A stretch of 32,000 nt of DNA from Nitrososphaera viennensis EN76 (GTDB lineage Archaea > Thermoproteota > Nitrososphaeria > Nitrososphaerales > Nitrososphaeraceae). Positions 1 to 32,000 of this stretch are shown here, piece after piece. Each line of letters starts with the position of its first letter. The stretch's first letter is position 1. The DNA lies in NCBI RefSeq assembly GCF_000698785.1, contig NZ_CP007536.1, positions 2,220,001-2,252,000 on the forward strand, in the 5' to 3' direction. The notes under the pieces are model-generated. The model had not been told where the DNA came from. It did not search any database and saw only the letters and a list, made by a program, of their open reading frames with translations. A program made the position numbers and the translations under genes.

Positions 1-143
1 GTCACGGCCTGGTCATACTTGTAGTCGTGACCCAGAAAGTCGAGCATCCGTGCGACTGACAGCTCGGCCCTGGTGCGCATTAGATTGCCCTTGCTGTCAA
101 GGTAGCGCAGATCGCTGTTCAAAACGACCCGTTCGGTGGGCAT
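1..143 (-). CDS. hypothetical protein, 5' part only (continues beyond left edge)
   Basis: A minus-strand ATG at 143-141 opens MPTERVVLNSDLRYLDSKGNLMRTRAELSVARMLDFLGHDYKYDQAV..., which stays open to position 1. A TATATAAA box lies at 176-183, about 35 nt upstream. It is absent from the ORF track because no stop falls in the window. Confidence 0.5.
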   Translation of the reverse strand, partial: MPTERVVLNSDLRYLDSKGNLMRTRAELSVARMLDFLGHDYKYDQAV

Positions 144-334
144 TAATTGGCTGTTTAACGTGAGCAGCTAAAGTCTATATAAATGGTATTTTTGTTGCCA
201 CCCATTGATCCTTCTTCACGAATATCCAAACATAACTATTTTTAGGTACGTCTAGACACCAAACATACATCGTTTTGCACAATAACAACCAAAAGAACAC
301 GGGATCTATACCCGGCGAGGATCTTTACAGGGCG

Positions 335-532
335 ATGAACAACCTGCGCAAGTCGCTCGGGACTTTGGTGGTGGATCTCCTGATAACGGACCTGCAGAGG
401 CAGGGCATAACCTTTGCAGGGGGCGAGTCGTACTCTGTCAGGCAGATAGAAGGGGCGCTGCAAAAGACCTTTGGGCAGGATGGGGGCGAACTTTTGATGG
501 ACATGGTCAGCAAGTCCTTGCAGGAACTGTGA
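335..532 (+). CDS. small hypothetical protein (65 aa from first ATG)
   Basis: Track ORF 275..532. The first ATG at 335 gives MNNLRKSLGTLVVDLL.... The upstream TTG at 275 is an alternative start. It is co-oriented with the following PP-loop gene and has no recognisable motif. Confidence 0.5.
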   Translation: MNNLRKSLGTLVVDLLITDLQRQGITFAGGESYSVRQIEGALQKTFGQDGGELLMDMVSKSLQEL

Positions 533-584
533 TTGATAAGGAGATTACCGTTTTATTCGGGGCCCGTGTTCCACCTGCTGTGCT

Positions 585-1343
585 ATGATGCTGCGGCAGC
601 AGGAACTGGAGCGTGCCTTGCACGATGCAGTAAGGGCTGTCTTGCCGGAAAAAAATGTCGCAGTCGCGTTTTCCGGCGGGGTGGACAGCACGCTCTTGTC
701 TGTCATCTGCCGCGACCTTGGCAAGCAGGTGACGCTTGTGACGGTGGGGTTTCCCGGCTCGCATGACATCTCCTTTTCAAAAGAAGTTGCGTCAAAGATC
801 GGCCTGCCGCATAAAGTGGTCGAGCTTGACCGTCTTGATTTCAAAAAAGACCTCGCGCACGTCCTGCAGACCGTGACATGCGGCAACACCTCTCATGTCG
901 AAAACTGCATCGCGTACTATTACATCGCGCAGGCTGCCGGCAAACTCGGCCTTTCGGTGGTGGCAAGCGCCAACGGCTGCGACGAGCTTTTCTGCGGCTA
1001 CAATGGCTACCGGGTAGTATATGACAAGGGCGAGCCTGCCATAATGGAGTACATGGAGTCCAAGATAAAAAACGAGCTTGTGCTGGTGCAGGAAATATCT
1101 GCCGTCGCAGCCGAGTTCTCGGTGCAGGTGCGCCAGCCCTTCCTTTCTGACGGATTTGTCGAGTTTGCAAAAAACAAGGTGCCCGTGGACCAAAAGATCA
1201 GGGGGGCAAATGACATGACACGAAAGCACGTCCTGCGCCAGGCCGCCCTTTCCCTGGGAGTGCCGGAAGAGTCGGCTCTCAAGCCAAAAAAGGCGCTGCA
1301 GTACGGCTCGCTCATACACAAGAACTACAAAGGCATCCGCTAG
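585..1343 (+). CDS. PP-loop (N-type ATP pyrophosphatase) family protein, asparagine-synthase-C-terminal-like
   Basis: It carries the SGGVDS PP-loop motif (AFSGGVDSTLL) near the N-terminus and ANGCDELFCGYNGY, which resembles the asparagine synthetase GxGxDElFgGY block. 252 aa with an ATG start. Confidence 0.85.
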   Translation: MMLRQQELERALHDAVRAVLPEKNVAVAFSGGVDSTLLSVICRDLGKQVTLVTVGFPGSHDISFSKEVASKIGLPHKVVELDRLDFKKDLAHVLQTVTCGNTSHVENCIAYYYIAQAAGKLGLSVVASANGCDELFCGYNGYRVVYDKGEPAIMEYMESKIKNELVLVQEISAVAAEFSVQVRQPFLSDGFVEFAKNKVPVDQKIRGANDMTRKHVLRQAALSLGVPEESALKPKKALQYGSLIHKNYKGIR

Positions 1344-1386
1344 GGAAAAGATGAAATGAAAAAAAGCGTGGTCTAGAAAGAGACGC

Positions 1387-1782
1387 CTAGGGCCCCTTTA
1401 CGAGTATGCCCTTGAGCTCCTGGTTGTCCAGAAGGGTGTCGATAAGCTTTTGCTGTTCTTCCTTTGGAAGTTCATTTGACATCTCCAGCGAGTCGATGGC
1501 CTTGAGCTTCCAAAAGTTGGTCAGCGCATTGTCGACGGTCATCTGCGAGTCGTAGACCACCTTACCAAACGCGGTGAGGGTGTATTTGCCACTCTTTTTC
1601 CTCACAAGACCTGACTTTGTCATCCTTGAGAGCCTGGAATAATACTGCTTGCGCGTGAGCTTGGTCTTGCCCTTGAGGCTCTCGCTGTCAATGCTGCCGT
1701 GGGCAATGGTTCTAAAAAGTTCCATTGATCTGTCGTCTGAAATGGTCCTGAGGACTGTGGCTGTTGTCTGGGACTTGGCCAT
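1387..1782 (-). CDS. winged-helix DNA-binding protein (archaeal wHTH regulator)
   Basis: LTRKQYYSRLSRMTKSGLVRKKSGKYTLTAFG is a recognition-helix plus wing pattern. It is a clear paralog of the N-terminal 120 aa of ORF 3053..3943 (LSKKQFYVRLKRLKEAGLVEKRENIYITTTFG; NFWKLKAIDSL versus NYWNLKAVDVL). Confidence 0.8.
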   Translation of the reverse strand: MAKSQTTATVLRTISDDRSMELFRTIAHGSIDSESLKGKTKLTRKQYYSRLSRMTKSGLVRKKSGKYTLTAFGKVVYDSQMTVDNALTNFWKLKAIDSLEMSNELPKEEQQKLIDTLLDNQELKGILVKGP

Positions 1783-1913
1783 TTTACATCTTTACTCATA
1801 ATCGTGAGCGTATTATAGCTTAGGTAACTCTTGGCAGTAGTTATGGCCACAAAGTATCCAATTTTGGATACTTTGTGACGCTAAAATGCGCCGTTGTTGG
1901 TATATGCGTATGC

Positions 1914-2879
1914 CTAGATCATCACAAGTACTCCTATGGGAAGGCCCGAGAGCAGCATCAAGTCAAACGGAAGCAGCCTCTTGTGCTGTTTGCGAATAAA
2001 GTCCTTGTCCTTTGCGCCTTTTATCGTCTTTGACAGCCTGACGATCATCAGCGCCGCAAACGCACTTGAGAACGACGCCGTGACGATGCCTACGCCGTCA
2101 AGCGCATACATTGTCCAGGATATCCCTGCCATTCCCGCTACCATCATGATGCCCATCTTGATGGTGTTTTCTCTGCCTATGACGATCGGTATTGTTCGCC
2201 TCCCTGCGGCTTTGTCGCCGTCAACATCGCCTGTGTCATTCAAGACAGACGAGATAAACCTCATCGCGCCTAGCATGAATGCCGCGTGTATGAACACAAC
2301 AGGGCTGCTGACAACAAGACCGAGGCTGTAGGCAGTTGTGGCGCCAAGAGCTGCGCAAAGCATGTAGTAGAGTGCTATCACGACTGTCTTGATGAGGAAC
2401 CTGTCGTCAAGGGCAATTTTTGGTGCCGAGTACATGATGCCTATTGCAAGCATGGGGACGACAAGGATCATGCTCGCAAAATTGGCCGTCACAACCGACA
2501 GCACTACCGCCAGAACATTGGTCCACGTGATAAAGATCCATGCCTGCCTTTTGGTTACCTGGCCTGACGGCAGGGGCCTCTTTTTGCCATTAGCCCTGTC
2601 CAGCTCAACATCGAGAAGATCGTTGAGAAGGAACATTCCCGTTGTTATCAACAGGGAGATCAGGGGCAGCGGCACTATTCGTTGTACAAGGGTTGCAGCA
2701 TTTGTCTCTGCCAGCATGGAGTCGATGGTTCCTGGGACCAGGAACAGCCCTGTCACCGTTGCTAGGGCATACACGATGCCCCACTTCATGCGTGACTGAA
2801 ACAGGACAAGCTGAGAGCGTGCAAAAGAGACAGGGGTCTTTTGCCTGCTGCTGATTGGATTCAGACTTGTAATAGACAT
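1914..2879 (-). CDS. UbiA-family prenyltransferase (polytopic membrane protein)
   Basis: First Asp-rich motif NDLLDVELDRANGKKRPLPSG and second motif DTGDVDGDKAAGRRTIPI, with multiple hydrophobic segments. 321 aa. Confidence 0.9.
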   Translation of the reverse strand: MSITSLNPISSRQKTPVSFARSQLVLFQSRMKWGIVYALATVTGLFLVPGTIDSMLAETNAATLVQRIVPLPLISLLITTGMFLLNDLLDVELDRANGKKRPLPSGQVTKRQAWIFITWTNVLAVVLSVVTANFASMILVVPMLAIGIMYSAPKIALDDRFLIKTVVIALYYMLCAALGATTAYSLGLVVSSPVVFIHAAFMLGAMRFISSVLNDTGDVDGDKAAGRRTIPIVIGRENTIKMGIMMVAGMAGISWTMYALDGVGIVTASFSSAFAALMIVRLSKTIKGAKDKDFIRKQHKRLLPFDLMLLSGLPIGVLVMI

Positions 2880-3052
2880 TGCACTGGCGTGAAAGAAATC
2901 CTGCGTAAAGTACTTTTTTTCAAAAAAGTTGCCAGTAATGGAAACAAATAAACCTTATTCTGTATTAACCTACACTAGATTTAAGGCAAGATTATACCCC
3001 AAGGTAATTTCCGGGTACGAGGAAACAAACCCAGTTTTATTGCTGGATGGAG

Positions 3053-3943
3053 CTACTTTTCCCTGACGCTGGTAAGAAGCCTTGGAATAACTGCGTCTTT
3101 GGCCAAACTGTGGTAGTAAGAGATGAGCCTCTCGGCAAGATACGGATCGTCATAATGAGATATGGCCAACGTGAATTCCTCCGGGTTGGTGTAGTTTGTA
3201 GTCTCGTAGCATACCATTCTTCCGTCCACCACCATAAAACTCGCGGGTATATCCCTCTTTGTGAGATCAAACCACGGGGATTTCACAAGAGCATTGACCA
3301 TCTCAAAGGTCTCTCTGTTAGGCGGCGTCCTCAGGACGGCATTTAACCTGCTCTCTACGGAAATCTGCTCCGGAAGGCCGTCCATCATGTGCACCGTCAG
3401 CCCCTCGGAGATCTTTTTGAATATTATCTTTGCAAAGGTCGGATCGTGGTAGCGGGTAGCAAGGTACACTTCTTTCTGCGCAATTCCCAGAAGCTTTATG
3501 ACTTCTGCCACCAGCTGGTTGTAGTTCTTTACTACCGAGAACCCTGACAGGTGGGTGGCGTTCACAATGTTTCTCAGGCTGCTGCTCTGGATTATCTCGT
3601 TTATAACAGACTCTTTCTGGTGCTGGGGAAAGTCTTGCCTTGTTTTCAGTACATCTACTGCCTTGAGGTTCCAGTAGTTTGCCAGCATTTCTTCCAGCGT
3701 CTTGACGTGGCTGTTGCACACCAGCGAGCCAAACGTGGTAGTGATGTAGATGTTTTCTCGCTTTTCAACCAGGCCTGCCTCCTTGAGGCGCTTGAGCCTG
3801 ACATAGAATTGCTTTTTGCTTAGGTTGCCTGCGTAGCTGTTGGAAGAAGCCTTGAAACCTGAATAAGCCATTTTTAGAATGTTTACTGAATGCCTGTCTG
3901 CCAGTATGGAGAAAATGTGTTGTATGTTGACCGGCTCTGACAT
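3053..3943 (-). CDS. TrmB-like transcriptional regulator (N-terminal wHTH plus C-terminal domain)
   Basis: The N-terminal wHTH is paralogous to 1387..1782, followed by an extra ~170-aa C-terminal domain. ATG at 3943. The TrmB-like assignment is by architecture only. Confidence 0.7.
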   Translation of the reverse strand: MSEPVNIQHIFSILADRHSVNILKMAYSGFKASSNSYAGNLSKKQFYVRLKRLKEAGLVEKRENIYITTTFGSLVCNSHVKTLEEMLANYWNLKAVDVLKTRQDFPQHQKESVINEIIQSSSLRNIVNATHLSGFSVVKNYNQLVAEVIKLLGIAQKEVYLATRYHDPTFAKIIFKKISEGLTVHMMDGLPEQISVESRLNAVLRTPPNRETFEMVNALVKSPWFDLTKRDIPASFMVVDGRMVCYETTNYTNPEEFTLAISHYDDPYLAERLISYYHSLAKDAVIPRLLTSVREK

Positions 3944-4047
3944 ATGCGACTATGGATAATCCTCATAGTATATAAATATTCGACTTTTGTCCAGTTTGAG
4001 CAACTTGGCAGTCATAGGTTCCGCCGTGACATACCGCGATTTATGCC

Positions 4048-5055
4048 CTAATGGAAAGAACCCAGCCAGTCGCGTATTGCAGAAATGAATCTCGCTCTGG
4101 ATTCTTCAGAGTATTTCGGGGAGTCCTGGTCAAAAAACATGGCGTCGTAGAACCAGTGGTCGCAGTCAAGCACCTTCAACTCCTTGTTCTGGGTGCGAAG
4201 TAGTTTAAGATACTCTTCGGACACTTGGAGATACACGTTCCTGTCCTTTTGTCCGTGCAGGAGGAGAACCGGGTCTACAATGTCTGCAAGCTCGGCAACC
4301 TTGCTGTTACGCGTTGCCATGATGTCGACCAGAAACCTGTACGAGTATTCTGTGTTCACCATTTTCTCGCGCACAACAACCTTCTCAAATTCCTCCCCGC
4401 TTATTTTCGCATATTGCGGCAGCACCTTCATCATGTCTGTGGTGCTGCGCGGAGTGAATAGCCGGCGCAATAATAGGTGGATGAACATGCCTGTGCTGGG
4501 CTCGGTGTCTGACCTCTTGATGTTGCCTATCCGTATGTACGGGCACATTATTATCAAGCCGTCCACGCTGTTCTTGAAGGAATGCGCGTACCAGAGGGCG
4601 AAGGTGGAGCCCATGCTGTGGGCCATTATGAACACCCGCGTCCCGCTTCTTTTCAGGTCGGTGACGATCTGGTTGATGGACTGGAGGCATTTCTCAAAAT
4701 CCAGATCCCCTCTTGGACCTTCTGATTCTCCGTGGCCCGGCAGGTCCATGCTCAGCACGTTATATCCTGCCTGGGACAGCTTTGTCCCGACATAGGTGAA
4801 TATCCTTGCGTCGGACGGTATGCCGTGGATGCAAAGGATCGTATCGTTTTTTGGATCCTGCGATGGAAACTCGATAACGCTTATCTTGCCGCTCGCAGTC
4901 TGGTAGTAACGATGATGATGGTGATGATAAGTCAAATAGAGGATCTCCCGCCCCTGCCCCTTCTTGTTATGTGTGTGGACAGCTTTGGCATAAGCATTCT
5001 GTTTACCGATTTGAATACCGGTATATTTTCCGCTGTCAGCTGCTTTTCTTTCCAA
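4048..5055 (-). CDS. alpha/beta-fold hydrolase
   Basis: HG oxyanion motif (LCIHGIPSD), LPGHGESEG, nucleophile elbow AHSMGS, and a C-terminal LDCDHWF candidate catalytic His. The start is uncertain: the track start at 5055 is TTG, and the N-terminal 60 aa (including HHHHH) may be partly untranslated. It overlaps the 3' end of the upstream methyltransferase gene by 20 nt. Confidence 0.8.
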   Translation of the reverse strand: MERKAADSGKYTGIQIGKQNAYAKAVHTHNKKGQGREILYLTYHHHHHRYYQTASGKISVIEFPSQDPKNDTILCIHGIPSDARIFTYVGTKLSQAGYNVLSMDLPGHGESEGPRGDLDFEKCLQSINQIVTDLKRSGTRVFIMAHSMGSTFALWYAHSFKNSVDGLIIMCPYIRIGNIKRSDTEPSTGMFIHLLLRRLFTPRSTTDMMKVLPQYAKISGEEFEKVVVREKMVNTEYSYRFLVDIMATRNSKVAELADIVDPVLLLHGQKDRNVYLQVSEEYLKLLRTQNKELKVLDCDHWFYDAMFFDQDSPKYSEESRARFISAIRDWLGSFH

Positions 5056-5857
5056 TCACGCTGAAAAACCGCGCATAGGTTACAAAGCTGTCTTTCTTTC
5101 TAGAAAGCTGCTTTAGGTCCCTGAACATCTTGTCATACTCGCTTTCCTTCATCACGCCATGCTGCAGGATCGCCGGCTTTAGGCTGTCTGCTATCCTCCA
5201 CCCAAGCGAACAGAGTGGCTCGTTGCCCATCATCAGGCAAGGCGCATAGCATTCTACGCTTGCATGAAGCGATTCCTCTACTGCCATCTTGTACAGCTTT
5301 CTGCCTGCAAGCGGGTCGCCCCCTGATTTTCTGACCAGAGTTACAAACGCCTCTCTGAGCGTGTCAACGCTTTCTTCGTGCGGGTGGGATAGCCACGAGT
5401 CCGGAGAATGATCAAGCTCTTGGATTATCACCGTTCCGCCGTCCCTGACCATGTCCTTCATTGCCCTGACTGCCTGCTTGGGATCCTTCAGGTGCACGAA
5501 CATGAACCTCGAAAATGCAAGATCAAACTCGCCGCCCTTTGCCTGCGATGGTGATGGTGATGGTGACAGTATGTCTTGGTGGACAAAGCGGACATTGGGA
5601 AAGGTGTTGACGGTGCGGCAGTACTGCAGATAGTTGTCATCCACGTCTATGCCTGTAACATGCCCTTCTGTGCCTACTATCTGGGCCATCAGGCGAGTGA
5701 CGGATCCAGAGCCTGAACCGACGTCCGCGCAATTCATGCCTTTTCCTATCCCTGCCTTTAACAGGGCATCTCGCGAAAAGGGCTCAAAAAATGACGCCTG
5801 GATGTCCAGCCTTTCGATCTCGCTTTTTCTGTTGCCAAGGACATAGCTGTCGGACAT
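5036..5857 (-). CDS. class I SAM-dependent methyltransferase
   Basis: Motif I is CADVGSGSGSVT, the post-I acidic residue is in GIDVD, and the typical N-terminal SEIERLDIQ is present. ATG at 5857; the track's GTG at 5893 is an alternative start. Confidence 0.85.
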   Translation of the reverse strand: MSDSYVLGNRKSEIERLDIQASFFEPFSRDALLKAGIGKGMNCADVGSGSGSVTRLMAQIVGTEGHVTGIDVDDNYLQYCRTVNTFPNVRFVHQDILSPSPSPSQAKGGEFDLAFSRFMFVHLKDPKQAVRAMKDMVRDGGTVIIQELDHSPDSWLSHPHEESVDTLREAFVTLVRKSGGDPLAGRKLYKMAVEESLHASVECYAPCLMMGNEPLCSLGWRIADSLKPAILQHGVMKESEYDKMFRDLKQLSRKKDSFVTYARFFSVIGKKSS

Positions 5858-6050
5858 TATCTCATTTTCACCTTCCAAAGAAGAAGCATTCACGTGAGTA
5901 TTCTAATGTGCGCGTTACTGTATACGGCAAAAATTGAGAAATTTCTCCACACGTCACTCCTGAAGTGATGCCATGCCTGTTCTTAACCTTTTTCCAAATC
6001 GACGGGCGCGCCATCTTCAATATAGGCCAATATAGTCTATATAGAAATGC

Positions 6051-6278
6051 TTGATATGCCTGATCGCCAGCCTCATATCCGTGCTGGCGTCAACAACCAA
6101 GCTTGATGTCTTGAAAATAAGTCCGATTTCAGAGCAGGTGGCCCGCTTGCAGGTGATTTCTTGCGATCTCTGCGGCTCGCAAAAGGCATCCCATGATGTT
6201 TATGTCAAGGGCGCAGTCGAAGACGTGCCCATGCTAAAGAGATGCTGCGACGGCTGCAAGTCGCTTCTCATCCAGTAA
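6051..6278 (+). CDS. possible small zinc-ribbon protein
   Basis: CDLC...(27 aa)...CCDGC cysteine pairs. The only start is TTG or GTG, and it converges on and overlaps the pitA 3' end by 11 nt. Weak call. Confidence 0.3.
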   Translation: MICLIASLISVLASTTKLDVLKISPISEQVARLQVISCDLCGSQKASHDVYVKGAVEDVPMLKRCCDGCKSLLIQ

Positions 6279-7278
6279 GCGCTTTTATCGCCCACATGCA
6301 CGCTGCCGCTATTGCGGCGCTTGCCGGTATCGTTATCACCCACGCATAGATTATCCTCTTTCCGAGGCCCCACCTGACTGCCGAGAACCTCTTTGTCGCG
6401 CCGACGCCCATTATTGCGCCGGAAATAGCATGCGTCGTGCTCACCGGTATGCCGAGCCACGCCATCGAAGTCAGGATGGCGCCGCCGCCTGTCTCTGCGC
6501 AGAACCCCTGGTACGGCTTTAGGTTTGTCAGCCGGAACGCCATGGTCTTGACTATCCTCCAGCCTCCAAAGAACGTGCCAAGCGCGATGGCAGCCGCCGC
6601 GCTTATTATCACCCACAGCGGGACGACGAATTCTTTCGAGTTTAGCAGGCCGCCTGCAATCAGGAGCGCCGTTATGATGCCCATGGTCTTTTGCCCGTCG
6701 TTTGCGCCGTGCGTCAGCGAGAAAAACGCCGACGATGCTATCTGCAGCCTGCCAAACACCCTGTTGACCTTGCCGGGCACCTTCCTGCGCAAAAAGAACA
6801 TTATCGCAAGCGCAAAGCCTCCTGCGACTGCAAAGCCCATGGCCGGCGACACCACCATGAACGTGAGCACTTTTTCAACGCCGGAAAACACCACGGCCTG
6901 CAGGCCTCCGACAAAGAGCGCCGAGCCTACCAGGCCGCCGATGAGCGCGTGGCTGCTTGACGACGGCAGGCCGAACCACCACGTTATGAGGTCCCACGCT
7001 ATTGCGCCAAGGAGCCCCGCCAGTATGACGTCCACCGTCGAAAACTCGGGCATGATGATGCCCTTTCCCACCGTCGCGGCCACGGCCGTGCCAAAGATGA
7101 ACGGGCCGGTAAAGTTGGCCGCGGCTGCAATCCCGACGGCATGGAGCGGCCTGAGCACCCTGGTGCCGACGACGGTCGCAATAGAGTTTGCCGCGTCGTG
7201 AAAGCCGTTTACAAAATCAAAAAACAGCGCCGCGCCGATTGCCCCGTAAACCACTAGGATTATGCTCTGGTCGGCCAC
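6268..7278 (-). CDS. pitA: inorganic phosphate transporter, PiT/PitA family
   Basis: N-terminal FDFVNGFHDAANSIATVVGT and internal SLTHGANDGQKTMG are the two PHO4/PiT signature repeats. The protein is highly hydrophobic. 336 aa with a GTG start. Confidence 0.92.
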   Translation of the reverse strand: MADQSIILVVYGAIGAALFFDFVNGFHDAANSIATVVGTRVLRPLHAVGIAAAANFTGPFIFGTAVAATVGKGIIMPEFSTVDVILAGLLGAIAWDLITWWFGLPSSSSHALIGGLVGSALFVGGLQAVVFSGVEKVLTFMVVSPAMGFAVAGGFALAIMFFLRRKVPGKVNRVFGRLQIASSAFFSLTHGANDGQKTMGIITALLIAGGLLNSKEFVVPLWVIISAAAAIALGTFFGGWRIVKTMAFRLTNLKPYQGFCAETGGGAILTSMAWLGIPVSTTHAISGAIMGVGATKRFSAVRWGLGKRIIYAWVITIPASAAIAAACMWAIKALTG

Positions 7279-7287
7279 TTTTGATCC

Positions 7288-7926
7288 TCAACCGTATTTC
7301 AGGCCGATGTCCTCAAACGTGTCGGCGACGTCCTGGCACCTGTTGACCGCGTCTTCCAATTGCAGGTATATTTCCTTGAACTTGATTATCTCTATCGCGT
7401 CGCTGGTCTCGAACAGTTCTGCAATCGCAAGCCTGTAGATGGTGTCGGCCTCGTGCTCGTACTTGTTGATGTTCCTGCAGTGCTCCACCAGCTCTGCAGA
7501 GTTTTTGAAACCTCGAAGGCGCGTCATCAGCAGGTGCACTTCCTGCGTGGCCGAAAGCAGGATCTTGGCAAGCTCTATCATGTACGGGGTCGGCCTGGTT
7601 ATCTTGAAGAGCACGAACCTGTCTGCCGCGCCGTCGATATAGTCCAGTATCTCGTCCACTTCGCTTGTCAGTTTCGAAATGTCCTCCCTGTCGAGGGGCG
7701 TGACAAACGTCTTGTCCATTATGAGGTATATGCCGTGGGCTATCTCGTCGCCCCTGTGCTCGATGTCCTTTATGTTGACCTTGCGCTCGCCGACGTTGTC
7801 AAAACTTGAAACGAGGTCCACGAGGGCGTTGGCGGCCTTGAGAACGTTTGCGCCCTGCTCCTCGAGCGCGTTGATGATCTCTTTGTCGTTGGAGCGAATC
7901 CAAGAGAGAAAGCCACCGCCTGCCAT
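7288..7926 (-). CDS. DUF47 / PhoU-like Pit accessory protein
   Basis: IEHRGDEIAHGIYLIMDKTFVTPLDREDISKLTSEVDEILDYID matches the DUF47 (COG1392) core as I remember it. It lies 9 nt upstream of pitA, the classic pairing. Confidence 0.85.
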   Translation of the reverse strand: MAGGGFLSWIRSNDKEIINALEEQGANVLKAANALVDLVSSFDNVGERKVNIKDIEHRGDEIAHGIYLIMDKTFVTPLDREDISKLTSEVDEILDYIDGAADRFVLFKITRPTPYMIELAKILLSATQEVHLLMTRLRGFKNSAELVEHCRNINKYEHEADTIYRLAIAELFETSDAIEIIKFKEIYLQLEDAVNRCQDVADTFEDIGLKYG

Positions 7927-8018
7927 TGTTCACCGGACTACGTGAATGCACTGTATAATATCCTATACTACATGATCTACATATTCTATATTGATTTTCT
8001 CTCTCTCTTTTTTCGCAC

Positions 8019-8492
8019 TCAGATTGGTATCGTGACCTTCTCTATGCTGGCAGGATGCTTTTCCCTGTAGTGCCTCACAAGCTCCCTTACCGTGGCAAAC
8101 GTCATCCTGCATTCCTCGCAGCTCTCTGCCGGATTCTTGGAAACGGAAAAGAGCGGCTTTTTGCTGACGCGGATCGTCCTGTTGCCTGGAAGCGATATTG
8201 CAAGCATGCCGCCATCATCCCAGCTCTTCAGGTGCTTTTCGAATTCCTCGTATGTCGAGAGGTTGAAGCATGCCACCGGGTCGTCTTCAAAGTCGCACGC
8301 CCTCTTTTTGGTCATGTATTCCTCGTGGATCTTGCGCAGCCACCCGTCGACTACTTCGGGGTTATCTGACAGTATGTCCTGCACGATCCTCAATGTGTAC
8401 ACGGCGATCTTGTTTTCCAGCGCGTCGTTTGGAACTATGAGGTATCCTTTCAGCTTCAGGCCCAGCGAGCCATCTTCAAACGCGTGCGTCAT
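8019..8492 (-). CDS. hypothetical protein with C-terminal classical C2H2 zinc finger
   Basis: CEECRMTFATVRELVRHYREKH equals C-x2-C-x12-H-x4-H. ATG at 8492, with an AT-rich promoter region upstream. Confidence 0.75.
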   Translation of the reverse strand: MTHAFEDGSLGLKLKGYLIVPNDALENKIAVYTLRIVQDILSDNPEVVDGWLRKIHEEYMTKKRACDFEDDPVACFNLSTYEEFEKHLKSWDDGGMLAISLPGNRTIRVSKKPLFSVSKNPAESCEECRMTFATVRELVRHYREKHPASIEKVTIPI

Positions 8493-8517
8493 ATGACACT
8501 GTCAGCACATTTCAAAT

Positions 8518-8536
8518 AATTAAGCATTGCTTAATT
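8518..8536. promoter_or_regulatory. inverted repeat AATTAAGCA-T-TGCTTAATT upstream of the C2H2 gene
   Basis: The 9-nt arms are perfect with a 1-nt spacer. It lies 26-44 nt upstream of the ATG at 8492, inside a very AT-rich ~190-bp intergenic region. Confidence 0.3.
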
Positions 8537-8689
8537 GAATAATCAAGAATATTTGTGTTTAAACAAGATAATGTAATTTAATTTGCAAAATAATAGGATT
8601 TAAGATAAATATTGTAATCTGTTTTTTCTAAAATCTATGGACGGGTTTTTTGCAATATACTTTTGTTGGCGTACAAGCCGAGTTTCAAA

Positions 8690-8869
8690 TCAACGCGTGA
8701 ATAATTTCTTTTCCAGTTTTGACATGAAAATGGGCCTGTAATTGTCAAAATCGTCGTACGCGCCACAATAGCCCGAAGCTTCTTCATCGGAATGGCATGT
8801 CGCAGACCTATCGTCGAAATGCTTGCAAATACGCGCGTATTTGCACATCCCTGGCTTCATAATGCGCAT
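8690..8869 (-). CDS. small 4-Cys protein, copy 1
   Basis: MRIMKPGMCKYARICKHFDDRSATCHSDEEASGYCGAYDDFDNYRPIFMSKLEKKLFTR is identical to copy 2. The sequence upstream of MRIM differs between copies, so the conserved start is probably at MRIM (8869) or MKPG (8860). Confidence 0.6.
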   Translation of the reverse strand: MRIMKPGMCKYARICKHFDDRSATCHSDEEASGYCGAYDDFDNYRPIFMSKLEKKLFTR

Positions 8870-8876
8870 TATGAAG
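8855..8876. promoter_or_regulatory. 22-bp perfect palindrome CTTCATAATGCGCATTATGAAG
   Basis: It is exactly self-complementary and lies at the inner edge of the left repeat. It contains ATG codons on both strands, so both divergent ORFs begin MRIMK. The copy at 15737-15758 has one mismatch (G to A). Confidence 0.6.
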
Positions 8877-9245
8877 ATGGTGTGCATCACCGGGGAAATA
8901 CCGACATCGTACGCGACAAGGGTCGAGCATTATTGCATTGACGCAAAACAAGACATAAAGGATTTTGTAGGAAACGCGGTCAAGGCCTACATCGACACCA
9001 TTGCTCCTGCAAAGTTTCCTACCGGCAATACTGCAGCGAGCGCGGTTATCGAACAGGAATCATCCAAAATTGCCAGTCTGCCCCCCGCCCCGGAGGACCA
9101 AAATAACCAAGATCAGGAGGTAGAAGCTGCAGCCCAAAAAGTCGCATGTGAGCATTGTGGTAAAAAGAATGTCTGGTCAAGGGGGACCAGAAGAGGTAAA
9201 CACAGATATCAGTGCAACGACTGCGGCAAGTATTTCAGTGTCTAG
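8862..9245 (+). CDS. hypothetical protein ending in a transposase-type zinc ribbon (possible chimeric or relic gene)
   Basis: The C-terminus CEHCGKKNVWSRGTRRGKHRYQCNDCGKYFSV resembles the N-terminal CxxC-x16-19-CxxC ribbon of archaeal IS-encoded transposases, but the ORF stops right after it. Start ATG at 8862, 8871 or 8877. Confidence 0.45.
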   Translation: MRIMKMVCITGEIPTSYATRVEHYCIDAKQDIKDFVGNAVKAYIDTIAPAKFPTGNTAASAVIEQESSKIASLPPAPEDQNNQDQEVEAAAQKVACEHCGKKNVWSRGTRRGKHRYQCNDCGKYFSV

Positions 9246-9329
9246 AGAATAATCTCTTGCTCGACCACTCATTGAAAAGGGGAAAGCAGGTTTGGGTTGA
9301 AGCCCGGTGCCTTTCACTTCATCCAAGCA

Positions 9330-10052
9330 TCAGCTGACAGCTATGACATACAGCTTGTTTTCCTGCACAGGAACGTGGGAATGTTCCTGAATACTCTTTA
9401 GCTCGACAGTTAGTCTTTGACCTATCAATTCCTCTGGGAGATCGCCAGGGATCGCTATTCTGACCTTTGTAGTCTTGATTTGTCTATCAGGCAGGGTTAT
9501 GGAGACATTATCCGGAAACGATGCCAACCTCTTAGTGTTATAGTAACACGTGGGGTCTTCGATTCCTTCAAACCGAAGTTTACTGTACCTCTGCAACAGC
9601 TCTGTGGAGGACAATGCCTGAGAAGCTTTTAGGGCGGCGGGATAGTCAGATGGCTCCAGCCTCATGACAACCTTCTCAGGGTTGAATTCTAATTCGCCTT
9701 CCTGCTGAGATGACGATGTTGGCGATATCCTTTGAAATTCAACCGATTTTTCTTGCTTATCCTTTACTCCTCCTTTTATGTACACCATTTTTATCGTGAC
9801 ATCTACTGACCAGCCTCTTTGACCAAGCGCCGTCAATATACATCGCCTACGGAAAGATTTGTCGATGAAATGCCTTTCAGACGGAGCTAGATATATTTCG
9901 GAAGATTTACCATATCCTCCAAATTCTCTGCCAAAGAATTCGGCTTCGTCCGTTCGAGACATCTCTTTAAGATAGGAAGAGACATCTCGTAAATAATAGC
10001 TTTGGTGGCGAATTTCATGTTTCTTTAAAGTACTCTCATTGCTTGCCCACAT
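9330..10052 (-). CDS. hypothetical protein (240 aa)
   Basis: A long ORF with an ATG start, 36 nt downstream of the BNR gene on the same strand, so probably co-transcribed. No motif recognised. Confidence 0.7.
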   Translation of the reverse strand: MWASNESTLKKHEIRHQSYYLRDVSSYLKEMSRTDEAEFFGREFGGYGKSSEIYLAPSERHFIDKSFRRRCILTALGQRGWSVDVTIKMVYIKGGVKDKQEKSVEFQRISPTSSSQQEGELEFNPEKVVMRLEPSDYPAALKASQALSSTELLQRYSKLRFEGIEDPTCYYNTKRLASFPDNVSITLPDRQIKTTKVRIAIPGDLPEELIGQRLTVELKSIQEHSHVPVQENKLYVIAVS

Positions 10053-10088
10053 GGTCGCTTGTAAAAGGTGGCCAAATGCCCAATTTTC

Positions 10089-13000
10089 TCACCTGACATT
10101 CTTGTCATATCCGACTGTCAAGACCAAATTCACCGTTGTCACCACTGTTGACGCTTCGACGCTACAGGGCGCTGAGACATTAGTGCAGTATGAATAAGTT
10201 ACAACAAATTGTATTGGCTCATCAGTTAGTCCGAAGAGATTTTCTGCAGGAACGTTATTGAATGTAAATATCTTGTCGAGATTTCCGCCAGAGGTTGCGT
10301 CGCCGCCTGTCCATTGAAATTCCTCGAAATAGGGCACCCCTACGCCATAGATGCTGATAGTCCCACCCAGAAAATAATGCGTCTGACCAAGGTACAGGAC
10401 AGTTTCCGGGTATCTCGTGAAGATGCTAGTATCGACGCACTTGATAGGTATCAATCTAGAGGCCATACAGCCATGAAGATCCCATCTGCCTTTGGTGTTG
10501 TTATTCACTGGATCAGGTGTTTCTAGGAAAAAAGTATAACCTTCCAATGGCTTCGGATTGATATGTCTGTCGCAGTGGAAGTCCTTACTGACATGGAAGT
10601 TACAGGTCATTGGGTTTGAAAGGCTGAATTGGCCATCCGAGCGCAGTGTATAGGGCGAGGAATTGCCTTCTCTCAAGAGGATTCCAGTCGACATAGTTGT
10701 TGCAATTTTGGCCGTAAGCTGATCAGGAGATTGGAAGATTGTTCCATATGTAGTGTTAGGTGTCTGCCAGCCAGTTGTTGCATTTCTCAAGGTTTCGTAC
10801 AGATTGCCGCCGCTGAGGGTGAAGATGTGCACGTTATCGTCTGGAGTTATCGAAATGGCAGGAATCGAATGATCGAGAGTACTGTCTGCGGTCTCTACTC
10901 CGGCGAATGTACCATTGCCGTAAAATTTGGCAACCTTTAACGTCCCATGGTTTCCGCTTGTCAGATAGGCAACGAAAGCCATCCTGCTTGAATTGGACGA
11001 GAAACCATCCATCGTATCTGACGCAATCTGCTTTGTGGTATTGCTTGACAAACAGGTAAAACATCCGCTCCAGAAATCACCCCAAGGATTGGTCCCGGTT
11101 CCGTTGTATACTTGCCATCCTAGATGATCCCAACCGTATGCTGTGTATACCTTCAACATTTTACCCGAGTCCAATCTTGTCAATGTTACCGGAATCTCGT
11201 TTGCGCCGGTCATTCCAGTGAATTGTGTTGGCGACGGGCTAGGTATCCAGCTCCACCCTCCATCCTTTGACCAGTAGTCCTGCATGTACCAGTTGCCACC
11301 CGTCTTGAAAGTGTACGTCACGAAAATAGTCCCGTTCGTACTCGATGCGGCAGCAGTTGTCGCACAGATTCCCCCTGGAAGACATGAATTGTCAGTCGTT
11401 TCAGTTCTTAATGCTCTCGTGCTAAAGAGGGAGAGCGATTTGTCATGAATCACGAATGTCTTTGCATAAAGCGTATTGTCAGAGTGATCCTCTTGGACAT
11501 AGACCAAAGTTATCCTCTCAGTAGAGTTGTAGTGCGTGTAGGCGATTGTCCACTTACGACTGTCAGAGCCAAGAATCCCCGTACCTGTCGATGTCGCGCT
11601 TGCAGACCAGGTGCGGCCTAGGTCTTTTGACGTTTTGTATACTATGTTAAATCCGCCATCATAAAATGCGAACTGGGTATGGTTGCTTGACTCTACCAGC
11701 CTTCTCTCACCTGCAAATGATTCGGACGAGAGTGGCGAATTGAAAATAAGGCTATCCTGCATGACCGTTCCAGGTTCAAGCAGCCCAAACACTACGTTGT
11801 AGGGCGAACCAGTGCTCTCCCGCCACATTCCTGCCAGCGCCCCATCCAAAACAATAGCTCCTGAAAGCTGGTCAAGTGATGTAAAAGTGGTTCCAAACGG
11901 ATTGAATGGAGCCTCCCATACTCCTGCGATTTTCCTTGTAACATACACCTTGCCGTTGGATATTGAAAGGATGTTTAGATCACCGTTCGGGTAGGAAAAG
12001 ATGGATGGTAGATTATGCCTGAGCGTACTATCCACGGTTTCAATTGTTGAAAATGTGCCATTTGCGAAGATTCTTGCAATCTTTACGATCCCTCCGGCAC
12101 TTGCCGTAACATTGGTGTATGTGACCACTCCCTGCCCGGTAGCGTCAACAGTGGAGGAAATCTGCTTGTAAGTGTTTGAAGCCATTCCGGTTCCCGTAAC
12201 CGTTTGAACAGTACCCCAAGAGGTACCGTTAAAAATCCTGTAATACAAATCCGCGCTGTCATACTTCAAGTACGCAAACAGCATCTTGGTAGAATCTAGC
12301 GGAGTTAGCGTCAGCGCAGGCCGATAGATGCTTACACCTGTGACTTCAGCCAATGAATCAGACCAGGTAGCTCCTCCATTGGTTGATTTTTTGATTCCGT
12401 ACGAGAAATATGTCGCCCCAGACGCTACCCACTTGAATGCAGCATAAATAGTTCCATTTCCATCGACGGCGGTTGCTACTCCCACGCAGGACCCTGATGC
12501 AGAAATGCAGCCGCTGTTAACTGTGGTGCTACCGATCTGTACCGGTGAGCCCCAGCTTATCGATGCGGATGGCCACGTTACATTGCCTCTTATAGAATAG
12601 AAGTTTGTATTGTTTCCAACAACATGCCAGTAAATCACGTTTATGCGCTCTCCACCGCTTTGGATGTGATGCACTACCGTCCATCTGTGCTTATCAGAAG
12701 CGACAGTGCCTGTTCCAAGCGAAAAAGCTGAACTCCAGGTATGCCCTCTGTCGTCCGATGTCCTGTAGACAATGTTTGAACTGTCATAGTAGAAGGCGTT
12801 TAGTCGAGTGTTGTTTGTAGTTACTATCCTTGTTTGGCCCTCAAAGTAGTTGCCGATTTCAGGAGAGATGAAGGTGTTGGTTCCGCCCACAACGTATGGA
12901 TCGATAAGGAATGGTTTTCCGCCGCCAGCACCTACAGGGATCGTTAGTAAAGATGTCTCGACGTCAAAATCAACTTGATACCCGGAGTCGATAGCATCAG

Positions 13001-13976
13001 ACCAGTCAAGTTCCAACCCTTCAGGCTCATATTCATTATTCCCCGAGACTATACCTTCCACGCCTTGTACGTCAAAGTCAATTTTGCTATCGGTCGTAGG
13101 TGAGGAATGAATTACCCGGAGTTTGTCGTCCTGGACAATAGAGTTATTGTCGCCATCATCTATTGCTAGCTTTATTGAGGTAGCATTTGCGCTTGTGCCC
13201 GCGATAAAGAACTCGTACCTATCTTCATAGCCTCTTGAATTTTGTGCAGGTCTCCAAAAGATGTCGTACTGCTTTTCTGCTCCAATGACTCTTTGGTCCA
13301 CAACGCTACTGTTCTGCCATAGCGAAAACGCGCCTTCAGACGATGGTATTGAGAGAAGATACCTGTAACCTCTGCTGTCTTGGACTTCAGTAGAGCCGTC
13401 AGTATTCCATGTTATGGTCATGGTCACTTCCGAGTCGGTCATCCCCTCAAACATCAGAGTCGGATAAGTAACAGACCTTGTTATGCTGCTGCCATTGGAT
13501 TGGACAAGCGGCTCGCCAGATATCTTCACCAAACTACTGCTAGAAGTCTCGGTTAGATTTGCCATTGGCAAGATAGTCTCTTCAGGTTCATTTTCAGTAG
13601 ATGTCGAATTGGTATCTGTCGAGGAAGTCGAATTGCCAGTTTCTTCACCGGAGGTCTGGGTCGTATTGCCAACATGGGTGCTGTCAGAAGTAGTAGCGTC
13701 ACTAGGCTCCTGGCTTGAAGAATCTGATATCGTATTATTATTTCCAACCTGCTCCCCAGTTTGGCTGCGAGTATCGGTGCTGTTTGAAGACGATGATGAG
13801 GACGAGGAAGAAGAGGCAGCAGATTCACCTGATGAAGTTGAATTCTGTGCGCTGGCGTTCATGGCGACATTAGAAACAAGGGATAGCAACAAAACAACAA
13901 TCAGAGCAAACGAAAGTGACAGTTTCAGGGCGGCCGTTGTGCGATCCGGTGTTCCTCCACTTCCTCCACGAGGCAT
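10089..13976 (-). CDS. large secreted or surface protein with Ser/Thr-rich stalk and two tandem BNR/Asp-box (sialidase-like beta-propeller) modules
   Basis: N-terminal hydrophobic signal/anchor (LSLSFALIVVLLLSLVSNVAMNASA) followed by a ~90-aa S/T/N-rich region that includes S10. Four Asp-boxes (SxDxGxTW) are present: SDDRGHTW (12735-12758), STNGGATW (12364-12387), SKDLGRTW (11607-11630) and SKDGGWSW (11247-11270). There are many N-x-S/T sequons. Confidence 0.9.
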   Translation of the reverse strand: MPRGGSGGTPDRTTAALKLSLSFALIVVLLLSLVSNVAMNASAQNSTSSGESAASSSSSSSSSSNSTDTRSQTGEQVGNNNTISDSSSQEPSDATTSDSTHVGNTTQTSGEETGNSTSSTDTNSTSTENEPEETILPMANLTETSSSSLVKISGEPLVQSNGSSITRSVTYPTLMFEGMTDSEVTMTITWNTDGSTEVQDSRGYRYLLSIPSSEGAFSLWQNSSVVDQRVIGAEKQYDIFWRPAQNSRGYEDRYEFFIAGTSANATSIKLAIDDGDNNSIVQDDKLRVIHSSPTTDSKIDFDVQGVEGIVSGNNEYEPEGLELDWSDAIDSGYQVDFDVETSLLTIPVGAGGGKPFLIDPYVVGGTNTFISPEIGNYFEGQTRIVTTNNTRLNAFYYDSSNIVYRTSDDRGHTWSSAFSLGTGTVASDKHRWTVVHHIQSGGERINVIYWHVVGNNTNFYSIRGNVTWPSASISWGSPVQIGSTTVNSGCISASGSCVGVATAVDGNGTIYAAFKWVASGATYFSYGIKKSTNGGATWSDSLAEVTGVSIYRPALTLTPLDSTKMLFAYLKYDSADLYYRIFNGTSWGTVQTVTGTGMASNTYKQISSTVDATGQGVVTYTNVTASAGGIVKIARIFANGTFSTIETVDSTLRHNLPSIFSYPNGDLNILSISNGKVYVTRKIAGVWEAPFNPFGTTFTSLDQLSGAIVLDGALAGMWRESTGSPYNVVFGLLEPGTVMQDSLIFNSPLSSESFAGERRLVESSNHTQFAFYDGGFNIVYKTSKDLGRTWSASATSTGTGILGSDSRKWTIAYTHYNSTERITLVYVQEDHSDNTLYAKTFVIHDKSLSLFSTRALRTETTDNSCLPGGICATTAAASSTNGTIFVTYTFKTGGNWYMQDYWSKDGGWSWIPSPSPTQFTGMTGANEIPVTLTRLDSGKMLKVYTAYGWDHLGWQVYNGTGTNPWGDFWSGCFTCLSSNTTKQIASDTMDGFSSNSSRMAFVAYLTSGNHGTLKVAKFYGNGTFAGVETADSTLDHSIPAISITPDDNVHIFTLSGGNLYETLRNATTGWQTPNTTYGTIFQSPDQLTAKIATTMSTGILLREGNSSPYTLRSDGQFSLSNPMTCNFHVSKDFHCDRHINPKPLEGYTFFLETPDPVNNNTKGRWDLHGCMASRLIPIKCVDTSIFTRYPETVLYLGQTHYFLGGTISIYGVGVPYFEEFQWTGGDATSGGNLDKIFTFNNVPAENLFGLTDEPIQFVVTYSYCTNVSAPCSVEASTVVTTVNLVLTVGYDKNVR

Positions 13977-14024
13977 ATGTCGCCTAGTAATGAAGCTTCT
14001 CTAATATTGTTAGCTAAGATTTTG

Positions 14025-14043
14025 TACGTACGCGAGGTACGTA
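14025..14043. promoter_or_regulatory. inverted repeat TACGTAC-GCGAG-GTACGTA between the wHTH gene and the BNR gene
   Basis: The 7-nt arms are perfect. It lies 49-67 nt upstream of the BNR ATG (13976), just beyond a TAATATT TATA-like box at 14003-14009, and 10 nt downstream of the wHTH stop. Confidence 0.3.
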
Positions 14044-14052
14044 TTATTTAAC

Positions 14053-14322
14053 TCACGCGCACAACCAGAACTGTAACTGGCTCACTTCGACAACTCTTCT
14101 TGCAAAGGTGGTGCCCCGTTCTGTAAGGATGACGTACCTTCTTTTTCCCTTAGTTCTAATTTTGACAAATCCTCTCTGCTCCAGACGCGCTAAAAGTACA
14201 TTGCATCTCTTGTGGTTTGTCCTTGACAGCATCGCTAGATTCGTCACTGTAATGCCATCATTTTCTATCAACACCTTCATGACTCTGGCAAGGTAGCCGA
14301 TGCGGGTCTCGGGTGAAGACAT
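14053..14322 (-). CDS. small winged-helix DNA-binding protein
   Basis: ITVTNLAMLSRTNHKRCNVLLARLEQRGFVKIRTKGKRRYVILTERG is an HTH plus wing pattern. ATG at 14322 lies ~26 nt downstream of ATTATATAAAG (14343-14353), consistent with a leaderless archaeal transcript. The track's TTG at 14343 lies inside that TATA box. Confidence 0.75.
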   Translation of the reverse strand: MSSPETRIGYLARVMKVLIENDGITVTNLAMLSRTNHKRCNVLLARLEQRGFVKIRTKGKRRYVILTERGTTFARRVVEVSQLQFWLCA

Positions 14323-14570
14323 GGCGTCCGAGCTGTGGAACAATTATATAAAGAATTCTCATATAGGAGAATGTAACACTTATTTTCTTATTTTGGAGGA
14401 CCATTTTCTGCAATTTTGGTGATTAATGAAAGCTCAAATTCGCTAATGTGTATTTCAGCATCTAAAATCAGGGGCTAGAAGGAATTGGAGTTGACAGACA
14501 GTGAACGGGCTGCAGAGTTTTACAAAATCCTCAAGAGGCAGGAATATCGAACGAAAAGACTGCGAGGGCA

Positions 14571-14816
14571 TTGACCCGCCTATTTCAGTACATGATTCAG
14601 GACAGGGCCATACCCCTGTCGAAGGAAGAGTTGGCGATTTGGAGAAGCCTTAACGTCATCGACCGGGAAGGGTATGTCCTAATGGACGACCGCTACGAGA
14701 TAAACAAGGGGGTATTGCTTTCAGAAGTCTATGAAGGCGGATTGTACAGGATCATCGGCGACGATGGAAGAATCCTATATGTGTCACCAACCAGAAAGAA
14801 AAAGCCGGATGATTGA
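14571..14816 (+). CDS. hypothetical protein (74-81 aa)
   Basis: The ORF has a TTG start at 14571 or an ATG at 14592 (MIQDRAIPLSKEEL...). No motif recognised. Confidence 0.4.
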   Translation: MTRLFQYMIQDRAIPLSKEELAIWRSLNVIDREGYVLMDDRYEINKGVLLSEVYEGGLYRIIGDDGRILYVSPTRKKKPDD

Positions 14817-14874
14817 TTTCCTAATGCTTGTTAAATCCTTGGCCGGTAGTCGTTGCCTCGTTTCCATAGTGGGC

Positions 14875-15530
14875 TTACGTCAATCCTATTCTCGAACTCT
14901 TTCTACGTTTGTGATAATAGTATGCCACGGACGCCCCTCCGCCTATGATTACCACTGCTGCTACAACTAAGGCCGTGGTAGTAGCGGAGAAGCCGTCAGG
15001 TTGCAAGACTCCTTCTACTAGGACGGTAGTAGCGCGTGCATCACATGCCTGGCATTGAGGCGAACTGGCGTCTATTGTGATGGCATTTCCTCCTAATTCT
15101 TGGATTACTGCAGAAGGTTGTATCTGAAAGGTGCCTTGCTTTAGGAAGCGTATGCCAAATTCATAGGGTATCGATTCGCCAGCCTTTAGATTAAAAGGAC
15201 CTTCCAAAGCCGTCCTCGAAACCACAATCCAGTCGTCACCTTCCAAACCGTAGATTTCAGAGACACTGACACGACCATATCCCTAGCGACCAGATTTGCG
15301 ACCGAACCTTTGAGTGTGACAATTCCACCAGCATCTATCGTTACTGCGGCTGGCTCTATATTCTGAAATTGAAGAATGGATGATATGCCGCCCCCTCCTT
15401 CTTCCTGGGCAAATGAATACTCGAATCCTGCTACTAGCATAGCGGCAAACAATGACACAACCAACGGGGCTTTGGTCAATCCAAATATCTCCCCGTATCT
15501 TGCAAAAAACCACGAAATACTCTTTTTCAT
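14875..15530 (-). pseudogene. frameshifted secreted or membrane-anchored surface protein
   Basis: Track ORFs 15186..15530 (signal-peptide-like MKKSISWFFARYGEIFGLTKAPLVVSLFAAMLVAGFEYSFA) and 14875..15246 (beta-rich domain plus C-terminal TM ALVVAAVVIIGGGASVAYYY and basic tail HKRRK) overlap in different frames. The downstream frame reads protein-like (GYGRVSVSEIYGLEGDDW) right up to a TAG at 15283-15285, so a 1-nt frameshift near 15275-15285 joins them. Confidence 0.65.
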
Positions 15531-15561
15531 ATAAATTCACTGTGCGAAATTGAAATAAAAA

Positions 15562-15762
15562 GAGTTTCAAATCAACGCGTGAATAATTTCTTTTCCAGTT
15601 TTGACATGAAAATGGGCCTGTAATTGTCAAAATCGTCGTACGCGCCACAATAGCCCGAAGCTTCTTCATCGGAATGGCATGTCGCAGACCTATCGTCGAA
15701 ATGCTTGCAAATACGCGCGTATTTGCACATCCCTGGCTTCATAATGCGCATTATAAAGCTGG
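15562..15762. repeat. right copy of ~201-bp direct repeat (partner at 8680..8880)
   Basis: See the left copy. The first ~193 nt are identical. Confidence 0.95.
15572..15751 (-). CDS. small 4-Cys protein, copy 2
   Basis: Identical to copy 1 from MRIMKPG onward. The track ORF extends to 15793 (MILTMSLLSAASF...) in copy-specific sequence. It lies downstream of the Hcp-like gene on the same strand. Confidence 0.6.
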   Translation of the reverse strand: MRIMKPGMCKYARICKHFDDRSATCHSDEEASGYCGAYDDFDNYRPIFMSKLEKKLFTR

Positions 15763-15907
15763 CAGCGGATAACAATGACATGGTCAAAATCATGCAGAAG
15801 CGTGGGAATTAATCCCATGTTGCACAGCATCATGAAAACCTGTGTCCGATAGATATAGAAGCAAGTTGTTATGGCATGGATGAATAAAATATAACAAAAA
15901 GGAGGGA

Positions 15908-15923
15908 AAAGGCCTAGGCCTTT
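15908..15923 (-). terminator. hairpin-plus-T-tract terminator-like element at the Hcp-like gene stop
   Basis: The 16-bp perfect palindrome AAAGGCCTAGGCCTTT embeds the TAG stop (15914-15916). On the minus strand it is followed 7 nt later by TTTTT (the reverse complement of 15881-15907 reads tccctcctttttgttatattttattca). Confidence 0.45.
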
Positions 15924-16552
15924 CTGTTCGCCTTTATGTCCCAGCCTCCTGTCACCGGCGCGCCAAGCGAGCCGTCAGGGTTGACAGGATAGTACGTGAA
16001 CTCTATCTTGGCAAAGTTGAGCGAGAAGCTGTCCGTGGGGACTGCTCCTGAACCGCCTCCTTGCTGGTACGACGAGACGAGCACGTCCGTCAGCTTGATC
16101 TGGAGGAACTGCTGGCCCTTTTTGCCGCTCACCTCGCCTGTGAGCACGACCTGCTTGATGTGCTCGCCTGTAGCCGTTGCAAGCATCAGCTTTGGAGACG
16201 ACTTGTCGATATTTTTGGTAAAACTGATGTCCTGGAACGACACCTTTCCCGCGCCTCCACCGCCGCCCGTGCTTGGCGAGCCTGTGTTGGATGCGCCCCA
16301 GCTGAACGATTCGACGTTTATCTCGCCTTTGTGCTTGTCATTTGTTGACTCTCCTTCAATGCCGTCTATCTTTAAAAAGTAGTCGACCGTGGCAGCATCG
16401 GCAGAAGGCATCCCGAGCAGCGCCTCGCTGGCCGGGAGCTTTTGCGATGAAAAAGAAGGTGCCACTGCGACGTACCCTGCAAGAATCGACGCAACAACTG
16501 CAACCGCTACCGCTACTACTGCTGTCATCTGCATCTTGCCTAGGTTTGGCAT
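15914..16552 (-). CDS. hcp: Hcp (type VI secretion tube protein) family homolog with N-terminal hydrophobic extension
   Basis: From residue ~56 the sequence reads DYFLKIDGIEGESTNDKHKGEINVESFSWG...GGGGGAGKVSFQDISFTKNIDKSSPKLMLATATGEHI...LTDVLVSSYQ...SLNFAKIEFTYYP...GWDIKAN. This is collinear with bacterial Hcp1 as I remember it. Residues 9-31 (MTAVVAVAVAVVASILAGYVAVA) look like a signal peptide or anchor. A TATA-like TAGATATA lies at 16572-16579. The internal Met48 (ATG at 16411) is an alternative start that would give a canonical Hcp N-terminus. Confidence 0.9.
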   Translation of the reverse strand: MPNLGKMQMTAVVAVAVAVVASILAGYVAVAPSFSSQKLPASEALLGMPSADAATVDYFLKIDGIEGESTNDKHKGEINVESFSWGASNTGSPSTGGGGGAGKVSFQDISFTKNIDKSSPKLMLATATGEHIKQVVLTGEVSGKKGQQFLQIKLTDVLVSSYQQGGGSGAVPTDSFSLNFAKIEFTYYPVNPDGSLGAPVTGGWDIKANRKA

Positions 16553-16642
16553 GGCGACGGATGCTGGAGAATAGATATACCTTTTCTGAAGCTCGGCTCT
16601 ATAAAATAGCTAAAAAGAAGGAGGGGAGTAGGGGAAGAAGCC

Positions 16643-18904
16643 CTACTTGGGCAGCTCTATCTTTTCTGCTGTTGCCGCGATCCTCGGGATGGACCCAAGG
16701 TCGACGCACGGCACCTGCTCCAGCGCGACCGCCGCGGTGTCGGACGCGCCATAGCCCGTTATGATGCCAAAGCCGTTAGTGTGCTTGGGGTACACCCTCA
16801 GCTCTATCGCAAACGAGCACTTTTGGTGCGCGCCGAGCATCTCCCCAAACGTCTTTTCGGCGGCCTTGGCGTTTGCCGCGTTGAGCGGGCTTGGGATCGG
16901 CGGAACCGTCGAGGGGGCGTTTGTCGTGCCGGTCTCTATCGTCCCGCTTGTGTCGTTGAGCCCGCGCACGAACCACAGGTTGTAGCTGTGCATGAACTTG
17001 TTGACGTGGAACGCATAGAACCGCACAGTGAACTTGTCGCCGGAGCACCCTGTCAAAAAGAGGCAGCTTCCCTCCACAGGCGCGTCGTTCTTGCGCAGCG
17101 CGACAATGTCCCCGTAGCAGGCGACGTTGTCTGCGTGGAAAATATGGACAAGGGCGGCATAGTTTACCGCGTCGGTGGCAGTCTCTGTCGACCAGCGCCT
17201 GAAAGTGAACGGCTTGTCGATCCCTGCTCCCATTGCGCCTGCGGGCTTGATCCTGTTTCCTGCCGCATCAAACACCTCGACTATCACAAGGTGCTTGCCA
17301 TTGTCGTGCAGGGTCGTGTTCCACGACTGGTGGAACTGGAACCAGAGCCACCCGCCGTCCGGCGCGTCGGACTCGTACGGGATGAGGTACAGCCCAGAGT
17401 TACTGCCGACCGCGTTTGGCCCGAGCGCTACTGCCTCCGTCTGCAATTGCGTCCCGACCCACTTCCACCGGCTCCATGCTACAGGATCTGTCAGCACCTG
17501 CGGCACGCCGTCAGGGTCGCCGGAAGAGTTTGCCTTTACCACGCTTACCCTGTAGTATTTCGCGCCTGTGCCCTTCATGCCTTCGTGGAACTTGAGCCTG
17601 AAGCTGAGCGTCTGGCCCCACGGCTGGCCTGTGTAGTTGTTGTTGACAAGGCCGTCGCCGGGGTTTGCCGTCAAGACGCCAAGCTCGCTGTCCTGCACGG
17701 GGCTGACAAGCTTCCAGCTGGGGATGTAGCCGATGTTTTCCAGCATCACAAAGTTCGTGCCCGGGTCGGGGACGTCGCTTCCCGGGTTGCAGGCGCGCCC
17801 CTTCCATGTGCGCAGGTGCGCGTCGTCGGACGCAGTAAAGTAGTCGTTCGTGGTTGAGCCGTCATAGATGTACACCCACTGGTTGTCCTGCCACTGCCTG
17901 ACCTTGTAATAGTAGGTTACCCTGCATCCTGCTCTTACAAACGGCCGCCAGTAGCAAAAGCTGAACTCGCCGTCCTCGTTCACGGGCGTCTCGCCGACCT
18001 TTCTCGTGCTGCATGTGCAAAAGATCGGGTAGAGGTAATAGTGCGCGTCAATGTACGCAAGCCTGTCCTGTTGCGGAAGCGACATCAGCATGTGGTAGTC
18101 TTCTGCCAGCTTTTCAGGCGGGTTGCCTAGCGGTACTTTGGCGCCTGTTGCGCGCAAGAGGCTGGCGGCCTTTTCCACCTGCCTGATTGGCACGGGATCA
18201 GGGCCGGGCCCCGGCCAAGGACCTATGGGCCCGGGATCAGGGTCCGGGATTGGAGGGACGCGCTTTATCAAATCTTTGAGCCTGTCAAGTATGTCGTCGA
18301 TGTCAAAGGGCGGGCGCAGCCTGCAGCAGCATGTCTTTTCATATACTTCGACAACGGCGTTGCATATTGGCGCGCATATGGTAGGCAGCGTCAACGACGG
18401 CGCGATTGCTTTTGATATTTCTGGCCTGAGCGTCAGGGTGTCCGTAAACGTCGTCGACTTTGCAAGAATCTTTGTCGCTGTCTTTGCAACGGCAATGTCT
18501 CCAAGCAGCCATGGCCTTGGCCTGCACCTGTGTACGTCGCCGTGCACACAAACTATGGGCAGAATCCAGTCGCGCCATTTGGGCGTGATAGAGATCACGC
18601 CCGTTCTGGACCACTCGGCGACCTTCTCCCTTGGCCTGAAGGTGACAAGCATTTCCCTTGTCACTTCTTTTTCGTCAATGTCCGGGCCAAAGCCGTAGCC
18701 GCTTCCCTCCTTGATGTTGCGGGCTAGCTCTGAAAGCTGGACCTTGTTTCCCTGGATGGGCCCGACTTTTCTGATAACGCCCTTCTCTACTGCAAAAAGG
18801 GCTACGCGTGGTGCCTGGTCTTTCTCGGTGATTCCGAGGAACCTTAGTTCTAGAATTTTGTCGTTATTGCTGTTGTTGGTAGCAGGTATCCTTGAGGCTG
18901 CCAT
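16643..18904 (-). CDS. large Cys- and Pro-rich hypothetical protein (753 aa)
   Basis: A long GC-rich ORF. ATG at 18904 (MAASRIPATNN...) is preceded by an AT-rich region with TTTATTAAAG at 18924-18933. The track's TTG at 18994 lies in that AT-rich DNA. It contains a CCC triplet, a PPIPDPDPGPIGPWPGPGPDPVPI linker and a beta-rich C-terminal half. No family recognised. Confidence 0.85.
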   Translation of the reverse strand: MAASRIPATNNSNNDKILELRFLGITEKDQAPRVALFAVEKGVIRKVGPIQGNKVQLSELARNIKEGSGYGFGPDIDEKEVTREMLVTFRPREKVAEWSRTGVISITPKWRDWILPIVCVHGDVHRCRPRPWLLGDIAVAKTATKILAKSTTFTDTLTLRPEISKAIAPSLTLPTICAPICNAVVEVYEKTCCCRLRPPFDIDDILDRLKDLIKRVPPIPDPDPGPIGPWPGPGPDPVPIRQVEKAASLLRATGAKVPLGNPPEKLAEDYHMLMSLPQQDRLAYIDAHYYLYPIFCTCSTRKVGETPVNEDGEFSFCYWRPFVRAGCRVTYYYKVRQWQDNQWVYIYDGSTTNDYFTASDDAHLRTWKGRACNPGSDVPDPGTNFVMLENIGYIPSWKLVSPVQDSELGVLTANPGDGLVNNNYTGQPWGQTLSFRLKFHEGMKGTGAKYYRVSVVKANSSGDPDGVPQVLTDPVAWSRWKWVGTQLQTEAVALGPNAVGSNSGLYLIPYESDAPDGGWLWFQFHQSWNTTLHDNGKHLVIVEVFDAAGNRIKPAGAMGAGIDKPFTFRRWSTETATDAVNYAALVHIFHADNVACYGDIVALRKNDAPVEGSCLFLTGCSGDKFTVRFYAFHVNKFMHSYNLWFVRGLNDTSGTIETGTTNAPSTVPPIPSPLNAANAKAAEKTFGEMLGAHQKCSFAIELRVYPKHTNGFGIITGYGASDTAAVALEQVPCVDLGSIPRIAATAEKIELPK

Positions 18905-19161
18905 GTCCTCTTGGAAGATCCCCTTTATTAAAGAATAGTAGATGTAGTCTCTAGTAAATAGTATCTTGCTATGCAAGTACCCGAGATAAGACAATCATGA
19001 CCATAGATCACTTTTAAGTTCTGTAGAATCCTTGGATGTTAGAATCGAGTGTTGACTTTCTGGTGGTTCCTAATTGCGTGAGTAATGTCCCCTCTAGTGG
19101 ACATTTTGACATAGAGTTTGCCTCCATTAGATATAATAGTAACAATCTTCTACTCTCGGGC

Positions 19162-19671
19162 ATGCTAGATGGTAAAGACGACACTTTACAAGTAGCAAAC
19201 CATCGTACCAAGGGCCTGGTTATAGGAGCATTGACGATCGCATTGCTTCTTGCAATACCTGCCCACGCCGCGATTCAGCAGGCTGATGCCATCAGTGTTT
19301 CCTCCGACACCACTCTGCCTTCTGGAGGATCAGACTACTGTACATCGAGTACGTCCGACCAAACGATACTTTCCGTGACTGTGGCAAACAGTAACGTCAA
19401 GCTTGATGTCGCAACGCTGGCAGGATACGTCGCGACCCAAGGCGGTAACAATTATGGAAACTTGGAATTAAAACTTAAGACCGCCGGAGTTCAGGTGGAC
19501 TGGGCGAACATTGAAGCACAGAGTTCCGACCTGAGAGACAGAACAGCTGCATTATCATGGTCTGTAACCACCTCGAGTGCTCAAACAGTAACAGCTCGCA
19601 ATGGCGACATAGGTAGTTCAGACACAGTCTGTGTAATCACAGGTACGGCTGAACTTTTCGTGACATACTAG
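19162..19671 (+). CDS. secreted hypothetical protein
   Basis: ATG at 19162 lies ~28 nt downstream of ATATAATA (19131-19138). The signal peptide is HRTKGLVIGALTIALLLAIPAHAA, and the mature part is S/T-rich and beta-like. The track start at 19036 is less likely. Confidence 0.7.
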   Translation: MLDGKDDTLQVANHRTKGLVIGALTIALLLAIPAHAAIQQADAISVSSDTTLPSGGSDYCTSSTSDQTILSVTVANSNVKLDVATLAGYVATQGGNNYGNLELKLKTAGVQVDWANIEAQSSDLRDRTAALSWSVTTSSAQTVTARNGDIGSSDTVCVITGTAELFVTY

Positions 19672-19685
19672 GGGATGATGGAAAA

Positions 19686-20369
19686 ATGAAAGAGAATATC
19701 GAGAAATTCAAAGGTAAGAAAGCATACGCAATAACAGCAGTGGTAGGAATCGCGGTGATCGCAAGCATCCTAATCCTTGCAACAACGAGTATCCCAATCT
19801 CGCAAGTGAATGCCGTACCACCGGCCCCGGACACTGTTCAGACCAATACCGTCGAAGCTCAATTATCACCATCAGAGCTAACGGGTAGAATGACTCTCTA
19901 CATACTTCCACTGGAGTACGGCCAGAATTATCAATCGGGTAGAATAGTTAACATCGTCAACAGTCTAATACCGAACATGGCGGCATCTCACTACACAGAC
20001 CTAGGATTTTCGCTGCGAGGACAATACGCTGATGAGCCAGTCGTGTTGACCGAACAGAACATTCCAGAAGACCTGCGGCAGAATTTCAAGCCTGGTGATG
20101 CTGTTAAAATGACTGTAATAAAGCACCCTGCCGATACCGTGAAAGTGTACGTCGACCCAGATGTCAGGAAGCCAGACGGCACACCTGTAACCGTTGACGA
20201 CATCAGCCCAGATTGGCAATTCGGGAACGGTATTACATGCTGTGGATTTTCACTGAAGGATGGCACAGATGTAAGTGCGGTGTTCTTTGTGGTCGATCAG
20301 GCTTATGATGCACAAGTCATGAAACAACTCGATGCAATCAAAACTACAGCCGCAAGTATGACATACTAA
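19686..20369 (+). CDS. membrane-anchored or secreted hypothetical protein
   Basis: N-terminal basic region plus TM (KKAYAITAVVGIAVIASILILATT). It starts 14 nt after the preceding gene, so it is probably co-transcribed. Confidence 0.75.
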   Translation: MKENIEKFKGKKAYAITAVVGIAVIASILILATTSIPISQVNAVPPAPDTVQTNTVEAQLSPSELTGRMTLYILPLEYGQNYQSGRIVNIVNSLIPNMAASHYTDLGFSLRGQYADEPVVLTEQNIPEDLRQNFKPGDAVKMTVIKHPADTVKVYVDPDVRKPDGTPVTVDDISPDWQFGNGITCCGFSLKDGTDVSAVFFVVDQAYDAQVMKQLDAIKTTAASMTY

Positions 20370-20372
20370 GCC

Positions 20373-20400
20373 CGGGTCAAAACGACCCGCTTCATTTTTT
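20373..20400 (+). terminator. stem-loop plus T6 terminator-like element
   Basis: CGGGTC-AAAAC-GACCCG (a 6-bp stem, 20373-20389) is followed by TTCATTTTTT. It lies immediately after the stop at 20369, between convergent genes. Confidence 0.55.
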
Positions 20401-20718
20401 ATTAAATTTCATTAAACCTTGCGCCTTTACCGCCTTTTCAAGCATCTCTTTCCGTCCTTTAACATCTAGGCCAGCGACCTCTCCCGGCGTCTTTCCATCG
20501 AGTGCCATGTGCGGCTTTACGAAATTGTTGTACTGTATTCTTTGCCCTTCTTCCAACGGTGTCTTGTACGACTTCCAACGCCTTGAGAGAGTCGCCACGA
20601 ATCTGGTCAGGGATCTGACCATTAGCATTCTTGATCGCTTCTTGAAATACTCTGACAGACGTTCCAATGTCGCGTTTTTGGAAATGCGCAAGTATACAAC
20701 GGCTGCTTCACTATTCAA
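20392..20718 (-). pseudogene. C-terminal fragment of a DDE (rve/IS-type) transposase
   Basis: NATLERLSEYFKKRSR...IQYNNFVKPHMALDGKTPGEVAGL matches the '..ER.n...k.R' region plus the 'YN..RPH.aL.GkTP.e' tail typical of DDE transposase C-termini. The catalytic D, D part is missing, and the frame is closed by a TAG immediately upstream of 20718. Confidence 0.55.
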
Positions 20719-20872
20719 CTACAATTTTCCTTTGCCAAAGATATCCTTCTTGGAAATGTAAACAAGGCCATTGAACTAGCAGATAGGATGCCAGAAAAGA
20801 TAGACGGTCAGTCAGACCATACCCAAAATGCAACACCCAAAGATAACACCCAAGGATTCTATAGGATCTTGT

Positions 20873-21688
20873 TTAAATGAAATCCGTTATCCTGGACGGC
20901 TTCCTGCGGGACTTGCGTTCAATTCTTGTCCTGGCTTTTTGCTGCATTTCGCTCAACTCGCCTCTCATGGCCAGGAACTGGAGCGCGTTGCGCGGCGCGC
21001 CGGCGTTGTAGTGGTTGTTAAAGTAGGCATACGTCACAGGGACCTGCGCCTCCACCTCTTTCAGCTTGTCAACCCATGGCAGCAGTTCTTCTTCCGAATA
21101 GGTGTACTCGTACCAGACGGGCTTGCCCCTTCCGTGCCACCTTATGTACGCATGAGTTGATGAGGTCACGACGATCTTTGACAGAAACTCTATCGGGGAT
21201 TCGGTTATCGTGTTTGCGACATTGTGTTTCTTTAGCAGATCCCACATCTCCTTTCTGTCCCACGACTCGTGCCGGAACTCGACTGCAAAGTGTATGTGAG
21301 AAGGCAACAGTCCCAGAAAGGATTCCAGCCTGCCTATCTCGTCATAGGAAAAGCTGGGCGCAAGCTGCACAAGCAGGCAGCCGAGCTTGCCTGCGTCCTC
21401 CAGCGGCTTGATGACGTCCAGGAACTTTGCCAGGTCGTCCTCCGCGCCGCCTGCAAGGCGCCTGTCATGCGTTATCGTCTTTGGGAGTTTCAGCGAGAAC
21501 TTGAACGACAGTCCTGTCGCCTTTTCCCATCCCTTCACCATCGACTTGGTCGGCATGCGGTAGAACGACGAATCGACTTCGACCGTGTCAAACACCTTGG
21601 CGTAAAACGGGAGCTTGGCAACCCTGTTGTTTGGGTAGAAAAGCCCTACCCATTCCTGGTAACTCCACCCGCTGGTGCCAAGGAGCAA
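20873..21688 (-). CDS. DUF72 (YecE/UPF0759) family protein
   Basis: N-terminus LLGTSGWSYQEWVGLFYP...FYAKVFDTVEVDSSFYRMP is the DUF72 signature as I remember it. TTG start. Confidence 0.85.
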   Translation of the reverse strand: MLLGTSGWSYQEWVGLFYPNNRVAKLPFYAKVFDTVEVDSSFYRMPTKSMVKGWEKATGLSFKFSLKLPKTITHDRRLAGGAEDDLAKFLDVIKPLEDAGKLGCLLVQLAPSFSYDEIGRLESFLGLLPSHIHFAVEFRHESWDRKEMWDLLKKHNVANTITESPIEFLSKIVVTSSTHAYIRWHGRGKPVWYEYTYSEEELLPWVDKLKEVEAQVPVTYAYFNNHYNAGAPRNALQFLAMRGELSEMQQKARTRIERKSRRKPSRITDFI

Positions 21689-21735
21689 CAGCTTTACTTC
21701 ATGGCGCTGGGATATTTATCTGCCTACTGCTATTA

Positions 21736-22116
21736 CTACTGCTGTTGCCTTGGCTTTTTCAGGAACATCTTGGCCACTTCGGGCAGCGCAAAGGCATAGT
21801 GTATGTGGCTGCAGTCCTTGGACTCGCACAGCCCGCAGTAGAGCGTCCTGTCCTTCAAATAGACTTCCGCTGTCTTGCCTGCCTTTGAGTCGCGGATGAA
21901 CAGTATGTTGTCCTGGTACCCTATCTTTGAGAGGTAGGGCGCGTAGCTCTGCAGGAACCTGTCGCGCTCTATGGCTTCAACGAGCACAGAGTTGATGTAT
22001 TCCTTGGTATTCCAGTGCATTTTTTCTGCAGCTGACTTCATGACCTCGTACGTCTGCTTGAAGATCTCGACCGTTATCACTTCCTTGCCGCCGCGCTTGA
22101 CCATGTACAGTAACAT
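21736..22116 (-). CDS. ribbon-helix-helix (CopG/Arc-like) DNA-binding protein with C-terminal Cys/His cluster; candidate provirus regulator
   Basis: KEVITVEIFKQTYEVMKSAAEKMHWNTKEYINSVLVEAIERD fits a beta-strand/helix/helix RHH pattern, and the C-terminus carries CGLCESKDCSHIH. It is divergent from the viral plus-strand genes. The start is ATG at 22116 or 22104. Confidence 0.7.
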   Translation of the reverse strand: MLLYMVKRGGKEVITVEIFKQTYEVMKSAAEKMHWNTKEYINSVLVEAIERDRFLQSYAPYLSKIGYQDNILFIRDSKAGKTAEVYLKDRTLYCGLCESKDCSHIHYAFALPEVAKMFLKKPRQQQ

Positions 22117-22173
22117 GTTGCGACATGCTTACTTATATAATTTCTGTATGTGGTAACGTGCTATAACATGTTA
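22111..22173. promoter_or_regulatory. divergent promoter/operator region with two TAACATGTT(G/A) palindromic sites and TATA boxes
   Basis: TAACATGTTG at 22111-22120 overlaps the RHH start codon. The perfect palindrome TAACATGTTA lies at 22164-22173. TTATATAA is at 22133-22140 and TTTTAATA at 22185-22192. Confidence 0.5.
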
Positions 22174-22231
22174 CAACATATTCCTTTTAATACCAGAATG
22201 CGACCTGACGGTAGTATTGTCGGCTGAAAGG

Positions 22232-23109
22232 ATGGCTCTTGAAGAGTATGAATATGCCCTGCAGCAGGCGCGCCTTGCACACGGTGAAGTGAAAAAGTGG
22301 ATAATCTATGCAGGCGAGCAGCTGGAAATAGCCGGCGTCCAGAAGGAGAAAATATCCACAAAATTGCGAAATGACCTGCCGGGCGTCTCGGCCGATTACA
22401 TAAGCCAGATCTGTAGCCAGATGGGGTGGACGGACAGGCGTTTTCCCCCGGGGTTGAGAAAACTAAGCCTGAAAATAGTTCCACTCCTTCTGCTTCTTCA
22501 GAGCAGCCGCAACAAGTCCACAATGATGATAATAACAAGGCAGCAGCGGAGGAGGAGCCTGACAAGGCAAGGTGCAGCAAGGAAAACCAGCCCTATATCG
22601 ACCACCTGCAGAGAAAGATCGAGTTTCTGCAGGACGTGCAAAAGAAGCTCCGCGACAGGCCATTTCTGTCCCTGCTTGAGAAAAAGCAGTACGACGAGTA
22701 CATCATGCTTGCAGACAGGGCGGAAAAGCTTGCGCGGGAGGCCTGGGATGCAAGGCAGACCATACCTGTTGCCACGCAGTTTTACCTTGCGCAGATAGTG
22801 GCGACCTGTACAATCAAGCACGGCGCAAGCGAGTACGTTTCAAAGGTCAAGGACCTTTTTGGGCTGACGAGCAAGCAGGTCACCAAGACGCTCAAGGGAG
22901 TAGTCCGCGACGTGCACTGCCTCTACGAGCCGACAAACAGGGCAGAGGCCCTGATGGACGGCTTTTACGGCAGGCCATGCGAAAAGTGCGGCAACTGGCG
23001 GGTGAAATGGGAAAACGGCATGTGCCATTGCTTCCACTGCGACAGCGACTACCGCGCAAAAGCCGAGAGGCTGCCGCTGGCAAGGGAACAGGGCGAGTGG
23101 TCCAACTAG
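22232..23109 (+). CDS. TerS-like DNA-binding protein (N-terminal HTH, C-terminal 4-Cys ribbon), readable only with a -1 frameshift at 22447-22453
   Basis: The upstream frame reads MALEEYEY...KISTKLRNDLPGVSADYISQICSQMGWTDRRFPPG (HTH-like). The protein-like sequence then continues in the -1 frame (GVEKTKPENSS...CEKCGNWRVKWENGMCHCFHCDSDY) to the TAG at 23107-23109. Its position directly upstream of TerL suggests a small terminase. Track ORFs 22217..22798 and 22426..23109. Confidence 0.6.
22447..22453 (+). promoter_or_regulatory. X_XXY_YYZ slippery heptamer C_CCG_GGG within a T4C5G4 run
   Basis: In the upstream frame the codons are cgt ttt ccC CCG GGG. Tandem -1 slippage (CCG to CCC, GGG to GGG) lands exactly in the downstream frame (next codon gtt = V of GVEKTK). 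Confidence 0.4.
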
Positions 23110-23118
23110 CTCTTTTGG
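23107..23118 (+). promoter_or_regulatory. degenerate copy of provirus gene-boundary motif (TAGCTCTTTTGG)
   Basis: It embeds the TerS-like stop codon and lies 20 nt before the TerL ATG at 23127. It lacks the TT of the consensus. Confidence 0.35.
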
Positions 23119-23126
23119 TTTGCAAA

Positions 23127-24497
23127 ATGCCATCAAAATCTGAGGTACAGGATGATAATTCTAAAATACAGGCCCTGAAGGGCAAGCCATTCTGGATCTG
23201 GAGCAAGAAAAAGCATGCAAAAAAATCCAAAGACTGCTGTTGCTTTAACCACATTGTCGGCCTGCCCGTCAAAAACGGCAGGGCCATGCCTATGTTTGAC
23301 TATGAGAAAAAGATCCACGACCTGCTTGCAAAAAAGGGAAGAAAAGAGAAACAGAAGGACAAGCACCTGTGGGTGAAAAAAGCCACAGGGCTTGGGGTGA
23401 CTGAACTCCTGCTGAGGTACATGGCCTGGCTGTGCTACCGTGACGATTCGTGCAGGGGCGCGCAGATGTGCATCGTCACCGGCCCGAACAAGGAGCTTGC
23501 CAAGGGGCTCATAACCCGGCTAAAGGAGATCTGCAAGGACGTTGAAAAGCTGGAGTCAAAAGAGACGGTGGTCGTCCTGAACGGCTGCAGGATAGAGGCT
23601 TTTCCGTCGCACCACCTCGACGCGATGCGCGCCCTTGCCAGGCCGGCGTTCATACTCCTTGACGAGGCCGACTTTTTCCCGCCAAAAGAGCAGAAAAACG
23701 CCCGCGACGTCGCAGAGCGCTACATAGCCAAGAGCGACCCGTACATAGTATTGGTGAGCACGCCCAACATGCCCGGCGGCCTGTACGAGAGCATAGAAAA
23801 GGAGGCAGAAGCGCAGTGCATCTACCACAGGCTCCACCTTGATTACAAGGCCGGGCTGAACAAGATCTACACAAGAGCCGAGATTGAAAAGGCGCGCAAG
23901 TCGCCAAGCTTTGAAAGAGAGTATAACTTGAAGTACGGCTACGGCACAGGCAACATTTTTCCCTACCAGCTTGTGGACGCCTGCGTCATGGAATATGACC
24001 CTGCGCTGCAAAAGGGCGCATCGGACAGGGTGCTTGCCGTGGACCCTGCCTACGGTTCCAGCAAGTTTGCCTTGGTAGGCATTGAGCGGCTGGACGAAAT
24101 GCTGTACGTCAAGGAGGCAAGGCAGTACGAGCGCCCGTCTCCTGCCGCCATGCTCGAGGTGGTTGCCGAGTTTGCCCGCCAGTACCCGACTGTGCTCGTA
24201 GACTCGGCGCATCCGGGGCTAATCAGGGACTTGCAGGAAAAAGGGGTGGACGCACAGCCGGTAAACTTTGCAAAAAATCTTGCCGACATGACAAGTGCGG
24301 CGGCGCGGGTCGTAACGGAAAAGAAGGTAAGGATACACCCTGCCTTTACGGATCTGCAGTACCAGCTAAAGGCGGCAGTGTACAATGATAAAGGCCACCC
24401 GGACAAGCGCAAACTGTCGTTTGACCTTGGCGATTGTATGTTGATGCTTGCCTATTATTGCCTCCGCCAAGATGGATTATTCATGGCCGAGATCTGA
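23127..24497 (+). CDS. terL: terminase large subunit
   Basis: Walker-A-like KKATGLGVTE, Walker B AFILLDEADFF, coupling motif LVSTPN, and nuclease-domain acidic motifs VLAVDPAYGSSKFALVG and VLVDSAHPG. ATG at 23127; the track ORF start at 22977 is an off-frame overlap with the upstream gene. Confidence 0.9.
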   Translation: MPSKSEVQDDNSKIQALKGKPFWIWSKKKHAKKSKDCCCFNHIVGLPVKNGRAMPMFDYEKKIHDLLAKKGRKEKQKDKHLWVKKATGLGVTELLLRYMAWLCYRDDSCRGAQMCIVTGPNKELAKGLITRLKEICKDVEKLESKETVVVLNGCRIEAFPSHHLDAMRALARPAFILLDEADFFPPKEQKNARDVAERYIAKSDPYIVLVSTPNMPGGLYESIEKEAEAQCIYHRLHLDYKAGLNKIYTRAEIEKARKSPSFEREYNLKYGYGTGNIFPYQLVDACVMEYDPALQKGASDRVLAVDPAYGSSKFALVGIERLDEMLYVKEARQYERPSPAAMLEVVAEFARQYPTVLVDSAHPGLIRDLQEKGVDAQPVNFAKNLADMTSAAARVVTEKKVRIHPAFTDLQYQLKAAVYNDKGHPDKRKLSFDLGDCMLMLAYYCLRQDGLFMAEI

Positions 24498-24527
24498 CCC
24501 GTTTTCTTGCATATCATGCAGGATCAA

Positions 24528-24538
24528 TAGTTCTCTTT
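24528..24538 (+). promoter_or_regulatory. provirus gene-boundary motif TAGTTCTCTTT
   Basis: It lies 38 nt before the ATG at 24566. Confidence 0.6.
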
Positions 24539-24565
24539 CAGGACAGCCTTCTAATCCTCTCCAGC

Positions 24566-24784
24566 ATGGAAATCACGATTGAACAGCCAATATCTGTACA
24601 GCATGAAGCAGACTTGAAGGCAGCGATCCAGGACAAGCTCAAGGAGTGGGACCTGCGCGAGCCGGCCGTGTCCATCAAGGTGCGCAGCGCGCTTACGGAA
24701 CAGGAAAAGACTGCGCTGCTTGTATTGATAAGGAACTTTTACGTGTCGCACGGGTATCCTAACCCTACAATGGGCACAAGCTAG
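24566..24784 (+). CDS. small provirus protein (72 aa)
   Basis: MEITIEQPISVQHEADLKAAIQDKL.... The ATG at 24566 is at the motif-defined distance. The track ORF begins upstream at 24434. Confidence 0.65.
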   Translation: MEITIEQPISVQHEADLKAAIQDKLKEWDLREPAVSIKVRSALTEQEKTALLVLIRNFYVSHGYPNPTMGTS

Positions 24785-24890
24785 CAGCGTGACAAGCATC
24801 CGTACGCCACAATAATAATAACAACCGGACGGGCCAGGGCGCTGCATCATGCACCCGATTAATCCTTAAGCGCTTGGCCGAGACCTGATC

Positions 24891-24903
24891 AGTTCTCTTT
24901 TTT
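24891..24903 (+). promoter_or_regulatory. provirus gene-boundary motif (TC)AGTTCTCTTTTTT
   Basis: The equivalent motif start (24890) lies 35 nt before the ATG at 24925. It is followed by GCCTGCA, as in the next copy. Confidence 0.6.
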
Positions 24904-24924
24904 CCGCCTGCACAACCTCAATCC

Positions 24925-25260
24925 ATGCTCAAGCTAGTGCTTACGCAAGGGTACACATTTGCCGCAAACGACTATGGCCGCCCGTACGCCTTCAGGATAT
25001 ACAACGAGGACGACACGCCGTTTGACGCGACCACGTACGGCCTGCCAACAATCAAGGTCTTTGGCATTTCTGGCAACGCGGCCATACAACCGCTGGCAGG
25101 CAGCTGGACCGCACAGAACCAGGGAGCAGGCGCGTTTTCCTTTGCGCAGTCAAACTGCCTGACTGCATCCGGCCCGCACTACATTGAAGTCCAGCTGGAA
25201 AAGCCCGGCGTGGCGACAAGCACCGGGCGGCGCAGGATAACAGTCACGCCAAGCCCATAG
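24925..25260 (+). CDS. small beta-rich provirus structural protein (111 aa)
   Basis: An ORF between TerL and portal, with beta-sandwich-like composition (YAFRIYNEDDTPFDATTYGLPTIKVFGISG...). The function is inferred only from context. Confidence 0.7.
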   Translation: MLKLVLTQGYTFAANDYGRPYAFRIYNEDDTPFDATTYGLPTIKVFGISGNAAIQPLAGSWTAQNQGAGAFSFAQSNCLTASGPHYIEVQLEKPGVATSTGRRRITVTPSP

Positions 25261-25270
25261 TTCTCTTTTC
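25258..25270 (+). promoter_or_regulatory. provirus gene-boundary motif TAGTTCTCTTTTC
   Basis: Its TAG is the stop of ORF 24925..25260. It lies 35 nt before the portal GTG at 25293 and is followed by GCCTGCA. Confidence 0.6.
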
Positions 25271-25292
25271 TTTTTGCCTGCATTGAAGATGC

Positions 25293-26705
25293 GTGAACCT
25301 GCGTTTCTGGCGGCCAAAGCAAGAGGTCTATGGCGTCACGCTTTCAGAGCCGAGTACTAACTCGTCGTCCCAGGTCTCTGACTATTCGCAGTACCAGCTG
25401 TACGTCAGGCCCGAGGTCGACTTTCAGACGTGCTACGAATACTACCGCACAATAGGCAAGGTGCAGAACGCCGTCGAGTCGTACGTCGCCGAGATCCTGT
25501 CGCGGGACTGGTACTTTGAGGGCGCGCAGGAAGGCGTGCAGGCGTGCGAAGAGTGGGAGGACCGGTTCAACCTCTCGCGCATCATCGAATACATTGTCCG
25601 CGACTGGCTCGTATGCGGAAATTCCATCATCGGCATCTCTGACTGGCAGCCCGTGCAAATATCGTCGATAGCAGGCGTAAGGCGCAGCCCGTACGGGATT
25701 GCAGAGCAGTTCGTGCAGGTAGTCAACGGCCGGGAGGTGCCTCTTGACGCGTCGCGCTTTATCCACACGCAGTACATCGAGGTAAACCGCGAGGCGTGGG
25801 GCATCGGCATGTTCCACTCGCTCCTGACAACGTTTGACTATGGCAGCAGGAAAAGGTCGCTTCCGCACCTGGAGATCTACCGGCGGCAGATACAGCTTTT
25901 CTACAAGATACTGGAAAGGTACGGCTCGCCGGTGACCGTGTGGTTCTTTGAGAACGTGGCCAAGGCCGAGTTTGACCGGCAGGTCGAGGAGCTGCGGGCG
26001 CTGGAGCCGGGCGACAGGCGCATACTTTCAAAAAAGGTCGAGATAGCGACAGAGACTGTCGACGCGCGGGGCAACCTCATCAACGCGACGTCGCCGGTGA
26101 TAAACCAGGAAATCGAGGCAGGGTTGCAGACGTCTGCGAACCGGCTGATAACGCAGCCGAGCGCGATGGCAGATGCCAGAATAGGATCAGAGTACGATGA
26201 CTCGAAAACTACTGCGATCATGGAAAAGATCAGGCGCGTAATGAATGTCTTGATAATTCCAAAGATAACGTTAGCAAGAGTGGAGTTCAAGTGGGGCAAA
26301 AAAGACAACTTTGAATTTGATTTCAATCAGTTATTGCAGGCCAAGAGCGCCGGATTTGTTTCTTCAGAAGAAGGCAGGGCGATCCTGCAGTCTGTTGGCT
26401 GGAAACTGGATGACAATCTTTTCAACGCACAGCAGCAATTACAAAAGCAGGAAGACTTTCGTTTTTTAAATGAAAGAGTGCGGCATATAATTTGCAGCAC
26501 TCTTCAGGAATTCAATCCATACCACGATGAACGCGGCCGTTTTGCTAGTGCTACAGGCGCCACTAATTTCTCTGTCGTAGCAACAAAAAGACCAAGAAAT
26601 TCAAAAGTCAACATAAATGAGCCCATTATACAATCTGAAACACCTACTGAGCAACACAGAATTAGAGCAAGAAAAAGTGATACAAAACTTTCCCAACAAG
26701 ATTAG
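25293..26705 (+). CDS. portal protein (by position and size) with AT-rich C-terminal extension containing NPYHDERGRF
   Basis: A 470-aa ORF downstream of TerL and upstream of protease-MCP. The C-terminal third (from ~26170) is AT-rich. The last ~30 codons overlap the RelA/SpoT-like ORF in another frame. Confidence 0.7.
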   Translation: MNLRFWRPKQEVYGVTLSEPSTNSSSQVSDYSQYQLYVRPEVDFQTCYEYYRTIGKVQNAVESYVAEILSRDWYFEGAQEGVQACEEWEDRFNLSRIIEYIVRDWLVCGNSIIGISDWQPVQISSIAGVRRSPYGIAEQFVQVVNGREVPLDASRFIHTQYIEVNREAWGIGMFHSLLTTFDYGSRKRSLPHLEIYRRQIQLFYKILERYGSPVTVWFFENVAKAEFDRQVEELRALEPGDRRILSKKVEIATETVDARGNLINATSPVINQEIEAGLQTSANRLITQPSAMADARIGSEYDDSKTTAIMEKIRRVMNVLIIPKITLARVEFKWGKKDNFEFDFNQLLQAKSAGFVSSEEGRAILQSVGWKLDDNLFNAQQQLQKQEDFRFLNERVRHIICSTLQEFNPYHDERGRFASATGATNFSVVATKRPRNSKVNINEPIIQSETPTEQHRIRARKSDTKLSQQD

Positions 26706-27309
26706 TGAAGAAACTGCTACAGAGCAGATCTACAAAGCAGAAAAGATAAGAGAGCAGTTTGTAAATTTAGCCGACAGGCAAATTGATGATATTTCCGCAG
26801 CATATCCTGATGCAGAGGTGACTGCTAGAATAAAAGATAGTTCGAGTATGGTTGAAAAAGTTTTGCGCAAGCCGAATCAATACAACGATGTATCGCAATT
26901 ACAAGATACACTAGGTGTTAGAGTAGTTACTAAAGATCTGGATGAACTTGAAACGATCACATCAGATCTAACAACTAGATACGAAGTTGTATCTGAGGTT
27001 AGTTATGTTGATGTACCAAAGCTAGATGGCTATAGAGGCTATCATCTAAATGTAAAAGACAAATACACAGGTCTTGTGAATGAGATACAGATAAGAACAA
27101 AGAATCAAGACAAGTGGGCGGATCTTATGCACAATAGAGTTTACAAACCGTCAAAGGAATTAGAAGAGAGAGTCAGAATGAATCAAGATTCAATATACAA
27201 ATATGCAAATGAACTTTCAGACTATTATTACAGACTTGATTCAGGCGAGAAAAAAGTTAAAAAACCTGAAATATCTAAAATAATTAGAGACATACTAGGA
27301 GATGACTAA
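26617..27309 (+). CDS. RelA/SpoT-homolog synthetase-domain protein (small alarmone synthetase / toxSAS-like)
   Basis: Ordered signature blocks are RIKDSSSMVEKVLRK, DTLGVRVV, DGYRGYHLNVK and NEIQIRTKNQDKWADLMHNRVYK (R-x-K-x3-S-x3-K; D-x2-G-x-R; G-Y-R-x-x-H; E-x-Q-x-R-T-x5-W-A-x3-H-x3-Y-K). 230 aa, single domain. The ATG at 26617 is directly preceded by an in-frame TAA. Confidence 0.9.
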   Translation: MSPLYNLKHLLSNTELEQEKVIQNFPNKISEETATEQIYKAEKIREQFVNLADRQIDDISAAYPDAEVTARIKDSSSMVEKVLRKPNQYNDVSQLQDTLGVRVVTKDLDELETITSDLTTRYEVVSEVSYVDVPKLDGYRGYHLNVKDKYTGLVNEIQIRTKNQDKWADLMHNRVYKPSKELEERVRMNQDSIYKYANELSDYYYRLDSGEKKVKKPEISKIIRDILGDD

Positions 27310-27520
27310 CACGGATAATTTCATCACAAAGATGTTAGATGATGTTGACAGGCATACACCCAAAACAGGCTATAATCTTGTTGTGATAGATGATTTCGAG
27401 CCTTTTGGTGAGCAGCTCTATACCTTAGGACACTACGAGACCTATGAAGCAGCTCTTGCAGCCCAAGAACAACTTAGTGGCAACACTGTAATTTATCCAC
27501 ACAAGCGCGAAAAAGAATGA
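27302..27520 (+). CDS. small acidic protein translationally coupled to the RSH gene (candidate antitoxin or immunity protein)
   Basis: Its ATG at 27302 overlaps the RSH stop (gATGACTAA, an 8-nt overlap). 72 aa: MTNTDNFITKMLDDVDRH...LGHYETYEAALAAQEQLSGNTVIYPHKREKE. Confidence 0.7.
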   Translation: MTNTDNFITKMLDDVDRHTPKTGYNLVVIDDFEPFGEQLYTLGHYETYEAALAAQEQLSGNTVIYPHKREKE

Positions 27521-27729
27521 TTGAAAAGCATCCTAGAAATATTATCTATGCTAATAAGCCTGACTGCCCTGAAATAGTACGTAAAACGATCGGATGTATG
27601 GAGGAAGACTGACACATGGTTGAAGAAACTTGGCTTGACAAGAAGGGCATTTCGACACGTATGATGAAGCTTTAGAGGCTCAGAAAAAAATACAAAGGCA
27701 ATTCGGTAATTTATGGACCTGATGATTGA
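27517..27729 (+). pseudogene. decayed tandem duplicate of the 72-aa gene
   Basis: Its ATG at 27517 overlaps the preceding TGA (aATGA). The reading is interrupted by a TGA at 27610-27612 and by frame changes, one beside an A7 run. Pieced across frames it reads ...VEETWLDKKGHFDTYDEALEAQKKIQ.GNSVIYGPDD, against LGHYETYEAALAAQEQLSGNTVIY in the intact copy. Confidence 0.5.
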
Positions 27730-27758
27730 ATAACCTTTGGCCCGTAGAACTCGTACAG

Positions 27759-27772
27759 TAGTTCTCTTTTTT
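27759..27772 (+). promoter_or_regulatory. provirus gene-boundary motif TAGTTCTCTTTTTT
   Basis: It lies 34 nt before the protease-MCP GTG at 27793. Confidence 0.6.
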
Positions 27773-27792
27773 CTAGCCTCATAATCTCATGC

Positions 27793-29523
27793 GTGAAACC
27801 TCAAGTCAAGATCGAGTTTGTCACATCTGCCAAGGAAAAGAAAAGGATTGCCGGCATACTTGCAATCCCACGCATTTCAAGAAACGGCAATCTGTACCTG
27901 CCCGAAGAACTGGAAAAAGCGCACGGCAGAACGGTCCCCGTACTATGGAACCACGAGGGCAGCCCAAAGAGCGCCAGCGAGCCTGTACGCCAGTCCGACG
28001 TCATTGGCGCAATGCGCCTTTTCTGGGACTCTGACCTGATGCAATTAAAGTACGAGGCCGAGGTGGACCGCGACCTGCCGGAAATCCCACTGCATACCTC
28101 GCTGGGCGCGTTTTTCGAGCGCGAGGACCATGTCTGCGGAAACACGCGCTGCTACTCTGTTCCCCGCGGCCTGCGCTTTGTGGAAGCGTCGCTAACCCCT
28201 ACGCCAGGCATCCCGGAAACAACAGTCAAGATCCTAGAGAATTTTGCGTGCAGGCAATGCCGGCTTAGTTCTCTTACAAGCGAAGCATCCAACCGGGGTA
28301 TCATGTCTTCTTCAAACAACGATTCAGGTGGCGGACAGGATACGTCGTGCATCACAAGCAAGCAGTTCCAGGACGGCATCAAGAGCCTGATAGACGCAAT
28401 GGGCAGGCGCTTTGCAGACAAGCAGCAGCTGCAAACAGAGGCAGCGGCAAGGGCGCCTTCGAGCATGGTCGACGACTCGAACACGCGCGCAAGGCAGGAG
28501 TCGTACAACCGCGTGGTAGAGTTTTTCCAGCGCGTCAAGGAAAACCCAAAGGATGTCTCGTTCCCGGCAGTCTCGTGGAACATTGACAAGAACGAGTACC
28601 TTGGAAGGTGGGGCTACAACATCAGCCCGCGCGCCAAGAAAGAGGCAGTGACGATAACCGCCGGCGACATGGGGCAGGTCTTTTCAAAGCAGATCCTAGT
28701 CGTCCCGGGCGGCAGGATGAAGATTCCTGTGAGGCAGTACTGCAACTTTACTGAAATCCCTGCAGGAAACGACAGGGCACATTTCTACACGATAGGCGCA
28801 TTTGACTTTGGCACGATAACCGAGGGGACAGAGCCCACAAACGTGTCGCAGACCGTGAGCAAAAAGACGGCCACGCCTTCAATACGCGGGGCGGTCCAGC
28901 GCGTCGGCTACTCGCAGGTAGAGAACGCGCCTTTCGGCCTCGTGGATGCGATAAACGAGGCGATGGTCCTTGCCTCGATAGATGATGAAGCTTCCGACCT
29001 GCTGTCGACAACGTACGACGCCATAACGCCCACCAACTGGGTCCGCGCAGACACCGGAGCTGCGATAACCTTGGACGATGTTGCAAGCCTGACGTTCAAG
29101 CGCGAGGGGTTGCTTGCGGCAAAGCGCCTGATAGCGCAGCAGGGCCACGACGTGAGCCCCGGCAACCTCGTGCTTTTCATGCACCCAAAGGCGTACCAGG
29201 AGCTCCTGCTTGACACCAACCTGAACAACTTTTACCAGTACGCCCGGCCGGAGATAACTGCGACCGGCATACTTGAGCAGATATATGGAGTCGACATCGT
29301 GATCGCCGATCAGGTAAAGGCACAGGACAACACCACAAACGACACGTACCGCAACGTTCTTGCGGTCAAGGGCGTGGCCTTTGGCATGGCCTCTGCAAGG
29401 AACGTGACTATGGAGGCCCAGCGCAGGAACGAGACCCAGCAGGTGGTGCTGTCAGGGACGCACAGGGTAAAATCGGTAGTCATTGACGAGACTGCAAGCT
29501 GCCGCATATCGTCGGCTCAGTAA
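27793..29523 (+). CDS. prohead protease - scaffold-like linker - HK97-fold major capsid protein fusion
   Basis: The N-terminal ~150 aa fit the HK97-type prohead protease (RTVPVLWNHEG...VIG; TSLGAFFE...RFVEASLTPTPGIPETTV). They are followed by a Gly/Ser linker and the helical QFQDGIKSLIDAMGRRFADKQQLQTEAAA. The C-terminal ~330 aa are MCP-like in size and position. GTG start at the motif-defined distance. Confidence 0.8.
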   Translation: MKPQVKIEFVTSAKEKKRIAGILAIPRISRNGNLYLPEELEKAHGRTVPVLWNHEGSPKSASEPVRQSDVIGAMRLFWDSDLMQLKYEAEVDRDLPEIPLHTSLGAFFEREDHVCGNTRCYSVPRGLRFVEASLTPTPGIPETTVKILENFACRQCRLSSLTSEASNRGIMSSSNNDSGGGQDTSCITSKQFQDGIKSLIDAMGRRFADKQQLQTEAAARAPSSMVDDSNTRARQESYNRVVEFFQRVKENPKDVSFPAVSWNIDKNEYLGRWGYNISPRAKKEAVTITAGDMGQVFSKQILVVPGGRMKIPVRQYCNFTEIPAGNDRAHFYTIGAFDFGTITEGTEPTNVSQTVSKKTATPSIRGAVQRVGYSQVENAPFGLVDAINEAMVLASIDDEASDLLSTTYDAITPTNWVRADTGAAITLDDVASLTFKREGLLAAKRLIAQQGHDVSPGNLVLFMHPKAYQELLLDTNLNNFYQYARPEITATGILEQIYGVDIVIADQVKAQDNTTNDTYRNVLAVKGVAFGMASARNVTMEAQRRNETQQVVLSGTHRVKSVVIDETASCRISSAQ

Positions 29524-29539
29524 TAGGTGAGAGACCACT

Positions 29540-29665
29540 GTGGCCGACCTCAAGTCCATCTTTGACAAATACATCCGCGAGGGCGAGTCCGGGAGGAGCA
29601 ACACCAACGAGCTCCTCAAGGCCATCGTCGACGAGATCGAGGCGCTCAAGTCAAAAAGGCGCTAA
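29540..29665 (+). CDS. small helical provirus protein (41 aa), not in ORF track
   Basis: GTG at 29540 gives MADLKSIFDKYIREGESGRSNTNELLKAIVDEIEALKSKRR, with a TAA at 29663-29665 embedded in the next boundary motif. It starts 17 nt after the MCP stop. The composition is protein-like and in the GC-rich style of neighbouring genes. Confidence 0.45.
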   Translation: MADLKSIFDKYIREGESGRSNTNELLKAIVDEIEALKSKRR

Positions 29666-29675
29666 TTCTCTTTTT
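29663..29675 (+). promoter_or_regulatory. provirus gene-boundary motif variant TAATTCTCTTTTT
   Basis: It lies 37 nt before the ATG at 29700 and is followed by GTGCAAG. Confidence 0.5.
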
Positions 29676-29699
29676 CATTTTTTGTGCAAGGTTTTTTCC

Positions 29700-30059
29700 A
29701 TGACCTACTATGAAATCATGCGACTTCGAGAGATAACGCTTGGATCGCCTTCGGACACGTCGCAGGACATGCTGCTAAACGCCAAGGGCGCGCAAGCAGA
29801 TTCTCAGATAGATGACGAGCTGTACATCGTCGCAAACAGGTATTCAAAGTTGCAGAGCCTGCCGGCGCTTCCGCTTGCCGGCACGATGCTGACGCAGTCG
29901 ATAAGGGACGCGGCTACAGACAGGGCTGCTTCGCTCTTTTTCCTGGTGCAGCGCCAGCCCGCGATGGCAGACAAGTACGCGCAGAGCAGCGAGAGGGCGG
30001 TGCAGGCGTACGAGATGCGGCTTGACAGCGAGGGCGAGATCTACAGCGACAGCACCTAG
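29700..30059 (+). CDS. provirus structural protein (119 aa; head completion or connector candidate by position)
   Basis: MTYYEIMRLREITLGSPSDTSQDML.... The track ORF start at 29562 is an off-frame N-terminal extension (S/R/T-rich). Confidence 0.7.
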   Translation: MTYYEIMRLREITLGSPSDTSQDMLLNAKGAQADSQIDDELYIVANRYSKLQSLPALPLAGTMLTQSIRDAATDRAASLFFLVQRQPAMADKYAQSSERAVQAYEMRLDSEGEIYSDST

Positions 30060-30065
30060 TTCTAT
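30057..30065 (+). promoter_or_regulatory. truncated boundary motif TAGTTCTAT
   Basis: Its TAG is the stop of the previous gene, and the next ATG at 30066 follows after only 9 nt. Confidence 0.35.
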
Positions 30066-30365
30066 ATGTGTAAAAAAGATGGTGAGTATTTGGGAGCATT
30101 GGACCACATCAACAGAGAAGAGTTCCAGAATTTCCGCCAGGATGCCGGCGAGCACTTCAAGATGCTGCACGAGTGCGACAGGCGCATAGAGCGCAAGATA
30201 GACGAGCTTGCCGCCCTGCTGGAGCCCGTGCTTGACGAGCACGCCCAGAGCATGGAAAGCAGGCGCGGCAGGCGTGAGGTCAAGATGCTTGCGATAGGCG
30301 CCGCCCTTGGCGCGTTCTTTAGCGCAGTGACAGCCGCGATGCTGCTTCTTTTCCAGCTGGGCTAG
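30066..30365 (+). CDS. tail-anchored membrane protein (coiled-coil plus C-terminal TM)
   Basis: The helical region IERKIDELAALLEPVLDEH is followed by the TM segment MLAIGAALGAFFSAVTAAMLLLF at the C-terminus. Confidence 0.7.
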   Translation: MCKKDGEYLGALDHINREEFQNFRQDAGEHFKMLHECDRRIERKIDELAALLEPVLDEHAQSMESRRGRREVKMLAIGAALGAFFSAVTAAMLLLFQLG

Positions 30366-30373
30366 TTCTTTTT
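30363..30373 (+). promoter_or_regulatory. provirus gene-boundary motif variant TAGTTCTTTTT
   Basis: Its TAG is the stop of the previous gene. It lies 35 nt before the ATG at 30398 and is followed by CTGCAAG. Confidence 0.55.
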
Positions 30374-30397
30374 GCCCTTTTTCTGCAAGAGACTTTC

Positions 30398-30607
30398 ATG
30401 AGCGATCCATCCGTAGAAAAAGTGAGCCTGAACGCCAAGGAGATAATCCTTGCAATAGTGGTGTCTGCCGGGGCAGTCACGGCCCTGGTCTCTGCCGGCG
30501 CGCTCTGGACCGGACACGCAGAGATAGCGGAAAAGGCGGGCCTTGCGTTTGTGAGCGGCATCGTGGGCTTTGGCGCGGGCATCGTGACTGCGCTGTGGGG
30601 CCGCTAG
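30398..30607 (+). CDS. small two-TM membrane protein (holin-like topology)
   Basis: The two hydrophobic segments are IILAIVVSAGAVTALVSAGALW and AGLAFVSGIVGFGAGIVTALW. 69 aa. Confidence 0.7.
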   Translation: MSDPSVEKVSLNAKEIILAIVVSAGAVTALVSAGALWTGHAEIAEKAGLAFVSGIVGFGAGIVTALWGR

Positions 30608-30616
30608 TTCTTTTCT
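30605..30616 (+). promoter_or_regulatory. provirus gene-boundary motif variant TAGTTCTTTTCT
   Basis: Its TAG is the stop of the previous gene. It lies 36 nt before the GTG at 30641 (27 nt before the track's TTG at 30632). Confidence 0.55.
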
Positions 30617-30640
30617 GGTTTTCTTTCATTTTTGTTGTTT

Positions 30641-31120
30641 GTGGGAGCAGCAGTAGAACATCTGTGCTTTACATTCGATGTCTGCGTAGTTGGTTTTGGA
30701 CATTCTTCCTTAAGATGCATTGAATGTGGTCTTGTACTTGAAACTGAAAACTGTAAATGGGTTGCAATTGACGGCAGGCCAATATGCATAAAACATCATC
30801 ATGATATCACATACACAGACGTTGAGAAAAACTATTCCAAGTTTATTGCAGGTACAACCAAACGTAATTTTACATTTGATCCGGAAACTGGAAAGGCATA
30901 CGATGCAACTGATCCTGAATGCGCAAAGAAATTTTACGAAATATATGGAGACCGTAAAAACAACGTCGCCTTAATTGCCATAACTAATAATAGATCTAAT
31001 AGTCTGAATGATACTACAAAAAGAGCATTTCATAAACTGCAAAAAGAACAAAAAGATCGTTCGTTGGGAGGTGGATATCTGATGGAAACAAAACATACAC
31101 CGATATATCCTTCGCTGTAG
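30641..31120 (+). CDS. hypothetical protein in AT-rich insert (Cys/His cluster CIECG...C...CIKHHH)
   Basis: Track ORF 30632..31120. GTG at 30641 is chosen from the conserved motif spacing. The sequence turns AT-rich from ~30690. No family recognised. Confidence 0.55.
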   Translation: MGAAVEHLCFTFDVCVVGFGHSSLRCIECGLVLETENCKWVAIDGRPICIKHHHDITYTDVEKNYSKFIAGTTKRNFTFDPETGKAYDATDPECAKKFYEIYGDRKNNVALIAITNNRSNSLNDTTKRAFHKLQKEQKDRSLGGGYLMETKHTPIYPSL

Positions 31121-31216
31121 CAGGACAAAACGACAGCGAGCTTGGAATGCTGTTAAAGCGCTATAAGCAAGAAGCAATATTGATTATCGGCAAGAACGGA
31201 AAAATAAGGTGGTTAT

Positions 31217-31408
31217 ATGAAGAGTGAACAAAAAAGACTGGGCGGGCTTAAGTTCAAGAACCCTTGGCCAACAAGAGTTGAAGGAGATGTGCTTCCTATA
31301 GCTGTCATCTATCGTCTAATGTTCTTGGGATTCTCTGACAGAGATCTTTCACCTGAAGCTAGAGAAGCTCTTTACGCATATACTGCTACATTTAGCGACA
31401 CACAATAG
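31217..31408 (+). CDS. hypothetical small protein in AT-rich insert
   Basis: A 63-aa ORF with an ATG start. No motif recognised. Confidence 0.4.
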   Translation: MKSEQKRLGGLKFKNPWPTRVEGDVLPIAVIYRLMFLGFSDRDLSPEAREALYAYTATFSDTQ

Positions 31409-31451
31409 AAAAAGGAATAATGACGACTGGTAACAACAACGACGTGTATAT

Positions 31452-31459
31452 TAGTTCTC
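31452..31459 (+). promoter_or_regulatory. provirus gene-boundary motif (short form TAGTTCTC)
   Basis: It lies 35 nt before the ATG at 31487 and marks the return from AT-rich to GC-rich sequence. Confidence 0.5.
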
Positions 31460-31486
31460 AATTTCTCCACCTTGTAACTTTATTGC

Positions 31487-31669
31487 ATGTCGTCATCATC
31501 ACCGCCCGTCTGTCCTTGGGACAACGAAAAACTGCAAGCACTTGAAGGCCGGTTCCAGTTCGTCTGCGAAAAGCACGGCGAAAGGGGCCGGTTCTTCTGG
31601 GACGTCGTGCTAAACGGCGCAGGCACGCTGGGCTCGTTCCGCTGGACAGACTACCCGCCTTCGGACTAG
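31487..31669 (+). CDS. small provirus protein (60 aa)
   Basis: MSSSSPPVCPWDNEKLQALEGRFQFVCEKHGERGRFFWDV.... It is GC-rich and its ATG is at the motif-defined distance. Confidence 0.6.
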   Translation: MSSSSPPVCPWDNEKLQALEGRFQFVCEKHGERGRFFWDVVLNGAGTLGSFRWTDYPPSD

Positions 31670-31675
31670 TAGTGT

Positions 31676-31688
31676 TAGTTCTCTTTTC
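31676..31688 (+). promoter_or_regulatory. provirus gene-boundary motif TAGTTCTCTTTTC
   Basis: It lies 35 nt before the ATG at 31711. Confidence 0.6.
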
Positions 31689-31710
31689 CCTTTTCTTTCT
31701 TTTTGGTTTC

Positions 31711-32000
31711 ATGTCTGAAACCTGGAAGGTCGCCGGCCAGTCTTCCGACCTCACAAAAACTGTCGAGATGCTCGTGAAGGAAAAGCTGGAATCGCAGTGG
31801 ACAGAGACTGACCCGCCTGCTGCAAGCATTGACTTTGGAACCGGCTGGGGCGCCGGGATGACGAAAAACTATGCTGTGCACTGCCTTCATGCCTCTACCA
31901 CCTCGGCTCCTGTAGTGAACGGCTGGTCAAAGTACATGTACGAGACGCTTGTTGACGTGCACGTGTTTGCGCTGCGCACCACGCTTTTTGAGCCGGACCA
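31711..32000 (+). CDS. provirus protein, 5' part only (runs off right edge)
   Basis: ATG at 31711 gives MSETWKVAGQSSDLTKTVEMLVKEKLESQWTETDPPAASIDFGTGWGAGMTKNYAVHCLHAS..., open to position 32000. It is absent from the track because no stop falls in the window. Confidence 0.65.
   Translation, partial: MSETWKVAGQSSDLTKTVEMLVKEKLESQWTETDPPAASIDFGTGWGAGMTKNYAVHCLHASTTSAPVVNGWSKYMYETLVDVHVFALRTTLFEPD

Follow-up and report, generated by a model that had tools for sequence, protein, structure and literature searches.

The repeat pair and the genes that it brackets

Within the stretch of Nitrososphaera viennensis EN76 DNA analysed here (32 kb, referred to as the window), two direct repeats bracket a 6.7-kb segment that lies between a gene for a C2H2-like zinc-finger protein and a gene for an Hcp-like protein. 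The features of the locus, in window coordinates, are as follows.

8019..8492, minus strand: native left neighbour, C2H2-like zinc-finger protein, 157 aa; in relatives, the next gene downstream of the single small gene
8680..8872, minus strand: repeat copy A (R_A), 193 nt, identical to 15562-15754
8690..8869, minus strand: copy A ORF, 59 aa if started at an internal ATG and 66 aa if started at GTG 8890
8855..8876, no strand: perfect palindrome of 22 nt, CTTCATAATGCGCATTATGAAG, lying across the 5' edge of R_A
8873..15561, no strand: inserted cassette X, 6,689 bp, GC 0.466
8877..9245, plus strand: ZnR, 122 aa, with a C-terminal Zn-ribbon of the type that is N-terminal in IS1/IS1595 transposases
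9330..10052, minus strand: orf240, 240 aa; homologue P0006
10089..13976, minus strand: BNR-like secreted protein, 1295 aa, with Asp-box repeats in the translation
14053..14343, minus strand: winged-helix (wHTH) transcription regulator, directly upstream of the BNR gene; Pfam DUF6293_C, F-93 WHD, TrmB
14485..14816, plus strand: orf81/105, 76% identity to L096:2286-2603
14875..15530, minus strand: orf114 and orf123, probably one gene interrupted by a frameshift; start 31 nt from R_B
15562..15754, minus strand: repeat copy B (R_B), 193 nt, within the intact small gene
15572..15781, minus strand: intact gene of the small Cys-rich protein, 69 aa when read from the conserved ATG; longest ORF to 15793
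15914..16552, minus strand: native right neighbour, Hcp-like protein (PF05638)

The two repeat copies are identical over exactly 193 nt (8680-8872 and 15562-15754) and then diverge, as the first-pass annotation of this DNA had claimed; when the comparison is extended to 201 nt, the identity is 99%, with 2 mismatches (8873 and 8877). The repeat starts are 6,882 nt apart, and the pair is the sole long repeat of the window. An exact match of this length within 32 kb cannot have arisen by chance. The lower GC content that had been claimed for the DNA between the repeats is real but modest (46.6% versus 51-52%): the segment from 8873 to 15561 has a GC fraction of 0.466, compared with 0.512 for the left flank, 0.518 for the right flank and 0.44 for the repeat, and other patches of the window are equal or lower (0.466 at 19.0-20.9 kb and 0.373 at 26.6-27.8 kb).

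The repeat-cassette-repeat (R-X-R) arrangement is present in three complete assemblies, namely the window's own 2.528-Mb contig, CP103305.1 and CP104300.1 (100% identity over all compared sequence for CP103305 and CP104300), and in three SPAdes contigs from ERZ1760263 and ERZ1760268 (L108 and L110 at 100% identity, L098 at 99.98%). Since these complete assemblies and SPAdes contigs agree, the structure is not an assembly artefact, and the misassembly that had been named as a possible source of the repeat pair is excluded. A misjoin or a falsely duplicated repeat is barely conceivable: a MEGAHIT contig (L101/L124) does connect the flanks through a single repeat copy, but the same R-X-R recurs in the complete assemblies and SPAdes contigs named above, which are 99.98-100% identical. 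This sole empty-site contig, one of 23 contigs that carry the Hcp gene, comes from a mock-community metagenome of which N. viennensis is a member (PRJEB19901), and a replicate of that community gave a different topology (L111). Loss of junction k-mers at k=127 would explain it if its coverage there was low, as we suppose. Public assemblies also contain contigs that represent an R+X cycle (L111-L113), with lengths of 6912 (6882+30) and 7009 (6882+127). Both the cycle contigs and the empty-site contig are expected as de Bruijn graph paths of the integrated form too.

The small protein encoded at the repeats has the Cys motif C-x5-C-x9-CH-x8-C. Its syntenic orthologues P0002-P0004 share 55-72% identity with it across the whole alignment, and BLASTP gives 80, 79 and 64% against the 59-aa core. 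The orthologues of the gene differ by 16-18%, with synonymous-only codon differences about as numerous as amino-acid-changing ones. The wider family forms 64 clusters; no member was seen on a mobile element, and neither the small gene nor the repeat has a viral, plasmid or phage match. R_A covers the final 60 codons of the gene with the stop codon and extends 10 nt beyond it. R_B extends upstream into native 5' codons and a conserved promoter-like region, and the region upstream of it (15755-15850) can be aligned with L001, L004 and L081. At copy A, the Cys-rich domain is whole and the N-terminus is MMHTIF, encoded by cassette DNA; both the hydrophobic N-terminus (LLLSAA) and the upstream region, which are conserved, are absent. 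In a six-way alignment, the native upstream side is kept by copy B and the native downstream side by copy A. Copy B is the working gene, with the native promoter and native N-terminus followed by the repeat. Copy A is a displaced, promoter-less and 5'-truncated duplicate beside the native downstream genes, because the native promoter and N-terminus are missing from it. The earlier claim that each repeat carries a complete small gene therefore applies to copy B only.

Within the cassette, ZnR scores just under the cutoff of NCBIfam NF050000 (E 6.7e-6, 26.6 bits against a cutoff of 28). It lacks a catalytic domain, its architecture is conserved in the soil contig L096, and the same Zn-ribbon terminates unrelated proteins on viral contigs; ZnR is a stand-alone protein and not a transposase. 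Its conserved start is ATG 8877 (MV.ITGEIP, common to the L096 homologue). The single homologue found for orf240 is P0006, which is 57% identical and lies among unrelated genes; a weak remnant is present downstream of the BNR gene in contig L095. The 1295-aa protein begins with a signal-like segment followed by a Ser/Thr-rich linker and has four Asp-box-like motifs of the SxDxGxTW type. Pfam and NCBIfam scans of it returned no match at E<=0.01; its homologues P0008-P0014 are 38-75% identical, and some of them have a weak precomputed PF13088 match. The wHTH gene product matches a PHROG transcriptional regulator, and the wHTH-BNR pair is a conserved module that recurs in L095, L096 and L097. As read from the sequence, orf81 has a 1-nt frameshift near 14533-14535 relative to its 105-aa L096 homologue. 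The products of orf114 and orf123 have a signal-like N-terminus and a C-terminal transmembrane anchor, respectively, and the two ORFs overlap at 15186-15246 in different frames; they are probably parts of a single protein of the membrane or surface, interrupted by a frameshift, for which no homologue was found in the related loci.

The gene list of the first-pass annotation stands in its content, with four amendments: ZnR is not chimeric, the part that crosses into the repeat being an over-extension of the ORF; the 240-aa product is not a complete orphan; the 81-aa ORF is itself frameshifted; and only copy B of the small gene is complete. The annotation was right about the missing integrase. 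None of the cassette's ORFs matched an integrase or a transposase in Pfam, NCBIfam or PHROG scans, and the window's non-proviral part contains no integrase. The ORFs fill the cassette and leave no room for a remnant. The cassette has no recombinase, and it is decaying, with two frameshifted genes. There is no tRNA gene or Rfam family in or beside it, and there are no terminal inverted repeats at 8873 and 15561. A transposon of the DDE or casposon type was rejected because terminal inverted repeats and a transposase are absent and the duplication is 193 bp rather than short.

The site in related genomes

Four related genomes (L001, L004, L081 from N. evergladensis SR1, and L082) each have one small gene between the neighbours. 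The gene order at this empty site is Hcp (or DUF72), one small gene, the C2H2 gene, PhoU_div and PHO4; the immediate upstream neighbour of the small gene is the Hcp-like gene in L001, L004 and L081 and DUF72 in L082. Positions 705-2620 of L001 match 8872-6965 of the window and positions 3-886 match 16477-15570, and homology to the relatives breaks at the repeat edges. In a further relative, L005, both the small gene and the cassette are missing. The cassette is absent from all related genomes examined, and its genes have no counterpart at the locus there. As a separate observation, the large surface-protein genes found between Hcp and C2H2 are not the same from one Nitrososphaera species to another (L002 and L003).

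These comparisons place the small gene ancestrally between the Hcp-like gene and the C2H2/PhoU_div/PHO4 genes, and they place the insertion point ~10 codons into the 69-codon gene. Given that the relatives have one small gene at this site and that their homology ends at the repeat edges, the segment is a lineage-specific insertion with target duplication. A one-copy empty locus had been set beforehand as the test of an insertion and was found in these four genomes, and no relative with two diverged copies, which would have pointed to an old duplication, was seen. The insertion is real, recent and integrase-less, and it is of a broadly known kind.

Relatives of the cassette and its junctions

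Relatives of ZnR, wHTH, BNR and orf81 occur on contigs of soil Nitrososphaerales. The GC content of these contigs (L095-L097) is 46-47.5%, like that of the cassette. L096 has orf105 (76% identity), wHTH (89%), BNR (62%) and ZnR (77% for the protein, 83.5% for the DNA) in the same order as the cassette, and it also carries TIR, DUF5131 and helicase genes. L095 has a BNR homologue with 75% identity that lies 1.6 kb from a 460-aa tyrosine integrase, and L097 has methylase, wHTH and BNR genes. The cassette block is related to the cargo of these mobile-element-like contigs, and its GC content and the mobile-element-like contexts of its gene relatives support a foreign-like character. Neither the small gene nor the repeat is present in the small sample of cassette relatives (L095, L096 and L097).

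The left end of the cassette is 4 nt upstream of the conserved ZnR ATG, and DNA homology to L096 stops at 8874. The sequence upstream of ZnR in L096 is unrelated to the repeat, and the cassette does not have this L096-type region, in which 12 codons might belong to the N-terminus. AAAG and TGG occur in both of the sequences compared at the left junction, the native TATAAAGCTGG and that of the element family, GCAAAGATGG; the 4-nt microhomology (AAAG) is typical of illegitimate joining. The G at 8873 is unlike both the native sequence and L096. At the right junction (15561|15562), no microhomology is visible. The palindrome at the edge of R_A has 8-bp arms around TGCGCA, and its R_B counterpart (15737-15758) matches at 21 of 22 positions. 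A second perfect 22-nt palindrome is present in both copies (8824-8845 and 15706-15727). The first palindrome is absent from the orthologues, and the second is partly present there.

Possible routes of entry

We tentatively favour, at slightly less than an even chance, a one-step, integrase-independent, target-duplicating insertion over Campbell integration of a circle that carried the repeat. A fragment of an L096-like element would have been joined by illegitimate, microhomology-assisted joining in a single event. By one route, a replication template switch would have left the chromosome at the palindrome near 8855-8876, entered the element and returned to the chromosome 193 nt behind the exit point; by another, a break staggered by 193 nt would have been filled in. 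Either would make the two copies identical by construction, so that the perfect 193-nt identity needs no extra assumption, in a gene whose orthologues differ by 16-18%. The absence of the repeat from L095-L097, the missing L096-type region upstream of ZnR, the shared AAAG and TGG, the lack of a recombinase or inverted repeats and the palindrome at the edge are likewise in favour of one-step insertion. Several points weigh against it. To our knowledge, target duplications of ~200 bp by template switching or staggered breaks are undocumented in archaea and rare in prokaryotes, and one crossover with a circle is the textbook origin of a long perfect R-X-R. The end of the repeat 10 nt past the stop codon looks "designed", like elements that carry the 3' part of their target gene, and the 5'-edge palindrome might just as well be a tyrosine recombinase core site. 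The right junction without visible microhomology, and the G at 8873 that matches neither the native sequence nor L096, also count against one-step insertion. In its most specific form, recombinase-free entry by palindrome-seeded template switch or staggered-break repair, copying 6.7 kb from a co-resident mobile element and recopying 193 bp of the target, is unlikely; on an alternative reading, the palindromic 5' end of the small gene would serve a trans-acting recombinase as its landing pad.

Campbell-type integration is quite possible, although we doubt it. On this model, the circle already contained 193 bp of the host's small gene, which it would have either picked up from the host at an earlier time or developed into an attachment site that rebuilds the gene, and it would have undergone one crossover with the chromosomal gene. 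The crossover would have relied on the host's homologous recombination or on a tyrosine recombinase, supplied in trans, that used the palindromic core near 8855-8876; the integrase module would have been lost or never there, as in a cis-mobilisable element. By established archaeal genetics, 193 bp is ample homology for a crossover, which counts for this reading. Perfect repeats in an R-X-R arrangement together with one-copy empty sites fit it as well, and the repeat end 10 nt past the stop means that a working gene is rebuilt exactly. The palindrome around the 5' edge resembles a core site, and its outer arm is not the same in the two copies, as in hybrid attL/attR, and the nearest relative of the BNR cassette adjoins a tyrosine integrase. 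The R+X cycle contigs and the one empty-site contig in public assemblies also count here; the same paths are expected as graph artefacts of the integrated form, and 1 of the 23 Hcp contigs shows the empty site. Further against Campbell integration, the repeat is on no cassette relative and the small-gene family on no mobile element, the cassette and the window's non-proviral part have no integrase, and the left end removes the L096-type ZnR upstream region. The copy on the element must equal that of the host at 100%, yet orthologues differ by 16-18%, and two illegitimate joins plus a crossover are needed compared with two joins alone. Thaumarchaeal att sites are, moreover, short, with a median of 17 bp and only 7 of 68 exceeding 25 bp (PMC6563490). 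The earlier reading of the locus holds for an R-X-R insertion with empty sites and no integrase, whereas its Campbell step is not demonstrated, given the relatives without the repeat and the microhomology at the left end. An old duplication kept identical by gene conversion, with an ancestral two-copy state, intervening segment included, lost from the relatives by recombination between the repeats, is very improbable. Direct repeats delete precisely, so single-copy relatives could be deletion products, and gene conversion can keep repeats identical. This reading nevertheless needs several independent precise losses (L001, L004, L081 and L082 have a single gene and L005 has none), and no relative has a counterpart of a cassette gene at the locus. 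The GC content and relatives of the cassette point instead to foreign, element-associated DNA, and copy A has no native 5' end and hence is not a full paralogue.

The catalogued elements of N. viennensis EN76 are NitVie-E1 to E5 and Nvie-Pro1, with sizes of 5.4 kb for NitVie-E1 and 8.9 kb for NitVie-E2 (Krupovic et al. 2019, PMC6563490). The cassette is not in this catalogue (PMC6563490), from which no helper that uses the small-gene site is known in N. viennensis. Among the features by which integrated elements are recognized (Krupovic 2019), the cassette has the repeats and the empty site and lacks the integrase and the short att site. It resembles the cryptic integrated elements of Thaumarchaeota in size range, direct repeats, a protein-gene target, a sister-species empty site, hypothetical cargo and occurrence in the same organism. 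Unlike those elements, it has no integrase, its repeats are 193 bp rather than a median of 17 bp, and it lies near the 5' end of its target, whereas theirs are 3'-distal, in a tRNA gene or intergenic.

Phage 21 and e14 duplicate ~165 bp of the 3' part of icd in E. coli; an integrase of their own is encoded beside the att site, and their version of the gene departs slightly from the host version. Like them, the cassette lies inside a protein gene whose 3' part is present twice, one copy completing a working gene and the other displaced at the far end; unlike them, it lacks an integrase, its two gene copies match perfectly and the element relatives have no gene copy. Copy B is intact, as in a gene-reconstituting insertion, but target duplication gives the same result. 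Cis-mobilisable elements (CIMEs), known from Streptococcus ICE families, have att-like repeats and no recombination or transfer genes, and they share att with a co-resident helper ICE. The cassette is likewise a repeat-flanked island without recombination or transfer genes, but its repeats are a host gene and not an att shared between elements. Laboratory pop-in integrants in archaea have the same homology-insert-homology topology and predicted pop-out instability, whereas the cassette is natural and shows no sign of a homology-carrying circle. Insertions with flanking duplication by microhomology-mediated template switching (MMBIR/FoSTeS) are described in bacteria, yeast and humans, and we know of none documented in archaea. 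Templated insertion, target duplication, junction microhomology and a breakpoint palindrome are common to these and to the proposed one-step insertion; in contrast, the microhomology is found at only one of the two cassette junctions.

The cassette presumably cannot move by itself, and homologous recombination of the RadA type, acting on the two 193-bp repeats, would remove it exactly and bring back the ancestral single-copy locus. If recombinase-free entry is true, the locus would be a natural, datable, MMBIR-like capture of mobile-element cargo in an archaeon, and such entry could explain the varied surface-protein genes at the Hcp/C2H2 site in L002 and L003.

A direct repeat around a low-GC cassette

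Comparison of the window with itself yielded only one pair of long repeats. The 193 nt at 8680-8872 (copy A) recur exactly at 15562-15754 (copy B), with a start-to-start distance of 6,882 nt, and the two copies are still 99% identical when the match is extended to 201 nt. The cassette between them (8873-15561) is 6,689 bp long and has a GC content of 46.6%, compared to 51.2% in the left flank and 51.8% in the right flank. These values bear out the first-pass annotation, which had described near-perfect direct repeats of approximately 200 bp around a lower-GC segment. Read on the minus strand, the repeat comprises the last 60 codons of a small Cys-rich gene, its stop codon, and 10 nt more.

The same layout is present in two further complete chromosomes, CP103305.1 (2,521,342 bp) and CP104300.1 (2,522,325 bp), which match the window at 100% identity across 18-20 kb including both repeats, and in three SPAdes metagenome contigs (L098, L108, and L110). 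This agreement indicates that the arrangement is real, and the assembly artefact that the first-pass annotation had allowed for is ruled out by these sequences, to the point that we regard it as vanishingly improbable. Contigs that are 100% identical to the window were also obtained from the mock community PRJEB19901, of which N. viennensis is a member. A 3-nt indel at approximately 3654-5186 separates several N. viennensis datasets (L098, L101, L102, and L103) from the window, CP103305, and CP104300; this region holds alpha/beta-hydrolase and methyltransferase genes, for which gene calls vary among 294, 295, 334, and 335 aa.

Genes of the cassette (window positions, strand, description)
8877-9245, plus strand: ZnR, a 122-aa protein with a C-terminal Zn-ribbon of the IS1/IS1595 N-terminal type, just below cutoff
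9330-10052, minus strand: orf240
10089-13976, minus strand: BNR gene, a 1295-aa Asp-box protein with a signal-like N-terminus and a Ser/Thr-rich linker
14053-14343, minus strand: wHTH, a winged-helix transcription regulator
14485-14816, plus strand: orf81/105, with a 1-nt frameshift relative to a 105-aa homologue
14875-15530, minus strand: membrane protein gene, divided between orf123 and orf114 by a frameshift

Protein family scans of the cassette ORFs found no integrase, in keeping with the first-pass annotation, and no transposase, and an inverted-repeat search found no terminal inverted repeats. Scans of the window for tRNA genes and Rfam families returned nothing. The zinc-ribbon ORF that had been called chimeric turned out to be over-extended; its true start is the ATG at 8877, and the resulting N-terminus, MV.ITGEIP, is shared with the homologue on L096, a soil Nitrososphaerales contig. 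We rejected ZnR as a truncated transposase or viral marker because its IMG/VR matches involve only the generic C-terminal Zn-ribbon on unrelated viral proteins. A composite transposon was rejected because the repeat is not an IS. The context of the orf240 homologue (L083) is unrelated to the cassette. A 17-nt inverted repeat (16/17 matching) occupies 8644-8660 and 15495-15511, at most 70 nt from the 3' edges of both repeat copies, with one arm in native DNA outside copy A and the other in the cassette, within the first codons of orf114.

The ancestral locus and its small Cys-rich gene

Related loci were those fetched around homologues of the Hcp-like protein at 15914-16552, the native right neighbour of the cassette, and the closest named relatives were Nitrososphaera MAGs and N. 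evergladensis SR1. In one locus (L001, approximately 85% DNA identity), positions 3-886 align to window 16477-15570 and positions 705-2620 to window 8872-6965. This locus carries a single small gene between both window flanks, and homology stops at the repeat edges. A second locus (L004, 82% DNA identity) has the same empty-site layout. The gene order is Hcp, small gene NTE_00868, 157-aa protein, PhoU_div, and PHO4 in the complete genome of N. evergladensis SR1 (L081), and DUF72, small gene, 157-aa protein, PhoU_div, and PHO4 in L082. No counterparts of the cassette proteins are present in any of these four loci, each of which is thus an example of the empty locus with one repeat copy that the first-pass annotation had proposed to look for. 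Two diverged copies, which that annotation held to be the mark of an old duplication, were not observed in the loci compared, and we consider an ancient duplication kept uniform by gene conversion to be very unlikely.

A six-way alignment shows that copy B has kept the native upstream region and copy A the native downstream region. Upstream of copy B lies a conserved ACATGGGATTA(A/T)T motif, which probably holds the TATA box, followed by a conserved ATG. The empty sites, together with this division of the native flanks between the two copies, indicate that the segment is a lineage-specific insertion accompanied by a target duplication.

The small-protein orthologues show 55-72% identity across the complete alignment (BLASTP against the 59-aa core gives 80, 79, and 64%), and DNA identity is 82-84% for the nearest two. 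Codons with synonymous-only differences are about as numerous as those with amino-acid-changing ones (e.g., 13 versus 9). Judged from its sequence, the small gene is a real gene under purifying selection. Its invariant residues define the motif C-x5-C-x9-CH-x8-C, and a profile search gathered at least 64 clusters (P0015-P0077) of 42-100-aa proteins with the same motif and the family core C[KR][YF]A..C[KR].[YF]...TC...EA..YCG.[YF]D.F.N[FY]. The family has no match in Pfam or NCBIfam and nothing significant in a PDB profile search, and the AlphaFold model of the protein is poor (pLDDT 51). The hydrophobic N-terminus LLLSAA... is conserved in all orthologues and in copy B; that of copy A is MMHTIF, translated from cassette DNA. 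Therefore, the earlier statement that each repeat carries a complete gene holds for copy B (minus strand, 15572-15781), but copy A is a 5'-truncated duplicate that lacks a promoter.

Other relatives differ at the same position. Directly after Hcp, where N. viennensis has its cassette, two other Nitrososphaera MAG loci, L002 (10634-19882) and L003 (10637-20605), each have a single giant ORF on the opposite strand (3,082 aa and >3,322 aa, respectively; no Pfam match). The L002 ORF occupies the gap up to a C2H2 gene, and the L003 ORF continues as far as the locus reaches. In L005, both the small gene and an insert are missing. The Hcp/C2H2 site is apparently a hot spot of large and variable genes. 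The Hcp-like protein itself (T6SS_HCP, E 8.5e-41), here found in an archaeon, has 345 relatives in the genome collection, most of them bacterial, and always adjoins a conserved 754-783-aa protein without a family match (window 15914-18994; L003, L005, and L081).

Origin of the cassette and route of insertion

Homologues of the BNR-like protein range from 38 to 75% identity. The closest is found on L095, a soil Nitrososphaerales contig with a wHTH remnant, BNR (75%), and an orf240 remnant. A further 1.6 kb along, this contig encodes a tyrosine recombinase of 460 aa (PF00589, E 4e-17), beyond which lie DUF790 and an XPB-like helicase. L096 carries orf105 (76%), wHTH (89%), BNR (62%), other genes, and ZnR (77% protein and 83.5% DNA identity), with the shared genes arranged and oriented as they are in the window, as well as TIR, DUF5131, and helicase genes. 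A third soil contig, L097, has a DNA methylase, wHTH, and BNR. The GC content of the three contigs (46-47.5%) is similar to that of the cassette. These contexts and base compositions indicate that a wHTH-BNR module with ZnR is a recurrent cargo of mobile-element-like regions in soil Nitrososphaerales. None of the three contigs contains the small gene or repeat-like sequence. IMG/VR scans with BNR and wHTH found no relatives, neither PLSDB plasmids nor INPHARED phages gave a blastn match to the entire cassette, and a BNR-profile metagenome scan found only distant BNR proteins (39-44% identity) without other cassette genes. Just past orf105 on L096, at the opposite end of the wHTH-BNR-ZnR block, positions 2175-2224 hold a degenerate fragment of approximately 51 nt from the 3' end of ZnR, which is 78% identical to the window's ZnR and less so to L096's own. 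It is too diverged from the latter to support its being an att duplicate of an L096 element, and may be the scar of an older tandem or recombined copy of the module.

At the left junction, a three-way alignment shows that copy A is native through ...CATTAT and L096-like from (A/G)AAGATGGTG onward. At the switch point, AAAG and TGG are common to the native sequence (TATAAAGCTGG) and the element family (GCAAAGATGG). The L096 sequence upstream of this point, which includes 12 possible N-terminal codons and the promoter region, is unrelated to the repeat and missing from the window. By this alignment, the cassette begins on the left at a breakpoint with microhomology, 4 nt ahead of a gene start, and this edge does not resemble a terminus that has evolved as part of an element. 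On the right, the junction (15561|15562) falls 10 nt past the stop codon and 31 nt before orf114 begins, and no microhomology is visible there in the window sequence. A 22-nt palindrome, CTTCATAATGCGCATTATGAAG, spans the start-codon region and the repeat edge; it is perfect in copy A (8855-8876) and matches at 21/22 positions in copy B (15737-15758). Another 22-nt palindrome, TGCAAATACGCGCGTATTTGCA, lies 9 nt from the first and is perfect in both copies (8824-8845 and 15706-15727); the pair sits toward the 5' end of the small gene. In the six-way alignment both are specific to N. viennensis, with at most partial versions in the orthologues and the 8855-8876 palindrome absent from them; the 22-nt palindrome is also absent from IMG/VR.

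The observations are thus an insertion, a 193-bp target duplication, a foreign origin, and no recombinase. We tentatively favor a one-step, integrase-independent insertion that duplicated its target. Such an insertion could have arisen if a template switch at the palindrome led out of the chromosome to a co-resident element and a later one led back to the chromosome 193 nt behind the exit point; alternatively, a 193-nt staggered break might have been filled in and then closed by end joining. Several observations favor this reading: the repeat is missing from the relatives of the cassette, the breakpoint on the left has microhomology and cuts off the region upstream of ZnR, and perfect identity of the copies would be automatic, whereas orthologues differ by 16-18%. 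It would also need two joins only, compared to two joins plus a crossover for Campbell integration.

Campbell integration would require a circle on which the repeat was already present. This circle would have recombined with the chromosome, either homologously or by means of a trans-acting recombinase at the palindromic core, and the repeat would have acted like the gene-reconstituting att site of phage 21 or e14 in icd. This is the textbook way to long perfect repeats, and we hold it to be a possible origin, somewhat less likely than the one-step insertion. It is consistent with a repeat that stops neatly 10 nt past the stop codon, with a palindrome laid out like a core site whose outer arm differs between copies, and with the integrase adjoining the closest cassette relative. 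A retro-copy of the small mRNA was rejected because there is no terminator at +10 and the repeat begins inside conserved coding sequence, as was a link to the neighboring provirus-like region, since the intervening genes are conserved host genes in relatives. Under either one-step insertion or Campbell integration, the cassette is now immobile on its own, and homologous recombination between the repeats should delete it and restore the ancestral locus.

Excision-like contigs, known elements, and other features of the window

Some public contigs resemble products of such a deletion. A MEGAHIT contig (k=127) from the mock community, L101/L124, consists exactly of flank 1, one repeat, and flank 2 at 100% identity. 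L111 is 7,009 nt long (6,882 + 127), and L112 and L113 are each 6,912 nt long (6,882 + 30), with L113 being a rotated cycle across the cassette end, the repeat, and the cassette start. We rejected the circle-like L111-L113 and the empty-site L101 as evidence of excision because a loop in a de Bruijn graph would look the same with the integrated form. In addition, replicates of the mock community differ in topology, and of the 23 contigs that carry Hcp just one has the empty site; we regard the excision-like contigs as non-diagnostic. Some Logan contigs have ends that resemble transcript boundaries and might derive from RNA-seq runs.

N. viennensis is a model soil ammonia-oxidising archaeon, and to our knowledge there are still no genetic tools for it. 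The 193-bp direct repeat should delete the cassette at a measurable rate; it would then be a natural 'pop-out' substrate and might be one cause of heterogeneous cell surfaces in cultures. The mobile elements catalogued for strain EN76 are NitVie-E1 to E5 and Nvie-Pro1, and thaumarchaeal att sites have a median length of 17 bp and lie in tRNA genes, intergenic regions, or 3'-distal gene parts (PMC6563490). None of the catalogued N. viennensis elements matches the cassette in size, att site, or target, and the NitVie-E2 att site, TGTTGTTTAA, is missing from the window, indicating that the cassette is not a catalogued element. It resembles catalogued thaumarchaeal elements in its flanking repeats, empty-site evidence, and cargo type, but differs from them in lacking an integrase and in att length and position. 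The cassette belongs to neither the transposon nor the casposon families; in behavior, it comes closest to a gene-reconstituting insertion of the icd type or to a 'pop-in' integrant that has become fixed. Thus, this 6.7-kb islet with surface-protein and regulator genes is genuine, recent, integrase-less, and previously uncatalogued; the lack of both an integrase and a tRNA target probably caused it to be missed, and the 193-bp duplication of a micro-protein gene around it is unusually long. The islet illustrates that surface-protein cargo of Nitrososphaerales mobile elements can be fixed in the chromosome without a recombinase gene. Its main points are a possibly recombinase-independent insertion route and a predicted precise-deletion instability in a model archaeon; in other respects, the islet is a small genomic island of the ordinary sort.

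A second N. viennensis-specific insertion (19021-20864; 1.84 kb, GC 0.466) has imperfect terminal inverted repeats (44 nt at 75%), of which the outer 22 nt or so, CTRTAGAATCCTTGGRTGTTA, are nearly perfect, and is flanked by an imperfect direct repeat of approximately 14 nt (GATCACTTTTAAGT and GATCTTGTTTAAAT). Its genes are orf211 (weak DUF5649 match) and orf227, with no transposase among them. In N. evergladensis (L081), L003, and L005, DUF72 directly adjoins the 754-783-aa gene. Provirus-like genes at 22977-29523 include a 506-aa ORF, a 470-aa Mu-type portal (PF06074), and a 576-aa ORF, and by its coordinates this region is probably Nvie-Pro1 of Krupovic 2019. Two further Nitrososphaera MAGs (L003 and L005) retain parts of it in synteny, with DNA identities of 70-77%, which suggests that it is old or domesticated rather than recent. 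Within it, 26617-27309 encodes a 230-aa RelA/SpoT-domain protein (PF04607, E 4e-20), a small alarmone synthetase or toxSAS-like protein, in a sharply AT-rich patch (GC 0.36-0.39); this coding region overlaps the end of the portal gene.

What the first reader, a model, noticed from the sequence alone, without database searches (positions are those of the whole stretch)
15914..16552. Bacterial T6SS tube protein (Hcp) homolog in an archaeal genome, apparently with a Sec-type signal or anchor and no T6SS neighbours
Residues ~56-212 are collinear with bacterial Hcp1 (FLKIDGIEGES..DKHKGEINVESFSWG; GGGGGAGKVSFQDISFTKNIDKSSPKLM; LTDVLVSS; SLNFAKIEFTY; GWDIKAN), by my recollection near 40-50% identity to P. 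aeruginosa Hcp1. Hcp normally has no signal peptide, because it is expelled by the contractile T6SS. Here the longest ORF adds 50 residues with a strong hydrophobic core (TAVVAVAVAVVASILAGYVAVA), and a TATA-like box (16572-16579) sits at the right distance for that long start. Nothing else in the 32 kb resembles TssB/C, VgrG, baseplate proteins or ClpV. A Sec-exported or membrane-tethered Hcp ring would be a new use of this fold in archaea.
Basis: partly seen in the sequence, partly recalled or inferred. Interest (0 to 1): 0.8.

Follow-up and report, generated by a model that had tools for sequence, protein, structure and literature searches.

The report
Exported Hcp tube-protein homologue in Nitrososphaera
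A soil ammonia-oxidising archaeon carries a well-conserved, transcribed copy of the bacterial type VI secretion "tube" protein with an export leader attached and no injection machinery nearby, so the ring-forming protein is probably exported by the ordinary secretion route and used outside the cell for a purpose nobody has yet described.

Summary
ORF 15914-16552(-) is NVIE_026580 of Nitrososphaera viennensis. It is a full-length Hcp/TssD domain (Pfam E=8.5e-41; confident AF2 core; 43-46% identical to P. aeruginosa Hcp1) preceded by a 55-residue extension with a hydrophobic core.

Translation of the extension is supported:
- All 11 archaeal loci have it, and none has a start codon beside the Hcp core.
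- Met48 is not conserved.
- dN/dS over the extension is mostly 0.2-0.55.
- A BRE/TATA-like box lies at a fixed distance upstream of Met1.

No T6SS genes lie within 10 kb in any archaeal locus or anywhere in the 32-kb window. By contrast, 62 of 75 related bacterial loci, nearly all leaderless, sit beside TssC/F/G. The two cysteines conserved in T6SS Hcps are lost. The gene is compositionally native, syntenic across Nitrososphaera and transcribed.

It is not an archaeal one-off. Among its closest relatives, leader-bearing Hcps are numerous: Sec-like, Tat-like, collagen-stalked and single-chain six-Hcp proteins.

Best reading: a Sec-targeted, extracytoplasmic Hcp ring that works without a contractile machine. 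Still open: whether the leader is cleaved or acts as an anchor, what the protein does, and whether T6SS genes exist elsewhere in the genome. I found no paper describing it in the library searched.

The parts
15914..16552 (-). Complete CDS of the leader-bearing Hcp homologue (212 aa; NVIE_026580 / UniProt A0A060HV73)
   Evidence: ORF. P0001 is 100% identical, from N. viennensis. Locus tag and accession come from supplements of PMC7785015 and PMC10030591.
16535..16552 (-). n-region of the leader, residues 1-6 (MPNLGK)
   Evidence: Conserved as MP[NK]L[GDN][KMR] in orthologues, and at nucleotide level as ATGCCAAAnCTAGG.
16460..16534 (-). Hydrophobic h-region or possible transmembrane segment, residues 7-31. 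It carries an N. viennensis-specific AVAVAV insertion; orthologues have about 17-18 hydrophobic residues and a conserved Q-[ILV]-A-[SA]-I-A start.
   Evidence: Alignments. Kyte-Doolittle 12-residue maxima are 2.1-2.8 in the 10 archaeal loci where the N-terminus lies on the contig (L006 is cut off at the contig end). dN/dS for residues 1-31 is 0.18-0.55 in six comparisons and 0.75 in the comparison with L004.
16445..16456 (-). Candidate signal-peptidase I site, residues 33-36 (S-F-S-S; S-F-[AS] in orthologues)
   Evidence: Small residues at -3 and -1 directly after the h-region in the orthologue alignment. A neighbouring secreted ORF has ...YSFA|QEE. This is inference; no predictor was available.
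16403..16444 (-). Variable linker, residues 37-50, containing the non-conserved Met48 (ATG at 16411)
   Evidence: Met48 is Ile or Val in orthologues. AF2 pLDDT is below 50 here.
16391..16402 (-). Conserved A-[DEN]-A-A junction (residues 51-54) abutting the Hcp core. In short-leader bacterial relatives the equivalent A-x-A|A follows the h-region directly.
   Evidence: Examples: P0196 NAFA|ASVDYFLK, P0211 PAHA|ATSDFYLK, P0242 SVSA|ADDYFLK.
15917..16387 (-). Hcp/TssD beta-barrel core, residues 56-212, including the Gly-rich loop 94-99
   Evidence: Pfam. AF2: pLDDT >=90 for 105 residues, nearly all in the core; 10-residue block means are 75-97 over residues 51-212 except 48 for block 91-100, the Gly-rich loop. 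Foldseek gives TM-scores of 0.86-0.95 relative to the Hcp target chains. dN/dS is 0.13-0.25.
16575..16588 (-). Conserved BRE/TATA-like element CAGAAAAGGTATAT; the TATAT begins 27 nt upstream of the ATG
   Evidence: The (G/A)TATAT core is conserved at the same distance in 8 of 9 archaeal loci, although synonymous sites are near saturation.
16598..16604 (-). Second conserved AT-rich box (TTATAGA), about 50 nt upstream of Met1; an alternative TATA box
15890..15924 (-). Hairpin overlapping the stop codon, followed by a T-rich tract; a likely transcript end
   Evidence: and the sequence.

Best explanation
NVIE_026580 encodes a genuine Hcp-fold protein of the T6SS tube family. In Nitrososphaera it is made from Met1 as a precursor with an N-terminal Sec-type leader. 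The leader would send it across the cytoplasmic membrane. Outside the cell it would fold and, like other Hcps, probably assemble into a hexameric ring. The ring would either be released after signal-peptidase cleavage near S-F-S(33-35) or stay tethered by the hydrophobic segment through a roughly 20-residue linker. It would work with no sheath, baseplate, spike or ClpV. The gene was most likely acquired long ago from the bacterial T6SS-type Hcp family and has since been inherited vertically at a fixed chromosomal site. It belongs to a broad, apparently undescribed class of leader-bearing, T6SS-independent Hcp proteins.

Shown: the homology, the fold, conservation and selection on the leader, absence of T6SS neighbours, and transcription.
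Inferred: export, the cleaved-versus-anchored state, ring formation, and the molecular role. My guess for the role is an extracellular ring scaffold or small-protein-binding module.
For: Family and fold.

Leader is translated and conserved:
- All 11 archaeal loci extend upstream of the Hcp core with no alternative start codon beside it. The hydrophobic segment is visible in the 10 loci where the N-terminus lies on the contig.
- The sequence motif is conserved.
- dN/dS for residues 1-31 is 0.18-0.55 in six comparisons and 0.75 in the comparison with L004.
- A promoter element lies at a fixed distance from Met1.

T6SS-independent:
- 0 of 11 archaeal loci and 0 in the window have TssC/F/G, ImpA/E or ClpV. 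62 of 75 related bacterial loci, nearly all leaderless, do.
- The closest leaderless relative, P0087 (64% identical), lies inside a canonical T6SS cluster.
- The Sec- and Tat-leader bacterial loci L018, L086 and L076 also lack T6SS neighbours.

Extracytoplasmic signature:
- The two cysteines conserved in T6SS-linked cores (58/62 and 53/62) are Thr126 and Gly139 here.
- Mean cysteine count is 0.40 in archaeal cores against 2.08 in T6SS-linked cores. Leader-bearing representatives have 0.64 against 1.18 for leaderless ones, one-sided Mann-Whitney p=0.007.

An N-terminal appendage is compatible with the fold: in the solved TrwK-, GspE- and Vps4-Hcp1 fusions the Hcp1 part is at the C-terminal end of the chain.

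Native and functional:
- The synteny DUF72-(p783)-Hcp-ZnF-PhoU-PHO4 is conserved.
- GC3 is 0.67-0.71, like the native neighbours.
- Core dN/dS is 0.13-0.25.
- The gene is transcribed at log2 RPKM about 7.8-8.2 (PMC7785015 Dataset S1).

Broad class: of 64 single-domain 50%-identity representatives classified, 42 have hydrophobic leaders and 4 have Tat-like leaders. Short-leader forms have textbook A-x-A sites directly abutting the core.
Against: - There is no experimental evidence of export.
- No dedicated signal-peptide or topology predictor could be run.
- The h-region of N. viennensis (25 residues) is long for a cleaved signal peptide, so an uncleaved anchor is about as likely.
- The only protein-level record found is one peptide (score 1.8, zero intensity) in one table of the proteomic supplement of PMC10030591.
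- The rest of the 2.5-Mb genome could not be searched for T6SS or CIS genes.
- The cysteine comparison is not phylogenetically independent.
- The deep phylogeny is unresolved: the Nitrososphaera core clade is recovered in 18 of 100 bootstrap replicates. The donor and direction of transfer are therefore not established.
- The biological role is a guess.
Confidence: 0.7

Rival explanations
1. It is a canonical leaderless Hcp translated from an internal start (Met48 or nearby). It would serve as an orphan tube subunit for a T6SS or other contractile system encoded elsewhere in the genome, and the upstream hydrophobic stretch would be untranslated.
For: Orphan hcp genes away from T6SS clusters are common in bacteria (general knowledge). 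The core is 62-66% identical to T6SS-linked Hcps. The whole genome was not searched.
Against: - Met48 is Ile or Val in the closest orthologues, and FF02 has no other Met in its extension.
- No archaeal locus has a start codon within 6 codons of the core, other than the GTG that encodes the first core residue Val in two loci.
- The extension keeps its frame, motif and hydrophobicity at dN/dS 0.2-0.55 while synonymous sites are near saturation.
- The promoter box is conserved upstream of Met1.
- Both T6SS-conserved cysteines are lost.
- T6SS is not known in archaea (general knowledge).
Confidence: 0.04
2. The N-terminus is an archaeal class III (type IV pilin-like) signal. A prepilin peptidase would cut before the hydrophobic segment, which would then drive assembly of the Hcp domain into or onto a pilus-like fibre.
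For: There is a weak Pfam Pilin_N hit at residues 5-29 (E=0.084). A Gln is conserved just before the hydrophobic stretch (Q-[ILV]-A-S-I-A). N. viennensis has type IV pilus and archaellum genes (general knowledge).
Against: - Pilin_N scores 14.2 bits against a 25.2 cutoff.
- No [KR]-[GAS] cleavage dipeptide precedes the hydrophobic stretch in any orthologue; the residue before Gln is K, T, M, V, F, Y or L.
- Related bacterial forms carry ordinary Sec or Tat leaders.
- No pilus genes lie nearby.
Confidence: 0.04
3. The hydrophobic segment is a membrane anchor with the Hcp domain facing the cytoplasm (N-out, C-in), giving a membrane-docked intracellular ring.
For: The charge bias around the segment is weak: K6 on the N-terminal side, K38 on the C-terminal side. 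The h-region in N. viennensis is long.
Against: - Cysteine depletion fits an oxidising, external location.
- Short-leader relatives have classical cleavable signal peptides, and others have Tat motifs; both place the Hcp domain outside.
- Related architectures combine Hcp with collagen, PKD and Big_13 domains, which are typically extracellular (general knowledge).
Confidence: 0.07
4. It is a decaying or functionless remnant of a horizontal transfer from a T6SS-bearing soil bacterium.
For: The gene family is bacterial, and the closest leaderless relatives are from soil Acidobacteriota, Planctomycetota and similar groups.
Against: - The ORF is intact in all archaeal loci at 52-88% identity.
- Core dN/dS is 0.13-0.25.
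- Codon composition is native.
- The syntenic position is conserved and so is the promoter.
- The gene is transcribed.
Confidence: 0.02

Closest known systems
T6SS tube protein Hcp/TssD (e.g. P. aeruginosa Hcp1, PA0085, PDB 1Y12)
   Same: Same Pfam family over the full domain, and the same fold. It is 43-46% identical to Hcp1 and 62-66% identical to T6SS-linked Hcps of soil bacteria. The Gly-rich loop and nearly all conserved core positions are retained.
   Different: - It has a conserved 55-residue N-terminal leader and linker instead of the start M-A-x-VDYFLK.
- It lacks the two conserved cysteines.
- No sheath, baseplate, membrane-complex or ClpV genes are nearby.
- It occurs in an archaeon with a single membrane and an S-layer.
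- It would reach the outside by Sec rather than by sheath contraction.
Leader-bearing Hcp homologues of bacteria (Saccharibacteria/Patescibacteria L018, L086/P0070; actinomycete Tat-type L076, P0229, P0265; many metagenomic forms); uncharacterised
   Same: Same architecture of leader, optional linker, an A-x-A-A junction and then the Hcp core. No T6SS neighbours where context is available. Cysteine-poor cores.
   Different: The archaeal leader has its own conserved motif (MPxLGKxQ[ILV]ASIA) and a long linker. Many bacterial forms have a short classical signal peptide whose A-x-A site directly abuts the core, or a twin-arginine motif.
Specialised or 'evolved' Hcp effectors (Hcp with C-terminal toxin extensions; from general knowledge, and noted as N-terminal HCP1 fusions to toxins in PMC3482391)
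   Same: An Hcp domain with an added region that changes how the protein is used.
   Different: Those extensions are C-terminal toxin domains delivered by a T6SS. Here the extension is N-terminal, short and hydrophobic, which makes it a targeting sequence rather than a payload.
Engineered N-terminal fusions to Hcp1 in solved structures (GspE-Hcp1 4KSR/4KSS, Vps4-Hcp1 6AP1, TrwK-Hcp1 7O42)
   Same: They show that Hcp1 carrying material on its N-terminus has been solved with the Hcp1 moiety intact. From memory, these fusions were designed so that the Hcp1 ring enforces a hexamer.
   Different: They are artificial, cytoplasmic, soluble fusion partners, not a natural membrane-targeting leader.

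Membership tests
Hcp/TssD (PF05638, TIGR03344) | Profile match over the whole domain, above the curated cutoff | tested here: met
   PF05638 at 139.7 bits (cutoff 23.5), profile positions 1-129 of 129. TIGR03344 at 60.0 bits against 58.9.
Hcp/TssD (PF05638, TIGR03344) | Hcp beta-barrel fold | tested here: met
   In the AF2 model 105 residues have pLDDT >=90, nearly all in the core. The top Foldseek PDB hits are all Hcp chains or Hcp1 fusions, at E about 1e-17 with TM-scores of 0.86-0.95 relative to the stand-alone Hcp chains.
Hcp/TssD (PF05638, TIGR03344) | Assembles into hexameric rings that stack into a tube | not testable with these tools
   No multimer prediction was available. Indirect support: 62-66% identity to T6SS Hcps, natural single-chain proteins with exactly six Hcp domains among relatives, and Hcp1 structures solved with N-terminal fusion partners.
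Hcp/TssD as a T6SS component | Leaderless cytoplasmic protein (no Sec or Tat signal) | tested here: not met
   There is a conserved hydrophobic N-terminal extension under purifying selection and no alternative start. T6SS-linked relatives start MAxVDYFLK.
Hcp/TssD as a T6SS component | Encoded with, or in a genome containing, T6SS core genes (TssB/C, E, F, G, K, M, VgrG, ClpV) | tested here: not met
   No marker was found in the 32-kb window or in 11 archaeal loci with up to +/-10 kb of flank. 62 of 75 bacterial loci have them. The whole genome was not searchable here, so the test is local only.
Hcp/TssD as a T6SS component | Release from the cell depends on sheath contraction | not testable with these tools
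   This needs an experiment.
Sec signal peptide / signal-peptidase I substrate | Tripartite n-h-c organisation with small residues at -3 and -1 | tested here: inconclusive
   By inspection: n = MPNLGK, h = residues 7-31, c = P-S-F-S-S, with S-F-[AS] conserved in orthologues. The h-region is long (25 residues; 17-18 in orthologues), so an uncleaved anchor is equally possible. SignalP and DeepTMHMM were not available.
Archaeal type IV pilin-like protein (class III signal, PF07790) | Pilin_N profile above cutoff, and a [KR]-[GAS] prepilin-peptidase site before the hydrophobic segment | tested here: not met
   Pilin_N scores 14.2 bits against 25.2. The motif is absent in all orthologues.
Phage or eCIS tail tube with a contractile apparatus | Adjacent sheath, baseplate or spike genes; part of a (pro)virus or eCIS cluster | tested here: not met
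   Neighbours have no such Pfam, PHROG or PADLOC hits. Orthologues occupy the same site in loci where no terminase or capsid gene was annotated within 10 kb. No relative was found in 2.9 million viral contigs. The only PHROG hit is phrog_27303, of unknown function.

The most novel reading that the evidence does not exclude
Leader-bearing Hcps could be a large, unrecognised family of extracellular ring proteins that evolved from the T6SS tube subunit and spread to organisms with no T6SS, including Nitrososphaera, CPR bacteria and, on the evidence of Tat leaders, actinomycetes. In the archaeon the exported ring might keep Hcp's ability to hold small proteins in its lumen. It could then act at the cell envelope as a decoy or sponge for Hcp-dependent effectors injected by T6SS-armed soil bacteria, or as a ring component of the envelope. 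The first option would be the first anti-T6SS countermeasure, and the first functional T6SS-derived part, described in archaea.
Probability: 0.12. Interest if true: 0.9.

Novelty: new variant of a known kind. Interest (0 to 1): 0.62.

Why it matters
Hcp is regarded as inseparable from the contractile T6SS: it has no signal peptide because it is fired out by the sheath. This case is different. A conserved, selected and transcribed archaeal Hcp carries an export leader and has no T6SS genes nearby. It also has many bacterial cousins with Sec or Tat leaders, collagen stalks, or six covalently linked Hcp domains. Together these indicate that the Hcp ring has a second life as an ordinary exported protein.

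That opens testable questions:
- What does a free or tethered Hcp ring do on the surface of a soil nitrifier?
- Does it interact with bacterial T6SS attack?
- How often are metagenomic 'hcp' counts, routinely read as T6SS potential, really these exported forms?

N. viennensis is cultivable, so localisation and N-terminal mapping are feasible.

Tried and rejected
1. Functional link to the upstream 753-aa gene (16643-18904). It is adjacent in 5 archaeal loci, reduced to a remnant in L007, and absent in L009 and L004 while Hcp stays intact. Its bacterial homologues have no Hcp or T6SS neighbours. It has no Pfam, PDB, PHROG or PADLOC hit. Rejected as a partner.

2. Link to the 1295-aa secreted protein downstream. 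It lies in a 6.9-kb low-GC3 insertion bracketed by 201-nt direct repeats and is absent from orthologous loci. Rejected.

3. Link to the provirus at 23-30 kb. Orthologues keep the Hcp site in loci where no terminase or capsid gene was annotated. No viral-contig relatives were found. Rejected.

4. Tree-based inference of donor and monophyly. The plain NJ tree looked suggestive, but bootstrap support was very low. Not used.

5. Literature. Ten full-text searches found no paper discussing an archaeal, Nitrososphaera or Sec-exported Hcp. The 'hcp' hits in papers on ammonia-oxidising archaea were not opened and may refer to the unrelated hybrid-cluster protein.

6. Protein-level evidence. Nothing was found in the carbon-limitation proteome or the glycoproteome supplements. 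There is only one marginal peptide in the PMC10030591 supplement.

7. N-glycosylation as a proxy for export. The sequence has no N-x-S/T sequon, so this is uninformative.

8. Defence-system assignment. There are no PADLOC hits.
Full report
WHAT IS THERE. The minus-strand ORF 15914..16552 encodes 212 residues. It is identical to a protein of Nitrososphaera viennensis found on a 2.53-Mb contig and named 'Hcp family type VI secretion system effector'. [quoted passage not shown] So the homology is already in the annotation. I found no discussion of it in ten full-text searches.

HOMOLOGY AND FOLD. Pfam T6SS_HCP covers residues 59-187 over the entire profile at E=8.5e-41. TIGR03344 passes its cutoff narrowly. 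An AlphaFold2 model built on a 50-sequence alignment has 105 residues at pLDDT >=90, nearly all in the core (residues 56-212). Residues 3-40, 45-51 and the Gly-rich loop 94-99 are below 50. Foldseek against PDB returns Hcp chains and Hcp1 fusion constructs at the top, with 43-46% identity to P. aeruginosa Hcp1. phmmer gives 1y12 at E=5e-39.

IS THE N-TERMINAL EXTENSION REAL? Five lines of evidence say yes.
1. Dozens of proteins of about 200-210 aa cover about 100% of the query. The Nitrososphaera-labelled ones share a sequence motif and not just hydrophobicity: M-P-x-L-G-K-x-Q-[ILV]-A-S-I-A...A-G-Y-V-x-V-A-S-F-[AS], then a variable linker, then A-[DEN]-A-A-x-VDYFLK.
2. In all 11 archaeal loci no ATG, GTG or TTG lies within six codons of the core, apart from the GTG that encodes the first core residue Val in two loci. 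Nearly all related bacterial genes begin M-A-x-VDYFLK.
3. Met48, the alternative start, is Ile or Val in the closest orthologues. The FF02 orthologue has no other Met anywhere in its extension.
4. Nei-Gojobori dN/dS for residues 1-31 is 0.18-0.55 in six comparisons and 0.75 in the comparison with L004, at dS of 0.4 to above 1. The core is at 0.13-0.25.
5. The upstream DNA of nine archaeal loci keeps CAGAAA(R)GGTATAT at a fixed position, with TATAT starting 27 nt before the ATG. A second box, TTATAGA, lies about 50 nt upstream, and the first codons are conserved at nucleotide level.

A hairpin plus T-tract follows the stop codon. The gene therefore looks like its own transcription unit beginning at or just upstream of Met1, possibly as a leaderless mRNA.

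IS IT LINKED TO A T6SS? I verified ImpA, TssC/VipB, ImpE, TssF, TssG and ClpV in a Novosphingobium locus by Pfam. I then used them in tblastn against 86 loci and the window. 62 of the 75 bacterial loci carry T6SS genes within 10 kb of the Hcp gene. None of the 11 archaeal loci does, and neither does the window. The closest leaderless relative with usable context (P0087, 64% identical) sits in the cluster VasE-DotU-IcmF-ImpA-VipA-VipB-Hcp-ImpE. The bacterial loci whose Hcp has a Sec-like leader (Saccharibacteria L018, Patescibacteria L086) or a Tat-like leader (actinomycete L076, SRRDVLK) also lack T6SS neighbours. The remaining neighbours in the window give no T6SS, CIS or defence hit. I could not search the whole genome.

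INDEPENDENT HINT OF AN EXTERNAL LOCATION. T6SS-linked cores carry two conserved cysteines, present in 58/62 and 53/62. In N. viennensis these positions are Thr126 and Gly139. Mean cysteine count is 2.08 in T6SS-linked cores and 0.40 in archaeal cores. Among 50%-identity representatives it is 1.18 in leaderless forms and 0.64 in leader-bearing forms (one-sided Mann-Whitney p=0.007). This fits the known avoidance of unpaired cysteines in exported proteins. The sequences are related to each other, so the p-value overstates independence.

HISTORY. The order DUF72-(753-aa protein)-Hcp-Zn-finger protein-PhoU_div-PHO4 is conserved in N. evergladensis, N. sp. FF02 and several MAGs. A distant lineage (54% Hcp identity) keeps Hcp-ZnF-PhoU-PHO4. 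Hcp GC3 (0.67; core 0.71) matches the native neighbours (0.71-0.77). Two N. viennensis-specific insertions have GC3 of 0.44-0.49. The gene is thus an old resident and not a recent import. Bootstrapped NJ trees do not resolve deeper relationships, so the donor and the number of transfers remain open.

EXPRESSION. In the copper-limitation RNA-seq (PMC7785015, Dataset S1) the gene shows log2 RPKM of about 7.8 and 8.2 in the two conditions, with log2FC 0.64 and padj 2e-13. I did not check which condition is the numerator. One table in the proteomic supplement of PMC10030591 lists it with one peptide, score 1.8 and zero intensity. That is not convincing.

A WIDER CLASS. An exhaustive HMMER search of 1.84 billion representatives found 13,507 relatives. 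Of the 64 single-domain representatives I could classify, 42 have a hydrophobic leader, 4 a Tat-like leader, 1 another extension, and 17 are leaderless. Two biases apply: the query itself has a leader, and T6SS Hcps collapse into few clusters. Short-leader forms are textbook signal peptides whose A-x-A site abuts the core, for example NAFA|ASVDYFLK. Cleavage there would give the same N-terminus as a canonical Hcp after Met removal. Others have an N-terminal hydrophobic segment followed by collagen-like G-x-y repeats before the Hcp core (P0177, P0219, P0221, P0231; Pfam Collagen confirmed for P0219). The top-scoring hits are 800-2200-aa proteins with six Hcp-matching stretches. In the four giants scanned, Pfam finds exactly six T6SS_HCP domains, and three of the four also have Big_13 or PKD domains. 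Those look like covalent 'hexamers'.

MECHANISM. Shown: an Hcp fold with a conserved hydrophobic leader, local T6SS independence, selection and transcription. Inferred: Sec targeting with the Hcp domain outside, followed by ring assembly. In the solved TrwK-, GspE- and Vps4-Hcp1 fusions the Hcp1 moiety is at the C-terminal end of the chain, so structures exist of Hcp1 carrying bulky N-terminal partners. Whether the leader is cleaved is open. The conserved S-F-[AS] just after the h-region obeys the -3/-1 rule and resembles the SFA|Q of a neighbouring secreted ORF. But the h-region is long, at 25 residues here, and N. viennensis has even gained an AVAVAV insert, which is more typical of an anchor. 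The conserved A-D-A-A at the core junction is unexplained. It may be a relic of a short ancestral signal peptide or a second processing site. The role of the ring is unknown. I favour an envelope-associated ring scaffold or small-protein binder. A decoy for T6SS effectors is the most interesting reading that the evidence does not exclude.

VERDICT. The protein is a family member by sequence and fold. It fails two defining features of a T6SS component: it is not leaderless, and it is not T6SS-associated locally. It is best filed as a new variant: a leader-bearing, T6SS-independent Hcp. That variant is widespread and, as far as I could find, undescribed.

Noticed in passing
window 8680-8880 and 15562-15762 (block 8680-15561): A 201-nt direct repeat (99% identical, spacing 6882) brackets a 6.9-kb low-GC3 block (0.44-0.49). 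The block holds a 240-aa ORF, a 1295-aa secreted protein with no Pfam or PDB relative, and a small membrane-protein ORF pair. It is absent from the orthologous Hcp-ZnF intergenic region of other Nitrososphaera, so it looks like an integrated element or insertion with a duplicated target.
   Followed up: partly
window 14875-15530 (-): Two overlapping ORFs (114 aa with an N-terminal signal-like segment ...YSFA|QEE; 123 aa ending in a transmembrane segment plus a KRRK tail) look like one surface-protein gene split by a frameshift.
   Followed up: no
window 19036-20718: A second low-GC3 block lies between the 753-aa gene and DUF72. It holds two plus-strand ORFs with signal/anchor-like N-termini (211 and 227 aa) and a 108-aa ORF that looks like a transposase or integrase C-terminal fragment (20392-20718). 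None of these genes gave a tblastn hit in the orthologous loci.
   Followed up: partly
window 22977-~30000 (+): A head-tail provirus module is present: terminase large subunit (22977-24497; phrog_2 and phrog_38), a portal-sized ORF (25293-26705; no PHROG hit) and a 576-aa ORF whose C-terminal part matches major head proteins (27793-29523). This is probably the known N. viennensis provirus (from general knowledge). ORF 26617-27309 hits only PHROGs of unknown function and contains a motif (GYRGYHLNV...EIQIRT) that resembles RelA/SpoT-type nucleotidyltransferases; I did not test that.
   Followed up: partly
window 16643-18904 (-): The 753-aa gene upstream of Hcp belongs to a rare, uncharacterised family: 45 proteins in 5.8 billion clusters, no Pfam, PDB, PHROG or PADLOC hit, with a Cys-rich segment and a Pro-rich segment. 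It occurs in Nitrososphaera and sporadically in Nitrospirae, Calditrichaeota, Sphingomonas and Thiodiazotropha, always as a solitary gene.
   Followed up: partly
P0121-P0170 (representative search); e.g. P0121, P0123, P0125, P0126, P0127, P0140: Many 800-2200-aa proteins have six Hcp-matching stretches. In the four scanned by Pfam there are exactly six T6SS_HCP domains, which would make a whole ring in one chain. Several begin with RRxLxxExLExRxLLA, which from memory is an N-terminal motif typical of secreted Planctomycetes proteins. P0126, P0127 and P0140 carry Big_13 or PKD domains. P0127 has an HExxH-like motif (HELGHTLALAH) that I did not test. I know of no description of single-chain hexa-Hcp proteins.
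   Followed up: partly
P0177, P0219, P0221, P0231; P0229, P0247, P0265, L076:5941-6732: Some Hcp cores are preceded by a hydrophobic N-terminal segment plus collagen-like G-x-y repeats (Pfam Collagen confirmed in P0219). Others are preceded by twin-arginine (SRRDVLK-type) leaders, which would imply export of the already folded protein.
   Followed up: partly
L039, L040, L056, L073, L076 (e.g. L040:10480-11976(-), L056:10468-11955(-)): T6SS-less Hcp genes in Actinomycetes, Gaiellaceae and Chloroflexi MAGs (L039, L040, L056 and L073 leaderless; L076 with a Tat-like leader) are paired with a conserved methyltransferase of about 495 aa (DUF7059-MTS-DUF7782). L073 also has a second, 362-aa protein with an N-terminal Hcp domain in tandem.
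   Followed up: partly
window 15914-16552; PHROGs: The Hcp matches phrog_27303 (unknown function) at E=1.3e-31, so some phage genomes carry Hcp-like genes. A scan of 2.9 million viral contigs nevertheless found no close relative of this protein.
   Followed up: partly

Follow-up and report, generated by a model that had tools for sequence, protein, structure and literature searches.

A virus-specific, non-TATA candidate core promoter element upstream of late genes in a tailed provirus of Nitrososphaera viennensis

The provirus and its repeated motif

The window analysed here, a stretch of 32,000 nucleotides from the soil ammonia-oxidising archaeon Nitrososphaera viennensis, holds the tailed provirus Nvie-Pro1. 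The gene upstream of that for the large terminase (TerL) starts at TTG 22217 and is preceded at 32 nt by a canonical A/T-only box, TTTTAATA (22185-22192, plus strand), in a promoter geometry of the host type. This gene is frameshifted, and the N. viennensis provirus may be inactive. Many genes further along the plus strand are preceded by copies of an 11-base motif with the consensus TA(G/A)TTCTCTTT (T-A-R-T-T-C-T-C-T-T-(T/A), also written TA(G/A)TTCTCTT(T)). Counted from the start codon, the whole 11-mer occupies positions -35 to -25 and TTCTCTTT positions -32 to -25. Approximately half of the structural genes in the provirus and its relatives carry the motif ~35 bases 5' of the start codon. 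The initial annotation, which placed it before almost every provirus gene, overstated its reach: 15-16 of the 28 genes called in the whole provirus have it, and six of the 16 motif copies lie beyond the window. No mention of the motif was found in the published literature.

All eleven plus-strand copies first reported for the window are present at the positions given; nine are strong, and those at 23107 and 30057 are degenerate. A strong copy inside a capsid gene, at 28266, had been overlooked, which brings the number of strong copies to ten. Measured from the first base of the motif, the start codons paired with the nine lie 34-38 nt downstream, as annotated, and are those picked by independent gene callers in public assemblies of the same DNA. 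The leftmost of them, TAGTTCTCTTTC (24528-24539; 18.7 bits), precedes ATG 24566 of a 72-aa gene by 38 nt, and CAGTTCTCTTTT (24890-24901) lies 35 nt before ATG 24925 of a 111-aa gene; the CAG variant seen in the latter copy recurs, together with its spacing, at the syntenic place in the related viral contig L001. The form TAGTTCTCTTTT occurs at 25258-25269, 35 nt before GTG 25293 of the portal gene (Portal_Mu), where its TAG ends the 111-aa gene; at 27759-27770, on the right edge of AT-rich insert 1 and 34 nt before GTG 27793 of a protease-capsid fusion gene (27793-29523); and at 31676-31687, 35 nt before ATG 31711 of a 159-aa gene that runs off the window. Between the last two lie TAATTCTCTTTT (29663-29674), whose TAA ends a 41-aa gene and which stands 37 nt before ATG 29700 (119 aa), and TAGTTCTTTTTG (30363-30374), whose TAG ends the upstream gene and which stands 35 nt before ATG 30398 (69 aa). 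Two further copies mark the edges of AT-rich insert 2: TAGTTCTTTTCT (30605-30616) on the left, 36 nt before GTG 30641 of the insert's 159-aa gene, and TAGTTCTCAATT (31452-31463) on the right, 35 nt before ATG 31487 (60 aa). In six copies the TAG or TAA had been described as the stop codon of the preceding gene, and the ORF ends confirm all six (stops at 23109, 25260, 29665, 30059, 30365 and 30607).

The copy at 30057-30068, TAGTTCTATATG (plus strand), is weak and doubtful (10.7 bits). It is followed by ATG 30066 at +9, TTG 30090 at +33 and TTG 30099 at +42, gene callers differ on the start of the downstream gene, and the copy has no counterpart in L001. The plus-strand copy at 23107-23118, TAGCTCTTTTGG, was rejected: with the weight matrix (PWM) it scores below 9 bits, under the threshold, and ATG 23127 of TerL is only 20 nt away. 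That TerL lacks the motif in relatives also counts against it.

Enrichment, strand bias and spacing

The enrichment is strong, and the strong copies all lie on one strand. The heptamer TAGTTCT occurs nine times on the plus strand of 24.5-31.7 kb; the rest of the window has three copies on the plus strand and one on the minus strand. Ten PWM matches of at least 12 bits, all on the plus strand, are found in 23-32 kb, where 300 Markov simulations yield 0.12 on average and never more than 2. A second PWM, trained solely on 47 sites of seven other contigs, finds the same ten window sites and none on the minus strand, with just two marginal matches in the other 22 kb.

The distance to the start codon is similarly constrained: of the 38 called motif genes in five contigs, 18 have it at 35 nt and 7 at 34 nt, and the 47 sites outside N. 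viennensis comprise 20 at 35 nt and another 20 at 34, 36 or 37 nt. A PWM match is followed by a start at 33-41 nt in 57 of 64 cases on the coding strand of the clade contigs, in 2 of 21 on their minus strand and in 12 of 190 in 16 unrelated Nitrososphaera loci. The gap to the previous gene is 31-41 nt in 27 of the 38 motif genes, whereas motif-less genes mostly overlap or abut their neighbours; long non-coding gaps of 140-445 nt also end in motif-bearing genes. The motif is present in 36 uncoupled viral genes, an A/T-only box in only one. Shine-Dalgarno (SD)-like sequences divide along the same line, being present in 2 of 38 motif genes versus 24 of 84 other genes (Fisher p = 0.0035). Examples in the window are GGTGA (29526-29530, plus strand), 9 nt before GTG 29540, and GGTGG (31208-31212, plus strand), 4 nt before ATG 31217 of a motif-less gene inside insert 2. 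The gene at GTG 29540 is probably internal to an operon, because it is motif-less and begins 16 nt after the capsid gene.

At the motif-linked start codons, 73% of sites have a pyrimidine at -1 (C in 51%) and 82% a purine at +1, the pyrimidine-purine step seen at archaeal initiator sites. The motif-linked called starts include TTG in eight cases and GTG in eight; in the systems examined to date, both codons start leaderless translation poorly. The motif-to-start segments fold no better than shuffled sequence (z -0.9 to +1.1).

Conservation among related viruses

The motif and its 35-nt spacing are retained in eight further viral contigs, among them L001, L029 and L031-L035, and the capsid proteins of motif-bearing relatives share from 83% down to 25% identity with that of the window. 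The comparison with related proviruses recommended in the initial annotation thus shows that element and distance are kept and spacer sequences are not: the spacers cannot be aligned between relatives, and information content is limited to positions 1-11. Conservation lies in TARTTCTC, where the C residues at positions 6 and 8 never or hardly ever vary, and not in the T-run. The 11-mer is sharply bounded and far more uniform than ordinary cellular TATA boxes. Within the DNA examined, that is, the viral contigs and Nitrososphaera loci, it is confined to viral late genes. A second element, TGCA, had been proposed between motif and start; it occurs 9 times in 63 clade spacers, against 8.1 expected, and is not supported.

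An internal copy and a candidate nested capsid gene

The internal copy, TAGTTCTCTTAC (28266-28277, plus strand), lies within the protease-capsid ORF, where it is out of frame as a stop codon; it has no T-run, and the in-frame ATG 28303 follows at 37 nt. An internal copy is present in eight capsid genes, seven of which are one continuous protease-capsid ORF, and each of the eight has an in-frame ATG at +37 or +40 nt. It is the sole invariant DNA block in a linker that is otherwise unalignable, its codon phase is the same in the eight genes, and the synonymous codons TCT and CTT are fixed. The proposed nested gene (28303-29523, plus strand) would encode a predicted 406-aa capsid protein that lacks the 170-aa protease domain and consists of an N-terminal scaffold-like part and an HK97-type capsid domain. 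Judged from these features of the sequence, the internal copy probably lets the virus make capsid protein without protease.

In-frame internal starts inside a prohead protease ORF are known from lambda (C/Nu3), HSV-1 (UL26/UL26.5) and the archaeal tailed virus HFTV1, whose nested protease/scaffold genes are gp17/gp17.5 (bioRxiv 10.64898/2026.09.13.751334). In those three systems, an abundant C-terminal assembly protein is made apart from the full-length protease form. Here, in contrast, protease and capsid protein are fused, so that the C-terminal product would be the major capsid protein itself, and the internal start bears the same 11-mer as the intergenic gene starts. By analogy, this arrangement suggests an internal promoter similar to that of UL26.5 rather than an internal ribosome start alone.

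A candidate core promoter for leaderless late transcripts

Taken together, the comparisons favor reading the motif as a core promoter that is virus-specific, differs from a TATA box and yields leaderless late transcripts, that of the nested capsid gene included, with a probability of roughly 0.65. A virus-specific leaderless promoter with a T-tract in the TATA position was the main proposal of the initial annotation. It is the reading best supported by the comparative evidence, because the spacing is conserved, SD sequences are absent, the pyrimidine-purine step is present and host A/T boxes are placed alike. In Nitrososphaera(ceae) DNA, A/T-only 8-mers are most frequent with their first base 27-35 nt upstream of the initial ATG of a long ORF; leaderless geometry would accordingly be the norm in the group, and TTCTCTTT falls in that slot.

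According to the proposed mechanism, a clade of Nitrososphaera head-tail (pro)viruses would use the 11-mer as core promoter element of its late genes (those for packaging, head and tail). It would act on the DNA from the -35 to -25 slot, which in archaeal promoters is taken up by the TATA box and the 3' end of the TFB recognition element (BRE). TBP, TFB and RNA polymerase would form the pre-initiation complex, perhaps with the aid of a dedicated factor that is either viral or a host paralogue. This complex would measure ~35 bp from the motif, and transcription would begin at, or within a few bases of, the A/G of the start codon. The resulting mRNAs would be leaderless and would not need an SD, and motif-less genes would be internal to transcription units and translated through an SD or a start/stop overlap. 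Against this scheme stand spacings of 37-40 nt, those of all internal copies among them, which would entail short leaders or a flexible choice of start, and the called starts that are TTG or GTG. Since the sequence is not a canonical TATA box and C6 and C8 are near-fixed, binding of TBP is not assured. The TAG/TAA of the motif often doubles as the upstream stop codon because the element abuts the upstream ORF, and the T-rich tract after many intergenic copies may also stop upstream transcripts. The internal copy, free of a T-run, would drive the nested in-frame gene and give capsid protein in excess over protease-capsid.

In the BRE/TATA core promoters of archaeal leaderless genes (Sulfolobus, Haloferax and others), the element lies at approximately -35 to -24, counted from the base at which both transcription and translation begin. 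The motif shares this slot, the pyrimidine-purine step and the lack of an SD, and host A/T boxes are equally distant; however, instead of an A/T-only box it is a run of pyrimidines in which C residues are fixed (TTCTCTT). For the Sulfolobus rudiviruses SIRV1 and SIRV2, Kessler et al. reportedly described in 2004 a virus-specific promoter consensus composed of a TATA-like box followed by GTC. There, too, many genes of an archaeal virus carry a variant of the host promoter architecture that is the virus's own, but SIRV retains a recognisable TATA box with an added trinucleotide, whereas the present motif takes the place of the TATA box; the two cases also differ in host phylum (here Thaumarchaeota/Nitrososphaerota) and in virus type (here head-tail). 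Gene-by-gene viral promoters include the T4 late promoter (TATAAATA), T7 class III promoters and the mimivirus octamer (AAAATTGA), which are likewise short uniform motifs, repeated with constant orientation and start distance before many viral genes. Sigma-like factors of the phages or RNA polymerases of viral origin recognise these promoters. For archaeal viruses, no RNA polymerase gene is known (bioRxiv 10.64898/2026.09.13.751334), which implies that host polymerase with a modified factor set would be used here.

Alternative explanations

The motif might instead act in RNA, with UARUUCUCUUU on a polycistronic late transcript directing SD-independent (re-)initiation ~35 nt downstream or marking a processing site that yields leaderless cistrons. 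Such a role would suit the presence of every copy on the coding strand, the missing SD of motif genes, the in-frame AUG paired with the internal copy, and spacers that are G-poor and unstructured, as open ribosome-loading regions would be. It is kept alive by HFTV1, the one archaeal tailed virus with data, in which the nested scaffold arises from internal translation initiation and RNA-seq coverage has no step (bioRxiv 10.64898/2026.09.13.751334). A signal in RNA is nonetheless unlikely: the motif is not complementary to the anti-SD sequence, its distance and the pyrimidine-purine step agree with promoter geometry and with where host A/T boxes lie, and it also stands at genes behind non-coding gaps of 140-445 nt. 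Moreover, rRNA-mRNA contacts usually do not reach 35 nt upstream across a non-conserved spacer. It is quite unlikely that the copies are asymmetric operators of a provirus repressor or late activator, which would silence or switch on the late region from sites apart from or overlapping the core promoter. The precedent is the stoperators of the temperate mycobacteriophage L5 (Cluster A), many asymmetric 13-nt repeats that, like the motif, lie in short intergenic regions and are oriented with transcription. Many copies in one orientation in an integrated provirus, the sharp bounds of an 11-mer much better conserved than ordinary TATA boxes, its non-TATA-like sequence, and RHH-like and HTH-like genes at the left end of the provirus would all agree with such sites. 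However, L5 stoperators correspond to the operator of the repressor at the early promoter and keep no fixed distance to starts, whereas the divergent regulatory region at 22117-22216 has canonical A/T boxes and the palindrome TAACATGTTA but zero motif copies, and both a constant 35 nt and an in-frame ATG inside a gene are unexpected for stoperator-type sites. The start-associated sequences of Cluster K differ again, lying 3-8 nt from the start and including the ribosome-binding site. An activator site within a promoter would still be a promoter element, and that version partly overlaps with the core promoter reading.

Two further readings take the motif as a terminator or as a recombination joint. 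An archaeal oligo-T 3'-end signal after each gene, made of stop codon and T-run, with the spacing a reflection of compact packing, would explain why six window copies overlap the upstream stop codon and why 21 of the 63 segments between motif and start contain a T5+ run, far more than chance would give. It is nevertheless very improbable as the sole function: two thirds of the copies lack a T5 run, TARTTCTC is conserved and the T-run is not, and the internal copies (0 of 8 with T5+) and both L029 copies keep their spacing to ATG without one. Hairpin terminators are not above chance, and across gaps of 68-445 nt (24784 to 24890; 27520 to 27759) the motif stays by the downstream start. The terminator or stop-restart boundary of the initial annotation can thus stand only as a possible secondary role of the T-run, the motif following the downstream start and not the upstream stop. 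Scarcely credible is a purely recombinational role as short homology blocks for the exchange of gene cassettes. Each extra gene unit has its own motif copy, and AT-rich insert 2 (30610-31450), missing from L001, lies exactly between the copies at 30605 and 31452; but the left edge of insert 1 (~26200) falls inside the portal ORF, where there is no motif, and the module-exchange joint proposed for both inserts has a single clean example in the second. Strand bias, 35-nt spacing, the SD dichotomy and the internal copy in a conserved gene would also go unexplained. The "mobile regulatory cassettes" (PeSLs) of T4-type phages, which Arbiol et al. are said to have described in 2010, contain a stem-loop, whereas no structure is predicted here and one of two inserts is cleanly bracketed. 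PeSLs are repeated promoter-containing elements beside variable, horizontally acquired ORFs, and insert 2 is similarly placed between two motif copies; the exchange of cassettes is more plausibly a side effect of promoters that recur.

Distribution of the motif in Nvie-Pro1

The head-tail provirus Nvie-Pro1 (record FR725450.1) occupies the window from approx. 22 kb onward, and the final 17 kb of the window are identical in a chromosome sequence of N. viennensis (CP103305.1). Profile searches place its large terminase (TerL) at 23127-24497, a Mu-type portal at 25293-26705, and a fusion gene with a capsid domain at 27793-29523, all on the plus strand; according to the literature, the protease and the major capsid protein of Nvie-Pro1 are fused in one protein (PMC6563490). 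Many of its genes are preceded by the 11-mer TA(G/A)TTCTCTT(T/A). All eleven copies of the initial annotation are present where it placed them, and nine are strong matches to TA(G/A)TTCT(C/T)TT that lie 34-38 nt before starts also chosen by independent gene callers. The other two, both on the plus strand, are degenerate: one at 23107 is only 20 nt from the TerL start, and the start codon following that at 30057 is ambiguous. One copy, at 28266 within the capsid ORF, had been overlooked.

The motif is strongly enriched and oriented. The 7-mer TAGTTCT occurs nine times on the plus strand within 7.2 kb of the provirus, compared with three plus-strand copies and one minus-strand copy in the other 25 kb; ten weight-matrix matches of at least 12 bits are observed against 0.12 expected. 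A matrix built solely from the contigs of other organisms recovers the same ten sites and none on the minus strand. Six further copies, including one before the tail tube gene, lie past the end of the window, and in the provirus as a whole 16 copies lie on the plus strand, while the minus strand has no strong one. Between 22 and 32 kb, neither bacterial-type promoters nor hairpin terminators exceed chance. The second element, TGCA, proposed to lie nearer the start does not survive counting: it occurs 9 times in 63 spacers where 8.1 are expected by chance, is found in 5 of the 16 Nvie-Pro1 spacers, and is not kept in relatives.

Sequence, spacing, and start context

The information content is restricted to 11 positions, and neither the upstream flank nor the spacer is conserved. 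Positions 1-3 read T-A-R with an invariant A and with no information upstream of position 1, position 6 is an invariant C, and position 8 is C in 79% of sites. Motif and start are most often 35 nt apart, in a sharply peaked distribution (18 of 38 called genes; 20 of the 47 sites from outside N. viennensis). With the start codon as a proxy for the transcription start, the motif spans -35 to -25. Where the upstream stop is followed by a long gap (68-445 nt), the motif still lies 34-38 nt from the downstream start, and hence it tracks that start rather than the upstream stop. The six overlaps with an upstream stop codon noted in the initial annotation are correct; since the element abuts the preceding ORF, its TAG or TAA serves at the same time as the stop of that ORF.

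Shine-Dalgarno-like sequences precede 2 of 38 motif genes compared with 24 of 84 motif-less genes (p = 0.0035). Motif-less genes often have such a sequence (in the window GGTGA, GGAG, and GGTGG just upstream of 29540, 27302, and 31217, respectively) or overlap or abut the previous gene. At motif-linked starts, 73% of sites have a pyrimidine at base -1 (51% have C) and 82% have a purine at base +1, a pyrimidine/purine initiator without a Shine-Dalgarno sequence, as in leaderless archaeal promoters. Many motif-linked genes in the window, in L001 (a viral contig from a Nitrososphaera metagenome-assembled genome), and in the related viral contigs L032-L035 begin with ATG-TCN (Met-Ser) or GTG-AA, and 48% of sites have C at position +5. 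This bias may reflect an initiator preference, a preference of leaderless translation, or N-terminal processing. The string ATGCGTGAA opens both the portal (25289-25297) and the capsid (27789-27797) gene; at this string, the long ORF starts with the GTG, and the ATG that precedes it by four bases is in another frame. The portal genes of L001, L033, and L034 likewise start with GTGAAC, without the ATG.

Host promoter geometry was assessed with a distance histogram of A/T-only 8-mers, which replaced a crude positional A/T profile that proved too noisy. In Nitrososphaera(ceae) DNA, the first bases of such 8-mers cluster 27-35 nt upstream of the initial ATG in long ORFs, and thus a leaderless geometry seems to be the norm; clear examples in the host part of the window are TTTATATA, TTTTTATT, and TTAATTAT at -31/-30. 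The literature searched yielded neither mapped transcription starts nor a promoter description for Nitrososphaera. In the viral genes, TTCTCTTT (-32 to -25) falls exactly in the slot of the host boxes, in place of the A/T-rich 8-bp sequence of a TATA box. Among viral genes uncoupled from the upstream gene, 36 have the motif and just one has an A/T-only box. The gene directly upstream of TerL has a canonical box, TTTTAATA, 32 nt before its TTG start at 22217.

Conservation in related viruses

L001 was chosen by TerL similarity and shares 56% identity with the window in TerL and 83% in the capsid protein. It carries the motif at syntenic genes with the 35-nt spacing retained, and the spacer sequences are different. 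Comparison with related proviruses, a check proposed in the initial annotation, bears out the association: relatives obtained by a protein search with the capsid and contig look-up all have the motif approx. 35 nt before many called genes, with capsid identities to the window of 72% (L033), 66% (L034), 47% (L031), 38% (L029), 37% (L032), and 25% (L035). The capsid protein of L036 is 58% identical over two thirds of its length; in this contig the copies are few and looser, and called starts follow at 41-43 nt. The null set consisted of 16 other Nitrososphaera loci (L002-L017, chosen by TerL at 42-70% identity), whose TerL proteins are more distant and which are without the motif. Weight-matrix matches were scored for an ORF start (minimum length 40 aa) lying 33-41 nt downstream, which was the case for 57 of 64 matches on the coding strand within the clade, compared with 2 of 21 on the opposite strand and 12 of 190 in the null loci. 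A scan of IMG/VR with the capsid alignment found no relatives, and a scan of JGI metagenomes found two short contigs only.

L035 (GC 0.415) has two motif classes, TAGTTCTCTT and AACTTCTCTT, which share TTCTCTT and lie in different genome parts: AAC-TTCTCTT at 288, 1094, 2964, 3500, and 12920, mostly at packaging-side genes, and TAG-TTCTCTT at 6265, 6772, 8949, 12047, and 15344, at structural genes. The two may be temporal promoter classes, and because they occupy different parts of the genome, the 5' triplet, which is in the position of the TFB recognition element (BRE), hints at carrying the class information.

The internal copy and a predicted nested capsid gene

The copy at 28266, inside the protease-capsid ORF and ahead of the in-frame ATG at 28303, has counterparts near the end of the protease domain in related viruses. 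Altogether eight capsid genes have such an internal copy, seven of them being a continuous protease-capsid ORF and the eighth, that of L034, frameshifted. Each of the eight has an in-frame ATG at +37 or +40, where the conserved protease domain ends; as in nested genes, this candidate internal start is conserved, in frame, and located at the boundary between the protease and assembly domains. In an alignment of the eight regions, TA-TTCTC-TA is the sole invariant block between unalignable flanks. The codon phase is constant, and the synonymous codons TCT and CTT are fixed while the encoded peptide varies (SSLT, NSLS, NSHT, and others). The L034 contig has low coverage, and at 9814-10403 a change of frame separates the capsid part from the protease part (ATG 9849, 169 aa), likely owing to an assembly frameshift; both the upstream and the internal motif copies are retained despite the break.

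The predicted product from ATG 28303 has 406 aa, which we take to be the size of an HK97-type capsid protein including an N-terminal scaffold-like domain. Such a nested capsid gene would reconcile the protease-capsid fusion with capsid stoichiometry. In the haloarchaeal tailed virus HFTV1, experiments have shown that the prohead protease gene contains an in-frame internal start from which a scaffold protein is produced, a situation likened to lambda and HSV-1 (bioRxiv 10.64898/2026.09.13.751334); the internal start of HFTV1 appears to be translational.

Promoter reading and alternatives

The most economical reading of these sequence patterns, to which we assign a probability of about 0.65, is that the motif is a virus-specific core promoter in the BRE/TATA slot. 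It would fire at or beside the start codon and yield leaderless late mRNAs, and genes without the motif would lie internally in the same transcription units. The spacing, the initiator, and the lack of Shine-Dalgarno sequences partly support the leaderless promoter proposed in the initial annotation; the sequence is not a TATA box. It is equally uniform in close relatives and in viruses with 25% capsid identity, which points to a specific reader, either a conserved host TBP or TFB paralogue or a viral factor. Nitrososphaerales have many TFB and TBP paralogues. A bolder version, which we consider less probable, would make the motif a separate class of non-TATA archaeal core promoter that depends on a dedicated factor, either a TFB/TBP paralogue that the virus has recruited or a conserved factor that it encodes itself. 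Late genes would then be turned on by a sigma-like switch, TAG versus AAC would pick the temporal class, and the internal promoter would set the ratio of capsid to protease.

Other explanations can be weighed against the core promoter. An initiation or processing signal acting at the RNA level is unlikely. Folded RNA structure was rejected as a separate idea, since seven motif-to-start segments fold no better than shuffles (z -0.9 to +1.1). Regulator sites of the stoperator type, a rather improbable alternative, would account for the many asymmetric copies in one orientation relative to transcription, but the motif would then be expected as an operator in the divergent control region at 22117-22216, which separates the gene upstream of TerL from an RHH-like gene on the minus strand (21736-22116). 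This region has no copy of the late motif. It contains canonical A/T boxes at 22133 (TTATATAA) and 22185 (TTTTAATA), together with a longer inverted repeat that includes the perfect palindrome TAACATGTTA (22164-22173), and is probably the operator of the provirus switch. That the motif is solely a terminator is very improbable, as runs of five or more T are present in just 21 of the 63 stretches between motif and start and are absent from all eight internal copies, and as the motif stays with the downstream start where the upstream stop is distant; nevertheless, termination of upstream transcripts may be an additional role of the T-rich tract that follows many intergenic copies.

Least credible is a role as a recombination joint only. 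The initial annotation had noted that the motif brackets both AT-rich inserts and may act as a module joint. This holds for insert 2 (30610-31450), which lies exactly between the copies at 30605 and 31452, encodes proteins of 159 and 63 aa without a family match, and is missing from L001, where a single motif lies between the 69-aa gene and the MSETWKV gene. It does not hold for insert 1 (26200-27750), whose left edge, at approx. 26200, is inside the portal ORF and lacks a motif, the right edge alone being at a copy. Repeated promoters may help cassette gain, for which insert 2 is the one example. In PeSL-type mobile regulatory cassettes, a promoter and a stem-loop flank variable ORFs, whereas the motif segments have no stable predicted structure and cleanly flank variable ORFs at insert 2 only. 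Two further records, L024 and L025, are identical in DNA and differ in gene calls, and therefore permit no strain comparison at the inserts.

Insert 1 (GC 0.28-0.45) lies between the portal and capsid genes and contains genes at 26617-27309 and 27302-27520. The product of the former has a RelA/SpoT domain (Pfam, E 4e-20) and matches the PADLOC candidate defence system PDC-S33 (E 1e-21). The latter is an overlapping 72-aa ORF with a GGAG Shine-Dalgarno sequence; in layout, the two are reminiscent of a toxic alarmone-synthetase toxin/antitoxin or of a defence cargo gene. The final approx. 170 codons of the portal ORF are AT-rich as well.

Novelty and use of the motif

Repeated virus-specific promoter motifs are well known from T4, T7, mimivirus, and SIRV, and so are nested protease genes. 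New here are this particular non-TATA element, the host phylum and virus group in which it occurs, its conservation, and its use within a protease-capsid fusion. Neither the motif nor Nvie-Pro1 promoters are mentioned in the literature searched, a body that leaves out the 2011 description of Nvie-Pro1, and we know of no work on gene control by viruses of ammonia-oxidising archaea. The motif provides a concrete cis-element that predicts transcription units across a clade of soil thaumarchaeal head-tail viruses, corrects start-codon calls (e.g., portal starts in L033), and serves as a sequence tag by which such viruses and their late genes can be recognised in metagenomes. Should a special TBP/TFB combination turn out to be its reader, the motif would offer a natural system in which to study promoter-class switching in archaea.

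The gene upstream of TerL and neighbouring loci

A search of the small provirus proteins with Pfam and PADLOC found no DNA-binding families. The conserved protein encoded directly upstream of TerL (22217-23109) was considered as a candidate reader of the motif, but it may simply be the small terminase subunit. In N. viennensis, its gene is in two frames, with a frameshift at a T4C5G4 run (22439-22453), whereas all of the approx. 30 homologues elsewhere are intact (274-294 aa); one of these, L033:103-993, shares 64% identity with one half of the split gene and 68% with the other. The Nvie-Pro1 copy, judged from this comparison, is a pseudogene or frameshift-dependent, and because of the frameshift the provirus may be defective. 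A profile search of PDB sequences with the protein gave zero matches. A model of an intact homologue from a 25-sequence alignment (mean pLDDT 63, pTM 0.30) has no Foldseek match in the PDB with E < 0.5; it predicts a helical N-terminal domain, long helices, and a C-terminal zinc ribbon. Adjoining the provirus, the minus strand at 15914-18994 carries a 212-aa gene of the T6SS_HCP family (tube-like) and a 777-aa gene without an assigned function, which may be remnants of another tailed element or of a contractile-injection-like locus.

Follow-up and report, generated by a model that had tools for sequence, protein, structure and literature searches.

RelA/SpoT-type toxins carried in virions are known from bacterial phages, in MuF/Apk2 polymorphic toxins and in polyvalent proteins; archaea have been noted as poor in them, and the passages of the polyvalent-protein survey by Iyer, Burroughs, Anand, de Souza and Aravind (2017; PMC5512222) that treat archaea speak of a "particular paucity" of such proteins. 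In its passages on virion proteins, effector domains fused to the portal protein or to MuF are thought to be packaged and injected; portal fusions are listed there for PBECR, 2H and InPase, and RelA/SpoT fusions only with MuF. Here we describe a RelA/SpoT-type gene in the head module of Nvie-Pro1, a provirus of the soil ammonia-oxidising archaeon Nitrososphaera viennensis, which is represented by the stretch of 32,000 nucleotides analysed here (the window). To judge by the proteins in which its relatives occur, its closest described systems are the MuF/Apk2 polymorphic toxins and the polyvalent proteins, not the bicistronic toxSAS toxin-antitoxin modules.

As in MuF/Apk2 systems (PMC5576092, PMC12226406), a RelA_SpoT-fold domain is found as the variable C-terminus of a head-internal protein from the packaging/head module, the C-terminal cassettes are polymorphic, and the toxin gene lies beside the portal gene of a prophage, with a small ORF (<150 aa) directly 3' of it. 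The dual immunity of Apk2, consisting of IapK and Aph1 (PMC12226406), is mirrored in two relatives of our locus by an HD_4 gene plus the small partner. In contrast to MuF/Apk2, the carrier in Nvie-Pro1 is the portal itself, with no MuF domain, the host is an archaeon, and the fusion is broken by a frameshift. Apk2 is a (p)ppApp synthetase with the signature RYT / GxN / YH, whereas the window has GVR / GYH / IR, which is guanosine-type or mixed. Comparison by Pfam and PDB fold, with IapK outside its range, tied the partner to no described immunity protein.

The passages of PMC5512222 on polyvalent proteins also describe effectors placed on portal or MuF proteins and list RelA/SpoT among them. 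The junction linker of our portal is shared with ART-PolyVal and NUDIX-GNAT-ART polyvalent proteins, and several relatives of the RelA clade are true polyvalent proteins. Unlike these, Nvie-Pro1 has one effector rather than many, together with an explicit predicted immunity partner and displaced orphan cassettes, which points to the logic of polymorphic toxins rather than that of plain polyvalent proteins. The toxSAS (FaRel, FaRel2, PhRel/Gp29-Gp30, PhRel2, CapRel) use the synthetase fold as a growth-arresting toxin, a role that we infer here, with a neighbouring and often overlapping neutraliser, prophage carriage, and SAH-type hydrolases as universal antidotes (bioRxiv 10.1101/575399). They are however free-standing single-domain proteins, or fused to their antitoxin (CapRel), while members of the window's clade are normally C-terminal domains of structural or polyvalent proteins. 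Finally, RelQ and RelP of Firmicutes are the closest solved sequences and structures and have all catalytic motifs in common with the Nvie-Pro1 protein, but the locus is viral and toxin-like and not a housekeeping context.

A RelA/SpoT module and its partner in the provirus head module

The head module of Nvie-Pro1 has the order TerL, portal(-RelA), 72-aa ORF and protease-MCP (Table 1). The RelA/SpoT ORF lies between the Mu-type portal gene and the protease-capsid fusion gene, as the original prediction had placed it, and the region is AT-rich as claimed (GC 0.38 at 26472-27790, compared with 0.58 for the portal and capsid genes), though low GC begins at about 26200, within the portal ORF. The gene has been seen before: GenBank FR725450.1 (Nitrososphaera phage Pro-Nvie1) has labelled it "protein with N-terminal Rel_Spo-like domain" since 2011, and in RefSeq it is a "RelA/SpoT domain-containing protein", called by NCBI as 210 aa from GTG 26677. 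The novelty claimed for it among archaeal viruses is therefore weakened, since the sighting by itself is already known and the refuting condition set in the original prediction, a family already catalogued there, applies in part; the literature searched, a set that did not extend to Krupovic et al. 2011 and Kerou et al. 2016, contained no analysis of the gene.

Table 1. Coordinates, in the window, of the features of the Nvie-Pro1 effector locus and its surroundings.
Feature	Position	Strand	Evidence
Large terminase subunit (TerL), start of the head/packaging module	22977..24497	+	phrog_2 and phrog_38, E 1e-22; GenBank nvie-Pro1-2
Portal ORF as now terminated, 470 aa	25293..26705	+	PF06074, E 8.5e-8
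Junction ("pre-toxin") motif NPYHDERGRF, portal frame	26514..26543	+	Conserved in P0196-P0203
A5 run with 1-nt insertion, +1 frameshift between portal and RelA frames	26672..26676	+	Comparison with L006
RelA/SpoT-type nucleotide pyrophosphokinase (predicted toxin) module, 230-aa ORF	26617..27309	+	Pfam, profiles, alignment, AlphaFold2, Foldseek
Partner gene, predicted immunity protein/antitoxin, 72 aa	27302..27520	+	Relatives' profile; adjacency to RelA
Orphan 3' end of displaced older RelA gene, YANKPDCPEIVRKTIGCMEED*	27547..27612	+	Extreme C-terminus of family profile, E 0.0013
Degenerate partner remnant of displaced cassette, with internal 98-nt deletion and 1-nt indel	27616..27729	+	DNA identity to L110
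Protease/major capsid protein fusion gene, bounding the cassette region downstream	27793..29523	+	phrog_267 major head protein; GenBank nvie-Pro1-8; Krupovic 2019, PMC6563490

The ATG at 26617 is a mechanical start. Comparison with relatives places the beginning of homologous coding in the RelA frame at GTG 26677 (homologous coding 26677-27306), and the first 20 codons of the ORF read out of frame a sequence that is conserved in the portal frame. The Pfam domain RelA_SpoT (PF04607) matches the ORF with 72.7 bits (gathering cutoff 27 bits; E 3.8e-20) over aa 71-180 (nt 26827-27156), covering profile positions 2-112 of 113, and a profile made from the relatives only, with the window left out, matches it at E 3.5e-68. 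All five synthetase motifs were found: RxKxxxSxxxK (R71/K73/S77/K81), DxxGxR (D97/G100/R102), GYRxxH (G138-H143), ExQxRT (E156/Q158/R160/T161) and WxxxxHxxxYK (W167/H172/Y176/K177); the four blocks quoted in the original prediction are present. Eight residues (R71, K73, K81, D97, Y139, E156, Q158 and Y176) are invariant across 60 relatives, among them the D of DTLGVR and the E of EIQIRT, and this alignment revealed no loss of catalytic residues. The AlphaFold2 model is confident (pLDDT 96.7, pTM 0.90), and its best Foldseek matches in PDB are RelP (6ewz) and RelQ (5dec/5ded), at E 2e-10 to 1e-9 and TM of about 0.6. Profile, alignment and model thus confirm the ORF as a member of the RelA/SpoT synthetase superfamily, with pyrophosphate transfer as its predicted activity.

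In sequence the family stands nearer to RelQ/RelP than to toxSAS families that have been validated. Against PDB sequences, the family profile scores RelQ/RelP at 1e-24 to 1e-26, CapRel at 5e-12 and FaRel2 at 1e-9, and barely sees Tas1 (E 0.28); with phmmer the ORF matches RelQ/RelP at 1.5e-13, with identity of about 25%. The signatures GVR (syn2), GYH (syn3, for which the family consensus is SxH) and IR (syn4) suggest a (p)ppGpp-type product, with (p)ppApp as product or the tRNA 3' end as target being possible alternatives; this prediction is weak, since swaps of syn motifs failed to switch substrate specificity (Paulet et al.).

The small neighbouring ORF is acidic (pI 4.7), as had been noticed, and overlaps the RelA ORF by 8 nt. 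A partner profile built without the window matches it at E 7e-26, and its AlphaFold2 model (pLDDT 91.3) is a small alpha/beta fold, for which a search against PDB returned nothing better than E 0.79. Profile scans of Pfam, PADLOC, NCBIfam and PHROG gave zero matches, and the partner belongs to an undescribed family. It adjoins the RelA module in all virus-type loci examined (the window, L006, L007/L008, L011/12, L013/14, L015, L106, L107 and L110). In L018 and L020 a gene of the HD_4 family, which is a small-alarmone-hydrolase family, stands directly 3' of the portal-RelA gene, between the RelA module and the partner (37.5 bits; cutoff 27.2). A conserved adjacent partner gene, as in toxSAS modules, is found in every virus-type locus examined, and neutralisation of the enzyme is its predicted function.

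Portal fusion, frameshift and a displaced cassette

Most relatives of the RelA module form the C-terminus of a portal, MuF or polyvalent virion protein, with total lengths of 349-1848 aa. Three members of the same clade (P0031, P0041 and P0096; 36-41% identical) are single polypeptides with Phage_portal_3 and a C-terminal RelA_SpoT domain, and others are MuF-InPase-RelA, InPase-Zeta-RelA and ddrB-ParB-RelA polyvalent proteins; within the clade, MuF is confined to the more distant P0009, P0015 and P0078. Relatives from cultured phages are only 25-32% identical. A scan of the GTDB species genomes with two peptide patterns gave no confirmed clade member, a weak negative as the window's own genome was also missed. 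For the metagenomic viral contigs L007-L015, Pfam and PHROG scans annotated few neighbours. A "GTP pyrophosphokinase" of Streptococcus phage Javan576, considered as a phage toxin, was rejected: it is part of a relQ-nadK-rluD operon of the host, with which the prophage record ends.

In Nvie-Pro1 the RelA module joins the portal's polypeptide, as it does in P0031, P0041, P0096 and P0196, only after removal of one base. At the A5 run the window reads AGA AAA A GTG where L006, which has a single frame through the site, reads AGG GAA GTA. By tblastx, both flanks of the site fall in one L006 frame and in different frames of the window, and the motif EPxIxxSxxPTxxH...YP, common to the relatives, straddles both window frames. 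The junction of portal, linker and RelA is also in frame in the sister provirus L109/L110 (backbone DNA 81-84% identical; portal protein P0196 71% identical). These comparisons show that the ancestral gene, as reconstructed, was a 671-aa portal-linker-RelA fusion, split by a 1-nt insertion in the A5 run. A sequencing error was considered and rejected: five independent Logan/ENA assemblies (20 contigs) all have the same site and gene calls, which match those of GenBank. Between the window and L006, pS is 0.82-0.97, which is saturated, and pN is 0.27 in the linker, 0.21 and 0.33 in the two RelA parts and 0.11 in the partner, the better-conserved gene; low pN at saturated pS indicates that all parts, among them the linker no longer in frame with RelA, have long been under purifying selection. 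The description of the protein as single-domain without HD, TGS or ACT domains stands as to the absence of those domains, but the single-domain state itself is the result of the insertion and not ancestral. What had been taken for a free-standing toxSAS gene is the C-terminal part of a fusion with the portal protein, now broken by a frameshift.

The Portal_Mu domain occupies aa 48-345 of the portal ORF (nt 25434-26327), and the last ~125 aa form a linker to which the RelA module was originally joined. No MuF domain (PF04233, PF06152, MuF3/4) was detected in the portal ORF, the portal tail (26292-26675) or the RelA ORF. The portal proteins of Nitrososphaeria viruses range from 372 to 671 aa, with variable C-termini. 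Within one portal family (66-82% identity; P0196-P0203), the conserved motif EFNxxHDxxxGxF is followed by at least three different C-terminal domains (RelA, one that contains HExxH, and a third, unknown one) or by none. In the window the backbone homology to L110 stops at 26528, inside the junction motif (blastn breakpoint), and homology to the L006 cassette begins at 26472-26508. A conserved carrier with variable C-terminal domains at a junction motif is the arrangement described for polymorphic toxins (Zhang et al. 2012).

Further features of polymorphic toxins are the downstream partner gene and, beyond it, the remains of another cassette. Window positions 27548-27643 have 93.8% DNA identity to the L110 sequence at the end of the toxin and the start of the partner, and positions 27648-27737 are 92.2% identical to L110 6606-6694, with L110 6508-6605 missing from the window. 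By HMM alone the second partner copy is not significant (E 0.087 to 1.2), and we accepted it because of its DNA identity to L110. The stump shows that the present RelA cassette displaced an older RelA-partner cassette, of which this 3' part was left behind.

Proposed role and alternative explanations

In our view, a thaumarchaeal head-tail (pro)virus here carries a polymorphic effector locus on its portal, with the RelA ORF as the toxin half, and we give this reading a probability of roughly 0.6. By comparison with relatives, the ancestral gene comprised a portal domain, a linker with EFNxxHDxxxGxF and a C-terminal RelA/SpoT-type 3'-pyrophosphokinase, followed by the overlapping gene of the small acidic partner, and cassettes of toxin plus partner are swapped by recombination at the junction motif. 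From the precedents of MuF/Apk2, polyvalent proteins and toxSAS, the enzyme domain would be carried on a virion-internal protein and enter the cell with the DNA; packaging and injection of the portal's C-terminal extension in Nitrososphaeria viruses are thus assumed by analogy. Once inside, the enzyme would move pyrophosphate from ATP onto a purine nucleotide, and the draining of nucleotide pools would block growth, which does not require a stringent-response machinery. The partner would shield the producer cell or lysogen, with binding of the enzyme as the most likely means. In present-day N. viennensis the insertion has uncoupled the enzyme from the portal, leaving a 210-aa catalytic module that is intact and either silent, or made alone at a low level and restrained by the partner. 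Among the roles listed in the original prediction, the capsid-delivered effector is the one favoured by the evidence, its delivery being modelled on those precedents. The head-tail viruses of soil ammonia oxidisers would then follow the same weapon logic as bacterial phages, with a variable toxin on a structural carrier, an immunity gene and cassette displacement; here the carrier is the portal protein, and the predicted immunity family is undescribed. With this locus it can also be tested whether archaeal cells are poisoned by nucleotides of the (p)ppGpp or (p)ppApp type.

It is unlikely, but deserves the most serious attention among the alternatives, that the toxin gene is a pseudogene with no present function, within an element that is defective or domesticated (GTA-like), and that at most the partner is maintained. 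In Nvie-Pro1 neither att sites nor replication genes can be recognised, and it may be a remnant or a GTA-like element that was domesticated (PMC6563490). Not one of the four Nitrososphaera-type loci keeps its toxin ORF whole: besides the junction frameshift of the window, the L110 toxin has a mid-domain frameshift at an A7 run, the catalytic core of the L006 toxin is hit by a 171-nt deletion, and a JGI 3300071358 contig has only a 107-aa ORF 5' of the partner gene. Since each toxin ORF is interrupted, the toxin may be dead in all four; the partner gene is intact in the three other loci despite these independent disruptions, and its pN is lower than that of the toxin parts. Against a mere relic, the 210 codons past the frameshift of the window remain open, with neither a stop nor a second frameshift accumulated, and retain all invariant catalytic residues and a confident fold, and a strongly constrained, intact partner is most easily explained by a toxin that is still present and active, whether the provirus's own or an incoming one.

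We regard as rather improbable a classical type II toxSAS toxin-antitoxin pair, in which a free-standing SAS toxin and a labile antitoxin would act independently of the virion, in provirus addiction, in superinfection exclusion or in abortive infection. In favour of it, the overlapping genes form a conserved pair, PADLOC matches the ORF with its candidate model PDC-S33 only (1.2e-21), prophage precedents exist (e.g., PhRel Gp29/Gp30), and after the frameshift the window physically holds a bicistronic SAS plus small protein, called as a stand-alone 210-aa gene by NCBI. The stand-alone state is however derived, as conserved sequence continues upstream in the portal frame, and the great majority of relatives occur as the C-terminus within a larger virion or polyvalent protein. 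Moreover, the family lies nearer to RelQ/RelP than to CapRel or FaRel2, the partner resembles no known antitoxin by Pfam, PADLOC or PDB fold, and the displacement of cassettes at the locus is typical of polymorphic toxins.

Programmed recoding, in which most ribosomes would end at 26705 and a rare +1 slip would give a few portal-RelA subunits per dodecamer, is very unlikely. Sub-stoichiometric cargo would be structurally sensible, by analogy with low-copy MuF-type proteins, and two related proviruses need a +1 shift at an A-run. These runs are however at different positions (A5 in the window, A7 in L110), and at the window's site neither L006 nor L110 has a shift of frame. The AT-rich cassette has many A5 runs (8 in 2.2 kb), AGT, the codon in the A site, is not rare but the joint most frequent Ser codon of the cassette, and a search for notable structure downstream of the A5 site found none; two 1-nt insertions in homopolymers match the prediction of random mutation.

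Least probable of all is an auxiliary gene for a RelQ-like (p)ppGpp synthetase that reprograms host physiology rather than poisoning it, for although housekeeping RelQ/RelP are the best sequence and structure matches and syn2/syn4 are of the guanosine type (GVR and IR, not RYT and YH), RSH enzymes are very sparse in archaea (PMC3153485), the NCBIfam RelQ equivalog scores 57 bits against a cutoff of 320, and the tightly linked neutralising-type partner or HD_4 hydrolase and the turnover of cassettes are hallmarks of toxins.

Chromosomal members of the partner family

The partner family is also found in solitary form. Among its best 80 matches, 79 are from genomes of Nitrososphaeria (thaumarchaea), with synteny at the genus level, and the family is conserved in Nitrosopumilus, Nitrosotalea, Nitrosotenuis and related genomes. 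In many ammonia-oxidising archaea these chromosomal genes are syntenic and have no RelA gene nearby, and the primary function of the family could accordingly be one other than immunity. A more far-reaching but doubtful idea is that ammonia-oxidising archaea as a group have retained on the chromosome, by vertical inheritance, an inhibitor of a RelA/SpoT-type toxin that viruses deliver. The partner would then be a lineage-wide innate antitoxin, and alarmone-type nucleotide warfare by way of polymorphic portals an ancient and major axis of conflict between head-tail viruses and their thaumarchaeal hosts, waged in a lineage that lacks a stringent response. If the host copies were such antidotes, they would constitute a new kind of archaeal antiviral defence gene; in any case, a family of ~70-aa proteins gains its first testable function. 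The partner copies linked to viruses are only slightly closer to one another than to the host copies.

The RelA/SpoT domain and its split from the portal

We found a significant match of the 230-aa RelA ORF to the Pfam RelA_SpoT profile (72.7 bits against a cutoff of 27, E 3.8e-20, aa 71-180). The closest solved sequences are RelQ/YjbM (1.5e-13), and a family profile built from distant relatives only recovers the ORF with an E-value of 3.5e-68. An AlphaFold2 model supplied with 60 relatives reached a pLDDT of 96.7 and a pTM of 0.90, with RelP and RelQ as top structural matches and CapRel next. The RelA/SpoT fold of the original prediction was thus borne out by profile and model, and the four conserved synthetase blocks it quoted are all present. 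Residues invariant in the family map to R71, K73, K81, D97, Y139, E156, Q158 and Y176 of the ORF, and the catalytic apparatus is therefore intact. All the sequence and fold criteria tested place the ORF in the RSH synthetase superfamily, with enzyme activity as a prediction.

The setting was also as first described, between portal and capsid genes, AT-rich and overlapping a small acidic ORF. The flanking genes encode a Mu-type portal (25293-26705, PF06074) and a protease-capsid fusion (27793-29523), GC is 0.38 at the cassette vs 0.58 in the flanking genes, and the RelA ORF shares 8 nt with a 72-aa acidic ORF (27302-27520, pI 4.7), hereafter the partner. The region is the provirus Nvie-Pro1. 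The RelA protein matches, at 100% identity, the entry [quoted passage not shown], which is called with 210 aa from GTG 26677. In GenBank FR725450.1 (Nitrososphaera phage Pro-Nvie1), nvie-Pro1-5 is the portal, nvie-Pro1-6 a “protein with N-terminal Rel_Spo-like domain”, nvie-Pro1-7 hypothetical and nvie-Pro1-8 the protease/major capsid protein; because of this annotation, the domain call is not new. A 2019 survey of thaumarchaeal mobile elements covers Nvie-Pro1 without naming RelA, ppGpp or alarmones; it detected no att sites or replication genes, and considers the provirus a possible remnant or domesticated GTA-like element (PMC6563490). Our literature search found no paper tying Nvie-Pro1 to alarmone enzymes. 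The novelty originally claimed is only partly right. As to the upstream terminase gene, its longest ORF starts at 22977 (506 aa); the GenBank start lies 150 nt downstream (23127) and gives 456 aa, a call repeated in independent assemblies.

An exhaustive HMMER search identified 2,426 relatives at E <=0.001, the best non-self relatives being only 37-41% identical. The best 150 of them are mostly longer proteins (349-1848 aa) with the RelA domain at the C-terminus. In the alignment, the conserved module of the family begins upstream of the window ORF, with the motif EPxIxxSxxPTxxH...YP, which in the window is split between the portal frame (...NEPIIQSETPTEQHRIRARK) and the RelA frame (VIQNFPNK...). 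In L006, a close relative of the cassette (~65% aa identity), the same junction is read through in one frame, and tblastx gave the two halves a shared frame there and separate frames in the window. The DNA at the split reads AGA AAA A GTG in the window vs AGG GAA GTA in L006, a 1-nt insertion; removing one base in silico yields a 671-aa portal-linker-RelA protein. These comparisons indicate that a portal fusion has been split and that the RelA gene is one of its two halves.

Programmed frameshifting at the A5 run of the split found no support: the cassette has many A5 runs, relatives do not share this site, the candidate A-site codon AGT is not rare but the joint most frequent Ser codon of the cassette, and a search for downstream structure 3' of the site gave nothing notable. 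An assembly error was ruled out, as five independent Logan/ENA assemblies (20 contigs) are identical in sequence and gene calls and the GenBank calls agree.

Fusions with an in-frame junction were found among relatives. Searching with the repaired protein brought up a family of portals from Nitrososphaera/Nitrososphaeria (pro)viruses, with named members from N. viennensis, Nitrososphaera sp. MAGs and “Nitrososphaeria virus YSH_1032793”. In its member P0196 (556 aa), whose portal shares 71% identity with that of the window, a single frame spans the linker (IQEFNSNHDSKTGQF...) and the EPIIVSTTPTKEH...VIKKFPG motif and leads on into the N-terminal half of RelA. P0196 is encoded on L109/L110, a sister provirus with 81-84% nucleotide identity over the terminase, portal and capsid genes. 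In other virus groups, three proteins (P0031, P0041, P0096) join Phage_portal_3 and a C-terminal RelA_SpoT domain of the same clade in one polypeptide. Further clade members are polyvalent proteins (MuF-InPase-RelA, InPase-Zeta-RelA, ddrB-ParB-RelA, MuF-HAD-RelA), and in the locus L009 one polyvalent RelA protein is encoded immediately after the portal gene.

Positions of features in the window and in related loci
Feature	Sequence	Position	Strand	Remark
RelA/SpoT ORF	window	26617-27309	+	all four sequence blocks present
1-nt insertion in A5 run	window	26672-26676	+	window vs L006 DNA
Orphan RelA tail	window	within 27548-27643		last 18 codons of L110-type gene (YANKPDCPEIVRKTIGCMEED*), 93.8% to L110
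Both ends of L110-type partner gene	window	27548-27643, 27648-27737		high-identity blocks; 98-nt internal deletion, 1-nt indel
A7 frameshift, sister provirus	L110 (Logan SRR28252203; L109 identical)	~6084-6090		TCAAAAAAACAG; downstream partner intact
171-nt loss	L006	~799-802		= window 26899-27069, DTLGVRVV through GYRGYH
HD_4 gene and partner-domain protein	L018	9015-11638		downstream of portal-RelA
HD_4 gene and partner-domain protein	L020	9773-12501		downstream of portal-RelA
Partner homologue, Nitrosotalea devanaterra	L087 = LN890280.1 (~1147590)	5001-5117		
Partner homologue, Nitrosotenuis chungbukensis	L082 = CP130341			

Variable portal C-termini and displaced cassettes

Within this one portal family (portal domains 66-82% identical), the C-terminal parts vary after the junction motif EFNxxHDxxxGxF[TA]SGGG. 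We found RelA in the window and P0196, an HExxH-motif domain in P0197, a third, shared domain of ~130 aa in P0198, P0199, P0201 and P0203, the linker only in P0202, and no extension in P0210. The non-RelA C-terminal domains had no match in a Pfam scan. The portal linker alone is also common to ART-PolyVal and NUDIX-GNAT-ART polyvalent proteins.

The backbone homology between the window and L110 ends at 26528, within the NPYHDERGRF motif (26514-26543). From 26529 to 27547, the RelA-partner cassette now in place shows only a remote relationship to that of L110; the alignment is confined to 27067-27267, at 67%. Homology returns in two short blocks that hold the orphan tail and the partner ends (the second block at 92.2%), and runs on from 27758 through the capsid gene. 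In the family profile, too, the orphan tail has a match, at the extreme C-terminal end (E 0.0013). Since an L110-like toxin tail and partner ends persist, the present cassette must have taken the place of an older one, of which an orphan stump remains. Zhang et al. in 2012 are said to have described displaced orphan cassettes as a hallmark of polymorphic toxin loci. The C-terminus of most relatives is PxCPxxVxxxxGC[LM]; both cysteines are lost in the active cassette of the window (27262-27306) and in L006 (KKPEISKIIRDILGDD), and the orphan tail retains both (27559-27600, KPDCPEIVRKTIGCM). Between partner and capsid gene, L110 carries two additional ORFs of 71 and 193 aa (6737-7803), absent from the window and without a Pfam match; comparing the two, this interval is a hotspot of variable content.

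Across four Nitrososphaera-type loci, the toxin gene is uninterrupted in none and the partner is intact in all. The toxin is interrupted by the junction frameshift in the window and by a separate +1 frameshift within the RelA domain in L110, where the junction is in frame. L006 has lost the catalytic core of the domain and retains a partner gene 82% identical to the window's. In the JGI 3300071358 contig, the portal (P0197) ends in another C-terminal domain and is followed by a 107-aa ORF and then by an 80%-identical partner. The simplest reading is that the dangerous gene is recurrently inactivated or uncoupled in resident elements and the antidote kept. In the window, the 210 codons past the frameshift stay open and catalytically complete, and residual stand-alone expression may make a de facto toxin-antitoxin pair. 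The L006 cassette comes after a short non-portal N-terminus, and the ORF that follows it resembles, by eye, an HK97 gp10-type head-tail gene.

The partner family in viruses and ammonia-oxidising archaea

The 72-aa partner had no match in Pfam, NCBIfam, PADLOC or PHROGs. It is confidently modelled as a small alpha-beta-beta-alpha-beta unit (pLDDT 91.3), for which the best PDB match was no better than E 0.79. A partner profile built without the window detects the window's ORF (E 7e-26), and in all virus-type loci examined it finds the partner domain beside the RelA module. The domain is a small ORF in L006, L007, L008, L011/12, L106 and L110, forms the N-terminus of a following larger protein in L013/14 and L015, and is oriented convergently to RelA in L107. 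In L018 and L020, soil phage contigs of ~100 kb with GC 0.59-0.65, the portal-RelA gene is followed by an HD_4 protein (small-alarmone-hydrolase family; 37.5 bits vs a cutoff of 27.2) and, next, by one that has the partner domain as its N-terminus. This pair of binder and hydrolase parallels IapK and Aph1 of the MuF toxin Apk2 (PMC12226406). At the other end, the C-terminus of this partner-domain protein (~700 aa) weakly matches PI3/PI4 kinases.

The comparison of the window with L006 shows saturation at synonymous sites (pS 0.82-0.97) and low non-synonymous differences, of 0.27 in the linker, 0.21 and 0.33 in the RelA parts, and 0.11 in the partner. Linker, RelA parts and partner have all spent most of their evolution as coding sequence, even the linker, whose frame no longer agrees with that of RelA, and the partner is the most constrained part of the cassette.

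A scan with the partner alignment, using one genome per GTDB species, identified 185 relatives. The best 80 (L026-L105) comprise 79 from Nitrososphaeria, including Nitrosotalea, Nitrosopumilus, Nitrosotenuis, Nitrosopelagicus, Nitrosomarinus and Nitrososphaera, and one from a Myxococcales MAG. All 80 are stand-alone ORFs covering the whole domain (60-89 aa in 78), the 25 best-scoring ones with E 1e-21 to 1e-25, and we did not find a RelA homologue within 5 kb of any of the 80. Their neighbours are ordinary chromosomal genes (HAD hydrolase, TPR protein, MarR, proteasome subunits), with genus-level synteny: a Nitrosotalea-type neighbourhood in 20-26 of 50 loci, and conserved neighbourhoods in 5-8 loci of Nitrosopumilus and 5 of Nitrosotenuis. 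More stand-alone copies occur in a Nitrosopumilales defence island and beside an archaeal ribosomal-protein operon. The partner thus belongs to a small, conserved and uncharacterised family that is typical of ammonia-oxidising archaea. The RelA clade was not found in the GTDB species genomes by the patterns used, a negative weakened by the region seeming masked or absent there: the pattern SSMVEKVLRK, satisfied by the window itself, failed to return N. viennensis from this collection. Either ammonia oxidisers fixed an antidote to RelA toxins carried by viruses, or a host protein was taken over by viruses as an immunity factor; sequence distances between viral and host partner copies did not distinguish the direction of transfer.

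Classification and predicted product

In its working, the locus comes closest to polymorphic toxins of the MuF/Apk2 type and to polyvalent effectors fused to portal or MuF (PMC5576092, PMC12226406, PMC5512222). It lacks the MuF domain that defines Apk2, and shows the structural hallmarks of polymorphic toxin systems. The toxSAS toxin-antitoxin framing of the original prediction is only partly right, since toxSAS enzymes are free-standing and this one belongs to a split portal fusion. The bare RelA finding is already annotated and the mechanism has precedent; new here are that the virus is archaeal, that the portal serves as the polymorphic carrier, and that a predicted immunity family, so far undescribed, is also kept by hosts. 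Both the polymorphism of the portal and the partner family found across these archaea are new and can be put to the test.

Toxicity by consumption of ATP/GTP and inhibition of purine metabolism would need no stringent-response machinery. In archaea, RSH enzymes are very sparse (PMC3153485). Among solved enzymes, RelQ/RelP score best with the family profile (1e-24 to 1e-26), ahead of long RSH enzymes (1e-14 to 1e-20), with CapRel (5e-12) and FaRel2 (1e-9) below these and Tas1 far lower (0.28). Paulet et al. described signatures of guanosine vs adenosine 3'-pyrophosphokinases (syn2 AVR/RYT, syn3 SxH/GxN, syn4 IR/YH); the window's GVR, GYH (family consensus SxH) and IR are guanosine-type or mixed. 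The HD_4 hydrolase linked in relatives suggests a hydrolysable pyrophosphorylated product. Together, ranking, motifs and linked HD_4 favour a (p)ppGpp/pGpp-type product, with low confidence because Paulet et al. exchanged these motifs without switching specificity. The “GTP pyrophosphokinase” of Streptococcus phage Javan576 (L017, MK448987.1 39668-42034) was rejected as a phage toxin: it neighbours NAD kinase and RluD, as in the host relQ operon, and seems to be host DNA that the prophage prediction took in at its end.
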